From NCBI GenBank assembly GCA_965261665.1, contig OZ253467.1, forward strand, positions 2,503,941 through 2,567,940: 64,000 nt of DNA. The letters run 5' to 3'. Shown in pieces: positions 1 through 64,000 of the stretch. The notes beneath the pieces were generated by a model. The model ran no database searches and had not been told where the DNA came from. It worked only from the letters and a program-made list of their open reading frames with translations. Each line of letters opens with the position of its first letter. Positions within the stretch are counted from its first letter, which is position 1. Origin of the DNA: Dehalococcoidia bacterium. Its GTDB lineage: Bacteria; Chloroflexota; Dehalococcoidia; Lucifugimonadales; GCA-2712585. The position numbers were made by a program, and so were the translations under genes.

Positions 1-1067
1 ACAAGCTCACCTACCCCACCGCCTTCGTTCTCGACCAGGAGAACGTGGAGACGGGCCGACGCTGGGTGCGGGAACCCAATGGCTCCGGCCCCTTCATGTT
101 GTCAGAGTACGTCCCCGGGGAGAGGCTGATTTTAACCAAGAACCCCAACTACCACCTGGGCCCGGCTTATTTGGAGCAGGTGGAGCTGATTCTCAGCGGC
201 GGCACTTCCATGCTCATGTACGAGAACGACGAGATTGACATTACGGGCGTGGGGATTGCCGACCTGGATAGGCTGCTGGACCCGAACAACGGCCTAAACG
301 CAGACCTTCAGCGTGCCCTTCCTTCCTTCAGCACCAGCTACATAGGGATGAATACGACGGTGCCGCCCTTCGACGACGTGAAAGTCCGGCAGGCGCTGAA
401 CTATGCCGTCAACCGGCAGGAGATAGCCAGCCTGGTGCTGGGAGACCTGGTGACCCCGGCCAAAGGCATACTGCCGCCGGGATTTCCGGCCTTCAACTCC
501 GAACTTGCAGGCTACACCTACAATCCGGAGAAGGCACAGCAGCTGCTCAGCGAGTCCAAGTACGCCGACAATATAAGCGACTATCCCATGATTCTGACAG
601 TGGCGGGCGGCTTCGGCGCGTCGGTGGACCTGGACCTGGAGAGCATCACCTTCTCCTGGCAGGAAGTGCTGGGTGTACAGGTGGAGTTCCAGCAGACGGA
701 GTTCGCTACGTACCTACAGGACCTGCACAAGCGTCGATTCGACATGTTCCAGATTGCCTGGATTGCGGACTACCCGGACCCGGAGAACTTTCTGGACATT
801 CTGTTCCACAGCGAAAGCAGCAACAATCATACCCGTTACAGTAACTCGGAAGTCGACCGGCTGTTGGAAAAGGCCCGCACAGAGAGAGACCAGACCACCC
901 GGTTCGATCTCTATAAGCAAGCCGAAGAGATAATCGTGGACGAAGCGCCCTGGATCCCGCTATGGCACAGCGGCGAGCAGTACGTTCTGGTGAAGCCTCA
1001 TGTCAAGGATTACTACCTGACCCAGCTGATAGTGCCCAGACTCAGATTTGTTCGTATCGACGAATAG
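1..1067 (+). CDS. ABC transporter substrate-binding protein, peptide/nickel (family 5) type; 5' end cut by window edge
   Basis: The frame is open from the window start to TAG at 1065-1067. The C-terminal sequence is family-5 SBP-like (..FQIAWIADYPDPENFL.., ..YSNSEVDRLLEKA..). Two cognate permease genes follow immediately. Confidence 0.8.
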   Translation, partial: KLTYPTAFVLDQENVETGRRWVREPNGSGPFMLSEYVPGERLILTKNPNYHLGPAYLEQVELILSGGTSMLMYENDEIDITGVGIADLDRLLDPNNGLNADLQRALPSFSTSYIGMNTTVPPFDDVKVRQALNYAVNRQEIASLVLGDLVTPAKGILPPGFPAFNSELAGYTYNPEKAQQLLSESKYADNISDYPMILTVAGGFGASVDLDLESITFSWQEVLGVQVEFQQTEFATYLQDLHKRRFDMFQIAWIADYPDPENFLDILFHSESSNNHTRYSNSEVDRLLEKARTERDQTTRFDLYKQAEEIIVDEAPWIPLWHSGEQYVLVKPHVKDYYLTQLIVPRLRFVRIDE

Positions 1068-1079
1068 GCTCTAATCTCT

Positions 1080-2006
1080 ATGGGGGCCTACGTTATAAGA
1101 CGCCTGGCGTGGACGCCGGTACTGCTTCTAATCGTGGCCCTCATTACTTTTCTGCTCGGCACCTATGGCCCTGGAGACCCGGTGGAGGTTCTCCAGGGCC
1201 AATATAATAATCCCGATGTAGTGGAGCGGATCCGTCAGCAGCGGGGATTGGATAGGAACGTCTTCGTCCAATACGGTGTTTACATCAAGAACCTGGTGCG
1301 GGGCGACCTGGGGGAAAGCTTCAAGTACCGGGACCGCACGGTGGCGGAACTCATCGGCAAGCGCATCTGGGTATCGGCTCAGCTGGGGCTCGCGGCATCC
1401 ATCGTAGCGCTGTCTCTTGGCATACCCCTGGGCGTCTATACCGCCATGAAGCAGGGCACGTGGATTGACGTTACCACCGTGAGCATCACCCTATTCTTCA
1501 TGTCGCTGCCCGTCTTCATCACCGCGCCGTTGCTTCTGCTCACCTTCGGCCTTTGGTTGGGCATCCTGCCCATTCAGGGTTGGGGAGGCTTTTTCGATCC
1601 GCGCATCGTCATGCCCGCCCTGGTGCTGGGAGTGCCCGGGATAGCGGTGATTACCCGCCTGACCCGCGCCAGCACCCTGGAGGTTATATCCCAGGACTAC
1701 GTTAGGACGGCGCGGGCCAAGGGTCTGGGCGAGTTTCTCGTGCGAAGACGGCACATTCTGCGGAATTCCCTTATACCCGTCTTCACTGTGGTGGGCCTCT
1801 CGCTGGCGACGCTGGTGGAGGGTTCCTTCATTACGGAAGGCTATTTCGGCATTCCGGGCATCGGCAGCCTGGCCATCGAAGCTTTCTTCTCCAGAGACTA
1901 TCCGGTGATTACGGCTCTCGTGCTGATAATCGCCGCAGCCTTCGTGGCAGCCAATCTCATTGTAGACGTGGGCTATCGCTTCCTTGACCCGCGCATCCGG
2001 TACTAG
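1080..2006 (+). CDS. ABC transporter permease (DppB/OppB-like)
   Basis: 308-aa polytopic ORF with the N-terminal MGAYVIRRL.. pattern and the EAA-loop-like ..DYVRTARAKGL.. typical of binding-protein-dependent permeases. It starts 13 nt after the SBP gene. Confidence 0.85.
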   Translation: MGAYVIRRLAWTPVLLLIVALITFLLGTYGPGDPVEVLQGQYNNPDVVERIRQQRGLDRNVFVQYGVYIKNLVRGDLGESFKYRDRTVAELIGKRIWVSAQLGLAASIVALSLGIPLGVYTAMKQGTWIDVTTVSITLFFMSLPVFITAPLLLLTFGLWLGILPIQGWGGFFDPRIVMPALVLGVPGIAVITRLTRASTLEVISQDYVRTARAKGLGEFLVRRRHILRNSLIPVFTVVGLSLATLVEGSFITEGYFGIPGIGSLAIEAFFSRDYPVITALVLIIAAAFVAANLIVDVGYRFLDPRIRY

Positions 2007-2012
2007 AGTCGT

Positions 2013-3023
2013 GTGGAGAAGGAAGGCAAGTTCTTGACGACCACTCAAGTTGAAATGACGGCGGGTGGGGGATTCGGCCCCTCCGGCAGCCTGTGGGCCC
2101 TGGCCCTACGTAGGTTGCTGCGAAAGAAAATCGCCGTGACCTGCCTGGCTATAATAGGAATCATGTACCTGGCGGGGGCTTTCACGATATTCAGGTCGCC
2201 AACCCCCTACGGGTACAACGACCAGGACCTGCGGGCCGAATCAGTGAAGCAAGGCCCAAGTCTAGCTCACCCCTTCGGGACCGACCGGCTGGGCCGGGAC
2301 CTGCTAACCCGGGTCATCTACGGACTGCGAACGACGGTAATCATCACCGTGGCCGCAGTACTGACGGGCAGCCTGCTGCTGGGCATCGGCATGGGGCTAA
2401 TTTCGGGCTACTTCGGCCGGTGGCTGGACTCGGTGATAATGCGCGTCGGCGAGGTGTTCTTAGCCTTTCCAGGCCTGCTGCTGGTCATTCTCATTGCAGC
2501 GACGGTGAAGCCAAGGGTGAAGGAGTGGGTGGAAGGTTGGTCCGGCGGCCTGGAGAACCTTACCGGCATAGACCTCATCCAGCTGGGAATCGTCGATTAC
2601 GTGGTGCTGTTCGCCGCCCTTTCCGCATTCTCCTGGGTGGGCATGGCGCGGCTGGTGAGGGGCCAAGTCCTTTATGTAAAGCAGAGCCAGTACGTGGAGG
2701 CGGCGGTAGCCATGGGCGCCTCCCACTGGCGCATTCTAACGTCCCACGTGCTGCCGAACATCATCAGCCCCATCATTGTGGTGGTGTCCATGGGGATGGG
2801 AGCCACCGCGGGCTCGGAGATCATCCTGAGCTGGCTGGGCGTCGGCATTCAGCCGCCCACTCCCAGCCTGGGGGTGATGATTTACAAGAACGGCAACATC
2901 GGCGTGCTCCGGTCCGACCCTCACCTGATTCTCTTCCCGGTGCTAACGGTGACGGTGCTTATCTTCGCCTTCAATCTGCTGGGGGACGCTCTCAACGACG
3001 CGCTGAATCCCCGCGCCCGATGA
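2013..3023 (+). CDS. ABC transporter permease (DppC/OppC-like)
   Basis: 336-aa polytopic ORF with ..YVEAAVAMGASHWRIL..HVLPN.. (EAA loop) and a C-terminal ..GDALNDALNPR typical of DppC/OppC. No ATPase genes follow it. Confidence 0.85.
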   Translation: MEKEGKFLTTTQVEMTAGGGFGPSGSLWALALRRLLRKKIAVTCLAIIGIMYLAGAFTIFRSPTPYGYNDQDLRAESVKQGPSLAHPFGTDRLGRDLLTRVIYGLRTTVIITVAAVLTGSLLLGIGMGLISGYFGRWLDSVIMRVGEVFLAFPGLLLVILIAATVKPRVKEWVEGWSGGLENLTGIDLIQLGIVDYVVLFAALSAFSWVGMARLVRGQVLYVKQSQYVEAAVAMGASHWRILTSHVLPNIISPIIVVVSMGMGATAGSEIILSWLGVGIQPPTPSLGVMIYKNGNIGVLRSDPHLILFPVLTVTVLIFAFNLLGDALNDALNPRAR

Positions 3024-3127
3024 GGGATGAGGGGTTTCAACGCCTTCGCGTTCAGCTTGGGTATGCCAGACGGCGCGCCACCTTCCGGCTAGCCCTTTGC
3101 CGCGGGGCCGAACGCTCCGGCACAGTC

Positions 3128-4561
3128 CTAGAGCGGCGGCTTCCTGAGCCGACGCAGACCTAGCATTCCCAAGGGTCCGGCCAGCAGCAGCAGCATGAAG
3201 GGTTCCAAGGGTACGGAGGCGTTGACGCGGGCGTCCCTATTGCATCCACCGGGGCGGCGGTCCGCCTCAACGTCGCCCTCCTTGGGTTCTGCTGTGGCGT
3301 CGTCGCTTTCTCCTTCGGCTGGCACATCGGGAACGGCAGCGATCGGCGGCGCAGGTTCGGTAGTGGGAGGGGCCTGTTCGGGAGGAGCCTCTTCATAGCC
3401 GAAGGGGCGCAAACCCATGCGGCTTCGCCATTCCGTGTCCAACCCGTCCTGGTCGAATCCGTAGACCTCCTGCATAGCCTCGTTCAGCGAAAAAGTCTGG
3501 TCGAGCTGGGCCATGAGTTCCGCCATTCTCTCCTCGCCATAGGTGTTGATGAGGTAGGACACCACGGAACGGGACTGGCCGTAGGAGATAACCACGTCAT
3601 CGGGGTCGCCCGCGAATCTGGTGAGGTACGCGAGGGGCTTCACACGACGGGTGTAGATGCCGTACAGGAGGGCGTTGTCGTAGCTTTCGCTGGGAGCCAC
3701 GTTGCCGAATTCCGCCAGTCCTTCGTTGAGCCAGGCGGGAATGATCGTGTAAGCGCGTCCCGCGGCGTCGTCCACCAGCACGTGTGTCACCTCATGGGAG
3801 GCGATGCCTTCGATATCCGGGTCCGTGCCCAGCACCAGCAGCACCCGGATATCGGTGAAGGCCTGCCCCTGGGTGATAAGCCCTTCGCGCACGGTCTGGG
3901 CGCGGGGCGGAAGCGCAGACGACATGTGCCTGTAGTTGTTGTAGGCAATTATGTTAATTGGCTCTACCTGCTCAACGCCCAGAACCCGGGCCATGTTCGT
4001 GGTGGCGTCCAGGGAGGCGTCAAGAATGGACTTGGCGCGGGTCTCCGTAGGCCCGTAGTAGTAGACGGTTAGGGGGCCTTCCGAGATGGGCGTCCACTCG
4101 AATCGGGAGTCGGTATAGACGAACTCCTTCTGCTCCGTCTTGAAAGATTCGCCATCTTCGGTAAACACCTGATAATGGTAGCGAAACACTGCGCCGGGCG
4201 GAATGAAGGCGGTTCCCCCGGCGCTGCCTACGCTGGTATCAAGGAAAAAGCTGGCCTGGGTAGCAGGACCTTCATCGAATTCCAAGAGACCGTAGGAGAT
4301 GGTGTCAGCGCCCGGCGACTTGTAGAAGACCCGAATGTCGTCAACGGGGCTGTCTGTCTCGAGGGAGAGGTTGAAGGAGATGCCGTCTGGAAACTGGCTG
4401 GTAACTTCGTCGACCAGGATTACGACACTGTCGTCGGCGCTGGCGGTGGTCAGGCCAGCGGCCAAGATTAGGGCCGCCGATGCAAAGGTGGCAAAGGCTA
4501 TGAGTCTTCTCACTGGGACACTTCCACTATATATGTGAAGGGTTTCCTTTCTCCCTCCCAA
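3128..4561 (-). CDS. Exported gluzincin (peptidase-MA-like) metalloprotease with C-terminal sorting-signal-like tail
   Basis: 477-aa ORF. HExxH (..SHEVTHVLVDD..) is followed about 25 aa later by ..WLNEGLAEF.. There is an N-terminal hydrophobic signal/anchor; GTG at 4513 with an upstream GGAAG is an alternative start. A P/A/E-rich linker leads to the tail ..VPLEPFMLLLLAGPLGMLGLRRLRK. Confidence 0.6.
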   Translation of the reverse strand: MGGRKETLHIYSGSVPVRRLIAFATFASAALILAAGLTTASADDSVVILVDEVTSQFPDGISFNLSLETDSPVDDIRVFYKSPGADTISYGLLEFDEGPATQASFFLDTSVGSAGGTAFIPPGAVFRYHYQVFTEDGESFKTEQKEFVYTDSRFEWTPISEGPLTVYYYGPTETRAKSILDASLDATTNMARVLGVEQVEPINIIAYNNYRHMSSALPPRAQTVREGLITQGQAFTDIRVLLVLGTDPDIEGIASHEVTHVLVDDAAGRAYTIIPAWLNEGLAEFGNVAPSESYDNALLYGIYTRRVKPLAYLTRFAGDPDDVVISYGQSRSVVSYLINTYGEERMAELMAQLDQTFSLNEAMQEVYGFDQDGLDTEWRSRMGLRPFGYEEAPPEQAPPTTEPAPPIAAVPDVPAEGESDDATAEPKEGDVEADRRPGGCNRDARVNASVPLEPFMLLLLAGPLGMLGLRRLRKPPL

Positions 4562-4642
4562 TAGTGCTACGAAGGAAATCCGCAGCGGGATTTATGGGGC
4601 GACGCCTCCGGCTGACCACCCTGTTACAAATTGCCGACTATG

Positions 4643-5794
4643 CTACCGGGTGATGAACATGGGCATAATCAGGTGTACGTACTGGTCGGAGCCGGGGGAG
4701 GTGAACACGCCGGCGCGGGAGGGGCCGCTGGTCTTGATGGATACCTCTTCCCCGTCGATGTTGCCGAGAACGTCCAGCAGGTACTGGCCATTGAAGGCAA
4801 TGGTTGACTCCTCGCCGGTTATATTGCCGTCGAGCTCGGCGGTATTCTCACCGACCTCGTCATCCTTGGACGAAATGATCATCTGACCCGTCGGGCCGTC
4901 TTCACTGCCGGAGTTCATCTGTAGCTTGACAATGTTGTTGCTGTCTCTAACGAAGATGTTGACGGACCTGGAAGCCGCCAGCATGTCCGTGATTCTAAGG
5001 GTCGCCTCCGCCTTGGTGTCTCTCATGGCGTCTTCGAGGAGGTCCATATAGCGGGGGAAGTTCCCCTGAATGATCTGGGAGACGATTTGCAAGTCATCGA
5101 GCCGGAACAGCACCTGGTTCTTGGAAGAGGACACCAGCACGTCCATGGTCGAGTCCTGTTCGCCAATGAGACGACTCACCTCGCTGAAAGTGCGCGCGGG
5201 GATGATGACGTTCACGGGCTTTTCCACCGGCTTCAAGATGCTGCCTTGCTTTACAGCCAGGCGGAAGCCGTCGGCGGCGGCCAGGGTCAGCTTGTCCCCC
5301 TCTATCTCCACCAGTATGCCGGAAAGGACGGGCCGGGTCTCTTCGGTGTCAGCGGCAAAGGCGGTCTGGTCGATGGACCGCTTGATGTCCCGGGTGGAGA
5401 CTTGGAACTCAACGCCTTCTTCGGCGGAGATGGTGGGAATGGGGGGAAAGTCTTCGGCGTCGGTGCCGCTGATCCGGGCGTTGATGCGGCCGCTATTGAG
5501 ACTCAGGCTCTTTGGTCGCTCGCTTCCAGTGATCTCTATCTGGCCCGCAGGGAGGGAGCCGATGAACTCCGTGAGGAGCCGTGCTGGCACGGTGATGGAA
5601 CCTTCCTCCTCTATCATGGCCCCAATCCAGGTGGTGATGCCGATTTCAAGATTTGTGGCGGAAAGCTTGAGCCTTCCACCATCGGTGGCCAGGAGAACGT
5701 TCTGGGTGATGGGAAGGGTGCTACGAACGGCGACGGCCCGGCCAACGACGGCCAAGGCTCTGCTCAGGTTCTCCTGCAGACAAGACAGCTTCAT
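4643..5794 (-). CDS. dnaN: DNA polymerase III beta sliding clamp
   Basis: The translation MKLSCLQENLSRAL..TLPITQNVLL..LKLSATNLE.. and a length of about 383 aa are typical of DnaN. The start was moved from the ORF-track ATG (5821) to ATG 5794 (MKLS..). Confidence 0.9.
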   Translation of the reverse strand: MKLSCLQENLSRALAVVGRAVAVRSTLPITQNVLLATDGGRLKLSATNLEIGITTWIGAMIEEEGSITVPARLLTEFIGSLPAGQIEITGSERPKSLSLNSGRINARISGTDAEDFPPIPTISAEEGVEFQVSTRDIKRSIDQTAFAADTEETRPVLSGILVEIEGDKLTLAAADGFRLAVKQGSILKPVEKPVNVIIPARTFSEVSRLIGEQDSTMDVLVSSSKNQVLFRLDDLQIVSQIIQGNFPRYMDLLEDAMRDTKAEATLRITDMLAASRSVNIFVRDSNNIVKLQMNSGSEDGPTGQMIISSKDDEVGENTAELDGNITGEESTIAFNGQYLLDVLGNIDGEEVSIKTSGPSRAGVFTSPGSDQYVHLIMPMFITR

Positions 5795-6171
5795 ATACCA
5801 GACCTCTTTCTTGAAGTGCACGTATGATAAGGCGTTGCCCGAAAAGGGTCAACACGTGGGCCCATATAATAAAGGTTGCAGCGGCCCCAGAAGAGGGGGT
5901 CGAAGGAGCCGAGTTGATGTTAGAGTCCAAATGCGGGGCGGAAGGCCCTCTTGGGAAATGCATGTAAGGGCTACATGAATGCGACTGACCAATTCTCTAG
6001 AAAAAATGTAACGGGTTCAGCGTCTCTGCAACCGAATCCATTGTCTGCATGCCGTTACCGGGAAATCTGTGGTGGGAAAAACTTTGCAAATAAACTTTAT
6101 GCTCTGCCCGTGGAGGTACGCTCGTTACACCGAACGAGGTGATCTGTTGAAGGGCAAATACGGTGACTTTT

Positions 6172-6212
6172 GCAAAAAGGTAAAGTGGCAAGGCGCATTA
6201 CCTTGCCACTTT
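6172..6212 (-). terminator. Rho-independent terminator downstream of the HTH gene
   Basis: Perfect 12-bp inverted repeat AAAGTGGCAAGG (6182-6193) / CCTTGCCACTTT (6201-6212) with a 7-nt loop. On the minus strand it is followed by ACCTTTTTGC. It lies 20 nt past the stop of the 6232-6456 gene. Confidence 0.55.
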
Positions 6213-6231
6213 AGAACAATTGGGGCCAAAT

Positions 6232-6456
6232 TTAGCTGGACCGCTTGACCTCTAGGGTCTCTCCTGGGGCCAAAGCAACCCTGCGAACCTCGATTCCGAG
6301 CTTGAGGAGCCAGTATCCCAAGGTGGCCTTGCTGACCCCCAGTTCCGCCGCAGTCTCGGAAAGACCAAGTTCGTTGACCTTCTCGGGGAGAAGCTTCTCC
6401 AAGTCTCTTTGGTACGCTTCTTCGACCCTTTTCATCAACTTTGTCTTTCTAGCCAA
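6232..6456 (-). CDS. Small helix-turn-helix DNA-binding protein
   Basis: 74-aa ORF. The segment ..LGLSETAAELGVSKATLGYWLLKLG.. is a classic HTH. It has its own terminator and lies upstream of dnaN on the same strand. Confidence 0.55.
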   Translation of the reverse strand: MARKTKLMKRVEEAYQRDLEKLLPEKVNELGLSETAAELGVSKATLGYWLLKLGIEVRRVALAPGETLEVKRSS

Positions 6457-6787
6457 ACTGCACCCCCTTACTAGCTATTTGGACTTCTTGTGGGGCATAA
6501 TAGCACCTGTTCTGGCGAAGTGTCAAGGGTGTCCTAGAGTTGTATAAGAAAAAGCTAAACTTTGTTCAGAACAGGATGGATTTTTTAGAACACACTCATT
6601 TTGGCCCGCTACATTTCTACTAATACGTCCGATCTCTAACCTTTCTTGGAATGATGACTACAGTGTTCAGGCTGAGGCATTACACTTATATATTTACCAA
6701 TTACCGGCCCCTTACCTTTATGGGCGGCAGTACAATGCAACGGTTCACCCCACTACCGCTCACTACCACAGCCTTGGAGGCTTCACC

Positions 6788-7798
6788 GTGAAACTAGGCA
6801 AGCTAACTCCCACCTTTCTGGAGGGCCTCCTGAGCGGGATAACAATAGAGGACTCACGAGTAATACTGGGCCCAAAGGTGGGCGAGGACGCTGCGCTGCT
6901 GGATTTCGGCGACGAGGTCCTGGTGGCCAAGACGGACCCCATAACCTTCGCTACGGATCTCATCGGCTGGTACGCGGTTCAGGTCAACGCTAACGACGTG
7001 GCCTGCGCCGGGGCGCGCCCCCGGTGGTTCATGGCCACCTTGCTCCTCCCCCAAGATATGGACGAAGAGGGTGTTTCGGAAATCTTCCGGCAGATTACCC
7101 AGGCCTGCCGCTCTTTGGGGGTTACGCTGGTGGGCGGCCATACGGAAGTGACACATAATCTCGATAAGCCCATCGTGGTCGGCTGCATGCTGGGGGTTGC
7201 GCCCAAGAGCCAGGCGTTGACTACCGCCGGCGCCCAGGTCGGCGATTATGTCATCTTGACTAAGGGCGTGTCCCTGGAAGGTTCCGCCCTGCTCGCCCGG
7301 GAGCGCGGAGAGGCGCTTCGGGAGGGCGGAATGGACTCTGACATGATTGAAGCCGCTGCGGGGCTTCTCTTCGACCCCGGCATCAGCGTAGTTACGGATG
7401 CCCGGGTTGCCTGCGACGCTGCCAACGTCCACAGTCTCCACGACCCGACCGAGGGGGGACTGGCCTCAGGCCTTCAAGAAGTGGCGTCAGCAGCAGGCGT
7501 TGGAATGGTGGTGGACAGGGAGCGTATCCCCTTCCTGCCCCACTGTGTGCAGATATGTAAAATTCTGAAGCTGGACCCCTTGGGCCTGCTAGCGTCCGGC
7601 TCTCTGATAATCACACTACCCCCGGACGAAGCTCCCCAACTGCTTTCCGCCCTGGCGCAGGAGGGCATTGCCGCTTGCCAGATTGGCCGGATTACCCCGC
7701 AGGAGGAGGGCATCATGCTGCGGGTGGAGGGAAGGCTCTTGCCCATGCCCACCTTCGAGCGGGACGAACTGGCACGCTACTTCGAAGAGTTGGGGTAG
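6788..7798 (+). CDS. AIR synthase-related (PurM/ThiL/HypE superfamily) protein
   Basis: 336 aa. The motifs ..VGEDAALL.., ..AKTDPITF.. and ..NANDVACAGARP.. are typical of the PurM-like ATP-binding fold. The specific function is not assignable. Confidence 0.7.
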   Translation: MKLGKLTPTFLEGLLSGITIEDSRVILGPKVGEDAALLDFGDEVLVAKTDPITFATDLIGWYAVQVNANDVACAGARPRWFMATLLLPQDMDEEGVSEIFRQITQACRSLGVTLVGGHTEVTHNLDKPIVVGCMLGVAPKSQALTTAGAQVGDYVILTKGVSLEGSALLARERGEALREGGMDSDMIEAAAGLLFDPGISVVTDARVACDAANVHSLHDPTEGGLASGLQEVASAAGVGMVVDRERIPFLPHCVQICKILKLDPLGLLASGSLIITLPPDEAPQLLSALAQEGIAACQIGRITPQEEGIMLRVEGRLLPMPTFERDELARYFEELG

Positions 7799-7812
7799 GG
7801 AGAGGCAGCCAT

Positions 7813-9441
7813 TTAGTCAGCTGCTGCCTGCTTCCCATCGGCCTGCTTCGACCCACCCCTAGGCGTTTGTCTGCCCCGCAGGGGCACTTCCTTCAGGAAC
7901 AGCGTGGCCACTATAGCTATGATTATGACAATTACGGAGATACTGAAGACATCCGCAATGGCGGCAGATAGGGAAGACCGGAGGGTTTCCAACAGCGGAT
8001 CCAACAGTCCGACCCCTTGAGGTCCCGCATCGACGAACACCTGCCGTAGGCCCGCCTGGGCGTCTGCGTTGACAAGCTCTTGGGGATTGCGGGCCAAGGC
8101 GTTCAGCCTTTCCGTCGTCAGCACCGTCTCCACCCCTGGGCTAACGGATTCCAAGAGATTGGAGGAAAACCGGTTGGTCAGGACGGAACCCAGAACGGCG
8201 AGTCCCAGCAATCCACCCACGCTTCGGAAGAATTGTGCCGCCGACGTTGCCACTCCCATGAATCGATGGGAAACGGAATTCTGTATGGCAATGGTGTAGG
8301 TGGGGAATGTGGTGCCCAATCCGAAACCCATGAGCACCAGGTTAAAGAGGGTAACGGCGAAGCTGGTTTCGGCTGTCATCCGAGAGATCAGAAAAAGCCC
8401 GACGACAAGTATGCTCAGCCCAATCAGCCCCTGCATCCGGTAATGGCCGCCCAATCTGGAGAGGGCTTGGCCGGAAAGGGTCGCTCCTACCACCATCCCC
8501 AGCATCATGGGCGTCATGATGGTCCCGGTGCTGGTGGCGGACTTCCCCAACACTCCCTGGGCGTAGAGGGGCACGAAGATAATCCCGCCAAACATGGCGA
8601 ATCCTGTGAGGAATACCGCTATGAGCGAGGAAGACATCACAGGGTTCTTGAATAGGTGCAAAGGCACTATGGGCTGCTCAGCCCGTGTTTCTACGAAAAT
8701 GAAGATTAGCGTCATTACGAGGGAGAGAACCAGGAATCCCAACACCTGAGGCGAACCCCACGAGTATTGAACGCCGCCCCACGAAAGGGCCAGCATAAGT
8801 GGCACCACAGATAGGATCAGCGTGGCTACTCCCAGAATGTCCAGCTTGTGCCGCACCGCTTCCGGCTTCACCTGGGGAAAGTAGAGGATGAATAGGACAA
8901 TGAGGGGAATTCCAAGGGGCAGGTTTATGTAAAATATCCAGTTCCACGAAAGCTGGTCCGTGATAAGGCCGCCAAGGATGGGACCGAGGATGGACGACAG
9001 GGCGTAGACGGATGCCACGTACCCCTGGTTCTTGCCCCGCTCCGCCGGGGGAAACAGGTCGCCCACGGCTACGAAGGCGATGGCCATTATCGAGCCGCCT
9101 CCAAGTCCCTGGATGGCCCTGAAGACAATGAGCTGAGTCATGGTCTGACTCAAGCCCGCCAGTACGGAACCTACCAGGAACACCACGATGGCAGCCAATA
9201 TGAACCACTTGCGCCCGTAGATGTCCGTGAGTCTGCCAACGATAGGAAGGACGGAAGTGGACGCCACCAGATATGAGGTGCTCACCCAAGTGTAGCGGTC
9301 GAAGCCACCTAAGTCCGCGACTATTCGCGGCAGGGCGGTGCTGACTACCGTCTGGTCCAGGGCGGAAAGGAACATGGCCATCAGCACGCCCGACATGGTA
9401 ATGACCACCTGCCGGCGGCTGAGAAGGTCGTAGCTATTCAT
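7813..9441 (-). CDS. MFS transporter, DHA2 (EmrB/QacA-like, ~14 TMS)
   Basis: 542-aa polytopic ORF. The N-terminus ..FLSALDQTVVSTALPRIVADLGG.. and ..GRLTDIYGRKW.. are DHA2 hallmarks. Confidence 0.8.
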   Translation of the reverse strand: MNSYDLLSRRQVVITMSGVLMAMFLSALDQTVVSTALPRIVADLGGFDRYTWVSTSYLVASTSVLPIVGRLTDIYGRKWFILAAIVVFLVGSVLAGLSQTMTQLIVFRAIQGLGGGSIMAIAFVAVGDLFPPAERGKNQGYVASVYALSSILGPILGGLITDQLSWNWIFYINLPLGIPLIVLFILYFPQVKPEAVRHKLDILGVATLILSVVPLMLALSWGGVQYSWGSPQVLGFLVLSLVMTLIFIFVETRAEQPIVPLHLFKNPVMSSSLIAVFLTGFAMFGGIIFVPLYAQGVLGKSATSTGTIMTPMMLGMVVGATLSGQALSRLGGHYRMQGLIGLSILVVGLFLISRMTAETSFAVTLFNLVLMGFGLGTTFPTYTIAIQNSVSHRFMGVATSAAQFFRSVGGLLGLAVLGSVLTNRFSSNLLESVSPGVETVLTTERLNALARNPQELVNADAQAGLRQVFVDAGPQGVGLLDPLLETLRSSLSAAIADVFSISVIVIIIAIVATLFLKEVPLRGRQTPRGGSKQADGKQAAAD

Positions 9442-9582
9442 CGGGACGCCAGCGCCGCTCCTCGCCGGTAGCTCGTGGGCACCAAGGCGTCAACTCTGCC
9501 ATCAGCGTCTGAGACCGCAGCACTTCAAATTCTCTGCCAGCAAACATTGTTCGCCAAATCTTCAATGCCGGGAAAATGTCCG

Positions 9583-10551
9583 TTAGCCACCGACGTAGGC
9601 GGCCAGGACTTCTTTCAGCCTGTCGAGGGTTACGTTAGCGCCGCTAACGATCACCACCACCTTCTTGCCCTGGAGCTCGTCTTTCATCTTAATAGCGCCT
9701 GCCAACGCCGCCGCGCCGGCGTCTTCCGCCAGAGTGTGCGCCTTTTCCAATAGGACCCCGATGGCGTGGCCGATTTCGTCGTCGCTGACCAGCAAGAAGT
9801 CGTCCAGCAAGTCCCAAAGGATCTCTTGGGGCACCTGGTAGCCGCTCTCCGTAGCAAGCCCCTCGGCCTTGGTGTTCATGGGCGCATGGCAGACTTCTTT
9901 GTTCTTCCAGGAAAGGTACGCCGCCGGAGCCTGTTGGGACTGGACGGCAATTACCTTGACGTCGGGGTTAACGGCCTTGGCGACTATCGAGCATCCTGCG
10001 GCGCCGCTACCTCCCCCAAGGGGCACCAGGATGTACTCCACCTCGGGGAACTCCTCCAGAATCTCCAGAGCATAGGTAGCCACCCCCGCCACCAGTAGCG
10101 GCTCGTTGGCGGCGTGGACGTATCGGTATCCCTCCTCCTTGGCCAACCGCTCGCTGTACTCCCGGGCCTGGTCGAAGTTTGCTCCGTGGAAGAGAACCTG
10201 CGCGCCCAGATTTCGCATGGACCTCACTTTCAGGGGATTGGCCCCCTCCGGAACCACGACGACGGCCTTGGCCCCAAAGATGCGGCATGCGTTAGCGACG
10301 GACTGGCCATGATTGCCGGTGGAGGCGGTGATTAGGCCGCGACTACGCTGCTCGGGGTCCATATGGGCTAGAAGATTGATGCCTCCCCTAACCTTGAATG
10401 CACCCAGCGCGTGGTGGTTCTCATGCTTGAGGCGCACCTCTGCTCCGATGTAGCTGTCCAGAGCGGGGTAGGAAATAAGGGGCGTCGGGCTGACGTAGGG
10501 GGAGATGGTCTTCCGCGCCTCCAGCACGTCGGCCAGGGTGGGTCTATTCAT
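9583..10551 (-). CDS. PLP-dependent threonine/serine dehydratase family protein
   Basis: 322 aa. It has the PLP-lysine motif ..GAFKVRGG.., ..STGNHGQS.. and the glycine loop ..PLGGGSGAAG... Confidence 0.8.
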   Translation of the reverse strand: MNRPTLADVLEARKTISPYVSPTPLISYPALDSYIGAEVRLKHENHHALGAFKVRGGINLLAHMDPEQRSRGLITASTGNHGQSVANACRIFGAKAVVVVPEGANPLKVRSMRNLGAQVLFHGANFDQAREYSERLAKEEGYRYVHAANEPLLVAGVATYALEILEEFPEVEYILVPLGGGSGAAGCSIVAKAVNPDVKVIAVQSQQAPAAYLSWKNKEVCHAPMNTKAEGLATESGYQVPQEILWDLLDDFLLVSDDEIGHAIGVLLEKAHTLAEDAGAAALAGAIKMKDELQGKKVVVIVSGANVTLDRLKEVLAAYVGG

Positions 10552-10754
10552 GAGCGCAATCCTCTTCTAGGTGTGTGGGCCAATGTTAGGGCCTTAACGT
10601 TTAAGGCGCAACACGGCGTGGGGATCATTAAAGAGGACACTGGAGGAGCGGAGGCTTAGCCAATGTTGTGAGTGGCAGGCGAACCTTTATTCCCGTATAA
10701 TGGCAGCGGTAACCTAGACTAGCGGAGCCAGCCACTAATGGAAGTGGAACGTAA

Positions 10755-11108
10755 ATGACCACCGAAACACAATATCGCAGCGCAGCAACGCAACTGTTGC
10801 AACAAGCGCGACAAGAGCTGGCCCGTGGCGACGTACGGCAGGCGTCGGAGAAGGGTTGGGGAGCGGCGGCCCAAGCGGTGAAGGCAGTTGCGGAGAACCG
10901 TGGCTGGGAACACAAAACCCATGCCGCTTTGTTCAACGTCGTCTCTCGTTTGGCGGAAGAGACCAGAAATAACGACTTGGACCGCATGTTTGTGACTGCC
11001 AGTGGTCTGCACATAAACTTCTACGAGAACTGGCTCACCACCAACATGGTAGGGGTGGGGATAGAAGAGGTTGCCCAATTTGTGACGATCATGGCTGATG
11101 TGGAATAG
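10755..11108 (+). CDS. PaREP1-type HEPN-fold-like small helical protein (tentative)
   Basis: 117-aa ORF predicted to be all-helical. The segments ..ASEKGWGAAAQAVKAVA.. and ..LHINFYEN.. resemble PaREP1/HEPN-like proteins as I recall that family. It is convergent with mcrC. Confidence 0.45.
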   Translation: MTTETQYRSAATQLLQQARQELARGDVRQASEKGWGAAAQAVKAVAENRGWEHKTHAALFNVVSRLAEETRNNDLDRMFVTASGLHINFYENWLTTNMVGVGIEEVAQFVTIMADVE

Positions 11109-11144
11109 TAGGCCGTTCTATCTTTGCCCCCATTTGCGAGGCAT

Positions 11145-12367
11145 TCAGGACGCGTAGACACTCATCCGGACCCTACGTGCCCGGTCGCTCAGCGCCTTGA
11201 TTCTATGAGCCATCTTCCCCACATCTTTTAGGACGGCCTCCAGGGATTGGCACAGATCCAGAGCTTCTACTTCCAACCGCTTGCCGGAGTGCCGCACCGT
11301 GTGGACCGCCGGCTCACCTTCACCCTTGGCATAGATAAGCATCCCTCCCGGAAGGTCGAGGGCGGTAGCATAAGCCAAAATCTGATACAGGTCAGAGTTG
11401 GGCGCATGCTGGATTTCGATTTTCTTGTATTTAGCGTCACCACAAATAGGCATTTGGAACCCTCCCGCCACACCAGGTCCGGCTTGAGATTCACGCGACC
11501 CGCCTGGTCTAGTGTGGAGATGCTTCGCTCCCCGAAGGCGACGGAGGAGACCCCTAAGGCTTGGCGCAGGGCCACCGTTACGAACTCTTGGAAGACATCG
11601 TTCATGTTCATCAGAAAGCCTGGAGCCCGCACGGCACCGGCGAGGGCTTCAAATTCGCCGTAACGCAGGACAAGGAGCGAAATGGCAATTACGCCGCGGT
11701 AGTGTTCGTTGAGTCGGTCAAAGGCAACCTCCGGCACGTCGTTGGAGGGGAACTCCCTGAGAGACACGGTGTCCAACATGGCGGCGGTCCAGCCCAGTCC
11801 GGCGCGTGCTTTGGGCGAAAGAAGGGGCATCCGACGCAGCCGATAGGCAGCTGCCTTCACCAGCCGGTTGGGGAGAATGTCGTCGGTGAACTCGTCGTAG
11901 CGTACCTCTACCGGCAGGGGCGTCCCGAACCTACGACGCAGCTGGTCGGCGAACCGGATGCGTCCCCGCACTGTGTGGAGGGCCTCTTCCCGAACGCGAT
12001 AGTTGTGGAGGAGGCCTCTGGAGAAGGCGCGGCGGGCCTGAGACGCTAGAGCGAGAGCGAGGAAGTCGGGCAGGGCGGACGCGTCGGGGAAGCCGAAGTC
12101 ACGCTCCTGGAATTTCACCTGGCTGATGGCGTAGCACGCCAGGGAGAGAAGCTGAGGGATGCCTATCTTGGGCCGTATGAGGACGGAAAGGCCGTCTAGT
12201 TCGACCGCGCCAACAGTGGAGGAGGGCGTTATGCGGTATTCCGACTCCGTGCCGATTGCATGCTGGATGGTGAGGGAAGGCAAGGCCTTCTTCAGCGAGT
12301 CGCGCTCGGTTGCCGAGAGTTGATGCGGTTCGCTTTCCCGGTACTCCTGAAGTTCAATCAGACGCAT
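11145..12367 (-). pseudogene. mcrC: McrC-like nuclease subunit, split by a 1-nt frameshift near 11460-11466
   Basis: The N-terminal about 300 aa (frame of ORF 11267-12367) read ..VNLKPDLVWREG and then run into junk. The continuation ..GGFQMPICGDAKYKKIE..DLYQILAYA.., which carries the PD-(D/E)xK core D-x-K, is in the frame of ORF 11145-11471. The start lies 3 nt after the mcrB stop. Confidence 0.7.
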
Positions 12368-12370
12368 TGC

Positions 12371-14704
12371 TTATGAGGTGGCCGGATCCCCTTCGATGCC
12401 CGCCTCCTGCCCCTGGCCATTCTCATCAGAATTGGCGGAAACGGCGACCTTACGCAGCTTATCAAAGTCAAACCTGTTACGGACTTCATCCTCTCCGAAA
12501 AGGCGCTCTTCGATGTAGGGCAGCACGTTGTGCTCCCAGACCATCTTGACCTTCTCCTCGTTGAGGCTGTCCTTCATGAAGTAGCTGGGGCCAATGGCCG
12601 CGTCCCGGTCGTTCAACTCCTTATTGGCCGTGTCTACAATGTCGGCCACCCAGGCCATGCCGGGCGCATTATTGGACAGCCAGCGGCGGAGCAGGCCGTC
12701 AATTGGATACTTGTCCGGGCGAAACTCCACAAAGTAGAACCGCCGCCTAAGGGCCAGGTCCACGAGAGCGATGGAGCGGTCCGCAGTGTTCATGGTTCCG
12801 ATTATGTAAAGGTTCTTGGGCAGCTGGAACTTCTCCTCCGAGTATAATAGTTCAACCGGCTCGTCGCGGTACTCCAGCAGGAAATACAGTTCGCCAAAGA
12901 CCTTGGCCAGGTTGCCCCGGTTGATTTCGTCAATGATGAGGAAGTGGTCGGTCCCTGAGTCATTCCGCGCTCGCTCGGCGGCTCGCAGCAACGGCCCATT
13001 TTTCAGCTTGAAACCATGCTGACCACCTTCGAGGGTGGGCCGGTACCCCTCAACAAAGTCCTCGTAGGCGTAGGAGGGATGGAACTGCACCAGGGTAACC
13101 CGATTCTTGCCCCCGGCGAGATGTTCAGCGAGCTTCTGGGCAACGTAGGTCTTGCCCGTGCCTGGCGGCCCCTGAAAGATGACCTGCTTCTTGTCCTCCA
13201 ACAAAGTCTTGATGTTCTCCAGAAACCCGACGGGAAGGTACAACTTATCGGCGAGGGTTTTCAGTGAGTTACACGGAGTCGGTGGACATGGATCCTTAAC
13301 TGCCCAAACCAGAGATTGCGCTTCGAGAGGGTTGTTTATCTTCAAATTTCGCTTGCCGGCCTCTTCAATGAATCGGTTGAGAAATCCCAAGGCGTGTTCA
13401 TAGAGGGCCGCCTCGTCCGCGTCTTCATTAGGCTTCTCAGAATGGGTACGGTCGTAAGCATCGTTAAAGTAACCCACCCTGAAGGGAGGGTACTGTTCAA
13501 CGTTCACCCCCATGAGCAGGACAGACGCAAGAGTAGTACGGACACCTGTGCCGCTGCTCGCTGACTTAGGTAGAAGGACGCAAAACTCACGTATCCTATC
13601 GGCAACGGATGGGGAATCTTTTGCCCAAATCGCTTGCAATGCAGTTAACGCGATGTCGGGAGACTCATCCAGCCAATCGCGAAACTTTGCCTGCTCGATC
13701 CTGAATATGAGGTTGCCGCCGATGCCGCTCTTGACCAGCCTGGCCCAGTCATCTGAACCAGAAAGCACGGCTTCCCGCGCAGCTGCCATCTTCTGGCCAA
13801 TCTCCAACTTGTAGTCGACCTCTTCGCTGTCCAGCATTCCGGTGTCAATAAACGCTTGAGCACGTTTGATGTAGGCATCCCAAGGGTTGGCCTCATTCCA
13901 CATGTACCAAACATCATCGTCATAGAAACGGAAGTCTGGACTCTTGTCTTTCTCAAGACCTCGGCGAATCTGCTGTATCTTGCGATCTACGTCCTCTGTT
14001 GGCTGCATAATATATTTTGCGAACGCACTGGCACCGGCAATTTTGCTTTTCCAGTTAGTGTTTAGGATATCCTCGAATTTGTCTGGGAAGACTAGATGGA
14101 GGAGGGCATGTTGTTGAGCGACCGGACTGTAGGTCTTGAGCACCTCGCTTCGGAAGGGGACTTCCAGTACAAACCGCTTGAATTCCCACGGGTCGGAGAG
14201 CAGCCGGTCTATTTCAGTAGGCTCCATCTCCTTCCAGTTCTCAACGAACTCAATGACGTACCCCGGATGAATCCCGAAGTTGGCTATGAAGAAGGCGCCG
14301 GGGTGCGCGATACCGGGCTCGAGGCCAGCCGACAAGTCATCCGAAATTGATACGTCCTCATTTGATCGTCCGAGCACTTGATTGATGCGATTCAACTTGG
14401 CAGTGCGGCCTGTGGCGCCTTTCCACACGATGAGGTAGGTGGCGAAAACCGCCTCTGCCATCAGTTGGCGCACTTCTGAAGAGCTGTCTTCCAACAGGCG
14501 CTCCAGTTTGTCGAAGAAGCCGGGACCTTTCCAATCGTCGTATCTGTCCAAGAACCGCTCACGCAGTTCCCCCAGCAAATCCCTAGTCCAGATGGGCTTG
14601 CCAGGCGTGAAGAGGGAATCGTCGGAACGGAGGGCGCGGGACACCCACGCCTCCGCCGCGGCGTAGATTTTCTCTACGCCATCGTGCGTTTTTCTGCTGC
14701 CCAT
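12371..14704 (-). CDS. mcrB: McrB-family AAA+ GTPase with ~490-aa N-terminal domain of unknown fold
   Basis: 777 aa. It has Walker A ..FQGPPGTGKTY.., Walker B ..FLIIDEINRGN.. and the McrB-type ..IIGTMNTADRS..LALRRRF.. motif. It is paired with mcrC. Confidence 0.85.
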   Translation of the reverse strand: MGSRKTHDGVEKIYAAAEAWVSRALRSDDSLFTPGKPIWTRDLLGELRERFLDRYDDWKGPGFFDKLERLLEDSSSEVRQLMAEAVFATYLIVWKGATGRTAKLNRINQVLGRSNEDVSISDDLSAGLEPGIAHPGAFFIANFGIHPGYVIEFVENWKEMEPTEIDRLLSDPWEFKRFVLEVPFRSEVLKTYSPVAQQHALLHLVFPDKFEDILNTNWKSKIAGASAFAKYIMQPTEDVDRKIQQIRRGLEKDKSPDFRFYDDDVWYMWNEANPWDAYIKRAQAFIDTGMLDSEEVDYKLEIGQKMAAAREAVLSGSDDWARLVKSGIGGNLIFRIEQAKFRDWLDESPDIALTALQAIWAKDSPSVADRIREFCVLLPKSASSGTGVRTTLASVLLMGVNVEQYPPFRVGYFNDAYDRTHSEKPNEDADEAALYEHALGFLNRFIEEAGKRNLKINNPLEAQSLVWAVKDPCPPTPCNSLKTLADKLYLPVGFLENIKTLLEDKKQVIFQGPPGTGKTYVAQKLAEHLAGGKNRVTLVQFHPSYAYEDFVEGYRPTLEGGQHGFKLKNGPLLRAAERARNDSGTDHFLIIDEINRGNLAKVFGELYFLLEYRDEPVELLYSEEKFQLPKNLYIIGTMNTADRSIALVDLALRRRFYFVEFRPDKYPIDGLLRRWLSNNAPGMAWVADIVDTANKELNDRDAAIGPSYFMKDSLNEEKVKMVWEHNVLPYIEERLFGEDEVRNRFDFDKLRKVAVSANSDENGQGQEAGIEGDPATS

Positions 14705-14737
14705 TATCTCCTACGCCGCTATGTTGTGTGAGGCTGG

Positions 14738-15724
14738 TTAGCCCTCGGCTAGGCCTGGGGGAATAACGCCGGGGATCCACCACTTCTCCCACATCCGGTC
14801 CACCTGCTCCTGGAAGTAGGCCACGTCTTCCTTGGTAAAGTGGGCGAATCTGCCCTGACGCTCCAAGTACTTCTCTACGGGCAGCCGCGGCTTGCCCCTG
14901 GCAAGCACCCGAGAGGGACCGTTGAGGGTAACCTTCTGGTCTTCGATTTCGTACTGGACCCAGATGCCTGTTTGAACCGCCAACATGCCAAGCTCGTGGG
15001 AGTACATCGGGTCGTAGTCCCAGCCCTTGGGGCACGGGTCGAAGGTGTGAATGAAGGTCGGCCCGCCGATGCTGAGGGCCTTTCGCACCTTGTTCATCAT
15101 GTCGGTAGCGTAGGAGGCGCAGCCGGTGGCGATGTATCTAACCTGGGGATGCCCCGCCGCCAGCATGCCGGCGGTGTTCTTCTTCCAGCGCTTGTTCATG
15201 ATGCGGTGGACAGTACCCGGCGGGCTGAAGGTGGAGTTGGCGCCCCAGGGGGAAGAGCCGGAAACCTGGATGTCCGTATTCGCGTAGGACTCGTTGTCGT
15301 ATAGCAGGATGAGCAGGTTGTATTCGTTGTGGGTGAGGGTGGCGGAGATGGCGGAAAGGCCCATGTCCGCGCCGCCGCCGTCGCCGCAGAAGGCGATGAC
15401 GTTTATGGGTTCGTCCTTCATCTTCGCCTTGCGCATGAGGGCCTTGAGGCCGGCGGCGGTGCCGAGGGCGGCTGAGCCGGCGGAACCCAGCTGGGTGTGC
15501 ATCCACGGCACTACCCAGGGCGTGGAGTAGTAGGTGGTGTTGGCCACGTACATACAGCCCGTGCTGCCCAGGACGATGGTCCGAGGCCCGGCGGCCTTGA
15601 TCATGAGCTTCATTACAAGGGCCGATTCGCAACCCTGACAGGTGCGATGGCCGGAGGTGAAGAATTCCTCCAGGGGCGACTGCTTTACTCCCCGCAGGGG
15701 GGTCAACTGTTGTGTGGTTGTCAT
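14738..15724 (-). CDS. porB: 2-oxoacid (pyruvate-type):ferredoxin oxidoreductase, beta (TPP-binding) subunit
   Basis: 328 aa. The motifs ..CQGC.., ..GSTGCMYV.. and ..FCGDGGGADMGLS..YDNESYANT.. fit the TPP/Fe-S subunit. It is the last gene of the three-gene por operon. Confidence 0.85.
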   Translation of the reverse strand: MTTTQQLTPLRGVKQSPLEEFFTSGHRTCQGCESALVMKLMIKAAGPRTIVLGSTGCMYVANTTYYSTPWVVPWMHTQLGSAGSAALGTAAGLKALMRKAKMKDEPINVIAFCGDGGGADMGLSAISATLTHNEYNLLILLYDNESYANTDIQVSGSSPWGANSTFSPPGTVHRIMNKRWKKNTAGMLAAGHPQVRYIATGCASYATDMMNKVRKALSIGGPTFIHTFDPCPKGWDYDPMYSHELGMLAVQTGIWVQYEIEDQKVTLNGPSRVLARGKPRLPVEKYLERQGRFAHFTKEDVAYFQEQVDRMWEKWWIPGVIPPGLAEG

Positions 15725-15728
15725 GGCG

Positions 15729-16946
15729 CTACTCCCTTACTCCAATCCAATGGATTTCTTGCTCTGCCTTGCCCGCTTCGGCGACCTTTTCGGTAATATC
15801 GAACATCTCGCGAGTGGATCGCAGGGTTATCTCTCGACCGCCCAGGCCGGCTACGAACCCGATGATGGGCACGCGTTCTTCCGCCGAGTACATAGCGGAG
15901 CGAACTTCGTTGAAGAGCACTCCGCCGTGTAGGGGCGAACCCAACGAATAGTCCCTATCGATGACCCCTACGGCCTTGAAGCGCGACAGGCTCGCGACTA
16001 TTTCCGGCGTGGGGAAGGGGCGGAACCACTTGATGCGGATGAACCCCACCTTGTGGCCTCGCTCACGAAGGCGACGCACCGTAACCTTCAAGGGCAGGGT
16101 GAGGGTCCCCATGCCCATGAGCACCACGTCGGCGTCGTCCGTCATGTACTCCTCTAAGAAGGGGTCGCCGCCGCGGCCGAAAATAGTCTTGAAATCTTCG
16201 TGAGCTTCTATTATCACGTCCCGGGCGCGGCGCATGGCAGCGTCCGTCTGGCGGCGAATCTCCATGAGCCAGTCTTCGTTGACCTGGGGTGCAATGGTTA
16301 TGGGGTTGTCCGGGTGAAGCTGGAACTTGCCCCGGTCGTAGGGGGGCAGGAAGCGGTCCACCAGACTTTTGTCAGGAATCTTGACTATCTGCTGGGAGTG
16401 GGTGAGGAATGCGCCGTCGGTGCTGATGGCGATGGGAAGGAAGACGCGTGGGTCTTCCGCCACCCGCCAAGCCAGAAAGGCGGTGTCAATGCAGTCCTGG
16501 GCCGTGGCGGCCCAGTTGAGCATCCAGCCCAGGTCTCGAACGGCAAGGGCATCGTTATGTTCACAACCGAAGGCCCCCGGATCATCCAGCGCTCTATTGC
16601 CGACCATGGCTACCATGGGCAGACGGAGGCCGCAGGTGACGGCCAGAGCCTCGAAGGCGTAAAACCAGCCCACGCCGCTGGAACCGGTGAAGACCCGCGC
16701 ACCGACGGCGGAAGCATGCTTCACTATCTCGAACTGGGAGTGTTCGCTTTCCGCCACTATGTACTCGCAGGTCAGCTCGCCGTCGGCGATGAGCTTGGAG
16801 ACAAACTGCATCACCGTGTCGTAGGGGCGAATCGGATAGGCGGTGATGACGTCCACGTCAGCCAGGGCGCAGGCGCGGGCGATGGCTTCGCTGCCGCTAA
16901 TTAGCTCCTCGGTCTCAAGGGTCTGGATTCTTGTCTCAGTCGTCAT
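15729..16946 (-). CDS. porA: 2-oxoacid:ferredoxin oxidoreductase, alpha subunit
   Basis: 405 aa. The N-terminus ..ELISGSEAIARACALADVDVITAYPIRPY.. is typical of PorA/VorA, and the gene sits between the gamma/delta and beta genes. Confidence 0.85.
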   Translation of the reverse strand: MTTETRIQTLETEELISGSEAIARACALADVDVITAYPIRPYDTVMQFVSKLIADGELTCEYIVAESEHSQFEIVKHASAVGARVFTGSSGVGWFYAFEALAVTCGLRLPMVAMVGNRALDDPGAFGCEHNDALAVRDLGWMLNWAATAQDCIDTAFLAWRVAEDPRVFLPIAISTDGAFLTHSQQIVKIPDKSLVDRFLPPYDRGKFQLHPDNPITIAPQVNEDWLMEIRRQTDAAMRRARDVIIEAHEDFKTIFGRGGDPFLEEYMTDDADVVLMGMGTLTLPLKVTVRRLRERGHKVGFIRIKWFRPFPTPEIVASLSRFKAVGVIDRDYSLGSPLHGGVLFNEVRSAMYSAEERVPIIGFVAGLGGREITLRSTREMFDITEKVAEAGKAEQEIHWIGVRE

Positions 16947-18099
16947 TGCCCACCTCCGCCATGGCGTTCTCCTCCTGGTACTGCCCCACGTGGTGGAACC
17001 CGTGGGAGCGGCGTTCGCTCTTGCCCAGGGACATCTTCTTCTCCAGCCACTCCATGTAGTCGTCCCGATTCTTCTGCCAGTGTTCGTACTGGCTGTTGTT
17101 ATCTACGAAGGCTTCCTCGTTGACCATGGTAATGCAGTCGGGCACGGGGCAAACGTCTTCGCATACGCCGCAGCCGCAGCACGCTTCCATGTTGGCGTCG
17201 TATAGACCGTCGGGGGTCACGTCGAAACAGGAGTCGGGGCATTGGAGCCAGCAGAGGGTGCACTTGGTGCAGGTTTCGAAGTTCACCACAGGACGCATAG
17301 TGCGAGTGGAGAACTTCTTGAACACCGCGCTGCGGACGGGCTCGAAGCCGCCTTCGCCGCCGCGGAAGCCGCCACCCTGGGCGATGGCAGGAATGACCAG
17401 CGCCTCTTCCATCTCCTGCCAGCCCGGCATCTCGAAGCTGTAAGGTACCTGCTCATTGCCTTCGCCCGGCTCAACGGGTGTAACGTGCACCCGCTCGTGA
17501 GAGCGTTGGGAGGAGACCACCTTGGCTTCGCTGCCCGACTGTTGAAGGATGGTTGTCTGGTAGGATTCCAGGCTCACCATGTCCGGGCATACCCGGGCCA
17601 GCGCGCCCAGAACGCGCACGTCCGTATGGTCGTCCTTGTAGACCCAGAGGCCGGAGAAGCTCTTTGACCCCTTGATCATGGCCAGGTTGTAGGGCTGGTC
17701 CTTGACGTGGATGTCCTCCTTCAGCTGCTCCGGGTCCTGGTAGGAAGTGACCAGGACGGCGCCGCCGGGCTTGGTCAGGGCATTTATGGGCTGCAGACCG
17801 TACCAAGCCCACGATTCGACGCCCTTGCAGAGGGTATCGTCGACAACGATAGAAACGTCCACCTCTGTCGGCTCGTATTGGGCCAGGTATTCCTCCAGTT
17901 CCATAGCGTCGTCGGCCACCACCGCAAAATACTTGGCGGGTATGCCGTTACGCTCCGGCGAGTCCCCGTAGCGTCCAAAAGCAGTGCCAATCTTGCCCTC
18001 AAGTCGGCAAGCGAGAACGATGGAGCGGCATATATTGCGGGACAGGCTTTTCTGGAAGATACCCCTATAGACCACCTCTACGGCGTATGTAGTCAACAA
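16936..18099 (-). CDS. 2-oxoacid:ferredoxin oxidoreductase, fused gamma + delta (2x[4Fe-4S]) subunit
   Basis: 387 aa. The N-terminal about 190 aa are gamma-like. The C-terminal ..CTKCTLCWLQCP..CCGCGVCEDVCP.. is a delta-type ferredoxin domain. Confidence 0.8.
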   Translation of the reverse strand: MLTTYAVEVVYRGIFQKSLSRNICRSIVLACRLEGKIGTAFGRYGDSPERNGIPAKYFAVVADDAMELEEYLAQYEPTEVDVSIVVDDTLCKGVESWAWYGLQPINALTKPGGAVLVTSYQDPEQLKEDIHVKDQPYNLAMIKGSKSFSGLWVYKDDHTDVRVLGALARVCPDMVSLESYQTTILQQSGSEAKVVSSQRSHERVHVTPVEPGEGNEQVPYSFEMPGWQEMEEALVIPAIAQGGGFRGGEGGFEPVRSAVFKKFSTRTMRPVVNFETCTKCTLCWLQCPDSCFDVTPDGLYDANMEACCGCGVCEDVCPVPDCITMVNEEAFVDNNSQYEHWQKNRDDYMEWLEKKMSLGKSERRSHGFHHVGQYQEENAMAEVGNDD

Positions 18100-18285
18100 T
18101 CACCTCCTGGGCGGGCGCATTAAGCGCACGTTCACCCTCTATTCTATAGCGGAATCAGCGTTGATGATAGTGGAAAGGCGGGTAAGAATGCAAAGGTTGG
18201 CGTTGCTCTTGTAATTGGAACACCCGTTGTGTATGGTTGTTTCAACGTAATTGGATTTTGCGGAGAGGCTTCAGATAATCGTCGG

Positions 18286-18561
18286 ATGAGTGGCGAATTC
18301 ACCAATCTAATTGCCATTTTGGGGGTTGGCATTGCGCTAGCGACCCTCATGTTCGCCATGTTCCGCATGCTGGATCGTCGGATTGACGAAACCAACCGGC
18401 GCTTTGACGATGTTAATCGACGCTTTGATGATGTCAACCGGCGCTTTGACGAAACTAATCGGAATGTTGCACGGTTAGCGGAGGACGTGGCCGAGCTCAA
18501 GGGGTCTCTCACCATCATACGTGACGCCATTAGGCTCCGCGTGGCTGAGCCGACCGAGTAG
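18286..18561 (+). CDS. Small N-terminally anchored single-pass membrane protein with heptad-repeat coiled coil
   Basis: The TM helix ..LIAILGVGIALATLMFAMF.. is followed by 3 tandem NRRFD(D/E)x heptads and a helical tail. The start was chosen at ATG 18286 (the ORF-track start is 18229). The antisense ORF is S/R-rich junk. Confidence 0.5.
   Translation: MSGEFTNLIAILGVGIALATLMFAMFRMLDRRIDETNRRFDDVNRRFDDVNRRFDETNRNVARLAEDVAELKGSLTIIRDAIRLRVAEPTE
18394..18456 (+). repeat. 3 x 21-bp in-frame tandem repeat (encodes NRRFDDV/NRRFDDV/NRRFDET)
   Basis: The units are aaccggcgctttgacgatgtt / aatcgacgctttgatgatgtc / aaccggcgctttgacgaaact, read directly from the sequence. Confidence 0.9.
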
Positions 18562-18951
18562 TCACTCCGCATCCATTTCCTGACTCGGCTCCCGCGAGTC
18601 GGATTTCACCGATGCGTTCTCGTCCTCCTCCAACTCATCGGTGAGGGTTGATTCAACCTTGGGCGCTTTGGTGCGGTGGGCGGCGGAGATTATCGCAGTG
18701 CTGGCCAGCGGATAGGTGAGAAGCACGAACACCAGCGTCAGAGCGGCGAGAACGCTGAGGGTCACCGACCGGCCAGCAAAGTGGATGATCACCCCCAGAA
18801 GCAACAATGCGATGCCGCCTGTGGAGCCCAGGCTGGTGGCATGCAGCCGGGTATACACATCGGGGAAACGGAGGAGGCCCAGAACGCCCAGAAGGGTCCA
18901 GGCCGCCCCGGCTGCCATGAGAAGCGCAGCAATACCGTCGGCTACGGACAT
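18562..18951 (-). CDS. mrpG: Na+(K+)/H+ antiporter subunit G
   Basis: ..LLGVLGLLRFPDVYTRLHATSL.. is the MnhG signature. It has an acidic C-terminal tail. The start was set at ATG 18951. Confidence 0.85.
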   Translation of the reverse strand: MSVADGIAALLMAAGAAWTLLGVLGLLRFPDVYTRLHATSLGSTGGIALLLLGVIIHFAGRSVTLSVLAALTLVFVLLTYPLASTAIISAAHRTKAPKVESTLTDELEEDENASVKSDSREPSQEMDAE

Positions 18952-19034
18952 TTCAGCGCCATCCCGCCATGCACGCGGGCAGGCAGGTTGCCCTCCCACC
19001 TGCGCAACCCAAATAGAATTGCCGGTCGTTCATG

Positions 19035-19298
19035 CTAAAAGGGCCTTCCGTTGATCAGATATTTGGCAACGGCAACGGAGGAGACCACCCCAATCAGGGC
19101 CAAAACGACTACCGCCGGAAAGAGCTCCGGCGCCCACTTGACAGTGAAGACGGCAATAAGTCCCAGGGCGAGCAGCATCGTTATCTCCACAGCCAGCAGC
19201 CTGTCCCCCGCCGTGGGCCCATCCACCAGCCGGTAGAGTGTCACAGGTAGGCCGAGGGCCAGCAAGACCATGGCAACATTCAGGGCGATTTCCACCAA
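19035..19298 (-). CDS. mrpF: Na+/H+ antiporter subunit F
   Basis: 87 aa with 3 TM helices. ..LYRLVDGPTAGDRLLA.. is typical of MnhF. Confidence 0.85.
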   Translation of the reverse strand: MVEIALNVAMVLLALGLPVTLYRLVDGPTAGDRLLAVEITMLLALGLIAVFTVKWAPELFPAVVVLALIGVVSSVAVAKYLINGRPF

Positions 19299-19786
19299 TT
19301 GAGTCCCTTTCCAAAGTGGGTTTCCAGATGGTTCACCAGCTCACGACGCGCGGCTTCTACGTCATCGGCATCCAGGACATGAACATAAAGGTACTGCCTG
19401 TCGGCGGAGAAATCGATGGTAATAGTGCCAGGCGTCAGGGTGATGGAGTTGGCCACGATGGTATGCTCCAGGTCGTCCATCTCGCCGACATAAACCTTCA
19501 GTATGGCGGACCGCACCGGACGTCTAAAGTCGACAATGAGTCGGGCAACTCTCACGTTGGCCAGCGCCACGGCCCAGCCGTAGCGGGCAATTCCGGCAGC
19601 GGCCGATATGGGGTTCGTCCACCCGCCCCAGCCTTCTGTGAACATCCCCGACAGAAGGCCTCGCCGAAGGTACAGATACAAAGCCGCAGCCATGAGAACG
19701 CCCGCCAAGGCCGCCACCCACTGTAGGGTGCTGCCCAGGAAGACCCAGAAGGCCGAGGCAAGAAGGATGAAGATAAGCGCTCGCAT
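19280..19786 (-). CDS. mrpE: Na+/H+ antiporter subunit E
   Basis: 168 aa. Its position between the D and F subunits, and its N-terminal 2 TM helices plus soluble domain, fit MnhE. Confidence 0.8.
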   Translation of the reverse strand: MRALIFILLASAFWVFLGSTLQWVAALAGVLMAAALYLYLRRGLLSGMFTEGWGGWTNPISAAAGIARYGWAVALANVRVARLIVDFRRPVRSAILKVYVGEMDDLEHTIVANSITLTPGTITIDFSADRQYLYVHVLDADDVEAARRELVNHLETHFGKGLNWWKSP

Positions 19787-19795
19787 TGGGTTTCT

Positions 19796-21301
19796 CTATT
19801 CTAGCAAGGACAGATTCACAGCGTCGACGTATTGGGTTGGGTCGAGAAGCTGCCGAGCCGCCTCGGACGTTATGTCTTGTAGACCGGCGGCGGCCACCGC
19901 CAGAACAACCGTGGCGGACGCCGCGATTGCGATGGGAACGGCGTAGAGGTATACCATTGAGGGCGCGGCGCGTTCCTCGTCATCTTTCCGACCCTCTCCC
20001 CAGAAGACCCACTGCCATATCCTGAACATCGCAAAAAGCGTTAGGAGGCTGCCAACGAGGGCCGCGCCGGCCATGGCGTAGGCAGCAGGGCTGTCCAGCC
20101 GTAGGGCGGACTCCAGAATGGCCAGCTTGCCCCAGAAACCGCTGAAGGGCGGGACGCCACCCAGGGACATGGCCGGCACCAGGAACAGTACGGCTAGAAG
20201 GGGATAGGCTCTCGCCAAGCCACCAAGCTGATTAATTCTACCCGTGCCTCGCAGTCTCTCCACCGCGGCCGCAACGGAAAAGAGGGCCGCCTTCACCGGC
20301 ATATACTGGAGCATGAAGAAGATGGCGGCTCCCACGGATGCGGTTGTGAATAGAGCCAGCCCCATCATCATGTACCCAACCTGGCTGACAATGTCCCACG
20401 TCAGGATCGACCGGATGTCCCTCTGGGCTACGGCCCCCAGCGCGCCCAAGACGATGCTAAACCCGGCCATTGTCAGAAGTATGGGCTGCACGAACTCCTG
20501 GTCGTGGCCGAGAACAAGAGTGAAGACCCGTATCATGCTGTACACGCCAACCTTAGTGAGCACCGCGCCGAAGAAGACGGCCACGCCGCTGGGCAGTTGG
20601 GCATAGGCGCCGGGCAGCCAAAAATGGAAGGGAATTAGCGCCGCCTTGATTCCGAAGGCCACCATCAGCAGCGCTCCCACCGCCGTCACCACCGCCCCGT
20701 TTTCGGCGCTTTCGGCGCGTATTGCGAGGTGTGCCATGTTCAGCGTGCCTAGTTCTCCGTAGAGCAAGCCGATTCCCATCAACAGAAAGGCTGAGCCGAT
20801 GACGTTGATGACCACGTACTTGAAGGCGGCCTCTGTTTGAAGCCGTCCTGCCCCGATGGCCATCAGGGCGTAGGAAGCCAGCAGAGTCACTTCGAAGAAT
20901 ACGAAGAGGTTGAAGATATCCCCCGTCATGAACGCCCCGTTCACCCCGGCCAGAAGGAAAAGCATGAAGGGAACGATGTACTTGCGTTGCCGCAAGTCCT
21001 GCGAGAGCATAACCACCGCGAAGGAAACCAAAGCAGCGAGGGAGGCTGCAACGACAGTCGCAGCGCTGAAAAGGTCCGCCACCAGCACAATGCCGAAGGG
21101 TCCCGGCCAATCGCCGAGATTGGTGGCTTGGATTCCCTCTCGCTGTATCAGGAACAAGGTATGGAAAGCCAGTCCCAATACGATCATTACCGTCGCTATG
21201 GCCACCCATCCGGCTATCTTGGGCCGGGCCAAGGCGGCAATTAGCAGAACAGCCCCTGTCAGGGGGACCAGCACGGGGGCAACCAGCAGGAAGTCCGTCA
21301 T
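19796..21301 (-). CDS. mrpD: Na+/H+ antiporter subunit D (NuoN/M-like)
   Basis: 501-aa polytopic ORF with proton-conducting-transporter motifs (..FFEVTLLASY.., ..IPFHFWLPGAY..). Confidence 0.9.
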   Translation of the reverse strand: MTDFLLVAPVLVPLTGAVLLIAALARPKIAGWVAIATVMIVLGLAFHTLFLIQREGIQATNLGDWPGPFGIVLVADLFSAATVVAASLAALVSFAVVMLSQDLRQRKYIVPFMLFLLAGVNGAFMTGDIFNLFVFFEVTLLASYALMAIGAGRLQTEAAFKYVVINVIGSAFLLMGIGLLYGELGTLNMAHLAIRAESAENGAVVTAVGALLMVAFGIKAALIPFHFWLPGAYAQLPSGVAVFFGAVLTKVGVYSMIRVFTLVLGHDQEFVQPILLTMAGFSIVLGALGAVAQRDIRSILTWDIVSQVGYMMMGLALFTTASVGAAIFFMLQYMPVKAALFSVAAAVERLRGTGRINQLGGLARAYPLLAVLFLVPAMSLGGVPPFSGFWGKLAILESALRLDSPAAYAMAGAALVGSLLTLFAMFRIWQWVFWGEGRKDDEERAAPSMVYLYAVPIAIAASATVVLAVAAAGLQDITSEAARQLLDPTQYVDAVNLSLLE

Positions 21302-21639
21302 CCCTTCAAGTTCCTCATGTTGTCCACGTCGTCGGAACCCATCGCCTTGTGGGTCCTAACGGCCAGGGTAAGCAGAAATGCGGCTATGCCGAAACCAATG
21401 ACGATAGCTGTAAGAATCAACGCTTGCACTAGCGGATCGGCGAGTCCTTCGATGGTCGCGCCTTTCTCGGCAATGGGGGAGCCTCCCTTGGTGAGCCGGC
21501 CCACGACGAAGATCGTCAAGTTGGCGGCGTGGGAAAGCAGCAGCAGTCCGACGACTATCTTGAAGACGCTGCGTTGGAGGAGCAGGAAAAGGCCCCCACC
21601 CGCCAATACGCCAACAGCTATGGACAGGGGAATCTCCAT
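21298..21639 (-). CDS. mrpC: Na+/H+ antiporter subunit C (NuoK-like)
   Basis: 113 aa with 3 TM helices. ..LLLSHAANL.. and ..DPLVQALILTAIVIGF.. are MnhC-like. Confidence 0.85.
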   Translation of the reverse strand: MEIPLSIAVGVLAGGGLFLLLQRSVFKIVVGLLLLSHAANLTIFVVGRLTKGGSPIAEKGATIEGLADPLVQALILTAIVIGFGIAAFLLTLAVRTHKAMGSDDVDNMRNLKG

Positions 21640-22253
21640 TATTCCCCCCCTTCAGTAGAGGAGGTCCCCTCAGCTGCTTCAGCCAGTTTCGGTGTCAGCG
21701 TGGATTCCACGTCGGGTGACGCATCTGCACCTTCCGCAGCATCCATTTCAGACGCACACTCCGCACCGTCAACCACCTCTTCTGCCACGCTAGAAGCCTG
21801 TTCGTCAGAAGGTCCGTCCAATGCCTCATCCCCGCAATCACGGGCCAAGGCCAGCACCGCCGTAACAACTCCACCCGCCACCAGCAGGAAAATACCAAAG
21901 TCGAAGAGCTGCGCCAGGGCAAACTCCATCTTCGCCCCCAAGATAGGCACGTCTACCGTTGCGTGGAAGCTGGTGAGGAAGGGATATCCCAGCACGAGGG
22001 GAGCCGTTGCCGCAGCAACGGCAATCACAAACCCCAGGGCCACAATTCGCTCGTAGGGCAACTTTAGAAACCTGGGCACGCCTTCCGGTCCATGAGCGAG
22101 GAACTGGAAGGCGACGGCCCCGCTCATCAGCACCCCCGCAATGAAACCACCCCCCGGGTTGTTATGCCCACTAACCAGGAAATAGAGCGTCAAAAGGGTC
22201 GTGAAGGGGAACGTCACCGACGCTACGACTCGAAGGATCGGACCTCTTATCAT
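21639..22253 (-). CDS. mrpB: Na+/H+ antiporter subunit B with acidic C-terminal extension
   Basis: 204 aa. The MnhB-domain motif ..GHNNPGGGFIAG.. is present. The last about 65 aa form a D/E/A/S-rich tail. Confidence 0.85.
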   Translation of the reverse strand: MIRGPILRVVASVTFPFTTLLTLYFLVSGHNNPGGGFIAGVLMSGAVAFQFLAHGPEGVPRFLKLPYERIVALGFVIAVAAATAPLVLGYPFLTSFHATVDVPILGAKMEFALAQLFDFGIFLLVAGGVVTAVLALARDCGDEALDGPSDEQASSVAEEVVDGAECASEMDAAEGADASPDVESTLTPKLAEAAEGTSSTEGGE

Positions 22254-22254
22254 C

Positions 22255-24582
22255 CTAGCGTCCTTCCCTCACGGCGCGAACCATGGCGAAAACGGCGAGG
22301 GCCGCCATTCCAACCACGGTTATTTCTCCGAGGGTATCGAAGCCGCGAAAGTCCACGAGAATGGTGTTGACTACGTTCTTCGCCTTGGCCAGCGCCGCGC
22401 TGTTCTCCAGGAAGAAGGGCGCTATAGAAGGGTGCTGGGGCGTCGCCAGCACCGTCAGCAGCAGGAACGTCACCATGGTTCCGAAGGCAGCGGAGAAGGT
22501 CAACTGGAGGGCCAGAACGCGGCGAGACGCGGAGACGTTGAATACCTTCAACATCTTGCTGATGCCCAGGACCAGCAGGACAACCATGAGCATCTCGATC
22601 ACCAGTTGGGTGAGGGCCAGGTCCGGCGCGCTGTACAAGGCAAAGGCAGCCGTCACCAGCGCGCCGACGAATCCCAGCCCCAAGACCATCTCCAGAGGAC
22701 GTCGTCGGAATAGCAAAACGACGGCACCTAACACCAGGAACAGGGCTAGGGCGTAGTCTAAGACGCCCAGGTTCCCGCCCTCTATGAGGCGCGAGAAGGG
22801 AGGCGCGCCGGAACGGACCAGCGCAGTGACTACAAGCGCCATGGCCGCCAAAACTATTACTGTAATGTATCGCCGCAGGTCGCCGTTCTGGAACCAGATG
22901 TATATTCGCGGCACCGAATGATCCAGAAAGTCCATTCCCTGCTGGAAACCCCGAACCGCCAAGCCCCGGCGAGTGAGGCCTCGCCCCATCAATGCCCATA
23001 CCCAATGATTGACCTGCCGGTGATAGTAATAAGCGGCAATTCCAAGGGCTATGGCAATGACACTGAAAGCCAAAGGCAGATTGAAACCGGCCCACAGGTG
23101 AAGACCAACCTTGTATGGATGTCCCACCAAGGAGGCCACCGCCGGGGATATCAGCCCCCCGTCTATCAATTCAGGGTGGACTCCTATAGCAACCGTAGCC
23201 AGGGCAAGCACTCCGGGAACCAGCACCAAAACGTTCGGAACGCTGGGACGGAAAGAGGGAGGCCCCAGGTACCTTCCCCCGAATGCGCCAATGAGGAACT
23301 TGAGGGAATAAGCCAGGGTGACGCCGCTCCCGACAACCAGCACACCGGTCGCGAGCCAATGGAAGGTGTCCGCACTATGTGGAACGTGCAGCGCCGCATC
23401 GAGAAGGACCTCCTTGCTAACGAAGCCGCTCAAAGGCGGGATGCCCCCAAGGGACAGAGACACCACGGCAGCTATTCCCGCCAAGGCAGGCATGAGATAG
23501 GCTAGACCTTCCAGAGAGTTGACTTCCCTGGTCCCAATCTCGTATTCGATGGTCCCCGCTATAAGGAAAAGCGCCCCCTTGTACACGGCGTGAGACACCA
23601 AATGCATTGTCGCCGCCACCGCAGCCAGCTCCGTGCCCAGCCCGTAAATGGCAATCATCATCCCCAGCTGGCTTATTGTGGAATAGGCAAGCAGCGCTTT
23701 CAGGTCGCTCTGCCGGAGGGCCAGCAGCCCGCCAATTATTAAAGTAATGAGTCCCAAGACAACCAGCGTAACTTCCCATGAGGCGACCCCCGCAAACACC
23801 GGGGAGAATCGGGCGACCAGGAAGATGCCGGCCTTGACCATCGTGGCCGAATGGAGGTAGGCGCTCACCGGCGTAGGGGCGACCATGGCGGAAGGAAGCC
23901 AGATGTGGAACGGGAAGATGGCCGACTTGGTTACGGCCCCAAGCAGCACAAGGATGACGATTGGCGTTAGCAGAGGTGACGCGCGAAGCTCCGACGCCCG
24001 CGCCAAGACTTCTTGCAATTCGAAGGTGCCGAGGGTTATGTAAATCAGGACGAATCCCGCCAGCATGGCCAGTCCGCCCACGACAGTGATCACCAGCGCC
24101 CTCGTGGCATTCCTTCTCGCCCGACCCCTTTCGTCGGAAAGGCCAATGAGGAAGTAGGAGCTTATGGTGGTCATCTCCCAAAATAGGTACAGGACGATGA
24201 GGTTGGCGGAGGTGACCAGCCCCAGCATGGATCCAGCGAAGATGAGCATCCAGCAATAGAACTTGAGCATGTGGGTATGGTGCCCCATGTACCGTTGCGA
24301 GTAGAGGAAAATGAGCGCGCCAATTCCCGTAATGAGCAGAACGAACAATAAGGAGTAACCGTCGAGGATGAAGGAGAGGTTGACTCCAAGGTCCGGAACC
24401 CAAGGATAGGAGAAGGATGCTGTGGCTTCCTCGGATGATGCGGGTACATGGGTAAGTGCGAGTCCGAAAAGGGAAGCCATGACGGCAGCGGCGTAGATGC
24501 CGAGGTATCTACGCAGGGGGCCGGGAAGTAGAAGGGCAACTACTCCCGCGGCCATGGGCACAGCAAAGAAGAGGAGGGTCAT
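22255..24582 (-). CDS. mrpA: Na+/H+ antiporter subunit A (NuoL-like, with C-terminal MrpB-like domain)
   Basis: 775-aa polytopic ORF. ..LFWEMTTISSY.. and ..FPFHIWLPSAM.. are present, and it is the first gene of the A-G operon. Confidence 0.9.
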   Translation of the reverse strand: MTLLFFAVPMAAGVVALLLPGPLRRYLGIYAAAVMASLFGLALTHVPASSEEATASFSYPWVPDLGVNLSFILDGYSLLFVLLITGIGALIFLYSQRYMGHHTHMLKFYCWMLIFAGSMLGLVTSANLIVLYLFWEMTTISSYFLIGLSDERGRARRNATRALVITVVGGLAMLAGFVLIYITLGTFELQEVLARASELRASPLLTPIVILVLLGAVTKSAIFPFHIWLPSAMVAPTPVSAYLHSATMVKAGIFLVARFSPVFAGVASWEVTLVVLGLITLIIGGLLALRQSDLKALLAYSTISQLGMMIAIYGLGTELAAVAATMHLVSHAVYKGALFLIAGTIEYEIGTREVNSLEGLAYLMPALAGIAAVVSLSLGGIPPLSGFVSKEVLLDAALHVPHSADTFHWLATGVLVVGSGVTLAYSLKFLIGAFGGRYLGPPSFRPSVPNVLVLVPGVLALATVAIGVHPELIDGGLISPAVASLVGHPYKVGLHLWAGFNLPLAFSVIAIALGIAAYYYHRQVNHWVWALMGRGLTRRGLAVRGFQQGMDFLDHSVPRIYIWFQNGDLRRYITVIVLAAMALVVTALVRSGAPPFSRLIEGGNLGVLDYALALFLVLGAVVLLFRRRPLEMVLGLGFVGALVTAAFALYSAPDLALTQLVIEMLMVVLLVLGISKMLKVFNVSASRRVLALQLTFSAAFGTMVTFLLLTVLATPQHPSIAPFFLENSAALAKAKNVVNTILVDFRGFDTLGEITVVGMAALAVFAMVRAVREGR

Positions 24583-24745
24583 GGATTGCGGCGGAAAGGC
24601 GGAGATTCGCTCTTGGAATGCAGTCTCATACCGGAGTTCAGTTTACCAGCCCAAAGCCGTGAAAGGTAGCCACCAATGCGTCCCACCCTTCTCCACCCTC
24701 GCGCGGGAGGGGCGTCGGCATAAACTACCTCACGGACTGAATTCC

Positions 24746-24775
24746 TTGACACACTCTTTCGGCGGTGGGTAACAT
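24746..24775 (+). promoter_or_regulatory. Putative sigma70-type promoter of the formamidase gene
   Basis: TTGACA (24746-24751), an 18-nt spacer and TAACAT (24770-24775), about 50 nt upstream of the start. GGGGAGGA is the RBS. This is a pattern match only. Confidence 0.3.
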
Positions 24776-24826
24776 CCACACGTACTGTACGAATATACGC
24801 ATTCTTGCTTTTAGGGGAGGACGGTT

Positions 24827-25936
24827 TTGAAGAGCATCAGCATAGACCGCAGCAAGTCCCTGGCCGAACAGCCGGAGACGGGACACAATCGTTGGCACCC
24901 GGATATTTCACCGGTAGTAGAAGCAGCAGAGGGCGAAGAGGTTGTCATAGAGACCCGTGACGCTCTGGACGGCCAGCTTAACGCCTCCAGCACCGTGGCG
25001 GACTTTGGCGGGATAGCCACCGGCGCCGTGCATCCCCTTACGGGGCCGGTTCTGGTCAAGGGCGCTGATCCCGGTGACCTGCTGGAGATTGAGTTCGTCG
25101 ACGTCGTGCCCCAGCCTTGGGCCTTCAGCAGCATCATTCCCGGCCTGGGCTTCCTGAGGGACATCTATACCGAGCCTTTCATGGTCCATTGGAACATCGC
25201 CGACGGTTGGGCCACCTCTGAGCAGATTCCCGGCGTTCGCGTCCCTGGCGCCTCTTTCATGGGCGTTTCGGGCGTGGCTCCTTCCCACGAACAGTTGACG
25301 GTTTGGACGGCTAGGGAGAGCGTCCTTATCGGCAAGGGAGGCATGGCCCTTCCGCCAGACGCCGACGGCGCGGTCCCGGCCCAGGGAGCGGCGGCAGCCG
25401 ACGGTCTTCGCACCTTGCCGCCCCGTGAAAACGGCGGCAACTTCGACGTTAAGCAGCTTTCCAAGGGGTCCAAGCTGATGCTTCCCGTGGCGGTGGAGGG
25501 CGCTCTCTTCTCAACCGGGGACGCCCATTTCGCCCAGGGTGACGGCGAAGTCTGCGTGACTGCTGTGGAAATGGGCGCAACGGTCTCCGTGCGGTTTAAG
25601 CTGCACAAAGGCGAGGCCGCCCGCAAGAACATTCGGTGGCCCCGGTTCAGTCGAACCGACTACTTCATAGACCCTCAATGGGCCGCGCCGAAAAACTTCA
25701 TCGCTACCATGGGCATGCCAGTGACGGACGACGGCGTGAACGACGGGGAGAACCTGACGCTTGCTTGCCGCAATGCCGTCATAAACATGATAGACCTGCT
25801 TCAGGAACGGGGTTTCACCCGCGAGCAGGCCTATGTGATTTGCAGTGTGGCCGTGGACCTGAAGATCAGCAACGTTGTAGACGTTCCCAACTACGTAGTT
25901 TCGGCCTGCCTGCCCTTGGGAATTCTGGAGGGCTAG
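24827..25936 (+). CDS. Acetamidase/formamidase family amidohydrolase
   Basis: 369 aa. The N-terminus ..PETGHNRWHPDI..GEEVVIETRDALDGQ.. and ..NGGNFDVKQL.., ..GDGEVC.. are typical of FmdA/AmdA-type enzymes. The start is TTG, preceded by GGGGAGGA. Confidence 0.85.
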   Translation: MKSISIDRSKSLAEQPETGHNRWHPDISPVVEAAEGEEVVIETRDALDGQLNASSTVADFGGIATGAVHPLTGPVLVKGADPGDLLEIEFVDVVPQPWAFSSIIPGLGFLRDIYTEPFMVHWNIADGWATSEQIPGVRVPGASFMGVSGVAPSHEQLTVWTARESVLIGKGGMALPPDADGAVPAQGAAAADGLRTLPPRENGGNFDVKQLSKGSKLMLPVAVEGALFSTGDAHFAQGDGEVCVTAVEMGATVSVRFKLHKGEAARKNIRWPRFSRTDYFIDPQWAAPKNFIATMGMPVTDDGVNDGENLTLACRNAVINMIDLLQERGFTREQAYVICSVAVDLKISNVVDVPNYVVSACLPLGILEG

Positions 25937-25956
25937 CGCCGGCATCGTATTCCCAT

Positions 25957-26052
25957 GTCATTCTGAACGGAGCGCAGCGCAGTGAAGAATCTAGGGGTGG
26001 GGGAGCGCTGCCCGAAACGAGATTCTTCGCTGCGCTTAGAGTGACAGAATGA
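25957..26052. repeat. Palindromic MITE/REP-like intergenic element, copy 1
   Basis: The left arm is gtcattctgaacggagcgcagcgcagtgaagaatct. The right arm gagattcttcgctgcgcttagagtgacagaatga is its imperfect reverse complement. A near-identical left arm and the core gagattcttcgct recur at 38924-39013. Confidence 0.8.
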
Positions 26053-26063
26053 AATGGCCTCGC

Positions 26064-27284
26064 TTAAGAGGAAGGGGGAGATTCTCTCCACGCCCAGCCT
26101 CGACGCTCCCCAGGCAGGCTGTCCCCCAATCTAAGGGCACCCCCCGTCTGGATGGAGCCAAAGCCGTATTTGTCCCTAACTTTGTCGATGGCGGAAGACA
26201 GTTCGGCGAACTTGTCGTCCTCACGCTCAAAGAGGGATATCTGCGAAACCTCTTGCGACAGTTCGGATACCGAAATACCCACCAATCTAACCAGAGCCTT
26301 GCGCTCCTTGAGCGTTCGCATGAGAAGCGCCGCGCCTGCGTCGTAGATGCCCTGATCGTGGGAGATCGGGGGCTTCAAGGTGGTCTGGTGCGAAACGGTC
26401 TGGAAGTCGGAGAAGCGCACCCTCACAGACACGCGGCGGGCCTTCTTGGCCTCGCGCCGCAAATCAGCCCCCACCCGTTCTGCCAAATTCCGCAGGAGAG
26501 GCAACAGAAAGGCCGGGTCGTCTGAATCCTCGTTGAAGGTGGTCTCCCGTCCAATGGACTTGGGGGCCTCTGGGCCATGAACGGGAGTATCGTCTTCGCC
26601 CCGCGCCCACAGCCGCAGCAGGTCCCCGCGGACGCCAAAGACGCTCCGAAGGGAGGTGGCAGGTGTATCCGCCAGTTCGCCCAACAGCTTCACTCCCAAC
26701 GCCTCTTCAAGAAGCTTGGCAGTCTTCGCTCCCACTCCGGGCAGGTCCGCAACCGGCATCGGCGCAAGAAAACGAGCGTCCGAGCCGGGCGGCACCTCCA
26801 CCAGGCCATCGGGCTTTTTCAGTTCGGAGGCCACCTTGGCCGCCACCTTTGAGGAGGCTATCCCCACGGAGGCGGTAATCTTCAACTCCGAGCGGACCCG
26901 CCCCTTCATATCATTCGCCACTTTATACAGAGAACCGTAGAGGGAGTCAAAGCCCGTCATGTCCACGAAAGCCTCGTCCAAGCTCAAGGGCTGCACGAAG
27001 GGTGAAAAGGACTCCAATATCCGGTGGAACTCCTCCGACACTGCGGTATATCTATGATAATTCCCTGGTAGATAGATGGCCTGCGGACAGAGGCGGTGGG
27101 CCCGGGATAGAGGCATGCCCGCCCGCAAACCGTAGGGGCGGGCTTCGTAAGAGGCGCAGGTAACGACGCCCCGGCCGTTTGCCCGTCCGCCAACGACGAC
27201 GGGCTTGCCCTCCAACGAAGGGTCGTCGGCGCGTTCTACCGACACGAAGAAGGCATCCAAGTCTATGTGAAAGATACGACGCAT
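26064..27284 (-). CDS. dinB: DNA polymerase IV (Y-family)
   Basis: 406 aa. MRRIFHIDLDAFFVSVE..GKPVVVGG..VVTCASYEARPYG.. is a canonical DinB N-terminus. Confidence 0.9.
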   Translation of the reverse strand: MRRIFHIDLDAFFVSVERADDPSLEGKPVVVGGRANGRGVVTCASYEARPYGLRAGMPLSRAHRLCPQAIYLPGNYHRYTAVSEEFHRILESFSPFVQPLSLDEAFVDMTGFDSLYGSLYKVANDMKGRVRSELKITASVGIASSKVAAKVASELKKPDGLVEVPPGSDARFLAPMPVADLPGVGAKTAKLLEEALGVKLLGELADTPATSLRSVFGVRGDLLRLWARGEDDTPVHGPEAPKSIGRETTFNEDSDDPAFLLPLLRNLAERVGADLRREAKKARRVSVRVRFSDFQTVSHQTTLKPPISHDQGIYDAGAALLMRTLKERKALVRLVGISVSELSQEVSQISLFEREDDKFAELSSAIDKVRDKYGFGSIQTGGALRLGDSLPGERRGWAWRESPPSS

Positions 27285-27305
27285 AACAGTTGTGTCAAAT
27301 CTTAA

Positions 27306-27319
27306 CGTACATCAGTTCG
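27306..27319. promoter_or_regulatory. Possible LexA (Cheo-type) SOS box upstream of dinB
   Basis: CGTACATCAGTTCG differs from the Gram-positive-type CGAAC-N4-GTTCG at one position. It lies 22-35 nt upstream of the dinB start codon. Confidence 0.3.
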
Positions 27320-27448
27320 TAATGCAAATTATGTGTCGTGGGGCACGGAAAAGGCATATCGCATATTATCGGGGCCGTTGTTGTCATATCGGCTACGCCT
27401 TATTATAATCAGGCCAAACCTCAGTATCAGCATAGGGGGAGATTTGCG

Positions 27449-28387
27449 TTGAGTCCAACACCATACGCTTTCTTTGAAGGTGATTTCGTTCCGCTGGAGG
27501 AAGCCAAGGTCGGCATCCAGACCCACGCTCTTCACTACGGCACCGGGGTTTTCGAGGGCATTCGAGGCAACTGGAACGCAGAAAAAGAGACCATTTACGT
27601 CTTCCGATTGCGCGAACATTACGAGCGCTTGACCCAAGGATGCAGCCTCCTGATGATGGACATCCCATATTCGGTTGACGACCTATGCGATATCACCGTC
27701 GAACTTATTCAGCGTTGTGGCTACAAGCAGGACATCTACATTCGCCCCCTGGCCTACAAGAGCGCTCAACTCATCGCTAACCTGAAACTCCACGAATTGG
27801 ACAGCGACTTCTGCATAATGACCATCCCCTTCGGCGACTACCTGGATACGGACGCTCTCCGGTGCTGCACTTCAACATGGCGTCGGCCCGATGACCGCTC
27901 CATTCCGCCCCGGTTCAAGATGACTGGGCTGTACATCAACAGCATCTTGGCCAAGACGGAGGCCGTCCTCGCAGGATTTGACGAAGCTATTTTGCTGAAT
28001 TCCGACGACAACGTTTCGGAGGGCGCCGGCGAAAACCTCTTTATGGTCCTCGACGGTCGTCTCCACACTCCGCCTCTGGGAGACAGTGTGCTGCCCGGGA
28101 TAACCCGCTCCACCGTCATGGAGGTGGCCCGTGAAGAGTTCGGCTTGGAGGTGCTCGAGAGCCACATTAGCCGCACCGAGCTTTACATCGCCGACGAGTG
28201 CTTCCTCACAGGCACCGCCGCCCACCTGACGCCCATGGTAGAACTGGACAACCGTAAGATTGGCGACGGGACTGTTGGCCCTATATCCAAGGTCCTGCGG
28301 GAGAAGTATTTCGAGATAGCCGGAGGCAACAACCCCAAGTACATGCACTGGTGCACCCCCGCAGTACCCAAAGCTTCGGCTTCCTAG
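27449..28387 (+). CDS. ilvE: Branched-chain amino acid aminotransferase
   Basis: ..FFEGDFVPLEEAKVGIQTHALHYGTGVFEGIRG.. and ..LPGITR.. are class-IV aminotransferase motifs. The start was moved to TTG 27449, which is preceded by GGGGGAG (the ORF-track start is 27338). Confidence 0.85.
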   Translation: MSPTPYAFFEGDFVPLEEAKVGIQTHALHYGTGVFEGIRGNWNAEKETIYVFRLREHYERLTQGCSLLMMDIPYSVDDLCDITVELIQRCGYKQDIYIRPLAYKSAQLIANLKLHELDSDFCIMTIPFGDYLDTDALRCCTSTWRRPDDRSIPPRFKMTGLYINSILAKTEAVLAGFDEAILLNSDDNVSEGAGENLFMVLDGRLHTPPLGDSVLPGITRSTVMEVAREEFGLEVLESHISRTELYIADECFLTGTAAHLTPMVELDNRKIGDGTVGPISKVLREKYFEIAGGNNPKYMHWCTPAVPKASAS

Positions 28388-28420
28388 AGACCAGGAAATA
28401 CCGTGGCGGATATATAAGTC

Positions 28421-29047
28421 TTGGCTTGGGAGAGCATCAGCTGGTTAGGCTTAGTGGTCGCGGCATACCTCATTGGCTCCTTGCCTACGGCGAGCCTGGC
28501 CACCCGCTGGCTAAAGCGAGAGGACATCCGAACCCTGGGAGACAGGAACGCCGGCGCAGCCAACGTCTATAGAAACCTAGGGCCGCGGGCCGGGCTGACC
28601 GTTGGCGCGGTGGACATCGCCAAAGGCGCCGCAGCGGTCCTGCTGGCAAAATTCGCCGGCGGAGATACGGCGTTGCAGATGACCGCTGGGCTGGCCGCCG
28701 TTATGGGGCACAACTGGCCCTTCTTCCACCAGTTCCGGGGAGGAAGAGGCGCAGCCACCACCCTTGGAGTGTTCATGGGACTCTTGCCTATGCCGGGAAT
28801 TCCCCTATCTTTGGGCGCATTGCTGATTCTGGCCCTTTCCAAGCGGGCTACGGTGGCCCTAACCTTCTTCTTCCTGTCCATGCCCCTGGTAACCTGGCTA
28901 ACGGGCGCGGGCGTCGCTTTTCTCGGCTACGTTATCCTTCTCCCCCTAGTGGTGGCCATAGCCCACTTCACCAGCCAGCGCAAAATCGACAAGCCCCAAG
29001 AGCAGCCGGAGCAGTGCGCCGGAATACCGACGCCGGAGAGTCAGTGA
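28421..29047 (+). CDS. plsY: Glycerol-3-phosphate acyltransferase PlsY
   Basis: 208 aa. ..YLIGSLPTA..GDRNAGAANV..DIAKGA..HNWPFFHQFRGGRGAAT.. are PlsY hallmarks. Confidence 0.85.
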   Translation: MAWESISWLGLVVAAYLIGSLPTASLATRWLKREDIRTLGDRNAGAANVYRNLGPRAGLTVGAVDIAKGAAAVLLAKFAGGDTALQMTAGLAAVMGHNWPFFHQFRGGRGAATTLGVFMGLLPMPGIPLSLGALLILALSKRATVALTFFFLSMPLVTWLTGAGVAFLGYVILLPLVVAIAHFTSQRKIDKPQEQPEQCAGIPTPESQ

Positions 29048-29452
29048 GTGCCATTCGCCGCCGATTACGTGCTGTTCATCTTCCTTGCGTCCCTGGGAGT
29101 GGTGCAGTTAGCGGCTCTGAAGAACAGGCTTAAGGGTCTCTACTTCATCAGGATTCCCCTTCTAAACTTTGTCGCGGCCCTGGCTCTGGTAGTCGGATCG
29201 TTCGTATGGTTTTTCGTCAGCGAGCCTAGAAATCTTCCCGACACGGGAGGAGGCTTGGACGGAAATCAACAGGCCATGTTCTCCGCTGCGGCGGCAGTCG
29301 GCGCGGTGCTGTTCACCCTTGCCGCGACTTCACTGCTGAACGCCGGATTCGGCAGAGGCGAGGATGGACGAGGGACGGGCCTTCAAGCCCTCCGGCGAAC
29401 GAACTACTTCATTGCGCTGCGACGCACTATGGGTAGGTTGTGGAAGGACTGA
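29048..29452 (+). CDS. Hypothetical membrane protein (3-4 TMS)
   Basis: 134-aa hydrophobic ORF with a GTG start abutting the plsY stop. It overlaps the next gene by 13 nt. No motif was recognised. Confidence 0.45.
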   Translation: MPFAADYVLFIFLASLGVVQLAALKNRLKGLYFIRIPLLNFVAALALVVGSFVWFFVSEPRNLPDTGGGLDGNQQAMFSAAAAVGAVLFTLAATSLLNAGFGRGEDGRGTGLQALRRTNYFIALRRTMGRLWKD

Positions 29453-30033
29453 AGAATCTCGACCTGGAAATAGTAACCTGGCTCAACCGGCTGGTCGGCC
29501 GGCACGACTGGATGGACACCATTGGCGAGGCGCTGGTTAGCGACTACCTGATTCCCGTTATGCTGATTTTGGGTCTGATGTGGCTCTGGTTCTCCACCGA
29601 CGAACCGGCATCCTCGGGCCTGCTTGCCAAGAAGACCGTGATAGCGGCCATCCTCGCAATGGCCTTCGCAAACCTCGCCGTTCTGGTACTGAACGAAGTA
29701 TATTTCCGCTCCCGCCCCTTTACGGAGGTGGAGCTAAACTTGCTCTTTTACCGGCCCACGGACTCTTCCTTCCCCTCCAACCCGGCGGCCCTCTCCTTCG
29801 CCCTGGCCTTCAGCGTCCTGCAACGGCAACGCGGCCTGGGGCTTGGGCTCCTAGCCCTCGCCACTATCTGGAGCTTGTCCCGAGTCTTCGCCGGCGTCTT
29901 CTATGTCACCGACGTGGCAGCCGGCGCAGCCATGGGCGTCATCATCGCCTGGGGGTCCGCCCAGCTCTTGCGCTGGCTGGAACCCCTTCCCACCGCCGTG
30001 GTCCGGCTTGTCCGGACGCTGCATCTGGCATGA
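29440..30033 (+). CDS. PAP2-superfamily membrane protein with degenerate catalytic motifs
   Basis: 197 aa. The PAP2 architecture is recognisable, but KX6RP reads NEVYFRSRP, PSGH reads PSNP, and SRX5HX3D reads SRVFAGVFYVTD. Confidence 0.6.
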   Translation: MEGLKNLDLEIVTWLNRLVGRHDWMDTIGEALVSDYLIPVMLILGLMWLWFSTDEPASSGLLAKKTVIAAILAMAFANLAVLVLNEVYFRSRPFTEVELNLLFYRPTDSSFPSNPAALSFALAFSVLQRQRGLGLGLLALATIWSLSRVFAGVFYVTDVAAGAAMGVIIAWGSAQLLRWLEPLPTAVVRLVRTLHLA

Positions 30034-30089
30034 ATCCTAGCCAGCGGGGTATGATGCAATGACTAGCAGTTCGATGAGGAGGCTGGGCA

Positions 30090-32009
30090 ATGGCGCAGAT
30101 TAACGAGTTCCTCGACGAAATACGAGAGGAATCGGAAGCTCTTTCATGGGAAGGGACCTTCCGCGAGTACCTCGAAATGGCCATCGCCAACCCATCTCTG
30201 GCCCGTCTCTCCCACATTCGAATATATGACATGCTGCAATGGGCAGGGGCGGGTTCTTCCGACGAAGAGGCCGTCAACTATCCCATCTTCGACAATCTAT
30301 TCGGCGCTCGGAGGACTATCCAGCGTCTCAATCAGATTTTTCGCGCCGCTTCCCAGATACCGGAGGAGCGACGGCGTATTCTGCTGCTCATGGGTCCGCC
30401 GGGCAGCGGCAAGTCCAGCCTGGTCAACGCCCTGAAGCGAGGGCTGGAGCGGTACTCCCGTACCGACGAGGGCGCGCTCTACGCTATTGCAGGCTGTCCC
30501 ATGCAGGAGGAGCCGATGCACCTGGTGCCCGAACATCGACGGGCCGAACTCAAGGAGGCATACGGGCTGCACGTAGAGGGCGATCTCTGTCCCCGGTGCC
30601 GGGACACCCTTCGCAACGATTATGACGGCGATATCGCCGCCGTGAAGGTCCGTCGGGTGGTATTCGGGGAGTCCGAGGGCGTGGGCATAGGCTCCTTTGT
30701 CGCCACCAGCCCCCAGAGCCAGAACCTGGACCGCCTCATTGGAAGCGTCAACCTCGACAGGTTGGCGGATGATCGGCTGGAGGGCGCGGGACGGGCCTTC
30801 CGAATGGACGGTGAATTGCAGGCGGCCAACCGGGGCATCATGGAGTTCATCCAGATATTCCGCTCCGACGACCGGTTTCTAACGGTGGTGTTGGGAGTAA
30901 CCCAGGAGCAGCTCATCAAGTTGGGCAGCTTCGGGTCGGTCTACGCCGATGAGACCATAATCGCCCACAGCAACGAGGCGGAATACGTCAATTTCGTGTC
31001 CAACAAAGAATCGGAAGCGCTACTGGACAGGCTGATCATGCTAAAGGCTCCCTACACCCTGGAGCGGTCCGAAGAGGTGAAGATCTACCAGAAGCTCCTG
31101 TCCGACGCCCCCTTCACACAGGTCCACGTTTCACCAATGACCCTCCCCGTGGTGGCGTCCCTGGCGGTGCTGTCCAGGCTGGATCTGCCCAAACGGACCG
31201 GACGGGACTATCTGCGGAAACGGATGGAGATGTTCGACGGCCGGGCCTTCCCCAACTTCGCCCGGGGCCGGCAGGATGCTCTCGAGGAAGAGGAAGACTC
31301 AAACGAGGGGATGTTCGGTCTCTCGCCCCGCTTCATCATTAACAGGCTGGCCGACGCCATCTCCCGAGGCCCCACGTGTCTGGGACCGGTGGCGGCCTTG
31401 GAAAACCTGGTGGAGGGATTCGAGGAGCGGGCCGGCGTGGCCGGGGAAGACATACAGCGGCTGCCCGCCCTGCTGCCGGAGGCTATCGAGAGCTACAAGG
31501 AGCTAGCAGTACGCCAGATTCAGAGAGCTGCCACGGACAAGTTCGAGGAGCGCGCCCAGATGGAGGCCGAATCTTATCTAAGGCGCTTGGCGGACCTGTT
31601 TTCCGAAGAAGGCGGTGACGACAGCCACAAGATGCGACAGGACGACCGGGCCCTGCGTCCGCTGGAACGGGCCATCAACGTGCCCGACTCCCGGCGGGAG
31701 GAGTTCCGCCGGAATGTCCTTCAGGCCCACCGACAGTTCGTCACGAAGGGCGTGCTGACCTCCTATAAGGACATTCCGCTTCTCGCCGCGGCCCTGGAGG
31801 AGTTGCTGCTGCCCAGCTTGAAGGACGTGTCGGTAATGCTACGGAATAACAAGAAGCAGCTGCACCTTCGGGAAACCATCAGCCGGCGGTTAATCGACGA
31901 CTACGGTTACTGCACGGAGTGCGCCGACGAGCTAATCGTCTTCGCCTCCGGAGCCCTTCGAGGAAAGATGCCGGTGTCCGTCAAGAACGGCCGGCTGGTG
32001 CGGAAGTAA
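30090..32009 (+). CDS. prkA: PrkA-family AAA+ serine protein kinase
   Basis: 639 aa. It has the N-terminal PrkA pattern ..WEGTFREYLEM.., Walker A ..LLLMGPPGSGKSS.. and ..ANRGIMEFIQIFRSD... Confidence 0.85.
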   Translation: MAQINEFLDEIREESEALSWEGTFREYLEMAIANPSLARLSHIRIYDMLQWAGAGSSDEEAVNYPIFDNLFGARRTIQRLNQIFRAASQIPEERRRILLLMGPPGSGKSSLVNALKRGLERYSRTDEGALYAIAGCPMQEEPMHLVPEHRRAELKEAYGLHVEGDLCPRCRDTLRNDYDGDIAAVKVRRVVFGESEGVGIGSFVATSPQSQNLDRLIGSVNLDRLADDRLEGAGRAFRMDGELQAANRGIMEFIQIFRSDDRFLTVVLGVTQEQLIKLGSFGSVYADETIIAHSNEAEYVNFVSNKESEALLDRLIMLKAPYTLERSEEVKIYQKLLSDAPFTQVHVSPMTLPVVASLAVLSRLDLPKRTGRDYLRKRMEMFDGRAFPNFARGRQDALEEEEDSNEGMFGLSPRFIINRLADAISRGPTCLGPVAALENLVEGFEERAGVAGEDIQRLPALLPEAIESYKELAVRQIQRAATDKFEERAQMEAESYLRRLADLFSEEGGDDSHKMRQDDRALRPLERAINVPDSRREEFRRNVLQAHRQFVTKGVLTSYKDIPLLAAALEELLLPSLKDVSVMLRNNKKQLHLRETISRRLIDDYGYCTECADELIVFASGALRGKMPVSVKNGRLVRK

Positions 32010-32067
32010 CTACACCGCTCTTCTTCCCTTGGCTATAAGCGGATTCTAACCCTAGTTCAGCCTTCGC

Positions 32068-33846
32068 CTATCTCCCCACGGCGTAGGAATCGGCCCGCGG
32101 GTCAGCGGCGCCGATAAGGGTACCGAACTCCTGGTTTACCAGCACGCCGCAGAGTCCGGCGGCCCGGTATCCCCAGTCAGACAGCCACTCAACCTTGTGG
32201 CCCCTTCGTTCAAGCTCTGCCGCCGCTTCCGAAGAAATCCTACCCTCCAGCTCAACCCGCCCCGGCGTGTAGCTGTGGGGCCAGAAGGAATCGGGGTGGC
32301 TCCAACTCGCGGCCCTGGGTTCCTCCACCGCCTGCTGTGGGTCCAAACCAAACTCCACCATGTTGAGGAACATCTGCGCCATCCCCTGGACCTGCATGTC
32401 GCCGCCGGGGGTGCCGAAGGGCATAAACAGGCGGCCGTTCTTGAAAGCCATGGAGGGGTTGGGCGTCAACCGGGGCCGCTTGCCGGGCTCCAGCCGAGAG
32501 GGATGGCCCTCTTCAAGCCAGGTCTGCGTGCCTCGGGAGGAGACTATCATTCCGAGTCCGGGCACCATTGGCGTCGCACCGAAACTATCGCTTGGGGTGG
32601 CTGAGAAGGCGTTGCCCCACTTGTCGACAACGCAGGCGTAGCTGGTGTCCGGCCCTGTTGGGCCTGGGTTCGCCGCCGGTGCCGCCATGGCCGGCCCGCG
32701 GGCTGCTGCGCCCTGGTAGGGCCAGGGGTCTCCCATGGGCGGCATCTCGGGATACGCCCGCGCCATGTCGATAGCGGCCCGCCGTGCGTCGGCATAGCCC
32801 TTGGAAAGTATTCCCTCCATGGGAACGTCCACAAAGTCCGGGTCGCCGTAGAAATAGTGCCTGTCGGAGAATGCCAGCTTGATGGACTCCAACAGCGTGT
32901 GAAGGTATTCGGGAGAGTTGTGGCCCATGGCCTGCAGGTCGAACCCCTCCATCAGGTTTAGCACGCCGATGAGGCTCGGCCCCTGGCACCACGGCCCGCA
33001 GGTATAGAGAGTATAGTCTCCGTAGCTGCCCGTCTCAGGCTTCTCCACGGCCACGGAGAAGTCTGCGAAGTCCTCCATGGTCATCAGTCCGCCCTCCTGC
33101 TGTGAGAAGGCGACCATCTTTTCCGCGATTTCGCCCTTGTAGAAGAAGTCGCGGGCCGCTCGAAGTCCCCCCTCACGCCCACCGCTGACGCTGGCCCTTT
33201 CGACTTCTATCATCTGCTTGAAGACGTTGGCCAGGTCCTTCTGGACGAAGGGCTGGGTGGTCTTGATGGGCGTCCCGTTGGGGGCGAAAATCTGAGCGTC
33301 GTAGGGCCACCGCTCCAGTACGCCCGGACGATGGGCGGCGGCGCTGAGGCGCGGCGCGACGGGAAAGCCCTCTTCCGCCAGTCGAACGGACGGGCCTACT
33401 ACCTGCTCGAAGGTCATGGTCCCGAATTGCTCCAGCGCGGTAAGCCAGGCGTCACAGGCGGCGGGAACGACGCATCGGGCCATACCCAAGGGAATCTCGC
33501 CGTAAGTCTCGATGAAATGGTCCGCCGTGGCCGCCTTGGGCCAGCGCCCCAAACCGCTGATGGAAACTACCTCGTTGGTTTCCGCCATGTACACCAGTAT
33601 GGGGGCCACGCCCGCAAAGCTGGTGAAGTGAGGCTGGGTTACGTTTATGGCGATTCCCGCGGCAACCCCCGCGTCGACGGCGTTGCCTCCCTCTTCCAGA
33701 ATCTGATAGCCGGCCAGGGTAGCGTAGTAGTTCCCCGAAGATATAACGTGGCTGAGGCCCATGGCGGGCGGTCTGTAGGAGTTCATTCCATTGGGCGGCA
33801 TGGTGCGCCTCCTCTGCGTCGGATAGGCTGAGGATAGGGTCGGCAA
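32068..33846 (-). CDS. ggt: Gamma-glutamyltransferase
   Basis: 592 aa. The autoprocessing/nucleophile region ..GPDTSYACVVDKWGNAFSATPS.. and ..GTPGGDMQ.. are present. The start is uncertain, as several in-frame Met codons are available. Confidence 0.85.
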   Translation of the reverse strand: MPTLSSAYPTQRRRTMPPNGMNSYRPPAMGLSHVISSGNYYATLAGYQILEEGGNAVDAGVAAGIAINVTQPHFTSFAGVAPILVYMAETNEVVSISGLGRWPKAATADHFIETYGEIPLGMARCVVPAACDAWLTALEQFGTMTFEQVVGPSVRLAEEGFPVAPRLSAAAHRPGVLERWPYDAQIFAPNGTPIKTTQPFVQKDLANVFKQMIEVERASVSGGREGGLRAARDFFYKGEIAEKMVAFSQQEGGLMTMEDFADFSVAVEKPETGSYGDYTLYTCGPWCQGPSLIGVLNLMEGFDLQAMGHNSPEYLHTLLESIKLAFSDRHYFYGDPDFVDVPMEGILSKGYADARRAAIDMARAYPEMPPMGDPWPYQGAAARGPAMAAPAANPGPTGPDTSYACVVDKWGNAFSATPSDSFGATPMVPGLGMIVSSRGTQTWLEEGHPSRLEPGKRPRLTPNPSMAFKNGRLFMPFGTPGGDMQVQGMAQMFLNMVEFGLDPQQAVEEPRAASWSHPDSFWPHSYTPGRVELEGRISSEAAAELERRGHKVEWLSDWGYRAAGLCGVLVNQEFGTLIGAADPRADSYAVGR

Positions 33847-33868
33847 TGAAAACTGTCAAATTCGGCCC

Positions 33869-34681
33869 TTAACCGGCAGGATGGTCAAGGATGCCGATTA
33901 AGCATTCAAGAAACCGCCCCACCTCCGAATGGTCCTTTACGGAATAGCGGGCAGCGGTCTTCCTCGGACGGCTCGCCACCAGAATGCCCACGTCACGGTC
34001 GCCCAGGACGGAAAAGGCGTCCTCGTCGGTTGTGTCGTCACCCAGATAGAAGGATACGGAACTATCGGAGTGCAATCCCAACTGTTCTCGAATCCACAGG
34101 ACAGCCTTGCCCTTATCCCAGAACACCTTTGGGCGAATGTCCCAGATCATCTTGCCGCTGACCTTCCTAAGGTTGGCGTAACTCTGCAACTCGTGGTCTA
34201 CGATAGCTTCTACCATGGGAACTTGCGCCGGATGAACAAGGCGATAGTGCGCGGCAACGGTGTAGGTGTTCAACTCCACCAGCGCCCCCGGAATGGCCGA
34301 AAGGGCCTCAGAAAGCTTCCAGTGAATCGTCTCCATAACCTCCCGGAATTCCCGCCCAACATCAAGGCGAAGACAGGTCCCCGGCTGGCCTGCTATATCC
34401 ATGCCATGACTGCCGGCGTAGATGACGTTTTCCAGCCCAAGAAAATCCCAGAGGGTCGCCCGGGAGCGACCGCTGACTATGGCCACAGGACACAAGTCCG
34501 CCAGTGAACTGACGAGGGCTTTCATCTCCGGTGCAATTTGGGCAAGCTCCGGTCGCGAAACGATGGGCGTGAGCGTGCCGTCGTAGTCGAGGAAGACCAT
34601 AGCAGTCCGCCCCACCAGCCGACGCTTGAATTTCCCCATTTGCTCAAGAGCAGATGGCAGTGGAGTTGGCAACTCATTCAT
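33869..34681 (-). CDS. otsB: Trehalose-6-phosphate phosphatase (HAD family)
   Basis: ..MVFLDYDGTLTPIV.. and ..YLGDDTTDEDAF.. are HAD/OtsB motifs. The start was set at ATG 34681, which overlaps the MFS stop as ATGA. Confidence 0.8.
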   Translation of the reverse strand: MNELPTPLPSALEQMGKFKRRLVGRTAMVFLDYDGTLTPIVSRPELAQIAPEMKALVSSLADLCPVAIVSGRSRATLWDFLGLENVIYAGSHGMDIAGQPGTCLRLDVGREFREVMETIHWKLSEALSAIPGALVELNTYTVAAHYRLVHPAQVPMVEAIVDHELQSYANLRKVSGKMIWDIRPKVFWDKGKAVLWIREQLGLHSDSSVSFYLGDDTTDEDAFSVLGDRDVGILVASRPRKTAARYSVKDHSEVGRFLECLIGILDHPAG

Positions 34682-35991
34682 GCCTTCACTCCCCTCTGTT
34701 CCGAAGGTTGGCGAAGGAAGCAAACCGAATGAGTCGCCAGGGCGGTCAACAGGAAACCGGCGCCAGCGATGTACACCACGGTGAGGGACACTGAGTCAAG
34801 GGCGGCGTAGGCCAGTAGAGGTCCCAAGGCGTGGCCCATGTCCTGCCAGGTGGCGAAGCGGCTCATAACCTGGGGCCTGCGGTCGACCGGCGCCATTCCA
34901 CCCACCACGGCGCTCAAGGAGGTGACGGAGGCCGTCACGGCGAGAAAGGCCAGTGGCAACCATACGAAAGTCAGCCAGATGGGAGTGTTCAACCCGAGTA
35001 AGAGCAATGCAGCTATACAGATGGGTATGGCCATGACGGGTATCCGGTCGTGGCCCAAGCGGTCACCCAGGTGACCCAGGTAGGGAGCCGTCACGTCGGA
35101 GATCCAGCGAGAGGCCAAGAGTAGTCCGTTTAGGGTAGCTATACCCAGAACGAGGCCGGCAACGGTGACTTCATCTCCCACCCGCTCCCTCAGATAGAAG
35201 CCCAGGGTGGAAACCAGGATACCGCTCATAACCAGGTAGAAGGAGAATGTGGTGAAGTTCGCCGCCAGCAACTTGTAACGATTGCCAGCCCCCATCCCGG
35301 GCATAGGGGGCGCGAGAAAGTCCTGGAACGTTCGCCACAAGCTCCTGGGATGCGGTGGCTCTTTGGACTGAGGAGCATCTCCCTGGATGCTAGTGACAGC
35401 GACGATGCCAGGACTAGACCTGCGAATCAAGTCCAGGAAAGCCGGTATACCCAAGAGACCGATGGCCGCGATGATGAGAAAGCTTGTGGACCGGCCCAGC
35501 GCGTCGAACAAGATCCCGCCCAGCAGAACGCCCACCAGGCTGCCAATCCGCATTCCCCCGCTGAAAACTCCCATCATACGACCTCTCCTCCCGTCCTGGC
35601 CCTCCTCCAACACCACCAGGAATCCGGTCAGCCGGAGTATGGAGAAACAGACGCCCCAGAGAACTCGCGCCAAAAGAAGGAGGGCAAACCCCTTCGCCAG
35701 ACCAAGAAGTATGGTGGTGCCCATGGCCACTATCATACTCGCCAGAACAGGTCGTGAAGCGCCGTACCGTTGCACCAAGTAGGCGGCCATGGGGTTGGAT
35801 GCCAGTCGAACGAACCGGTTGGCGCTGAGAAGGACTCCCACCAGTCCCACCGCCACACCAAAGGCACTGACGTTGGAGGGAAGGACGTTATAGATCATAG
35901 CGTCGCCCATGCCAACAGTGGCGAGTATACAAGTTACCATCAGGACTCGTCGCGGGGCGAGTCTATCCACTGTGTCCAGGCCTATTTTCAT
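34678..35991 (-). CDS. MFS transporter (12 TMS)
   Basis: 437-aa polytopic ORF. The loop ..GQDGRRGRMMG.. resembles the MFS 2-3/8-9 loop motifs. Confidence 0.75.
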   Translation of the reverse strand: MKIGLDTVDRLAPRRVLMVTCILATVGMGDAMIYNVLPSNVSAFGVAVGLVGVLLSANRFVRLASNPMAAYLVQRYGASRPVLASMIVAMGTTILLGLAKGFALLLLARVLWGVCFSILRLTGFLVVLEEGQDGRRGRMMGVFSGGMRIGSLVGVLLGGILFDALGRSTSFLIIAAIGLLGIPAFLDLIRRSSPGIVAVTSIQGDAPQSKEPPHPRSLWRTFQDFLAPPMPGMGAGNRYKLLAANFTTFSFYLVMSGILVSTLGFYLRERVGDEVTVAGLVLGIATLNGLLLASRWISDVTAPYLGHLGDRLGHDRIPVMAIPICIAALLLLGLNTPIWLTFVWLPLAFLAVTASVTSLSAVVGGMAPVDRRPQVMSRFATWQDMGHALGPLLAYAALDSVSLTVVYIAGAGFLLTALATHSVCFLRQPSEQRGVKA

Positions 35992-36047
35992 CTGGAGGCC
36001 AGCGTAAGACGCGGGTTATCAAGACGAACGTGGGCGAGGGGAGCTTC

Positions 36048-37268
36048 TTAAGCGCCGTCACCCGCGGATGCTACCTCAGCGGCAACTGGCGGCGTCCAGC
36101 CCCAGGAATGGGGCGGCTCGCCGGGATAGATTGCCTGGCCGCCCTTAATCGTAACTACCGGAACCAGCGCCTCGGTTCCCACCCGGCTCTTTCCCGTTGC
36201 GTCAGTCAGCAGCCACCGCCCCTTCACCACGTCAAGCACCGAAATGTCCGCAGTCCGTCCCTCCTGCAGACTCCCTGCCTTGTCTTGAATGCCGAGATAG
36301 GCGGCGGGGGTGGAAGTAGTCATCCGCACCACGTCCACAACCGAAAAGCCCATCGCCAGAAAATAGGACGCGTACTCCAGCAGCCCGCGTTCCGAAAGCT
36401 TGCGCATCCCGTCACCGGCGTGAATCTCTATGTCCGTGGCGATGGTATCCGGCCGCAGGCCCTGGGCCAGCACCGTGTCGGCACGGTCCCAACCAAAGTT
36501 GAAGTCGCCGTAGGAAGTGTCGATGAACACGCCTCGGTCTTGGGCATCCACGAGGGCCGAAAGGAGCTGCCCATCTTCATCCAACGCGGCGCCGGTGAGT
36601 GGAGTGAACACGTGGGTCACCAGATCGCCCGCGTCCAGCATCGCCAAAGCCTCGGCGGTAACGTCGGATGGCGTGGGCGTCTGACTCCTGGGCCCAATGT
36701 CTCCAATATGCATCATTAGCCGTACGCCCCCTTCCCTCGCGGCCCGCTTGGAGGCTTCCACATGCTTGAGGCCCAGGTTCTGGACAGTTCTGGGAGCCAC
36801 GATTACCTTCACGCCCTTGACCAGGTCCGGGTTGTTTCGGGCTATCTCCACCACGCCGTCCACGTCCATCTGCTCTTCCGAGGGAGGCGCGCCGAGGCTG
36901 CGCTCCCGAAAGACGCTCAGGAAGGAGTAGACTGTGGTTTGGGCTTTGGGAAGGACGTAATCACAGAAGTCCTCAAAGTCGGCGGAACCGGGCCCGCCCG
37001 CGTCGGCGATTGTCGTAACGCCCGAGCGAACGCCGGCCACGTCGGGGTGATTCCAGTTGCGCCCGGGGTGGTACACGTGGGTATGAACGTCCACAAGTCC
37101 AGGGGCGACAATCTTGCCGGAAACATCCAGGACTTCCCGTGATTCCGATGGCGGAATGGCCTGCGCCATTCGCGCAATCCGACCGCCCTCGACGGCTACG
37201 TCCATCGTTTCGTCTATCCCGCGGAAGGCGTCGATTACGCGCCCTCCCTTTAGCAGCAAGTCATACAT
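36048..37268 (-). CDS. Metal-dependent amidohydrolase (dihydroorotase/deacetylase-like)
   Basis: 406 aa. MYDLLLKGGRVIDA.. and ..GLVDVHTHVY.. (HxH metal site) are typical of amidohydrolase_1-type enzymes. Confidence 0.75.
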   Translation of the reverse strand: MYDLLLKGGRVIDAFRGIDETMDVAVEGGRIARMAQAIPPSESREVLDVSGKIVAPGLVDVHTHVYHPGRNWNHPDVAGVRSGVTTIADAGGPGSADFEDFCDYVLPKAQTTVYSFLSVFRERSLGAPPSEEQMDVDGVVEIARNNPDLVKGVKVIVAPRTVQNLGLKHVEASKRAAREGGVRLMMHIGDIGPRSQTPTPSDVTAEALAMLDAGDLVTHVFTPLTGAALDEDGQLLSALVDAQDRGVFIDTSYGDFNFGWDRADTVLAQGLRPDTIATDIEIHAGDGMRKLSERGLLEYASYFLAMGFSVVDVVRMTTSTPAAYLGIQDKAGSLQEGRTADISVLDVVKGRWLLTDATGKSRVGTEALVPVVTIKGGQAIYPGEPPHSWGWTPPVAAEVASAGDGA

Positions 37269-37355
37269 GGCGCACCTCCTTCGAGTTGAAGCGAGTATAG
37301 CACGGGCCTTTCGAGTGTCAAAGGGTTGGAGTTGGGACGCTGTACCATGTAAGTA

Positions 37356-37386
37356 TTGACAAATTGCACACTTGTACGTCTATAAT
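37356..37386 (+). promoter_or_regulatory. Putative promoter of the Fur-family gene
   Basis: Perfect TTGACA (37356-37361) and perfect TATAAT (37381-37386), but with a long 19-nt spacer. It lies about 40 nt upstream of ATG 37424. Confidence 0.35.
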
Positions 37387-37423
37387 CAAAGTAATCTTCA
37401 TAGATAGGAACGATATTCTACGA

Positions 37424-37882
37424 ATGGCTAATGTAAAGTCTGAGCCAGCGCCCCGCCCCTCGCCCTCGGAACTGCTGACCATATTGGAAGACCACGGATA
37501 TCGCCCCACCAACCAACGGAGGGACGTTGTCAGCCTCCTGGAATCCAAGGAGGTGGGCTTCACCGTTGAGGAGTTGACGGAAGAATTGATAGAGGTCGGC
37601 CGAGCTACGGTTTACCGCACCATCAAACTGCTTCTGGACGCCGGGGTGCTCTGCAAGGTGAGCCTGGCCGACGGTACGCCCAAGTACATTGTGGCGCGTC
37701 GGGAGCACCACCACCATACCGTTTGCGTGAAGTGCGACACGGTAGGGGAGTTTCGAAGCAGTACCGTCGAGCGGGTTCTGCGAACTATCGGGGCCGATAT
37801 TCCCGGCAGGATAGTAGGGCACCGCATGGAGATTTTTCTAATCTGCGATAGCTGCTCGGACACGGTTCCCTATTTTCGATAG
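37424..37882 (+). CDS. fur: Fur-family metalloregulator (Fur/Zur/PerR type)
   Basis: It has the winged-helix part ..TNQRRDVVSLL...FTVEEL..ATVYRT.., the metal site ..HHHHTVCVKCD.. and a C-terminal ..CDSC... The start was set at ATG 37424. Confidence 0.8.
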   Translation: MANVKSEPAPRPSPSELLTILEDHGYRPTNQRRDVVSLLESKEVGFTVEELTEELIEVGRATVYRTIKLLLDAGVLCKVSLADGTPKYIVARREHHHHTVCVKCDTVGEFRSSTVERVLRTIGADIPGRIVGHRMEIFLICDSCSDTVPYFR

Positions 37883-37988
37883 CTGAACCCAGAGCAACCA
37901 CCAGAATTGTCCCCCGCCTTCACGGTCGCTGCATACCCATAACCGCCCCTATAACCCACGGCCGGTCATTTCTGACCGACCCCGTGCC

Positions 37989-38849
37989 TTAACTACCAGC
38001 TACGGCGCGGCAGTGTTCCAGAGCAGATGCCGATTTGGCGGGCATGTCAGTAAGTATCTGAAAGCCCTGCTCCAGACGGTGCTCCACGTCTTCCTTCGTT
38101 TTCACTCCGGTGGCGCAAGGCACTCCGTATTCCTGGCAAACCTTGAGGGTTCGCAGCACCATCTCCTGTACCTCCGGGGCTTCGGTGGCGTTGCCGCCCA
38201 ACCCCATGTCCACGGAGAGGTCTCCCGCCCCTGCCATTATCGCCCCAATGCCCTTAACGTTCTTCAGGATGTCCGGTAGGTTTCGAGCGCCCTGAACCGT
38301 CTCGATTATGCCAATGAGCAGCATCTCTCCGTCCGGGTCCAGGGGCCATAGGTCGGACCTGTCGGTGTATTCCTCCACCGTTATGCCCCAGTATCGAACA
38401 GCCACGTCGTGAGGATGCCAGCCCCGCTCGCCCTTGGGCAGCATGTCCGCCGCGCCCTGACGCTGTGGATACCGAGACGCCACCACCGCCGCCGCCGCCG
38501 CCTCCACTGAATCCAGAACAGGGATGACGATGCCGTAGGCCCCCAGATCCAGGGTGTGCTTGATGATCCACTGGTTCTGCTCCCTGGCGTTTGGCGTAAT
38601 TCGAACGAAGGGCGTCGGGTGAGCCTGAAGGCTGGCAGTCTCCGCAATGCGCTTCCGATTCAACAAGGCCTGGAGCGATAGCCGTAGGGTGGGGAAGTCC
38701 AACCCCGTATGCTCGTTGTCTATGAAAACGTAGTCGTAGCCGGCGTCCGTGGCGAAGGCCAGGTCGTCCAAATTGCCGTTGTTGGCCCAGGTCCCAACGG
38801 CAGGCTTGCCCCTCTCCAGAAGGTCTATCACCCTGTTCAGTCGCGCCAT
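37989..38849 (-). CDS. HpcH/HpaI-family aldolase
   Basis: ..NLDDLAFATDAGYDYVFIDNEH.. and ..RITPN.. are typical of class II HpcH/HpaI aldolases. The start was set at ATG 38849, preceded by GGAGGA. Confidence 0.75.
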   Translation of the reverse strand: MARLNRVIDLLERGKPAVGTWANNGNLDDLAFATDAGYDYVFIDNEHTGLDFPTLRLSLQALLNRKRIAETASLQAHPTPFVRITPNAREQNQWIIKHTLDLGAYGIVIPVLDSVEAAAAAVVASRYPQRQGAADMLPKGERGWHPHDVAVRYWGITVEEYTDRSDLWPLDPDGEMLLIGIIETVQGARNLPDILKNVKGIGAIMAGAGDLSVDMGLGGNATEAPEVQEMVLRTLKVCQEYGVPCATGVKTKEDVEHRLEQGFQILTDMPAKSASALEHCRAVAGS

Positions 38850-38923
38850 AATCGTTCTGTTCCTCCACGTAAAGCTTGGGGGATGATATCTGAAACTCGC
38901 CTCCCATTGCAAAGGAGGGGCCT

Positions 38924-39013
38924 GTCATTCTGAACGCAGCGAAGCGAAGTGAAGAATCTAGGGTTGAGGACGGCGAGTAGACGATGAGATTCTTCGCTTC
39001 CCTCAAAATGAAC
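38924..39013. repeat. Palindromic MITE/REP-like intergenic element, copy 2
   Basis: gtcattctgaacgcagcgaagcgaagtgaagaatctaggg ... gagattcttcgcttccctcaaaatgaac. It shares the terminal gtcattctgaacg and the gaagaatct/agattcttc stem with copy 1. Confidence 0.75.
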
Positions 39014-39114
39014 CATGGCCCAAGCGTAATACGCCGTCAATGTCGGAGGTTTGACGCCCCCGCCGCGGAATTCTATACTCCAACCACCCCACTAGAATCG
39101 GCTAGGAGGCTGTT

Positions 39115-39525
39115 ATGAGCATGGGTGCGCAGCTGCAGCACGCGGCATTTCACACCACAGACTTGGAGAAGGCTCGGGACTTCTACGGCAGGATTCTCGG
39201 CCTGCAGGAAATTGTCCGGCCCAACGTTATGAGCTCCGGCATCTGGTACAGCGCCGGCCCTGCCCACGAGCTTCACATCACCCTGAGCGGCGTTGATGGC
39301 GTACCCCAAAAGGGGCGTAACATCAATCCTCGCAAGCGGGGCGTGGAAGGACGTCATCTGGCCTTCGCCGTCGCCGACCTCAAACAGACCAAGCGGCTGC
39401 TCGACGACGAGGGGATCCCATACGTGGGCAGCAACGACGAATTACCGCAGATCTTCGTTGAAGACTTCGACGGCAACCTGGTGGAGTTGAACTCGGGCTG
39501 GGCGGAACAGCAGCCGGCTGTCTGA
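39115..39525 (+). CDS. VOC (glyoxalase/bleomycin-resistance/dioxygenase) family protein
   Basis: 136 aa. ..LQHAAFHTTDLEKARDFYGRILGL.. and ..GRHLAFAV.. are VOC beta-alpha-beta-beta-beta module motifs. Confidence 0.75.
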   Translation: MSMGAQLQHAAFHTTDLEKARDFYGRILGLQEIVRPNVMSSGIWYSAGPAHELHITLSGVDGVPQKGRNINPRKRGVEGRHLAFAVADLKQTKRLLDDEGIPYVGSNDELPQIFVEDFDGNLVELNSGWAEQQPAV

Positions 39526-39578
39526 AATCTGCTCAAATGCTAGAACCTCAGGACCTTCAGGCAAATTAAGGAGTTGAG

Positions 39579-40097
39579 ATGGTTATCAAAGACCCGAAGC
39601 GGGACGTTGAATACGACCCCATGGTTGGCGTTCGTGGCCCGGTGCGTCTGGCCTCCGTGGAGGCCACGGCGGAGGTGGTCCAGGACCAGCTGAAGCGCGG
39701 CAATTGCGGTCGGTGGGAGATAATCTGCGACGAGCCCCCCAGCCTTGGCGGCCTGGACGTGGCGCCGGCGCCCCTGCACTACTTCGCCATGGCCGTGCTT
39801 TTCTGAGAGATGACCCAGATTGCGCGGTACGCGCAGTTCAAAAAAGTGGAGATTTCCAACGTCAAGGGTTACATCAAGCTCAACCTGACCATGACGGGTT
39901 CCGTCCTGGCGGAGACCATTGACGCCGGGGCCTCCAGTGTGGAGACAAACTTCGTCGTGGAGTCATCGGCGGACCCGGAGACCATTCGGTCCATCCTAAT
40001 AAACGCCCGACGGGGATGCTGGGCAAGGCAGATGATTGCCAAACCCATCCCCTTCAAGGACACCCTTACACTTAACGACGAGAGCTTCGAGTTCTAG
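39579..40097 (+). CDS. OsmC/Ohr-family protein with one in-frame TGA (39804-39806): candidate selenocysteine codon (alternatively a pseudogene)
   Basis: Two same-frame ORFs are separated only by TGA-GAG. Joined, they form one OsmC-length protein (172 codons). The TGA falls in ..APLHYFAMAVLF*EMTQ.., where the family has its first conserved Cys. The second Cys is present (..RRGCWAR..). AAGGAG precedes ATG 39579. Confidence 0.55.
39818..39838 (+). promoter_or_regulatory. SECIS-like stem-loop 12 nt downstream of the in-frame TGA
   Basis: AUUGCGCG-GUA-CGCGCAGU (39819-39837) forms 7-8 bp of G+C-rich stem. The apical G and U (39827-39828) lie 23-24 nt 3' of the U of UGA. Confidence 0.45.
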
Positions 40098-40166
40098 CCG
40101 CCGACTTTCTATAATTCAGACAAGCAGCCCGGCTGTTTTCCCGGGGCGCTCTAAGGCGCACCGTTT

Positions 40167-41300
40167 CTAGTCGAACCCGTAAACCCGGGCGCAGTTGCCC
40201 CCGACTATCTTGTCCTGCTCCTCCGCCGGCACACCCTCCAAAATCTCCTCCAGAATCCGCTGAGACTCCGGGAATGTAGACTCGGCGTGGGGATAGTCAG
40301 AACCCCACATTAGATTCTCGACGCCGATCATGTGCCTCAGCTGGACTCCGAGGCCGTCCTCCTGGAAGCTGTGGAACACGTTGGAACGCATGAGGTCGCT
40401 GGGCGTTGCATCGCCCTTGAACCGATAGGGGGCGGACTGGTAGCGCTCCTTGTAGGTGACGTCCATCCTGCCCAGGAAGAAGGGAATCCAGCCCAACTCG
40501 TGCTCGGCGCTGACAATCTTCAGGTTGGGGTAGCGCTCTAGCACCCCGGCGAAGACGATGTGCCCCAAGCACTGGCGGACGAAGTAGTCGTGGTTACAGC
40601 GGTCGGCGCCCGTCTGGGCGATCTTGCCGTCTATGACCACCTGGATGGCCCCGGGCCGGTTGGTAGTGACGTGAAGGCTGATGGGTATGTTCAACTCTTC
40701 GGCGGCAGCCCAGAAGGGTTCGTACATGGGATGGTTGTATGTCTGCCCCGCCTTCGGGTAGGAGCTGATCATCGCTCCGATAAGGCCCATTTCGGCGCAG
40801 CGGCGCAGCTCGGCGATCCCCTCCTCCACGCCTTCGTCCAGCAGCACCTCCGCGATGCCTTTTAGCCTTTCGGGGTTGGCGCTGCAAAATTCCGCCAGCC
40901 AGTCGTTGTAGGCGGCAAAGACGGCGCGAAGCAGATCGTTGTTCTCCATGCCGTAGAGGGGCAGCCCCGTAGACGGATAGACCAGCCCGCCATACACGCC
41001 GTCCAGGTCCATATCCTTCACGTGCTCCTCCGGGATGAACCCTCCCGGCCGAACGTTGTCAAAGACCCCGGCTTGGATGATTTCCTGGGGGTTGGTGAAC
41101 CGCTTGCCCGCGGCTGCTATGGCGCCCGTCGGGCCCATCCTGATGTTGTCGTAGTACCACCAGTCGTAGGGGTCTTCAGCGTCCCCTTTCCGCAAATGGG
41201 GAATGCTGGTGCCGAACTTGGGGTCCATTCGGTCTTCCCAGAGGTTGGGTGGCTCCACAATGTGGGAGTCCGAAGAGATAACCTTGCCGTAGAGGGTCAT
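40167..41300 (-). CDS. Amidohydrolase_2 (ACMSD-like metal-dependent hydrolase/decarboxylase) paralog 1
   Basis: 377 aa with N-terminal ..ISSDSHIVEP.. and C-terminal ..WGSDYPHAES... Confidence 0.8.
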   Translation of the reverse strand: MTLYGKVISSDSHIVEPPNLWEDRMDPKFGTSIPHLRKGDAEDPYDWWYYDNIRMGPTGAIAAAGKRFTNPQEIIQAGVFDNVRPGGFIPEEHVKDMDLDGVYGGLVYPSTGLPLYGMENNDLLRAVFAAYNDWLAEFCSANPERLKGIAEVLLDEGVEEGIAELRRCAEMGLIGAMISSYPKAGQTYNHPMYEPFWAAAEELNIPISLHVTTNRPGAIQVVIDGKIAQTGADRCNHDYFVRQCLGHIVFAGVLERYPNLKIVSAEHELGWIPFFLGRMDVTYKERYQSAPYRFKGDATPSDLMRSNVFHSFQEDGLGVQLRHMIGVENLMWGSDYPHAESTFPESQRILEEILEGVPAEEQDKIVGGNCARVYGFD

Positions 41301-41531
41301 TTCTCTCCTCCGAAATTATTTCGCCCGTGCCTGCCGGCGGCTGCCCATGGTCACGGGGCTATTTGTGCACACTTTATTGAATTTCGACCGAATTTACAAG
41401 CTGTTGACCCTTCCAGCCGGCCTCTCCTATAATCGCCGAGCTTGCATTCACCAAGCACAATCCCATCATGCTCGCCCATAGGAATCCTCTCTTGACGCCA
41501 GACGCCATTCGACGCTCGACGGACGGATGAT

Positions 41532-42926
41532 TTGCTCTATCCAGTGATCCTGGCCGGCGGCTCCGGCACACGCCTCTGGCCCTTCTCCAAGCCTGAACGA
41601 CCCAAGCAGTTCCTGTCGTTGTTGGGCGGCGGGACTATGCTGCAGGATACCCTCGCCCGGCTGGAAGGAATGCCCGCCGCGCCTCCCCTCATCGTGTGCA
41701 ACGAAAGCCACGGAGAGATAGCCTTGGAGCAGTTGGCGCAGGCAGGCCACCCCGCGCTTTCAGCAATCCTGGAGCCGGAAGGTCGCAACACCGCCCCCGC
41801 GCTGACATTGGCGGCCCTCTATCTTGAGGAAGCCACCGCCAAGGGTGAAGACGCCATGATGCTGGCAATGCCCGCAGACAACGTGGTCCGCAGCCCCGCG
41901 GAGTTCCAACGCTCCCTGAAGGCCGCCCTACCAATGGCTCGCGCCGGATATATGGTCACCTTTGGCATTGTTCCCCTCCAGCCACACACCGGCTACGGGT
42001 ACATCCGTCGGGGAAGATTCCTGCGGCAGGAAACCAACCTCCCAGCGGCTATGGAGGTGGTGTCCTTCGTGGAGAAGCCGTCCCTTTCCAAAGCTCAGGA
42101 ATACCTTAGAGATGGCCGCTTCCTGTGGAACAGCGGTATATTTCTTATCAGCGCGTCGGTATGGCTGAGAGCTTTGGACCGTTGCCGCCCAGACATTGCC
42201 GACGCTTGCCGCAGAGCTTATGAAGAGGCTGAGATAGACGGCCTCTTCATAAGCCCCCACCGAGACCGTTTCCTCGCTTGCCCCTCCGAGTCCATCGACT
42301 ACGCCGTCATGGAAAAAACGGCGGAGGATGCGGAAGTCCGGGTGGCAGTCGTCCCCTTGTCCGGCGGCTGGTCCGACCTTGGCTCCTGGGCCCAGGTATG
42401 GGAAGAACGGTGCAGCGATGCGGAGGGAAACGTGGTGGAAGGCCCCGTGTTTCTCCAATCGGTGCAGAATTCCCTCGTGCTGGCCAATGAGCGTACGGTG
42501 GCCGCAGTAGGATTAAAGGACGCAGTTGTAGTCGAGACTCCCGACGCCGTGCTGGTCTCCTCTCGTGAGCAGGTGCAGGAGGTGCGTCGCATCGCAGAGC
42601 GCCTCAAGGACGAAAAGGGAAGCGGTTCCGACGAAAGCCGTCATCCTTGGGGCACTTGCCGTAAAGTGGACGAGGGTGAGGGCTTCATAGTGTATCGGGT
42701 AACGGTAGAACCGGGCAGGGCCTTCATGCAACGCGATTACGATAACGAAAAAGTGTGGACGCAAGCGAGCGGACGGGTGACTCTGATAACGGATTTCGAT
42801 GAAAGGATATTGGAACCCGGCGCGTCCGTCTGTCTGGCCACCGGCCAGACCTACCGACTGGAGAACCGCAGCCCCAACGCCGCCCATGCCCTTCTGGTGG
42901 TCTATCGTGAATCTGAGCACCCATAA
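41532..42926 (+). CDS. manC: Mannose-1-phosphate guanylyltransferase / mannose-6-phosphate isomerase (bifunctional type)
   Basis: 464 aa. The N-terminus ..PVILAGGSGTRLWPFS..PKQFL.. is present, with a cupin-type C-terminal domain. The start is TTG. Confidence 0.85.
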   Translation: MLYPVILAGGSGTRLWPFSKPERPKQFLSLLGGGTMLQDTLARLEGMPAAPPLIVCNESHGEIALEQLAQAGHPALSAILEPEGRNTAPALTLAALYLEEATAKGEDAMMLAMPADNVVRSPAEFQRSLKAALPMARAGYMVTFGIVPLQPHTGYGYIRRGRFLRQETNLPAAMEVVSFVEKPSLSKAQEYLRDGRFLWNSGIFLISASVWLRALDRCRPDIADACRRAYEEAEIDGLFISPHRDRFLACPSESIDYAVMEKTAEDAEVRVAVVPLSGGWSDLGSWAQVWEERCSDAEGNVVEGPVFLQSVQNSLVLANERTVAAVGLKDAVVVETPDAVLVSSREQVQEVRRIAERLKDEKGSGSDESRHPWGTCRKVDEGEGFIVYRVTVEPGRAFMQRDYDNEKVWTQASGRVTLITDFDERILEPGASVCLATGQTYRLENRSPNAAHALLVVYRESEHP

Positions 42927-42957
42927 CGCAAAGGCCCTCAAGCAAACTTTTCACTGA

Positions 42958-43164
42958 ATGTTCCCCCTGAAGTGGAGAAAATGGTTTGTGCTCTTGACAG
43001 GGATCTTGCTCCTGTGGCAATTCATTGTGCTGCTGACTACCACGGAAGCGTTAAATAGGCTTCCAAATTTCATTTTCACGCTGCTTGGCGCCGCTCTCTT
43101 TGGATACGCTCTATTGGGTCTGAAACTTGGCATGGATGACCAAAAAGATAAAGACGACGGATAG
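42958..43164 (+). CDS. Small hypothetical membrane protein (2 TMS)
   Basis: 68-aa ORF in a lower-G+C spacer, with two clear hydrophobic helices and a KD-rich tail. There is no homology evidence. Confidence 0.3.
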   Translation: MFPLKWRKWFVLLTGILLLWQFIVLLTTTEALNRLPNFIFTLLGAALFGYALLGLKLGMDDQKDKDDG

Positions 43165-43238
43165 GTGGCGTTGCGACCGTTCTTAGTCCGGTATTCAGTT
43201 GATGGCAGACTGATGGTAAGTAGACAAAAGTCCCTCCA

Positions 43239-43266
43239 TCGACTCACGCAGACAATGTGCTATGAT
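43239..43266 (+). promoter_or_regulatory. Putative extended -10 promoter of the 43.3-46.9 kb cluster
   Basis: TCGACT (43239-43244), a 16-nt spacer and TGC-TATGAT (-10 hexamer at 43261-43266), about 37 nt upstream of GTG 43303. Confidence 0.35.
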
Positions 43267-43302
43267 TTATTCTGAGGCTGGGCGGACCTCTCGCGCCATT
43301 CC

Positions 43303-43842
43303 GTGAAAGGCGCAGAAAATTGTCCGCCTTCTAGCCCATGTTTCATTGTGACTTATGTAAACCACATATCTGCCCTCTTATCCGCTCTGCCCACTATTGA
43401 CGGCAAAGCCCTTCTGAAGGCCAAGGTTCTCTTTCCCGTCACGGCCTTGACTCTCCTGGCAGCCCTTCTGCTGCCCCCTCTCGGCCCGCTGGCAGACCAT
43501 CACTTTGCCGAGCGTCAGCCCGGCCACTTGCATATCTACCTGGCCGGTGTGCCGATTCAGCACCTTCACGACCATGAGGCCTTCCACCCCCACGCGTCGA
43601 CCAATGTTGGCCCCGTGGAGGTTGAGAATAGCGGCCCCGTTCTCGAAAGCACCGTAATCTTCATGCCCCAAGAGGGCGAAGGCTTGTCGGTGTCCACTCT
43701 TGGAATTACCCTTACCCTACTGACCAGCGTCGTCGCCTTGGCGCTTCCAACTATGCTCACACTACTAACACCCCGCAGTCAAAGAGCTTTGCGGGCCATC
43801 ATTCTTTACCCGGAACCGCCGCCGCCCCGCCTAGCGCTCTAG
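43303..43842 (+). CDS. His-rich membrane protein (2 TMS), unknown function
   Basis: 179 aa. The TM helix ..VLFPVTALTLLAALLL.. is followed by ..ADHHFAERQPGHLHIYLAGVPIQHLHDHEAFHPHAS.. and then a C-terminal TM helix. The start is uncertain. Confidence 0.5.
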   Translation: MKGAENCPPSSPCFIVTYVNHISALLSALPTIDGKALLKAKVLFPVTALTLLAALLLPPLGPLADHHFAERQPGHLHIYLAGVPIQHLHDHEAFHPHASTNVGPVEVENSGPVLESTVIFMPQEGEGLSVSTLGITLTLLTSVVALALPTMLTLLTPRSQRALRAIILYPEPPPPRLAL

Positions 43843-43901
43843 ACTCGTTGCGTCCGAGACCCCATCCGAACCCGGACGGCATACCGCCGTACATTCGCCC
43901 T

Positions 43902-44480
43902 ATGAGCAGGAGCGCCCTTGGAAATATGAAAGTCAGACTATTGACGATAGCGGCCCTGGCTATGGGGATTCTGGCGGCTTCAGCGGTCTTCAGCGTAGCC
44001 CCCGCCGCAGCCAACGGAATCCACCCCAACGCGCGGGAGGTATACTCCGGCGCCATCGGGCCCTACTTTCTACGGGTCACCACCGCACCCATCGTCGGTA
44101 ACATGCACTTCGTGGTGCACTTGTCCCAAGCCGATGGCGTTCAGCCGGTGGATGATGCCGGAATTGCCGTTTGGGGACGGCCCGACGATGTAAACCTGCC
44201 CCCTGTGGGGCCGGTGGCCGGCGTAGCGTCCCTGGACGGCCCTAACTTGTTCACCGTCGATCTACCCGTAGACGAGGTTGGGCAATGGGTGTTCACGATA
44301 CGAGTCCGGGGTTCCCTGGGCGAAGATTCCGCAGACATTCCCCTAACGGTGAGCCGCCACGGCAGCGTAAACCTCGGCGTGGTGGGCATTCTGTTGATTC
44401 TGGTGGTCGTCGCCGGTTTGGCTGCCCTTTCGTGGGGCAGGAAACGCCGAAAACGCCCGGACAGTGGCGCAAGGAGATAG
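43902..44480 (+). CDS. Exported beta-rich protein with C-terminal membrane anchor, unknown function
   Basis: The signal peptide ..LAMGILAASAVFSVAPAAANG is followed by IHPN.., a probable Ig-like domain (..NMHFVVHLSQADG..), then the TM helix ..VVGILLILVVVAGLAAL.. and a basic tail. The start is uncertain (43848, 43902 or 43926). Confidence 0.5.
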   Translation: MSRSALGNMKVRLLTIAALAMGILAASAVFSVAPAAANGIHPNAREVYSGAIGPYFLRVTTAPIVGNMHFVVHLSQADGVQPVDDAGIAVWGRPDDVNLPPVGPVAGVASLDGPNLFTVDLPVDEVGQWVFTIRVRGSLGEDSADIPLTVSRHGSVNLGVVGILLILVVVAGLAALSWGRKRRKRPDSGARR

Positions 44481-44517
44481 GTTTCAGCCCGCAAAATTAA
44501 CAAAAAAGGAGCGAATA

Positions 44518-45315
44518 ATGCCAAAGGCCATCTCTAACAATTGGCTACTATTCCTCGTCCTGATTTCCAGCTTCGTCGTTGCCGCCTGCGGTGGCGGCGG
44601 CGGCGAACCGGGAGAGGTAACCTTCGACCTGCGAATTGCAGACCGCGCCCTGGTGGGTTTCGATTCCGCCCCTGAAATAAAACAGGACGACCTGGTTACC
44701 TTCAACATAACTTCCGACGAGGTGGCCAGCTTCCACCTGCACGGCTACGACCATGAACTGGAGCTGGTCCCCCAAGTCACCGGCAGCTTCCGCTTTATCG
44801 CCGTCGCCACCGGAAGCTTTCCCATGACCGTCCACGTGGGAGCGGAATCCGGCGGTGAAGAACACGACGGCATGAGCAGCGGCGACGGACACCACGATAA
44901 GACCATCGAGGCTCCGGCAGACCTGTCGGTAGCCGTAGAAGCGACCCTGGACGCCGTTTCCGGCGTGAACCTCAAGATCACCACCACCGGCTTCACCTTC
45001 GCCCCGGAACACGCCAGCGGCGAGCACATGACCGGCGAAGGTCACGCTCACGTCTACGTCGACGGGGTGAAGGACAATCGCGTATACGGCAACTACTACC
45101 ACCTCTCAGGCCTCGACCCGGGTGAACGCTCCATCCGCATTACTCTCAACGCCAACAGCCACGAGCAATACGCCAAGGGCGAGCACCCCGTGGAAGCAAC
45201 GACAACCATTGTCGTACCCGGCGAAGCTGCTGCCACGTCAGACCACGACGACGAATCGTCCGCGTCGGAACCAACCGAAATCGACCTGGGCCGCCTGGTA
45301 GTGCTCCCCCGATAA
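44518..45315 (+). CDS. Lipoprotein with cupredoxin-like and His-rich domains, unknown function
   Basis: AAGGAG RBS. The lipobox is ..SSFVVAAC. ..VTFNITSDEVASFHLHGYDHELELVP.. looks like a cupredoxin-like strand pattern. ..GEGHAHVYVDG.. is a second His motif. Confidence 0.55.
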   Translation: MPKAISNNWLLFLVLISSFVVAACGGGGGEPGEVTFDLRIADRALVGFDSAPEIKQDDLVTFNITSDEVASFHLHGYDHELELVPQVTGSFRFIAVATGSFPMTVHVGAESGGEEHDGMSSGDGHHDKTIEAPADLSVAVEATLDAVSGVNLKITTTGFTFAPEHASGEHMTGEGHAHVYVDGVKDNRVYGNYYHLSGLDPGERSIRITLNANSHEQYAKGEHPVEATTTIVVPGEAAATSDHDDESSASEPTEIDLGRLVVLPR

Positions 45316-45394
45316 CGACGCCTCGGAGTTATGGGAGAGTCGCGTTTGATTCGCGCCTTGGGAAAGAAAATTCCACGGAAGGAGGGGTGACGGT

Positions 45395-46939
45395 ATGTCC
45401 TCATTGGCACGGATAGTTCTTGCGGGCGGGGCAATCGGCCTCGGCGCGGCGGCGCTTACGCCGGCGACGGCCTACGCCCACGGGTTCGGCGAGCGATACG
45501 ACCTGCCCGTCCCACTCTGGCTTTACGTCACCGGCGCAGGAGCAGCCGTCGCCCTCTCCTTCGTCGTCATCGGCCTGTTCATGCGGGGAAACCCGGAGGG
45601 ACGGACATACCCCCGGGTCAACCTGCTGAAATGGCTTCCCTTCCGGCTGCTGTCCCACCCTATCGCCCTCTTTCCGCTGCAGCTCGCGGCGGTGGGACTC
45701 TTTCTGCTGGTAGTTGTCGGCGGGCTTGTGGGCGAACAAGAACCCACTGACAACGCAGCCCCTGTGCTGGTCTGGATTCTCTGGTGGGTGGGCTTGGCCT
45801 ACGTATCGGCGTTGTTAGGCAACATGTGGGTGATCCTCAACTCCTGGAAGATAATTTTCACCTGGGTGGAGTGGGCCTTCGTTACCGCCACCGACGGCAA
45901 GGAACTAAACCTGGGGTACCGCTACCCTGTGCGTTTCGGCGTCTGGCCCGCCTTCATCCTCTTCTGGGCCTTCGCCTGGATAGAGCTGGTGTACGTGGAC
46001 GCCGCCATTCCGGCCCACCTTGCACGCCTCGCCATCAACTACTCCGTAATCACTTGGGCGGGCATGATCATCTACGGCAGGGATCAGTGGCTTCGACACG
46101 GCGAGGCCTTCACCCTGGTGTTCGGATTCCTGTCCAAGTTCGCCCCCACGGAGCTTCGAACCCTGGACGATTCCACCTGCCGGGCCTGTCCGCTGGACTG
46201 CCTCGACGAGGACGGCCTCTGCATCGACTGCCACCGGTGTTTCAGCAGGGCGCGCCACGACAGGAGGGAACTAAATCTTCGACCTTTCGCGGCCGGTCTT
46301 TTACGAAACGAAGTCGTTTCCACTTCGATGGCGGCTCTCGTCGTGCTCCTGCTCTCGACGGTTACCTACGACGGTCTTGCGGCCACCCCCCTGTGGGCTT
46401 CCATCCACGACGGACTCGTCAGCTCATTTGCCGGCAACAGTGACGTCGTGGGTACGCTGGGGCTTCTGGTGTTCCCGCTGCTCTTCGGACTCGTCTACCT
46501 CGCCACGTCATGGCTCATAGCCCAAATCGTCAATCAGCCAAATGCGGTAATCAAGATAGCCCGAACCTTCGTCTACTCCCTCATCCCCATTGCGCTGGCC
46601 TACCACCTGGCCCATTTCCTATCGTTCCTGCTGATTCAGGGGCAGCTGGCTATCCCGCTGGCGTCGGACCCTCTGGGCATGGGTTGGGACCTGTTCGGCA
46701 CAACGGACTATCAGACGAACCTGCGGATAATAAATGCCCGCACAACCTGGATTCTGGCAGTGGTCGCCATCGTCGTGGGACACATTATATCCGTGTTCCT
46801 CGCCCACACCATCGCCCTTCGGACCTTCAAAGAGCGGGGTTTGGCGCTCAGAAGCCAACTGCCCATGCTAGCCCTTATGGTGGGCTACACCATGGTCAGC
46901 CTCTGGATTCTGGCTCAACCCATCACTGAGTCGAGCTAA
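45395..46939 (+). CDS. Polytopic membrane protein (>=10 TMS) with N-terminal His after signal peptide and a Cys cluster, unknown function
   Basis: 514 aa. The signal ..TPATAYA is followed by HGFGERYDLPVPLWLY. A Cys-rich loop ..CRACPLDCLDEDGLCIDCHRC.. is present. It is the last gene of the cluster. Confidence 0.55.
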   Translation: MSSLARIVLAGGAIGLGAAALTPATAYAHGFGERYDLPVPLWLYVTGAGAAVALSFVVIGLFMRGNPEGRTYPRVNLLKWLPFRLLSHPIALFPLQLAAVGLFLLVVVGGLVGEQEPTDNAAPVLVWILWWVGLAYVSALLGNMWVILNSWKIIFTWVEWAFVTATDGKELNLGYRYPVRFGVWPAFILFWAFAWIELVYVDAAIPAHLARLAINYSVITWAGMIIYGRDQWLRHGEAFTLVFGFLSKFAPTELRTLDDSTCRACPLDCLDEDGLCIDCHRCFSRARHDRRELNLRPFAAGLLRNEVVSTSMAALVVLLLSTVTYDGLAATPLWASIHDGLVSSFAGNSDVVGTLGLLVFPLLFGLVYLATSWLIAQIVNQPNAVIKIARTFVYSLIPIALAYHLAHFLSFLLIQGQLAIPLASDPLGMGWDLFGTTDYQTNLRIINARTTWILAVVAIVVGHIISVFLAHTIALRTFKERGLALRSQLPMLALMVGYTMVSLWILAQPITESS

Positions 46940-46995
46940 GCGGAGCGGAGTGCCGGGGCGCTCGCCCGCCAAGGCCGTTGAGGACAGATTAGGCG

Positions 46996-48123
46996 CTACA
47001 ACTGGAATCCGTAGAGAGCCGCCGAGTTATCTCTGATCACCTTCTGCTTGGCGGAAGGGTTTTTCAGGTCACGGAGGTTGTCCTCGATGGTCTGCAGCGA
47101 GTCGGGCCAAACGCCGTCCTGGTGGGGATAGTCGGAACCCCAGATTACGTTGCCTTCGCCTACGAGGTGAATGAGGTGGCCCGCCACGTTCTCTTTCTGG
47201 AACGTCGAGAACCCCTGGCGGTCCCAGTACTCGCTGGGCAGCATGGAGATGCCCGACTGGCCCTCGCCCTCGTGGTCCATCCGGTCGATGACGTAGGGTA
47301 TCCAGCTCACGCCGCACTCTCCCAGAACGAACTTGAAGTTGGGGTACCGTTCGCAAGCGCCTGAGAAGATTATGCTGGTGACGAACTCTGCACCCTGAAG
47401 CTGGAACATGGTGGTGCGAACGTTGTGGTACACCTCGTCGTACTGGGAGGCCTCAGAAGCGTCCACGGCCCGGGGCCGCAGACCCGTGGTATGGAACGAA
47501 ATGGAAAGGCCCGTATCGTGGGAGGCTTCCCAAAGCACGTCCCAGTCCCGGTGATAAATAGGCTTGACGGCGCCGGCCACGCCAAAGTCGCCGCCGTGGA
47601 GGCCGATGGTCGCGGCCCGTCGAAGCTCGTCGGCAGCCGCCTGCGGGCTGTGGTTGGGAATGCAGGCCAACCCGGCGAAGCGGCCGGGATGACTGTTGCA
47701 GAAGTCCGCCAGCCAGTCATTATAGATGCGGAAAATCTCGACAATCTGATCGTTATCATTGAGGGTGTGAGAAATCCGAAGAAGCCCGTATATCACCTCC
47801 GCGTCTATGCCGTCCTTGTCCTGGTCCTTGATCCGGAGGTCCGGGTTGGTGGGATGATACCCCTGGTCGGCGTCTTCGTAGAAGCCGGCGGAAATCATAG
47901 CGTTCCAACGAGTCCCCATCTCCGTGCTAAAGGTGCGCGGGTCCACTTCGTGGCCGACCACGCCCAAGTCAACTCCCCCGGCGTTCCAGCGACGGCCCTT
48001 GCCCGTCTCCACCACGTGGGGCATCTTGTCTACCATCCCCGCCGACGCGTTGGCGACGAATAGGTCCTCCGGCATGAACCGCAGGTCGATGTGACTGTCC
48101 CCGGAAATAATGTTGTAACCCAT
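46996..48123 (-). CDS. Amidohydrolase_2 paralog 2
   Basis: ..ISGDSHIDL.. and ..WGSDYPHQDG.. are present. The start was set at ATG 48123, preceded by GGAGAGGTGGAG (the ORF-track start is 48246). Confidence 0.8.
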   Translation of the reverse strand: MGYNIISGDSHIDLRFMPEDLFVANASAGMVDKMPHVVETGKGRRWNAGGVDLGVVGHEVDPRTFSTEMGTRWNAMISAGFYEDADQGYHPTNPDLRIKDQDKDGIDAEVIYGLLRISHTLNDNDQIVEIFRIYNDWLADFCNSHPGRFAGLACIPNHSPQAAADELRRAATIGLHGGDFGVAGAVKPIYHRDWDVLWEASHDTGLSISFHTTGLRPRAVDASEASQYDEVYHNVRTTMFQLQGAEFVTSIIFSGACERYPNFKFVLGECGVSWIPYVIDRMDHEGEGQSGISMLPSEYWDRQGFSTFQKENVAGHLIHLVGEGNVIWGSDYPHQDGVWPDSLQTIEDNLRDLKNPSAKQKVIRDNSAALYGFQL

Positions 48124-48300
48124 GATTGTCTCCACCTCTCCTAAAGTATTCAATTCCGCAATCCGATTGGCCAGATGGTATTGAACAGACTCCCCGGTGT
48201 CAAGAATACGTCTAAGCCAATGCCCAGCAAAAGACCGCCCCTCCATGACGGACGGAGGCGGTCTTCGGGCCTATAGGACCGTTGTGTATTGGTTGCTATT

Positions 48301-48627
48301 CTATGGCCACAACCTCATTACACCAATAACAAGGGCGAATCCCGTAATCATGAGACCGCCCAATCGAACCATCAGCCGTAGTTCCAATTCCTTCAGGTCC
48401 GCTTTGGTGGCGTAGTGCTGCCGAAATTCGTCTCGCAACAACGCCAGTTCTTGTCGCATGTCGGCTTTGAGAGACGCCATTTCTCCCTGTATGTCAGTTT
48501 TGAGAGACGCCATCCCTCCCTGCACGTCAGCTTTGAGAGACGCCATTTCTCCCTGCACGTCGGCTTTGAGAGACCCGATTTCTTCCCGCAACTCGGATCT
48601 GGTTACTGGCGCTTCCGTGGTTACCAC
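48301..48627 (-). CDS. Small C-terminally anchored coiled-coil protein (DUF1640-like) with 4 x 11-aa tandem repeats
   Basis: 108 aa with a GTG start preceded by GAGGA. It reads GS/EMASLKADVQG x4, then ..QHYATKADLKELELRL.. and the C-terminal TM helix ..LGGLMITGFALVIGVM... Confidence 0.6.
   Translation of the reverse strand: MVTTEAPVTRSELREEIGSLKADVQGEMASLKADVQGGMASLKTDIQGEMASLKADMRQELALLRDEFRQHYATKADLKELELRLMVRLGGLMITGFALVIGVMRLWP
48458..48589 (-). repeat. 4 x 33-bp in-frame tandem repeat
   Basis: The units start at 48458, 48491, 48524 and 48557 (atgtcggctttgagagacgccatttctccctgt and variants). They differ at only a few positions. Confidence 0.9.
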
Positions 48628-48666
48628 AGTATCCTCACTGTGCCCCTTTTTGTACTCTTGTTCTTG

Positions 48667-48695
48667 ATTCTAGCACAGATGTCGCTCATCCTCAA
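48667..48695 (-). promoter_or_regulatory. Putative extended -10 promoter for the 48301-48627 gene
   Basis: Minus strand: TTGAGG (48695-48690), a 17-nt spacer and TGC-TAGAAT (-10 hexamer at 48672-48667), about 40 nt upstream of GTG 48627. Confidence 0.4.
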
Positions 48696-48770
48696 TCAAT
48701 CCATCTACACTTGCCGAGAAAAAGCCGTAATGGTTTATCGTTCAAGTACAGGACGGTGGCGGATACGACC

Positions 48771-49316
48771 CTACGGGTTCACAACCCAGCTTACATTAAC
48801 GTTTACCGCCTGCAGGGGGAAGGGGTTGAAGAAGAATATCTGATGCTCTCCGTTGATCTCAGCTTCAACGGAAACAGTGTCCGAGTCCGTCGTATCGTCG
48901 ATGGTCACCAGCGGAGTACCCAAGGAGTCATTTATGACTAGCTTGATACCTTCGCTGGCCTTTCCGATGCCGGCGCTGACATTCTGGCCTCCCGTGATCA
49001 TCGACTCCACGTCGAAACTCAATTCCAGGATGTCGCCGGCGGTCAATTCAACTACGATGGTCCCCGTTTCGTTGGCGGTGATGAACAGAGTCTCGGAGCC
49101 GGATGAGGGCCCTCCTTGCTGGGGGACTGCTGCGGGGGTTTCCACCGGGGGCTGAGTTGCTGGGGCCGCGGTGGCGGGCGCAGCTGTGGCCACGAGAGCG
49201 GGGCTTTCGTCGTTTCCGTTTCCTCCGCCGCATGCCGCCACTAGCAGCAGGAGAAGGACGGAAAGGCCCGCCACGTACAGGGCGGGCTGTCTAAGTTTAG
49301 AGCGAATCTGCATCAT
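48771..49316 (-). CDS. Hypothetical lipoprotein
   Basis: The signal plus lipobox is ..LLLLLVAAC, followed by an A/P/T-rich linker and a beta-rich domain of about 110 aa. GGGAGA precedes ATG 49316. Confidence 0.55.
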   Translation of the reverse strand: MMQIRSKLRQPALYVAGLSVLLLLLVAACGGGNGNDESPALVATAAPATAAPATQPPVETPAAVPQQGGPSSGSETLFITANETGTIVVELTAGDILELSFDVESMITGGQNVSAGIGKASEGIKLVINDSLGTPLVTIDDTTDSDTVSVEAEINGEHQIFFFNPFPLQAVNVNVSWVVNP

Positions 49317-49366
49317 ACATTCTCCCAAGTTCTAACTGTTGTGCCGGGGTTGCCGCAGGGGCGCAT

Positions 49367-50497
49367 TCACGCGTGGGGATGTCCCGCTACCAACCGCTCT
49401 CCGTAGATTTTTACTGAGTTGTCCCAGAGGATCTTACGCTTGGTGTCTTCCGAAAGGGGCTGCTCCATCATGTTGGGCAGGGGTTCGTTTGTCGCCGGTG
49501 CGTCGGGGTGCGGATAGTCCGTGTTGAACACGATGTTGTCGTCGCCGATGTAGTCCACCACGTATTTGATGGAGGGCTCGTCGGCGTCCGCCGCCACGGC
49601 GCACTGCCGCAGGAAGTACTCCTGGGGCGTCAGTTTCAGCGGGTGGTCGTCGAAGAAGACGGACTGCCGTCCTTCGCAATACTTCTCCAGCCTGTTCAGC
49701 CAGAAGGGCACCCAGCCGGAGTTCGCTTCCAGGATGAGCAATTTAAGGTTTGGGAACTTGTCCAGGATGCCACTGTACATGAAGTGGCCCAGGTTGATCA
49801 TGTTCTCGAAGGGGAAGCCGATGGCCTGTCCCAAGGCGATGAAGGGGCCGGCGTGTGGGTTGTAGCGGGCATTAGTCCAGGGTTCGCCGCTGGCGCTGCT
49901 GCTGCCGTGAACCGAGATGGGGACTTCCAGATCTGTGACTGTCTCCCAGACCTTAGTGTAGTCCGGATGGTGCCACATCTTCTCCGGGATAGCCTTGGGC
50001 AGGAAAATTGAAACGGCGCCCAACTCCGAAACGGAGCGGCGAATTTCAGCCACCATGTCGTCGATATCATGTCCCGGCACCGTGGCAGTGAATTTGATGC
50101 GTTCTGGCGCGCCGCTACAAAAGTCGTGGGCCCAACTGTTGTAGGCGCAGCACATGGCTCCCTGAACGTCGTCCGGGATGAAGGCGGGCAGCGACACTGC
50201 CTTGGTGGGCAGGCAAACTTGGATATCCCATCCCTCCGTGTCCATGTCCTTGATGCGACTCTCCAGGGTCCAACCATCCCGGAAGGCATGGCCAAATTTG
50301 TTGTCCATCTCGGAGAAGAGCTTCTCGGAGCGGGAAACGCCACCCTCTTCGCCTTCGAACTGGACCATGGAATTGCCCAACATGCGGGCAACCTTGGGCC
50401 TTCTATCCTGAAACTCGGGGCTCAGGTACTTGTCCCAAAGATATTCGGGCTCGTAGAAATGCCCGTCAGCGTCAATTACTCTAAATCCGTTGCGCAT
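49367..50497 (-). CDS. Amidohydrolase_2 paralog 3
   Basis: 376 aa with ..IDADGHFYEP.. and ..FNTDYPHPDA... Confidence 0.8.
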   Translation of the reverse strand: MRNGFRVIDADGHFYEPEYLWDKYLSPEFQDRRPKVARMLGNSMVQFEGEEGGVSRSEKLFSEMDNKFGHAFRDGWTLESRIKDMDTEGWDIQVCLPTKAVSLPAFIPDDVQGAMCCAYNSWAHDFCSGAPERIKFTATVPGHDIDDMVAEIRRSVSELGAVSIFLPKAIPEKMWHHPDYTKVWETVTDLEVPISVHGSSSASGEPWTNARYNPHAGPFIALGQAIGFPFENMINLGHFMYSGILDKFPNLKLLILEANSGWVPFWLNRLEKYCEGRQSVFFDDHPLKLTPQEYFLRQCAVAADADEPSIKYVVDYIGDDNIVFNTDYPHPDAPATNEPLPNMMEQPLSEDTKRKILWDNSVKIYGERLVAGHPHA

Positions 50498-50633
50498 GGC
50501 TGGCTTCTCCTATCTGAAATGTACTTTACGCCTTGATTCTTATCTGATTCCTATTGAATCATTGGCTTTGGGCGCTGTCAATCGCTTGCCGCTTTCGCGG
50601 CCATTCGCGCCGACCGATGTCGATCGTTCCTTG

Positions 50634-52058
50634 CTAAAGGATGTCCGGGCGCCGTTTATGCCACTCGGTGGCCTGTTCGTAGGCGTAAGCCGCGCGGAGG
50701 GCCACGTGGTCCTGGTAAGGCTTCGCGGCTATCTGCAGCCCGATTGGCAACCCCGCTTCAGAGAACCCGCACGGTACGGAGACGGCGGGAAAGCCGTTCA
50801 GGTCGTAGGGACGGGTGAAAGTCGGTATGGCCTTCTCCGCGCCGAAGCTCTTGCCTTCCAGTTGTACCTCGGCGGAGGCCAGGGGGAAGGGTGTCATGGG
50901 CATAGTGGGCCCGACCAGCAGGTCCACGTCCTTCATCGCCTGGTGGCTCTCTTCGGTGTAGTTCCGGCGAAGCTTGAGCACCTCCAGATAATCGGCGGCG
51001 GATATCATCATCCCCGCCTCTATTCGGGGGAACTTTCTCAGTATCTTGGATACTTCCTCAGACCCTCTTGTCTCCACCAGGTGGGTGTGTATCGAAGACG
51101 CCTCCGTTATGGAAATGATGTGGCCCATCGTGACGGCTCTGTAGAAATTAGGCCAGGAGACCTCAACCAGCTCCGCTCCAAGCTCCTCCAGCACAACCAT
51201 AGCCTTCTGCACGACGCTTCTTACCTCGGCCTCCATGGGCATATCGAAGAATTCCCTCGGCACACCGATACGGAGACCCCGAATGCCTTCTCGAGCGGAT
51301 GCCGCATAATCGGGAACGGCAACACGCGCGGAGGTCGGGTCGTCAGGGTCGTGGCCGGCGATGGCGTTCATGGCGTAGGCAGTATCCATGACGGTCCGAG
51401 TCATGGGGCCACAGTGGTCCAACCCCCAGGAGAGAGGGCTAACCCCGTAGCGACTCACAAGCCCGTAGGTGGGTTTGTGGCCGACCAGGTTGCAGAAGGA
51501 CGCCGGAATTCGGATGGATCCGCCGGTGTCGGAACCCATGGTGATGGTGCACTGGCCCGTGGCCGCAGCCACACCGGAGCCGCTGCTGGACCCCCCGGGA
51601 ACCATGCCATTGTCCCACGGATTCAGCGCATCGCCAAAGAAGGGGTTCTCACCCCGCCCGCTCATGGCCAACGGCGCCAGATTCAGCTTTCCCAGTAGAA
51701 TCGTCCCCGCGTCTTTGAGTCGGCGGGTGACGGTGCTGTCGTAGCTTGGCACAAAGTCTTCATATATCCGCACCCCGGAAGTCGTCACCACACCCTCGGT
51801 GTAGTAGAGGTCTTTCAGGCCCAGAGAAATGCCGTGAAGGGGGCCGAGATATCGCCCGTCCCGTATCTCCTCTTCCGCTTCACGAGCGCCGGCCAGCGCC
51901 TGCTCCTCCAGTAAGGTTATGAAGGCGTTAAGCCGGGGTTCCGTGGCGGCGATTCTCCCAAGGTGCGCTTGGGTAACTTCAACAGGCGAGACCTGCCCGT
52001 CCCGTATCAGAGGCGAAAGCTCGTCCACGCTCATGTAGCAAAGTTCGAGGGAGTCCAT
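50634..52058 (-). CDS. Amidase-signature family amidase
   Basis: 474 aa. It has the AS motif ..GGSSSGSGVAAATG.. and ..GSDTGGSIRIPASF... Confidence 0.85.
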   Translation of the reverse strand: MDSLELCYMSVDELSPLIRDGQVSPVEVTQAHLGRIAATEPRLNAFITLLEEQALAGAREAEEEIRDGRYLGPLHGISLGLKDLYYTEGVVTTSGVRIYEDFVPSYDSTVTRRLKDAGTILLGKLNLAPLAMSGRGENPFFGDALNPWDNGMVPGGSSSGSGVAAATGQCTITMGSDTGGSIRIPASFCNLVGHKPTYGLVSRYGVSPLSWGLDHCGPMTRTVMDTAYAMNAIAGHDPDDPTSARVAVPDYAASAREGIRGLRIGVPREFFDMPMEAEVRSVVQKAMVVLEELGAELVEVSWPNFYRAVTMGHIISITEASSIHTHLVETRGSEEVSKILRKFPRIEAGMMISAADYLEVLKLRRNYTEESHQAMKDVDLLVGPTMPMTPFPLASAEVQLEGKSFGAEKAIPTFTRPYDLNGFPAVSVPCGFSEAGLPIGLQIAAKPYQDHVALRAAYAYEQATEWHKRRPDIL

Positions 52059-52065
52059 TTCTCAC

Positions 52066-52473
52066 CTACTTCGAGGGTTTGAAGAAGGGCACCGTAACCT
52101 GGCTGTTGGCCTTAACGAAGGTAACCTCCACGGGCATGCCTATACGGACGTCGAAGGGGTCGCAGCCGACGATGTTGGTAAACATCTTCACGCCCTCCTC
52201 AAGCTCTACTAGGGCCAGGGCGTAAGGGCCTTCGTCGAAACCGGCAGTGCGGTTCTGACGGGTGACGGTGAAGGTCCAGACGGAGCCTTTGCCGCTGGCC
52301 TTGACCCATTGCACCTTGCCGGTAAAGCAGTTGGCGCAGATGCCACGGGGATAGAACTGGTACTCCCGGCAGTCGTCGCATCGCTGGATCAGCAACTCTC
52401 CCCGCTGACAGGCCTCCCAGTAGGGCAGACTCTCGCCGGTTATGGTCGGTAGGGGTCTCTTCCACTCGCTCAT
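52066..52473 (-). CDS. DUF35 Zn-ribbon/OB-fold protein (thiolase partner)
   Basis: 135 aa. ..PYWEACQRGELLIQRCDDCREYQFYPRGICANC.. is the typical rubredoxin-like knuckle plus OB fold. Confidence 0.8.
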   Translation of the reverse strand: MSEWKRPLPTITGESLPYWEACQRGELLIQRCDDCREYQFYPRGICANCFTGKVQWVKASGKGSVWTFTVTRQNRTAGFDEGPYALALVELEEGVKMFTNIVGCDPFDVRIGMPVEVTFVKANSQVTVPFFKPSK

Positions 52474-52475
52474 CT

Positions 52476-53657
52476 CTAGTCCCTCCCCAATACTACGGTC
52501 CCGCCGCTGTGTCGAGAAGCCAGGGTCCCGCCGGTTCCGTGGACCAGTGCCAACTGACAGTTTGGCACCTGCCGGGGCGTACCTTCAAACTGATGCCGCA
52601 GCTGACGGGTGGACTCCAGCAGCAGGAACAGACCCCTCATGCCCGGATGGTTGGAAGAGAGGCCGCCGCCATCGGTGTTGATGGGCAGCTCCCCCCCAAG
52701 GCCGATACGACCGTTGGAAACGAAGTCGCCGCCCTCGCCCTTCTTGCAGAAGCCCAAGTCCTCCAGGGTCATCAGCACCGTGATGGTGAAGGAATCGTAG
52801 ATCATCGCCATGTCGAAGTCGTCGTGGGTGACGCCCGCCGCCGCCATGGCCGGCCCTCCCGTCTGCGCCGCCGCCAGGTACATCAGGTCCCTGCGTCCGG
52901 CCCCCTGGTGGGCTACGCCTTCCGCCTGGCTGAGAATCCAAACGGGGGTCTGGCGACAGTTCCGCGCCACCTCCGGCGAGGCAATTACCACCGCGCCGCC
53001 GCCGTCGCTGATGACGCAGCAGTCAAGAAGGTGCAGCGGGTCTGAAATCATGCGAGAGTTCACCACGTCGTCCACGGTGATGATGTCCCTATAGAGGGCC
53101 TGCGGGTTCATGGAAGCATGCCTGCGAGTGTTCACCGCTATTTCCGCCAGCTGCTCCGAGGTGGTGCCGTACTGGTGCATGTGCCGCTGGGCCAGCATTG
53201 CGTAGAGGCCCACGGTGGTGAACCCGTAAAGCTCTTCAAAGCTGTCGGGCGCGGGATGCAGACGAGGCGCACCGAGCCGGGCGGCCCCTCCGGTTCCTAT
53301 AGAGATGCCTCCCGAACGAGGCAGTGTGGAATAGGTGATGACGGCAACGTCGATGCGTCCCGCGGCAATGGCGTTGACGGCATGACCCAGGTGGAACTCA
53401 AAGGAAGCGCCGCCGACGCTGGTGTCGTCAAGATGCTTGGGGTAGATGTCCATATAGTCGGCCAAGGACACGTTGGCCATTCGCACCGACATCGACGAGG
53501 AGAACAAGCCGTCCACGTCCTTCTTTTCAAGCCCGGCGTCGGCCAGAGCGCCAATGACGCTTTCCGCCTGCACCAGAAGTTCGCTCTTGTCTGGGGCGAA
53601 CCGTGCGGGATGCTCGTAGATGCCGACGATGGCGGCAGCCTTTCGAAGGTCAACCAT
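52476..53657 (-). CDS. Thiolase-fold protein (SCP-x/lipid-transfer-type)
   Basis: 393 aa. The C-terminal ..INTDGGGLS..HPGMRG.. and its pairing with a DUF35 gene are typical of this thiolase subgroup. Confidence 0.8.
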   Translation of the reverse strand: MVDLRKAAAIVGIYEHPARFAPDKSELLVQAESVIGALADAGLEKKDVDGLFSSSMSVRMANVSLADYMDIYPKHLDDTSVGGASFEFHLGHAVNAIAAGRIDVAVITYSTLPRSGGISIGTGGAARLGAPRLHPAPDSFEELYGFTTVGLYAMLAQRHMHQYGTTSEQLAEIAVNTRRHASMNPQALYRDIITVDDVVNSRMISDPLHLLDCCVISDGGGAVVIASPEVARNCRQTPVWILSQAEGVAHQGAGRRDLMYLAAAQTGGPAMAAAGVTHDDFDMAMIYDSFTITVLMTLEDLGFCKKGEGGDFVSNGRIGLGGELPINTDGGGLSSNHPGMRGLFLLLESTRQLRHQFEGTPRQVPNCQLALVHGTGGTLASRHSGGTVVLGRD

Positions 53658-53764
53658 AGGCGCTCCTTACGGTGGGTTTGCGACGAGTTTCTCGAATACG
53701 CCAGCTTTCGCCATATTAGGAGCGGCTGGCCAGAGTGTCAAGGCAGACGCCCACAGCACGTTGT

Positions 53765-55852
53765 CTAACTCCCATCCGCCAGCACCCTCACCTCCACCGT
53801 CTCCCCGACCGTACCGGCTGTCAGGTTCTCAGGTGCAGGAGGCTGGCAGTAGAGTAGGTTCAGCGAGCTCAGGTCGTTGGTGGCCACGTCCTTCAGGGGT
53901 AATGGTATGCACCCGGTCAATGTGTTCCCGGATAGCCGCAACTCCACCAGGTCGGAAAGTTGGCCAATTTCCTCCGGTATTTCCCCCGTCAGCGTGTTGT
54001 TGCTCAGATTCAGGTGCGTAAGCTCAACCAACGAACCAATCGATGAGGGTATGCTTCCCGTTAGGCTGCGGCTGCTCAGGTCCAACTCTGTCACCCGCTT
54101 CGGCGTCCCGCCCACCGTCACGCCGTCCCAGCTTGTGATGGCCGTGTCCAGGCTCCAGTTCAGTGTGGCCGTGCCTCTGAGGGTGTCCTTGGCGGCGAGC
54201 AGCACCTCGCAATCGGAGACCAATCCGGGATTGGCGCCGGGATTCGTCACTGCCGTGCCGCCAGAGCAGCCCTTCCGAATCCGCAGCATCAACTTGTCCC
54301 CGCTCTGCCAGGGTTGGGATGCCACCGTCCAACTCAGCGTCCGGTTCGCCGCATCCACCGTGGCGTTGGCGACTTGCAGGGACAGGGACACCGAGCCGTC
54401 GAGGGCGATGAAGTTCACCTCCTGGTCCGTGAGTCCCGTAGTCGGATTGACTTGCAGCTTGACCGTTCCCGACTCTCCGGTACCGGGTTCCCACGCGATG
54501 CGCTCCAGGGTGGCCGATGCACCGTTGGCGTCGGTGAACGTAGCCGGACTCAGTACTCCGTTGGAGTCGTCCGCCGCTACGGCCGTTCCGTCTGTCACCG
54601 GGTCGAAGAAGGCCTCGTGCAAGGTGTCCGCAGAGGCATTGACGGTGATGGTCCATTCATAGCGAGATGCATATCCTGCGCATGGAACGAAATAATATGC
54701 TCTGTGGTTGAAGTGGAACTTATACGTCCCTTCGTAAAGCGGGCGGGTCGCAGTTACGCGACGAGCATAATAGATGGAATCATTCGTGCCATCCCCCGAT
54801 GAATCCCAAGGAACCGCGTCGCCGAACTCGACGCTAAACAAGTCCGCATCACCGCCGTCAAACCATGTCTCTGCCCTCGCGTTAGGAAGGTCCCCGTAAT
54901 CTGTATCTTCATAGACTACACTTGAGGCGGCCAACCCCGAGCCTACCACTTGGTCAGGGATTCTACGGAAATACCCCTCGTTCTCCGTATGCATTCTATA
55001 GCGATTTCTCTCCTCGTACCTATACGTACGCTGAACACACTCAGTGTACTCCTCGGAGCCGTCCCCGGCGTCGAGCTTAGCCATGACCCCTGCAATCCGC
55101 GTCTTGATCTCCCCCAGGGTGATGGTGGGTGGTGTTCCCTCGGCAGGCGGCACGTCCGTCAGAAACCGTTGCTGATCCCCCGTGGACTGCGACGGCGCAC
55201 CCACTGCCGCCACAGCCGGCAGCCACAGCTTTTCATGTATGCTGGCTATGCTGTATCCGTCGTCGGGAGAATACATGGGTCTACTTCCACCCCATGCCAG
55301 GTAGTATCGATTAGCCTGCTGTGTGCTAGGGAGGGATGCCTCGGAGGTTTGTAGAAAGATAATGGCCTCGTGGTCATCCCACTGGGAGTCCCGGGCAGTG
55401 GCTATGGCCGGCAGCGCGTCCTGGGACTCCTCGGCCGTGTCAAAGAATGGAGCAGCGGCCCACACGGCCACGATGTTGTCGGCTCCGCTGCCCTTCAGGT
55501 ACTCCTGAACGCTGAAGTTGAACTCCAAGAGTGCTGAATACTTCATCCCCTCGTACGTAGTGCCCAACTCTGTCGTAGAAGACACGGAGTCAAGCCGAAC
55601 CCGGGCGATTACGGGCGACGCGAAGATCCTTTCTTCAAGCGAGGTAGGACCGTCATAGCCAACGGGTGCTGCCGATATCGGTGCCACTGTGCGCGTAGTC
55701 GTCTCTGCTGGCGGTGCTGTCCCAGTAGGCGTCTCCGCTGCCACCGACAGAGTTCTCGCCTCCTGAACCTCCTGCCCACTGTCGGAGGGACCGCAACCCA
55801 ACAGCAGTATTGTCAGCCCTACCAGCAGGATGAAGCTGAATGTTCTCATCAT
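53765..55852 (-). CDS. Large lipoprotein with C-terminal plant-type leucine-rich repeats
   Basis: The lipobox is ..LTILLLGC (start set at ATG 55852). About 560 aa follow without a recognisable motif. Next comes ..SWDGVTVGGTPKRVTELDLSSRSLTGSIPSSIGSLVELTHLNLSNNTLTGEIPEEIGQLSDLVELRLSGNTLTGCIP... Confidence 0.65.
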   Translation of the reverse strand: MMRTFSFILLVGLTILLLGCGPSDSGQEVQEARTLSVAAETPTGTAPPAETTTRTVAPISAAPVGYDGPTSLEERIFASPVIARVRLDSVSSTTELGTTYEGMKYSALLEFNFSVQEYLKGSGADNIVAVWAAAPFFDTAEESQDALPAIATARDSQWDDHEAIIFLQTSEASLPSTQQANRYYLAWGGSRPMYSPDDGYSIASIHEKLWLPAVAAVGAPSQSTGDQQRFLTDVPPAEGTPPTITLGEIKTRIAGVMAKLDAGDGSEEYTECVQRTYRYEERNRYRMHTENEGYFRRIPDQVVGSGLAASSVVYEDTDYGDLPNARAETWFDGGDADLFSVEFGDAVPWDSSGDGTNDSIYYARRVTATRPLYEGTYKFHFNHRAYYFVPCAGYASRYEWTITVNASADTLHEAFFDPVTDGTAVAADDSNGVLSPATFTDANGASATLERIAWEPGTGESGTVKLQVNPTTGLTDQEVNFIALDGSVSLSLQVANATVDAANRTLSWTVASQPWQSGDKLMLRIRKGCSGGTAVTNPGANPGLVSDCEVLLAAKDTLRGTATLNWSLDTAITSWDGVTVGGTPKRVTELDLSSRSLTGSIPSSIGSLVELTHLNLSNNTLTGEIPEEIGQLSDLVELRLSGNTLTGCIPLPLKDVATNDLSSLNLLYCQPPAPENLTAGTVGETVEVRVLADGS

Positions 55853-55895
55853 TGCGGTCCTTCTTGCATGCATCTGAAAATCAATCTTGTTCCCG

Positions 55896-56366
55896 TCACG
55901 GGCCGGGTGCGTCATGGTTGGTCGGCCGGTGGATAGCGTAGATTGCCCTTAACTGGGCTATGTCCTCGGCGGTTGGCGTCCTGTGGGTATATGGATCGTA
56001 CATCACGGCAGGCAGACGATCGAGCCCCGTTTTGTCGCCGTAGAAGTCAGGCAGCCCGATAGTGTGCCCGAACTCGTGAATCATAATAATGTCTACGAAG
56101 TAGTATTCCGAATCAACGGTAGGGCCTGGATCTCCATGATCACCCTCTATGTCAGTCCAGTAGATCCTGGGGTGCTTTACGGGTATACAGGCTCCGGTTG
56201 TTTTATCTCTAGCCCCTCTGCACTCCCAGGCAGGCTCCTCGAAGATGAGGGATATATGCCCTTGGTGATTTCCCTGGCCGCCCGAGTCAGACTTGATGCA
56301 GGCTATGCTCCAGCCGCAGCCCTCTTCGTGTCTACTGGCGTCGCCGGGGCTGGTATCCTTAGGTGT
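55896..56366 (-). pseudogene. Zincin metalloprotease-domain reading frame lacking any start codon upstream of its active site (probable remnant)
   Basis: The frame is open for 156 codons after TAA (56367-56369). It contains ..VDIIMIHEFGHTIGLPDFY.. (HExxHxxGxxD). The first ATG/GTG/TTG/CTG is the Met directly before HEFGH, and there is no signal peptide. Confidence 0.5.
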
Positions 56367-56410
56367 TTATACTTACCGTCTTGACGGTTACTTTTCCGTT
56401 GTCGTGGTTG

Positions 56411-56524
56411 CTAGTGCCACAGGACCCGCGCCTCCAGCTTTGCCAGATCCGCCTTGGTGGCAAGGTGCTCGTAGCCGCCTTCAAGCCGGCTAACTCTTTC
56501 CCTTATGTCGTCTGTGGTCGTCAT
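56411..56524 (-). pseudogene. Truncated DUF1640-like small ORF (37 codons)
   Basis: MTTTDDIRERVSRLEGGYEHLATKADLAKLEARVLWH* shares the ..ATKADL(K/A)(E/K)LE.R.. core with the 48301-48627 protein. It stops where the TM anchor should begin. Confidence 0.4.
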
Positions 56525-56723
56525 GGATACTCGTCAGAATCTCGCCGCATAGCCTCCACTATACAGTATTTAGCACTGCTGTGCCGCAATTCGTACCGAG
56601 CTCCCCAACGCAACCAACACCCATTACCCAATTGCGGGCCTCAGGGGCGGTCGTAACGTCAAAGACGCGTCTCTTGTGCGCCGCAAAAAAACGTTTGCTA
56701 GCGGCAGGTCCCCCTAACGCCCG

Positions 56724-57848
56724 CTACTTGAAGTCCATGTTGTACAGCTTGATGACGTTATCCCGCGTAATCTTCCGCTTGTAGATCTCCGGCAGACCGG
56801 CGAAGTCCTCGTCCACAATCTCCTTCGAGTTGGGGAACGTCGACGCCCCGTGGGGGTAGTCGCTGGCCCAGGCGTAGTTGTCCTCGCCAAAGTAGTCCGC
56901 AAGCTGCAGCCCGACGGGGTCAGTCTGATAGCTCACGTAGAACTGCCTGAGGGCGTACTCCCTCGGCGTCATCTTCAATTCCGTGGGGTTCGTGTACTGC
57001 TGCTTCTCCCACCACCTGTCGGCCCGGAAGAGGAAGTGAGGCACCCAGCCGATGTCGTTTTCCGCCGAAACTATCGTCAGGCCGGGGTGGCGCTCCAGCA
57101 CGCCCGAGAACATTATCTGGGAGAAGGAACGTTGAATCTCATGGATAATGCCTATCACCCTGACATAATTCTCCTTGAATATTCCCTCCGCCTTGCTCTC
57201 GTCGGCATGGCCCGTGAGAATGTGCAGGCTGATGGGCATGCTCAGGTCTGCCGCAACGGCCCAGAACGGCTCATACATAGGGTTGGAGTAGCTAAGCCCG
57301 TCGGGAGGCGAGGCCATTATTACCCCGCCCCTCAAGCCCAACTCAGCGCACCGATTCAACTCCTTGATCCCTTCTTCTACATTCATTAGCGGAATCAGCC
57401 CAAGACCCACCAGATGCCTGGGATTCGTCTGGCAGAACTCCGCCAGCCAGGTGTTGTAGGCGGCGAAGACCGCCTCCTGGAATGGAGCATCCGTCAACCT
57501 AAACAGGTCGAAAGCCAGCGAGGTGTAGATGACCTCTGCCTCCACGCCGTCTCTCTCCAGGTCCCCCATCCGCGCCGCCGGGTCATAGGCCCCGGGCGGG
57601 CACTCCTCGAAGTCGGGGTCCCTGTCCTGCTGCGCCTTCACCTCCTTGGGTGAAAGGCCGGCGTTGAACAGCCCAATTATCTTCTTCGGCTCCATGCCCT
57701 CTATGATGAAGTAGTGGCCCCTCATCCCCGGCGGGTCCTTGACAATTCGCGGCGCCCTGTCCTTGAAGGACGGATCGATGTAGTCCACCCACATTTCCGG
57801 CGGCTCCACCACGTGGGAATCTGCGGAAATCAGCTTGAAGTCGGGCAT
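56724..57848 (-). CDS. Amidohydrolase_2 paralog 4
   Basis: 374 aa with ..ISADSHVVEP.. and ..WASDYPHGAS... Confidence 0.8.
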   Translation of the reverse strand: MPDFKLISADSHVVEPPEMWVDYIDPSFKDRAPRIVKDPPGMRGHYFIIEGMEPKKIIGLFNAGLSPKEVKAQQDRDPDFEECPPGAYDPAARMGDLERDGVEAEVIYTSLAFDLFRLTDAPFQEAVFAAYNTWLAEFCQTNPRHLVGLGLIPLMNVEEGIKELNRCAELGLRGGVIMASPPDGLSYSNPMYEPFWAVAADLSMPISLHILTGHADESKAEGIFKENYVRVIGIIHEIQRSFSQIMFSGVLERHPGLTIVSAENDIGWVPHFLFRADRWWEKQQYTNPTELKMTPREYALRQFYVSYQTDPVGLQLADYFGEDNYAWASDYPHGASTFPNSKEIVDEDFAGLPEIYKRKITRDNVIKLYNMDFK

Positions 57849-57954
57849 TCTAACCCCCTTGAATTACAAAGTTGCGCTCATGGTATTGTCACAGGCGGAG
57901 GTTGTCAATTTAAGTGTAGCGAAACGTCCTTTTCCGTCAATAATCCGTTACAAT

Positions 57955-57994
57955 GACTAACGAGACTCTATTTCGACTAACGAGACTCTATTTC
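57955..57994. repeat. Perfect 2 x 20-bp direct tandem repeat in a divergent intergenic region
   Basis: gactaacgagactctatttc occurs at 57955-57974 and 57975-57994. It lies between the amidohydrolase start (57848, minus) and the nudC start (58020, plus). Confidence 0.9.
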
Positions 57995-58019
57995 AGAAAG
58001 TGGAGGATGCCCCGACTAT

Positions 58020-58934
58020 ATGGCTGCAGCGCAAATCTTTGCCGGAAACCCCATGGACAGGGGCGAGCGGGAGCGGCGGGACGAAGATTGGATTCGACGT
58101 GCCGCCCTGGGAGACGAAGCTCGCTTCCTGCTTCTCTGGAACCTGAAGGTCCCCCTTTCGGCGGGACGAAACGCCAGACTATCGTGGGCAAGCCGCGCTG
58201 AACTCGACAAGCTGGGGCTGGAGACGGAACCCGTCCTGCTGGGTCTCCTGGACGGTGTGGCCCACTTCGCCGTCGACGTCTCCGCCATGGACGACCCAAC
58301 CCGCGCCCTGACCAATCTCGACGACGCAGTCTTTGAAGACGCCCGCAGCGCAGCGTTGATGCTGTCCTACGCCGAAGCTGGCATTTTATGTCAAGCAGCC
58401 GCCCAGCTGAACTGGCACGCGAGCCATCGCTACTGCTCCACCTGCGGCAAGAGGTCGGAGATCCGACGGGGCGGTCAGCTGCGCCAGTGCACCCGCTGCA
58501 GCAAGCAGCATTTCCCCCGCACCGACCCTGTCGTGATAACCGTTGTGTCCCACGGCGACCAATGCCTGCTCGGCCAGTCCCGCGGCCGCATGACCCGCCT
58601 AAAGACCTACTCCGCCCTGGCCGGATTCGTAGACCAGGGCGAGTCCATAGAGGAAGCGGTGGCTCGGGAGATAATGGAAGAGGCGGGCATACAGGTCAAG
58701 AACGTCCGATACCTCTTCTCCCAGCCGTGGCCCTTCCCTCACACGCTGATGATGGGCTGCGAGGCCACCGCCGCAACCACCGAGATAGTCCGCGACGAGG
58801 AGGAGATGGAGGACGTGCAATGGTTCGAACGGCGGGAGGTGCTGCTGGCATTGGAAGAGCGCAACCCGCGGCTAATCCTCCCAGGTCCCATCGCCATAGC
58901 CCACCATCTGATAAAACGATGGGCCACGACCTGA
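58020..58934 (+). CDS. nudC: NAD+ diphosphatase (NADH pyrophosphatase), Nudix family
   Basis: 304 aa. It has the zinc ribbon ..CSTCGKRS..CTRCSKQHFPRTDP.. and the Nudix box ..GFVDQGESIEEAVAREIMEEAGI... Confidence 0.85.
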   Translation: MAAAQIFAGNPMDRGERERRDEDWIRRAALGDEARFLLLWNLKVPLSAGRNARLSWASRAELDKLGLETEPVLLGLLDGVAHFAVDVSAMDDPTRALTNLDDAVFEDARSAALMLSYAEAGILCQAAAQLNWHASHRYCSTCGKRSEIRRGGQLRQCTRCSKQHFPRTDPVVITVVSHGDQCLLGQSRGRMTRLKTYSALAGFVDQGESIEEAVAREIMEEAGIQVKNVRYLFSQPWPFPHTLMMGCEATAATTEIVRDEEEMEDVQWFERREVLLALEERNPRLILPGPIAIAHHLIKRWATT

Positions 58935-59028
58935 ACCCCGCTATACGATCGTCACGAAGAACGGCACTTCCGAACGTGCTCTACAGACGTGACAGCCTGA
59001 CACCCCATATAACAAGGAGGCCTTGAAC

Positions 59029-59559
59029 ATGGACGAGCAGACCCCCATGAGTGGGCCGCTGCCCAACAGCTACTGGGTTGTCCCCGGACGCTTCGCCGCA
59101 GGCGGATACCCCGGAGCCGGTGCTTCTTACCTGACGGCCACCAGGTTCAAGGCCCTGACCGAGGCCGGAATCAACTGCTTCATCAACCTCACCGAGACAG
59201 GCGAGCTTCCATCCTACGAGGACGTTGCCGAAAGGGAATCTCGCGCCCAGGGTCTAACTCCAGAGTTCCACCACTTCTCCATACAAGACCGGGACATCCC
59301 CCAAGGTCGGCAGCAGATGAAGCAAATCCTCGACGTAATAGACACAAGCCTGGACGAGAGCAAAAAGGTCTACGTCCACTGCCTCGCCGGCATAGGGCGC
59401 ACCGGCACCGTTGTAGGCTGCTGGCTGGTCCGTCACGGACGCACCGGGGAACAGGCCCTAGACCAGATTACGAACTGGCGCCTTCAAGCCTACCTTCACC
59501 CCGGTTCCCCGGAAACGCCCTGGCAACGCGACTACGTTCTCAACTGGAAAGAGGAATAG
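59029..59559 (+). CDS. Cys-based protein-tyrosine/dual-specificity phosphatase
   Basis: The CX5R P-loop is ..VHCLAGIGRTGT... AAGGAGG lies 8 nt upstream of ATG 59029. Confidence 0.75.
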   Translation: MDEQTPMSGPLPNSYWVVPGRFAAGGYPGAGASYLTATRFKALTEAGINCFINLTETGELPSYEDVAERESRAQGLTPEFHHFSIQDRDIPQGRQQMKQILDVIDTSLDESKKVYVHCLAGIGRTGTVVGCWLVRHGRTGEQALDQITNWRLQAYLHPGSPETPWQRDYVLNWKEE

Positions 59560-59928
59560 CGCCCCGCGTTCCTCCATCGTAGGGGCGGTTCGAGGAGTCT
59601 GCCCGATTGCGGATTTATGTTGAACCCCATAGTCTGCTAATGGGGATGGGAATTTTACGGATATTATCGAAATTCCTCCCTGAAAGGGAACGATTGGCGC
59701 GCAGGGCGCATACTATCTGTTAGAGGCCCAGGCGATTCCAGTGCGAGGAGGAATCCTACACCCACACAAACAGGACACCCACGTCATACCCCATCCCATA
59801 CGGGCGTCCCTTGTGGGCGTCCGAATTCGGCGGTTGCACCCCCATCCTCTCATCCCATTCTCATTGACAACAAAGCCCTCATACTCCAAAATCACAGCCA
59901 AAACACGAGCGAAAGGAGACGCAACGGT

Positions 59929-61131
59929 ATGAAGAACGGATTCAAGGTTATCGATGCCGACGCTCACATGCAGGACGAGTTGGCCCACTGGCTGGACTTC
60001 GTAGAACCCGCTTATCGGGAGAGAAGCATTAAGGTCGAGATGGTGGAGGACGTTTTCGGCGGCCTCGGCGGTCGTCGTCAGGTGGAGGTTCTCCCCTGTG
60101 AGCTCTTCCCCAAGGGACAGCCCCGCAAGGCCAGCCTCCAGGGCTCCGGCCCCAAGAGCCGAGAAGGGCGTATAGACCTGCGAGAGTACATGCCCCAGAA
60201 GTATAACGAGGCTTTCCACGAGGAGTGGAGCGCCCAGAGCCGCCTGCGGGACATGGACCGCTTCGGCTGGGACAAGCAGATTGGCATCAGCGGCAGCACC
60301 CTCGGTTGGGACAGGCTCCACGATAGAGACCAGGACCTTCTGTGGGCCATGGCCCGCGCTTACAACAACTGGTGCCGCCAATTCTGTGACGCCGACTCCA
60401 AGCGTCTCTTCCCTGTCGCCACCCTCCCCGACCAACACGACATTGAAGGACTGGTTACAGAGACCCGCCGCTGCGTAGAGGAGCTTGGAGCAGTCACCGT
60501 CATGATGCCCAAGGGCACGAAAGAGCGCCCTTGGGAGCATCCCGATTACGACCCCTTCTGGCGTTTGGCGGAGGACCTGGAAGTCCCCGTGGCCTGGCAC
60601 ACCACCGAAAGCGGCGACCCCATGGCCGCCGCCCGCTACCTTCCCAGAGACCAGGTGCCCGGGCAGCAGGTTGCTCTTGCCCACGCCATTTCTCATCCCT
60701 TCGAGAGCATGATCTCTCTGGGCCACCTCATCTACATGGGCATACTGGAACGCTTCCCCAAGCTCAAAGTGGTCTTCCTGGAGAACAACGCCGGCTGGCT
60801 CCCTTGGTGGCTGGCGCGCCTCGACGACCACGCAATTCAATCTCGCCGCCAGGGCATGTGGTTCGACGCTGGTCTCCTTCCCATGTCTCCCACCGAATAC
60901 TTCCGTCGACAGGGCTTCATTGCCTGCGACGGCGACGAAGGAGCCTTGAAGGGAACCATAGACGCCGGATGGGAAGACCACGTGATTTGGAACACGGACT
61001 ACCCCCACCCCGACGCGCCGGATCCGGACAAGGCAGTCGACGCCCTCTTGGCGCAACCCATCTCCGACACGGCAAAACGGAAGATCCTTTGGGACAATCC
61101 GGTGCGGCTGCACGGCCCTAGAATTCTCTAG
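59929..61131 (+). CDS. Amidohydrolase_2 paralog 5
   Basis: 400 aa with ..IDADAHMQDE.. and ..WNTDYPHPDA... AAGGAGA RBS. Confidence 0.8.
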   Translation: MKNGFKVIDADAHMQDELAHWLDFVEPAYRERSIKVEMVEDVFGGLGGRRQVEVLPCELFPKGQPRKASLQGSGPKSREGRIDLREYMPQKYNEAFHEEWSAQSRLRDMDRFGWDKQIGISGSTLGWDRLHDRDQDLLWAMARAYNNWCRQFCDADSKRLFPVATLPDQHDIEGLVTETRRCVEELGAVTVMMPKGTKERPWEHPDYDPFWRLAEDLEVPVAWHTTESGDPMAAARYLPRDQVPGQQVALAHAISHPFESMISLGHLIYMGILERFPKLKVVFLENNAGWLPWWLARLDDHAIQSRRQGMWFDAGLLPMSPTEYFRRQGFIACDGDEGALKGTIDAGWEDHVIWNTDYPHPDAPDPDKAVDALLAQPISDTAKRKILWDNPVRLHGPRIL

Positions 61132-61194
61132 TACCGGCAGCTAGCCGCGCCCCCATACGGCAACCCCTACATTAAATACAGGAGATATCACACC

Positions 61195-63171
61195 ATGCGA
61201 CAATGGACAAAGTTTAGAAGGATGGGCCGGCTCTCCCTTGTTCCCCTGCTGTTGGCTCTAATTCTCACCCTCGCGATCGCGGCCTGCGGCGGCGATGACG
61301 ACACGCCCGAACCCACCGCAGCGCCGGCAGCCCCGGCTACCGCGCCTCCGGCGGCGACTATGGCGCCCACCACCGCCCCGGCGGCTACGACAGCCCCCAC
61401 CGCAGCGCCTGCCCAGCAGGCCACTGCTACTCGGGCGCCCGCTACAACCCCCAGGCCCACCACTGCAACCACGGTTGCTCCGACGGCAACGGCAATGCCG
61501 TCAACGCCACCGCCCACGTCGCGGCCCACGGCGTCGCCCACGCCTGTCGCCACGGCCCCGCCGGACAGAGTTCCCGTTGACACGCAGCTCAAAATAGCCT
61601 TCGTCCCTCCAGGCAACCAGGTGACCATGATGTACCTGACCCTTCAGAGCGGCACCGGGCCCCTCAAGCCCATGTATGAGATGCTCATCGGCCAAGATCC
61701 CCTCACCGGCGGCTGGACTGACCAGGGCTTGGCCTCCGAGTGGAGCGTCTCCCCCGGCGCGAAGGACTGGACATTCAAACTACGTGAGGGCATCCCGTTC
61801 CACAGCACCGACAGTTGGCAAGGCGGTGAGTTCACCACTAAGGATATAGAAGGCAGTATCGCTACCCTCGTACGAGAGGATGCCCGCAGTAGCGCCTCCA
61901 TCTGGACCAACTTGGGCGCCCAGAAGCCAGAGGCCTTCGACATCGTAGACGAGTACAACTTCACTTGGCGCTTGAGCAAAGGCGAGCCTCTCTTTGAAAA
62001 CTACGCCTCCTCCGGCTGGGTGGCTACGATGCTAAGTAAGGACTACATGGACGCGGTAGGCATCGAAGGCTACCAGGCCCATCCCATAGGCACCGGTCCT
62101 TTCAGCTTCATTGAGTTGAAGATAGATGAGCATATCCTCTACGAGCGCGTGGAAGACCACTGGCGTCAGGTGCCGGAATTCCACGAGTTGAAGTTCTTCT
62201 ACGTCAAGGAAGACTCCACCCGCCTGGCCATGCAGCTTACTGAAGAGGCCCATATCGCCGACATTCCCTCCGTCCTCATCCCCGAGACCCTGGCAAGGGG
62301 CCACGTCGTATCCGTGGGCACGCTGCCCGGGTTCTTCCTGTACATCTGGATTGGCGGCCTCTACTACGACAGCGAACAGACGATTCGAGTCGGTGACCGG
62401 AAGGGTGAAATTCAGGAAATAGCCCCGGGATACGACCCCGACGACCCCTTCCGCAACGTACTGGTTCGCAAGGCTCTAAACCTTGCCGTGGACCGGAACC
62501 TGCTCAACGAGACCTTCTGGGACGGCGACGCCATCCCTCAGTTGATACATGGGTTCCCGCCAACCAACCCCGACTTCAAGCACGACGACTGGACTCCCTA
62601 TCCCTTTGACCCCGAGGGCGCCAAGGCAGCGCTGGCTGAAGCCGGCTACCCCGACGGCTTTGCGTTCGACTTCCAGACCTCCATCGTTTCCGGCGTGCCG
62701 GAGGCTCCTGAGGTTGCGGAAGCCGTCACCGCCATGTGGCAGGCCATCGGCCTCAAGCCCAACCTTCAGCCCATCGAATACAGCACCATGAGGTCGGAGA
62801 TGCGAGCCAGGGACGTCGGCCGCACCGTGGGAACATTCCGACAGGGCGCAGGCCCCGGCGGCATCTACACCCGCGGCAACATCCAGTACCGACTGGGTCC
62901 AGTCCCAGGCGGCGCCGGCAACGGCATCTGGGAGATCCCAGAACTGGACGACATCTGGATAAACTTGGCAGACGCCATCGAGGCCGATGACATCCTGGAA
63001 CAGACCTTCGTGATCGGCGACTACCTCTACGAGAACTACATCACCGTGCCGCTGTTCTTCCTATTCCCCAAGGCGGTGGTCAACCCCGCCTACGTTGTGG
63101 ACTACCGGCAGAACATGCTCCACTTCGGCCCCGCCGTGGGCCACGAGTACACCCGGCCCGTCTACAAGTAG
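61195..63171 (+). CDS. ABC transporter substrate-binding lipoprotein (family 5) with long P/T/A-rich linker
   Basis: 658 aa. The lipobox is ..LTLAIAAC, followed by about 95 aa of Pro/Thr/Ala low complexity and then an SBP_bac_5-like body. No permease genes follow. Confidence 0.8.
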   Translation: MRQWTKFRRMGRLSLVPLLLALILTLAIAACGGDDDTPEPTAAPAAPATAPPAATMAPTTAPAATTAPTAAPAQQATATRAPATTPRPTTATTVAPTATAMPSTPPPTSRPTASPTPVATAPPDRVPVDTQLKIAFVPPGNQVTMMYLTLQSGTGPLKPMYEMLIGQDPLTGGWTDQGLASEWSVSPGAKDWTFKLREGIPFHSTDSWQGGEFTTKDIEGSIATLVREDARSSASIWTNLGAQKPEAFDIVDEYNFTWRLSKGEPLFENYASSGWVATMLSKDYMDAVGIEGYQAHPIGTGPFSFIELKIDEHILYERVEDHWRQVPEFHELKFFYVKEDSTRLAMQLTEEAHIADIPSVLIPETLARGHVVSVGTLPGFFLYIWIGGLYYDSEQTIRVGDRKGEIQEIAPGYDPDDPFRNVLVRKALNLAVDRNLLNETFWDGDAIPQLIHGFPPTNPDFKHDDWTPYPFDPEGAKAALAEAGYPDGFAFDFQTSIVSGVPEAPEVAEAVTAMWQAIGLKPNLQPIEYSTMRSEMRARDVGRTVGTFRQGAGPGGIYTRGNIQYRLGPVPGGAGNGIWEIPELDDIWINLADAIEADDILEQTFVIGDYLYENYITVPLFFLFPKAVVNPAYVVDYRQNMLHFGPAVGHEYTRPVYK

Positions 63172-63207
63172 CCGCGCCGAACCTATAGAAAAAACTACGA
63201 TAAATGT

Positions 63208-63236
63208 GCCCCGGGGAGTTTGAAGCTCCCCGGGGC
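63208..63236. terminator. G+C-rich hairpin between convergent genes (probable bidirectional terminator)
   Basis: The stem is 11 bp, GCCCCGGGGAG (63208-63218) / CTCCCCGGGGC (63226-63236), with a 7-nt loop. A T-run (tagttttttct) follows on the minus strand. Confidence 0.55.
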
Positions 63237-63330
63237 GTCCGGCACAACAAACCGACATGGTGAAGCGTCCATCGACCGTATTCTTAATAACCAATTCGAA
63301 CGTGTCCCGGTACTAACCCAACAAACTACG

Positions 63331-63978
63331 TTAACCCACACTGAACAATTCATTGAGTATCTGTAGACGTCGAATGCCAACGGGCATGGACAACTCGATC
63401 GTTGCTTCCCGAACGCTGCGCAGGTAGCTCGATACTGAGAAGACCCACAGTTCAGGAACCTTGCAAAAGCCGGTCCAACTGTCTGGTACCTTAAAGGGAA
63501 ATTCGCGAGTAGAGGCGTTCACGCTGAACAAGTGTCTATCTTTCTCTTCACGAGGACCGATAGCTTCCCAAAATATGAGAAGTGGTCGAACCTCATCTTC
63601 ATGCACTCCGTCAGGCGGCTTCATACGGACAAGCACTTTGCCTGTCGAATGATTTGTGAGAGTCTTGAGATGGTCGTCCCACTGTCCTTCCCAACGCTTC
63701 TGCCTATAGGTCATCAATTCCTCAGTAGTTACTGAAGCTGAAAGAGTTTTGCCTCCAATGGCGTGTGCAGACCAGTTTTTTATTTCGGTTTGGAATACAG
63801 CGCTTCTGCCGTTAGGCCAGTCCACTCGTATCCACCTATCAAGTCGCGGGCCCCGCGTTTTTCCCGTCGTTACAGGCCAGGGTTTATGACTGTTTGGTAA
63901 GGTAAGTACGTTCGCGCTAATGCCCGTGGACCTAAGATAGCGCTGAAAACAGGCAGTGTTTAGGTCCTCGCCAACCAC
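63331..63978 (-). CDS. Hypothetical protein with PD-(D/E)xK-like motif, in a lower-G+C segment at window edge
   Basis: 215-aa ORF (GTG start; the true N-terminus may lie beyond the window). ..RLDRWIRVDWPNGRSAVFQTEIKNWS.. fits the D...(D/E)xK spacing. Hand-counted lines give about 45-50% G+C. Confidence 0.45.
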   Translation of the reverse strand: MVGEDLNTACFQRYLRSTGISANVLTLPNSHKPWPVTTGKTRGPRLDRWIRVDWPNGRSAVFQTEIKNWSAHAIGGKTLSASVTTEELMTYRQKRWEGQWDDHLKTLTNHSTGKVLVRMKPPDGVHEDEVRPLLIFWEAIGPREEKDRHLFSVNASTREFPFKVPDSWTGFCKVPELWVFSVSSYLRSVREATIELSMPVGIRRLQILNELFSVG

Positions 63979-64000
63979 CCCTACTATGCTGGTCGCCTGC

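What the first reader, a model, noticed from the sequence alone, without database searches (positions are those of the whole stretch)
39579..40097. In-frame TGA at the redox-Cys position of an OsmC-family gene plus a SECIS-like hairpin: candidate selenoprotein
ORFs 39579-39806 and 39810-40097 are in the same frame and are separated only by TGA (39804-39806) and GAG. Joined, they give one OsmC/Ohr-length protein; neither half is a complete domain, and only the first has a Shine-Dalgarno (AAGGAG). The TGA sits in ..APLHYFAMAVLF[TGA]EMTQIARYA.., 11 residues after the helix-starting Pro. As I recall E. coli OsmC (..NPEELIGAAHAAC..), that is the spacing of the first conserved Cys. The second family Cys is retained (..NARRGCWARQ..), which would give a Sec...Cys redox pair. 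A G+C-rich stem-loop AUUGCGCG-GUA-CGCGCAGU starts 12 nt after the TGA. Its apical G-U lie 23-24 nt 3' of the UGA, which matches bacterial SECIS geometry. To my recollection, OsmC-like selenoproteins have been predicted in marine metagenome surveys. If so, the family would not be new, but this locus would still be mis-annotated as two fragments or a pseudogene by standard pipelines.
Basis: partly seen in the sequence, partly recalled or inferred. Interest (0 to 1): 0.75.

Follow-up and report, generated by a model that had tools for sequence, protein, structure and literature searches.

The report
OsmC-like selenoprotein gene, known family
The apparent stop codon in the middle of this small antioxidant-type gene almost certainly encodes selenocysteine at the catalytic site. 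It belongs to an OsmC-like selenoprotein family that has been described since 2005, and gene callers still cut the gene into two "hypothetical" fragments.

Summary
Window 39579-40097 (+) is one 172-codon reading frame with a single in-frame TGA at 39804-39806.

- **Family:** The joined protein matches Pfam OsmC. It also matches the curated NCBIfam model NF041052 "OsmC-related (seleno)protein" over the whole profile (147 bits, cutoff 95).
- **Sec/Cys pair:** The TGA aligns with the first conserved Cys of OsmC/Ohr-type proteins. That column is Cys in at least 90% of 24 full-length homologues and in the four solved structures whose alignments were printed. The second family Cys (C147) is kept.
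- **Conservation:** All 20 independent loci examined keep TGA at this codon, from 99% identity to the full protein down to about 38% over the C-terminal half. Most are Dehalococcoidia/Chloroflexota MAGs. dN/dS is 0.05-0.25 on both sides of the TGA.
- **SECIS:** The hairpin at 39819-39837 has compensatory changes at 5 of its 8 pairs. Its apical G-U is kept in 19 of the 20 loci. Synonymous sites are frozen exactly there.
- **Prior knowledge:** The UxxT motif (here U-E-M-T) is the one published for OsmC-like selenoproteins in the Sargasso Sea (2005) and GOS (2008) surveys.

So this is a genuine but already known kind of selenoprotein. What remains is an annotation error: public collections hold the gene as 75-aa and 95-aa fragments. 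The Sec machinery (selA, selB, selC, selD) is not in the window and could not be checked in this genome.

The parts
39568..39573 (+). Shine-Dalgarno AAGGAG, 5 nt upstream of the ATG
   Evidence: Read directly from the sequence.
39579..40097 (+). Complete coding sequence of a 172-residue OsmC-like selenoprotein (codon 76 = UGA/Sec; terminal stop TAG)
   Evidence: One frame. Pfam OsmC E=3.7e-10 spanning the TGA. NCBIfam NF041052 OsmC_like_Se, 147 bits against a cutoff of 95, profile positions 3-144 of 144. dN/dS is 0.05-0.25 in both halves.
39804..39806 (+). In-frame UGA, predicted selenocysteine codon (U76, motif U-E-M-T = UxxT)
   Evidence: Invariant TGA in 20 of 20 loci. Aligns with Cys in at least 90% of full-length homologues and with Cys in PDB 3cje, 2opl, 2onf and 9wo1.
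39807..39818 (+). 12-nt spacer GAGAUGACCCAG between the UGA and the stem, nearly invariant
   Evidence: Alignment A4. It lies within the stretch of lowest synonymous variation.
39819..39837 (+). SECIS-like stem-loop: 8-bp stem (core 6 bp, 39821-39826 with 39830-39835) and apical loop GUA (39827-39829)
   Evidence: 91% of cells are paired, 5 of 8 pairs carry compensatory double changes, and 0 of 500 shuffles reach that. Slid controls pair at 15-57%. Individual folds in distant loci reproduce the same stem with different sequences.
40017..40019 (+). TGC codon of Cys147 (RRGCWARQ), the second conserved family Cys and predicted resolving partner
   Evidence: At least 90% conserved in alignment A1. 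Aligns with the second Cys of 3cje (KKGCFLEQ).
39115..39525 (+). Upstream same-strand glyoxalase/VOC-family gene, ending in a genuine TGA stop 53 nt before the selenoprotein start; possible operon partner
   Evidence: Pfam Glyoxalase matches profile positions 2-121 of 121. The only promoter-like site in 38900-40400 is at 39051-39079, upstream of this gene. Co-transcription is inferred, not shown.

Best explanation
Window 39579-40097 encodes one 172-residue OsmC-like (COG1765/PF02566, NCBIfam NF041052) selenoprotein.

**Decoding.** Translation starts at the SD-preceded ATG at 39579. At UGA 39804-39806 the ribosome does not terminate. The stem-loop 12 nt downstream (39819-39837, GC-rich stem, apical G-U) acts as a bacterial SECIS. 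It recruits SelB-GTP-Sec-tRNA(Sec), which inserts selenocysteine at residue 76, and translation continues to TAG at 40095-40097.

**Catalysis.** U76 occupies the peroxidatic-Cys position at the start of the active-site helix of the OsmC/Ohr fold. C147 occupies the resolving-Cys position. The likely chemistry is thiol-dependent reduction of a (hydro)peroxide or a similar redox substrate. It would run through a selenenic acid that collapses to a Se-S bond with C147 and is then re-reduced by an unknown thiol donor.

**Shown here:** the single frame, family membership, the Sec/Cys alignment, conservation of the UGA, purifying selection on both halves, and a covarying hairpin.

**Inferred:** actual Sec insertion, SelB binding, peroxidase chemistry, and the reductant.
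For: - **Single frame and domain:** one frame, and the OsmC domain spans the TGA.
- **Curated family:** the selenoprotein-family HMM NF041052 is matched end to end, above cutoff.
- **Aligned residue:** Cys in the four PDB OsmC-like/OsmC structures whose alignments were printed (3cje, 2opl, 2onf, 9wo1) and in at least 90% of 24 full-length homologues. The second Cys is conserved.
- **UGA conservation:** TGA, never TAA or TAG, is at this codon in 20 of 20 independent loci. Twelve of these are species-representative Dehalococcoidia/Chloroflexota genomes. Six are metagenome loci only 38-48% identical over the C-terminal half. The terminal stop codon, by contrast, varies.
- **Selection:** dN/dS is 0.05-0.25 on both sides at dS 0.6-1.5.
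- **Hairpin covariation:** 5 of 8 pairs carry double compensatory changes, and 0 of 500 shuffles reach that. The apical G-U is kept in 19 of the 20 loci.
- **Synonymous suppression:** it is centred on codons 75-87.
- **TGA is a normal stop elsewhere:** it ends 8 of 47 large ORFs, including the adjacent glyoxalase gene whose Pfam domain is complete.
- **Literature:** OsmC-like selenoproteins with a UxxT motif (PMC1088965, PMC2398784, PMC13188914). Dehalococcoidia MAGs that met BSepDB's Sec-system criterion (at least two of SelA, SelB, SelD) carry 46-49 selenoprotein genes (PMC13326102).
Against: - No selA, selB, selD or tRNA-Sec lies in the 64-kb window or in the fetched flanks. The rest of the genome could not be searched.
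- On this sequence alone the hairpin's stability is not exceptional (z = -0.93).
- Rfam has no matching SECIS family.
- One close homologue (L006) has an A.C mismatch in the stem.
- There is no protein-level evidence of selenium incorporation.
- Peroxidase activity of this COG1765-type subfamily has not been shown here.
Confidence: 0.93

Rival explanations
1. Split gene. The UGA is a true stop, and the AUG four nucleotides later (UGAGAGAUG) re-initiates translation. The cell would then make separate 75-aa and 95-aa polypeptides that may assemble into an OsmC-like fold lacking the first catalytic Cys.
For: An AUG lies 0-1 codon after the UGA in every Sec-form locus examined. Gene callers annotate exactly these two pieces.
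Against: - The break falls exactly on the catalytic Cys column.
- The stop is always TGA, while the real terminal stop varies.
- The second AUG has no Shine-Dalgarno.
- Met at position +2 also occurs in Cys forms, for example CVMTQ in 3cje, so it is a family residue and not a dedicated start.
- The covarying hairpin with a conserved G-U loop at SECIS distance has no role in this model.
- The curated NCBIfam model treats the family as a (seleno)protein.
Confidence: 0.03
2. UGA is read through or recoded without selenium. Either near-cognate Cys/Trp insertion occurs, or UGA is reassigned lineage-wide as a sense codon.
For: The Sec machinery was not found in the available 64 kb. TGA is the least used stop in the window, at 8 of 47 large ORFs.
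Against: - TGA terminates genes with complete Pfam domains, including the adjacent glyoxalase gene, an ABC-transporter permease (BPD_transp_1) and PlsY. It is therefore not reassigned.
- Only one in-frame TGA in a supported coding frame occurs in the window, and it sits at a Cys column.
- The downstream structure has bacterial SECIS geometry and covaries.
- Related Dehalococcoidia are documented Sec users (PMC13326102).
Confidence: 0.03
3. Pseudogene or sequencing error: a nonsense mutation or a miscalled base in a former Cys (TGC/TGT) codon.
For: A TGY-to-TGA change is a single substitution. One relative (L002) really is damaged, N-terminally truncated beside an IS element.
Against: The same TGA is present in 20 independent assemblies at synonymous divergence up to saturation, with dN/dS of 0.05-0.25 on both sides. 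No close relative at 40% identity or more was found with TGC or TGT.
Confidence: 0.01

Closest known systems
OsmC-like selenoprotein family (NCBIfam NF041052 'OsmC-related (seleno)protein'; Zhang, Fomenko and Gladyshev 2005, Sargasso Sea; Zhang and Gladyshev 2008, GOS; UxxT motif, COG1765/PF02566)
   Same: - Same Pfam domain, and a full-length match to the curated HMM above cutoff.
- Sec at the first conserved Cys, and a UxxT motif (U-E-M-T).
- A SECIS-like hairpin immediately 3' of the UGA, with a small apical loop containing G.
- Found in environmental metagenome-assembled genomes; the published family members came from marine metagenomes.
   Different: Nothing substantive. This copy comes from a Dehalococcoidia-type MAG and is unannotated as a selenoprotein. 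I could not compare it residue by residue with the published Sargasso sequences (AACY01145085) or with MCS5647933.1, because those sequences were not retrievable with the tools.
Cys-containing OsmC-like proteins, e.g. PDB 3cje (Jannaschia sp. OsmC-like protein) and 2opl
   Same: Same fold family. 3cje scores E=7.9e-25 against the family profile. The motifs align..GCVMTQIRAFA.. with ..FUEMTQIARYA.., and KKGCFLEQ with RRGCWARQ.
   Different: They carry Cys rather than Sec at the first redox position. They are only about 30-39% identical, and no Cys form was found closer than about 39%.
Ohr / OsmC organic hydroperoxide reductases (e.g. PDB 6mjn, 3eer, 1vla, 9wo1)
   Same: These are detectable profile-level homologues (E from 2.7e-9 to 5.3e-6). 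They have the same two-Cys architecture: a peroxidatic Cys at the start of the active-site helix and a resolving Cys in the C-terminal helix.
   Different: They form a distant subfamily. Their peroxidase activity and lipoyl-dependent recycling are established (general knowledge) but untested for this COG1765-type clade. None of those solved structures is a selenoprotein.
E. coli fdhF SECIS (the bacterial SECIS paradigm)
   Same: A stem-loop inside the coding region starts 11-13 nt after the UGA, with G-U in the apical loop about 23-25 nt from the U of UGA. The fdhF numbering (G23/U24) is recalled from the literature and was not recomputed here.
   Different: Here the perfect GC-rich stem is longer, the loop is a 3-nt GUA, and no bulged U is evident. 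The loop G-U is shifted by +1 nt.

Membership tests
OsmC-like selenoprotein (NCBIfam NF041052 / PF02566, UxxT) | Protein matches the family HMM above the curated cutoff | tested here: met
   NF041052.1 scores 147 bits against a cutoff of 95, over profile positions 3-144 of 144. Pfam OsmC scores 40.6 bits against 27.5.
OsmC-like selenoprotein (NCBIfam NF041052 / PF02566, UxxT) | In-frame UGA aligned with a conserved Cys of homologues (Sec/Cys pair), in a UxxT motif | tested here: met
   Position 76 is Cys in at least 90% of 24 full-length homologues and in 3cje, 2opl, 2onf and 9wo1. The motif is U-E-M-T. The UxxT motif is given in PMC1088965 and PMC2398784.
OsmC-like selenoprotein (NCBIfam NF041052 / PF02566, UxxT) | UGA conserved in orthologues, with purifying selection on both sides | tested here: met
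   TGA in 20 of 20 loci. dN/dS is 0.05-0.25 in both halves.
Bacterial selenoprotein gene (general) | SECIS stem-loop immediately downstream of the UGA, with a small apical loop containing G | tested here: met
   Stem at nt 16-23 paired with nt 27-34, loop G24-U25-A26. Five of 8 pairs covary and 0 of 500 shuffles reach that. Synonymous-site suppression is centred there. bSECISearch itself was not available.
Bacterial selenoprotein gene (general) | Genome encodes selA, selB, selD and tRNA-Sec (selC) | not testable with these tools
   None are in the 64-kb window or the fetched flanks. The AIRS-family protein at 6788-7798 is below the SelD cutoff (80.5 against 125). Class-level support only: Sec-utilising Dehalococcoidia MAGs with 46-49 selenoproteins (PMC13326102).
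Bacterial selenoprotein gene (general) | Selenium is actually incorporated at the UGA | not testable with these tools
   Requires 75Se labelling or mass spectrometry.
Ohr/OsmC thiol peroxidases | Two conserved redox Cys (peroxidatic and resolving) in the OsmC fold | tested here: met
   U76 and C147 align with the two family Cys columns.
Ohr/OsmC thiol peroxidases | Hydroperoxide reductase activity, and the catalytic Arg/Glu of Ohr or OsmC proper | not tested
   Only distant profile similarity to Ohr and OsmC structures (E from 2.7e-9 to 5.3e-6). The catalytic Arg and Glu were not mapped, and activity is biochemical.

The most novel reading that the evidence does not exclude
The strictly conserved AUG placed 0-1 codon after the Sec-UGA (UGA-GAG-AUG, or UGA-AUG in L021) might be more than a family residue. 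When selenium is scarce, termination at UGA followed by immediate re-initiation could yield two fragments instead of the full selenoprotein. That would make the locus a selenium-dependent switch. Separately, the clade at 40% identity or more appears to be Sec-only, with no Cys revertants. This could mean its chemistry strictly requires selenium. Nothing here tests either idea directly.
Probability: 0.04. Interest if true: 0.5.

Novelty: already known. Interest (0 to 1): 0.15.

Why it matters
The main value is annotation hygiene. Public protein collections hold this gene as two unnamed fragments: a 75-aa cluster with 55 members and a 95-aa cluster with 38 members. The exhaustive protein search also returned many roughly 90-aa fragments that start just after the UGA. 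As a result the selenoproteome and antioxidant repertoire of marine and subsurface Dehalococcoidia are under-counted. The locus adds a well-supported SECIS with real covariation for a Chloroflexota lineage. It does not reveal a new mechanism or a new family.

Tried and rejected
- The exhaustive representative search would not accept the joined protein, because only exact window sequences are allowed. I used the C-terminal half instead. Under the same restriction the joined protein was not submitted for structure prediction, so no model was made.
- **Metagenome scan failed.** Distant loci were fetched one at a time with the look-up of encoding contigs. Two of these had no DNA available.
- **Source contig not retrievable.** The window's own contig could not be fetched, so the rest of the genome could not be searched for selA, selB, selC or selD.
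- **No Sec machinery in reach.** Pfam and NCBIfam scans of about 60 window ORFs found none. The AIRS-family protein at 6788-7798 was considered as SelD and rejected as below cutoff. ARAGORN on all loci found no tRNA-Sec.
- **Rfam.** Gathering and E-value scans gave no SECIS family, only a chance snoRNA hit.
- **Other selenoprotein genes.** A scan of the window for in-frame TGAs with long open flanks, with and without a SECIS-like hairpin, returned only wrong-frame artefacts apart from this locus.
- **BSepDB supplements.** They are not held as text, so I could not check whether the specific MAGs are listed as Sec users.
- **SelD/SelA homology search not run.** I chose not to spend a large homology search on E. 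coli SelD or SelA. The output would be dominated by close relatives of the query and could not be tied to this genome.

Full report
**1. The observation**

Window 39579-40097 (+) is a single reading frame of 173 codons. It has one internal stop, TGA at 39804-39806, followed by GAG and ATG, and it ends in TAG. AAGGAG lies at 39568-39573, 5 nt before the first ATG. Nothing comparable precedes the ATG at 39810.

With Cys substituted at codon 76 for the search, the joined 172-residue protein hits Pfam OsmC (PF02566) over residues 60-160, so the match runs across the TGA (E=3.7e-10, 40.6 bits against a cutoff of 27.5). The N-terminal 75 residues alone give no hit. The C-terminal 95 residues alone score 22.0 bits, below the cutoff.

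The hairpin AUUGCGCG-GUA-CGCGCAGU lies at 39819-39837, starting 12 nt after the TGA. On this sequence alone its stability is unremarkable: z = -0.93 for a 76-nt segment. The case that it is more than chance therefore rests on comparison with other loci.

**2. The codon sits at a catalytic Cys column**

A phmmer search against PDB aligns position 76 with Cys in 3cje (OsmC-like protein..LTGCVMTQIRAFA..) and in 2opl. The second Cys of 3cje (KKGCFLEQ) aligns with RRGCWARQ in the window protein.

An exhaustive HMMER search with the C-terminal half returned 94 proteins. Many are roughly 90-aa fragments that start exactly at the residue after the TGA position. About two dozen are full-length proteins of 167-207 aa. 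Aligning 24 of the full-length proteins with the joined protein gives these results:
- Position 76 is Cys in at least 90% of them.
- C147 is Cys in at least 90% of them.
- P65, 11 residues upstream of position 76, is invariant.

A profile built from that alignment finds 3cje (E=7.9e-25), 2opl, 2onf, an OsmC (9wo1), Ohr structures (6mjn, 3eer), T. maritima OsmC (1vla) and, weakly, E. coli YhfA (1ml8). The Cys column matches in every alignment shown.

**3. The UGA is conserved under purifying selection**

All 20 word-index homologues were 95-aa C-terminal fragments at 67-100% identity. Gene callers therefore cut the gene at the same place everywhere.

A scan of species-representative genomes gave 12 full loci, 11 labelled Dehalococcoidia and one labelled only Chloroflexota, at 73-99% protein identity. 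Every one has TGA at codon 76 with an intact frame on both sides. Six more distant metagenome loci also keep TGA at that codon (L016-L021; 38-48% identity in the C-terminal half). Their local contexts are ILF-U-EMSQ, ILF-U-EMTQ, LLF-U-EMTQ, LLL-U-EMTQ, VLF-U-QMTG and IGL-U-MLTQ.

T-G-A is invariant in the 20-sequence alignment. The terminal stop codon, by contrast, varies among close relatives. dN/dS is 0.05-0.25 in both halves at dS 0.6-1.5. This excludes a pseudogene or an assembly error.

TGA is a normal terminator elsewhere in the window:
- It ends 8 of 47 large ORFs.
- These include the adjacent glyoxalase-family gene, whose Pfam domain is complete.
- They also include an ABC-transporter permease (BPD_transp_1) and PlsY.

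The genetic code is therefore standard.

**4. The hairpin is a conserved, covarying structure**

In the 20-locus alignment, the stem at nt 16-23 paired with nt 27-34 (U of UGA = 1) is paired in 91% of cells. Five of its 8 pairs carry double compensatory changes. Examples are U-A to C-G at 18/32, and C-G to U-A, A-U or G-C at 20/30. There are also G-C to C-G changes at 19/31 and 21/29, and C-G to A-U at 22/28. None of 500 column shuffles reaches this, and sliding the 3' arm by 1-3 columns drops pairing to 15-57%.

These compensatory changes alter the encoded residues while keeping the stem: IARYAQ becomes IVRVAR, IERYAQ, IGRYAH or IQRFSE. The apical G24 is invariant and U25 is kept in 19 of the 20 loci.

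Among 12 close sequences, codon entropy at residues with an invariant amino acid is 0.28 for codons 77-87 against 1.05 elsewhere (Mann-Whitney p=1e-4). The least variable 11-codon windows of the gene start at codons 75-78.

This geometry is a stem-loop inside the ORF that begins about 12 nt after the UGA and has a small G-containing apical loop. It is the geometry described for bacterial SECIS elements (PMC1088965). By my recollection it also matches the E. coli fdhF element to within 1 nt.

Rfam has no matching family. That is unsurprising for short SECIS elements that sit inside coding sequence and differ from one protein family to another.

**5. What it is**

The joined protein matches NCBIfam NF041052.1, "OsmC_like_Se, OsmC-related (seleno)protein". 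The score is 147 bits against a cutoff of 95, over profile positions 3-144 of 144.

The published record on this family:
- OsmC-like protein (COG1765) is one of the 15 selenoprotein families first reported from the Sargasso Sea, with redox motif UxxT (PMC1088965).
- It was found again in GOS, with 5 Sec sequences and 161 Cys homologues (PMC2398784).
- It is listed in a 2026 review of the prokaryotic selenoproteome (PMC13188914).
- BSepDB (2026) lists two Dehalococcoidia MAGs with 46 and 49 selenoprotein genes. That database only includes species with at least two of SelA, SelB and SelD (PMC13326102).

The window's motif, U-E-M-T, is UxxT. This locus is therefore an ordinary member of a known, curated selenoprotein family, in a class already known to use Sec heavily.

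**6. How it most likely works**

*Shown here:*
- One frame, and family membership above the curated cutoff.
- The Sec/Cys pair at the catalytic column.
- A conserved UGA with purifying selection on both sides.
- A covarying hairpin at SECIS distance.

*Inferred:*
- SelB-GTP-Sec-tRNA(Sec) binds the hairpin and decodes UGA as Sec76.
- Sec76, at the peroxidatic position at the start of the active-site helix, attacks a hydroperoxide or related oxidant.
- The resulting selenenic acid condenses with Cys147, at the resolving position.
- A thiol reductant regenerates the enzyme, as in Ohr and OsmC.

The reductant and the substrate are unknown. Peroxidase activity of this COG1765-like subfamily was not tested.

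The gene lies 53 nt downstream of a same-strand glyoxalase/VOC-family gene. The only promoter-like site in 38900-40400 is upstream of that gene, at 39051-39079, so the two may form an operon. This is weak evidence.

**7. What could not be tested**

No selA, selB, selD or tRNA-Sec lies in the window or in the fetched flanks. The AIRS-family protein at 6788-7798 is below the cutoffs for SelD, ThiL and HypE. Presence of the machinery in this genome therefore remains the main open check.

**8. Rivals**

- **Split gene with re-initiation at the AUG after the UGA.** This would explain the conserved AUG. It would not explain the exclusive use of TGA, the coincidence with the catalytic Cys column, or the covarying hairpin with a G-U loop. 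Met at position +2 also occurs in Cys forms such as CVMTQ in 3cje.
- **Selenium-independent read-through or reassignment of UGA.** Normal TGA stops in the window argue against it.
- **Pseudogene or sequencing error.** Conservation excludes it.

**9. Annotation status and verdict**

Public collections hold the gene as a 75-aa cluster (55 members) and a 95-aa cluster (38 members). The members are unnamed or called "hypothetical protein", for example MBM3926605.1 from a SAR202 cluster bacterium. Interest is low: this is an annotation correction, not a discovery.

Noticed in passing
window 15341-15429 (+) and 62415-62517 (-): ARAGORN calls an 89-nt tRNA-Gly and a 103-nt tRNA-Leu. Both lie inside Pfam-supported ORFs: TPP_enzyme_C at 14738-15724 (-) and SBP_bac_5 at 61195-63171 (+). 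Rfam's gathering scan finds no tRNA in the window. They are probably false positives, and neither is tRNA-Sec.
   Followed up: partly
window 6788-7798 (+): A 336-aa AIR-synthase-related protein (AIRS + AIRS_C) resembles HypE, ThiL and SelD. It falls below every NCBIfam cutoff: HypE 123 against 251, ThiL 114 against 184, SelD 80.5 against 125. It has no N-terminal Cys/Sec-Gly-Cys-Lys motif. It is not SelD, and its function is unclear.
   Followed up: partly
L002 2348-3288: One relative (ENA ERZ26166691 contig_8) has lost about the first 36 codons of the OsmC-like gene next to an IS3-type transposase (rve, HTH_Tnp_1). It still keeps the TGA and the hairpin, with a U18-to-C change. It is probably a recently inactivated copy.
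   Followed up: partly
window 48456-48590: A 33-nt tandem repeat of 4.1 copies at 85% match lies inside an ORF with no Pfam match (48415-48843, +). It gives a repeated ...FERRHFSLHV... peptide. An equally unannotated ORF overlaps on the opposite strand at 48771-49328.
   Followed up: no
window 37364-37882 (+): A Fur-family regulator (PF01475) lies 1.7 kb upstream of the selenoprotein gene. It could be a PerR/Fur/Zur-type sensor relevant to oxidative stress, but no link was tested.
   Followed up: no
whole window: Stop-codon usage among ORFs of 150 aa or more is TAG 25, TAA 14 and TGA 8, in a window of 59% G+C. The dominance of TAG and the scarcity of TGA are unusual for that composition.
   Followed up: no
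window 40167-41300, 46996-48246, 49367-50497, 56724-57848 (all -); L019 1-1087 and 2575-3267: Four Amidohydro_2 (PF04909) paralogues lie in the window, one of them convergent with the selenoprotein gene. A distant OsmC-like Sec locus (L019) is also flanked by Amidohydro_2 genes. This may reflect family expansion in these lineages or a loose association.
   Followed up: no
window 4643-5821 (-), 11267-14704 (-), 18144-24582 (-): Other landmarks in the window: dnaN with no dnaA next to it, a McrBC-type restriction system (McrC-like plus AAA_5 McrB-like), and a multi-subunit Mrp/Mnh cation-proton antiporter cluster.
   Followed up: no
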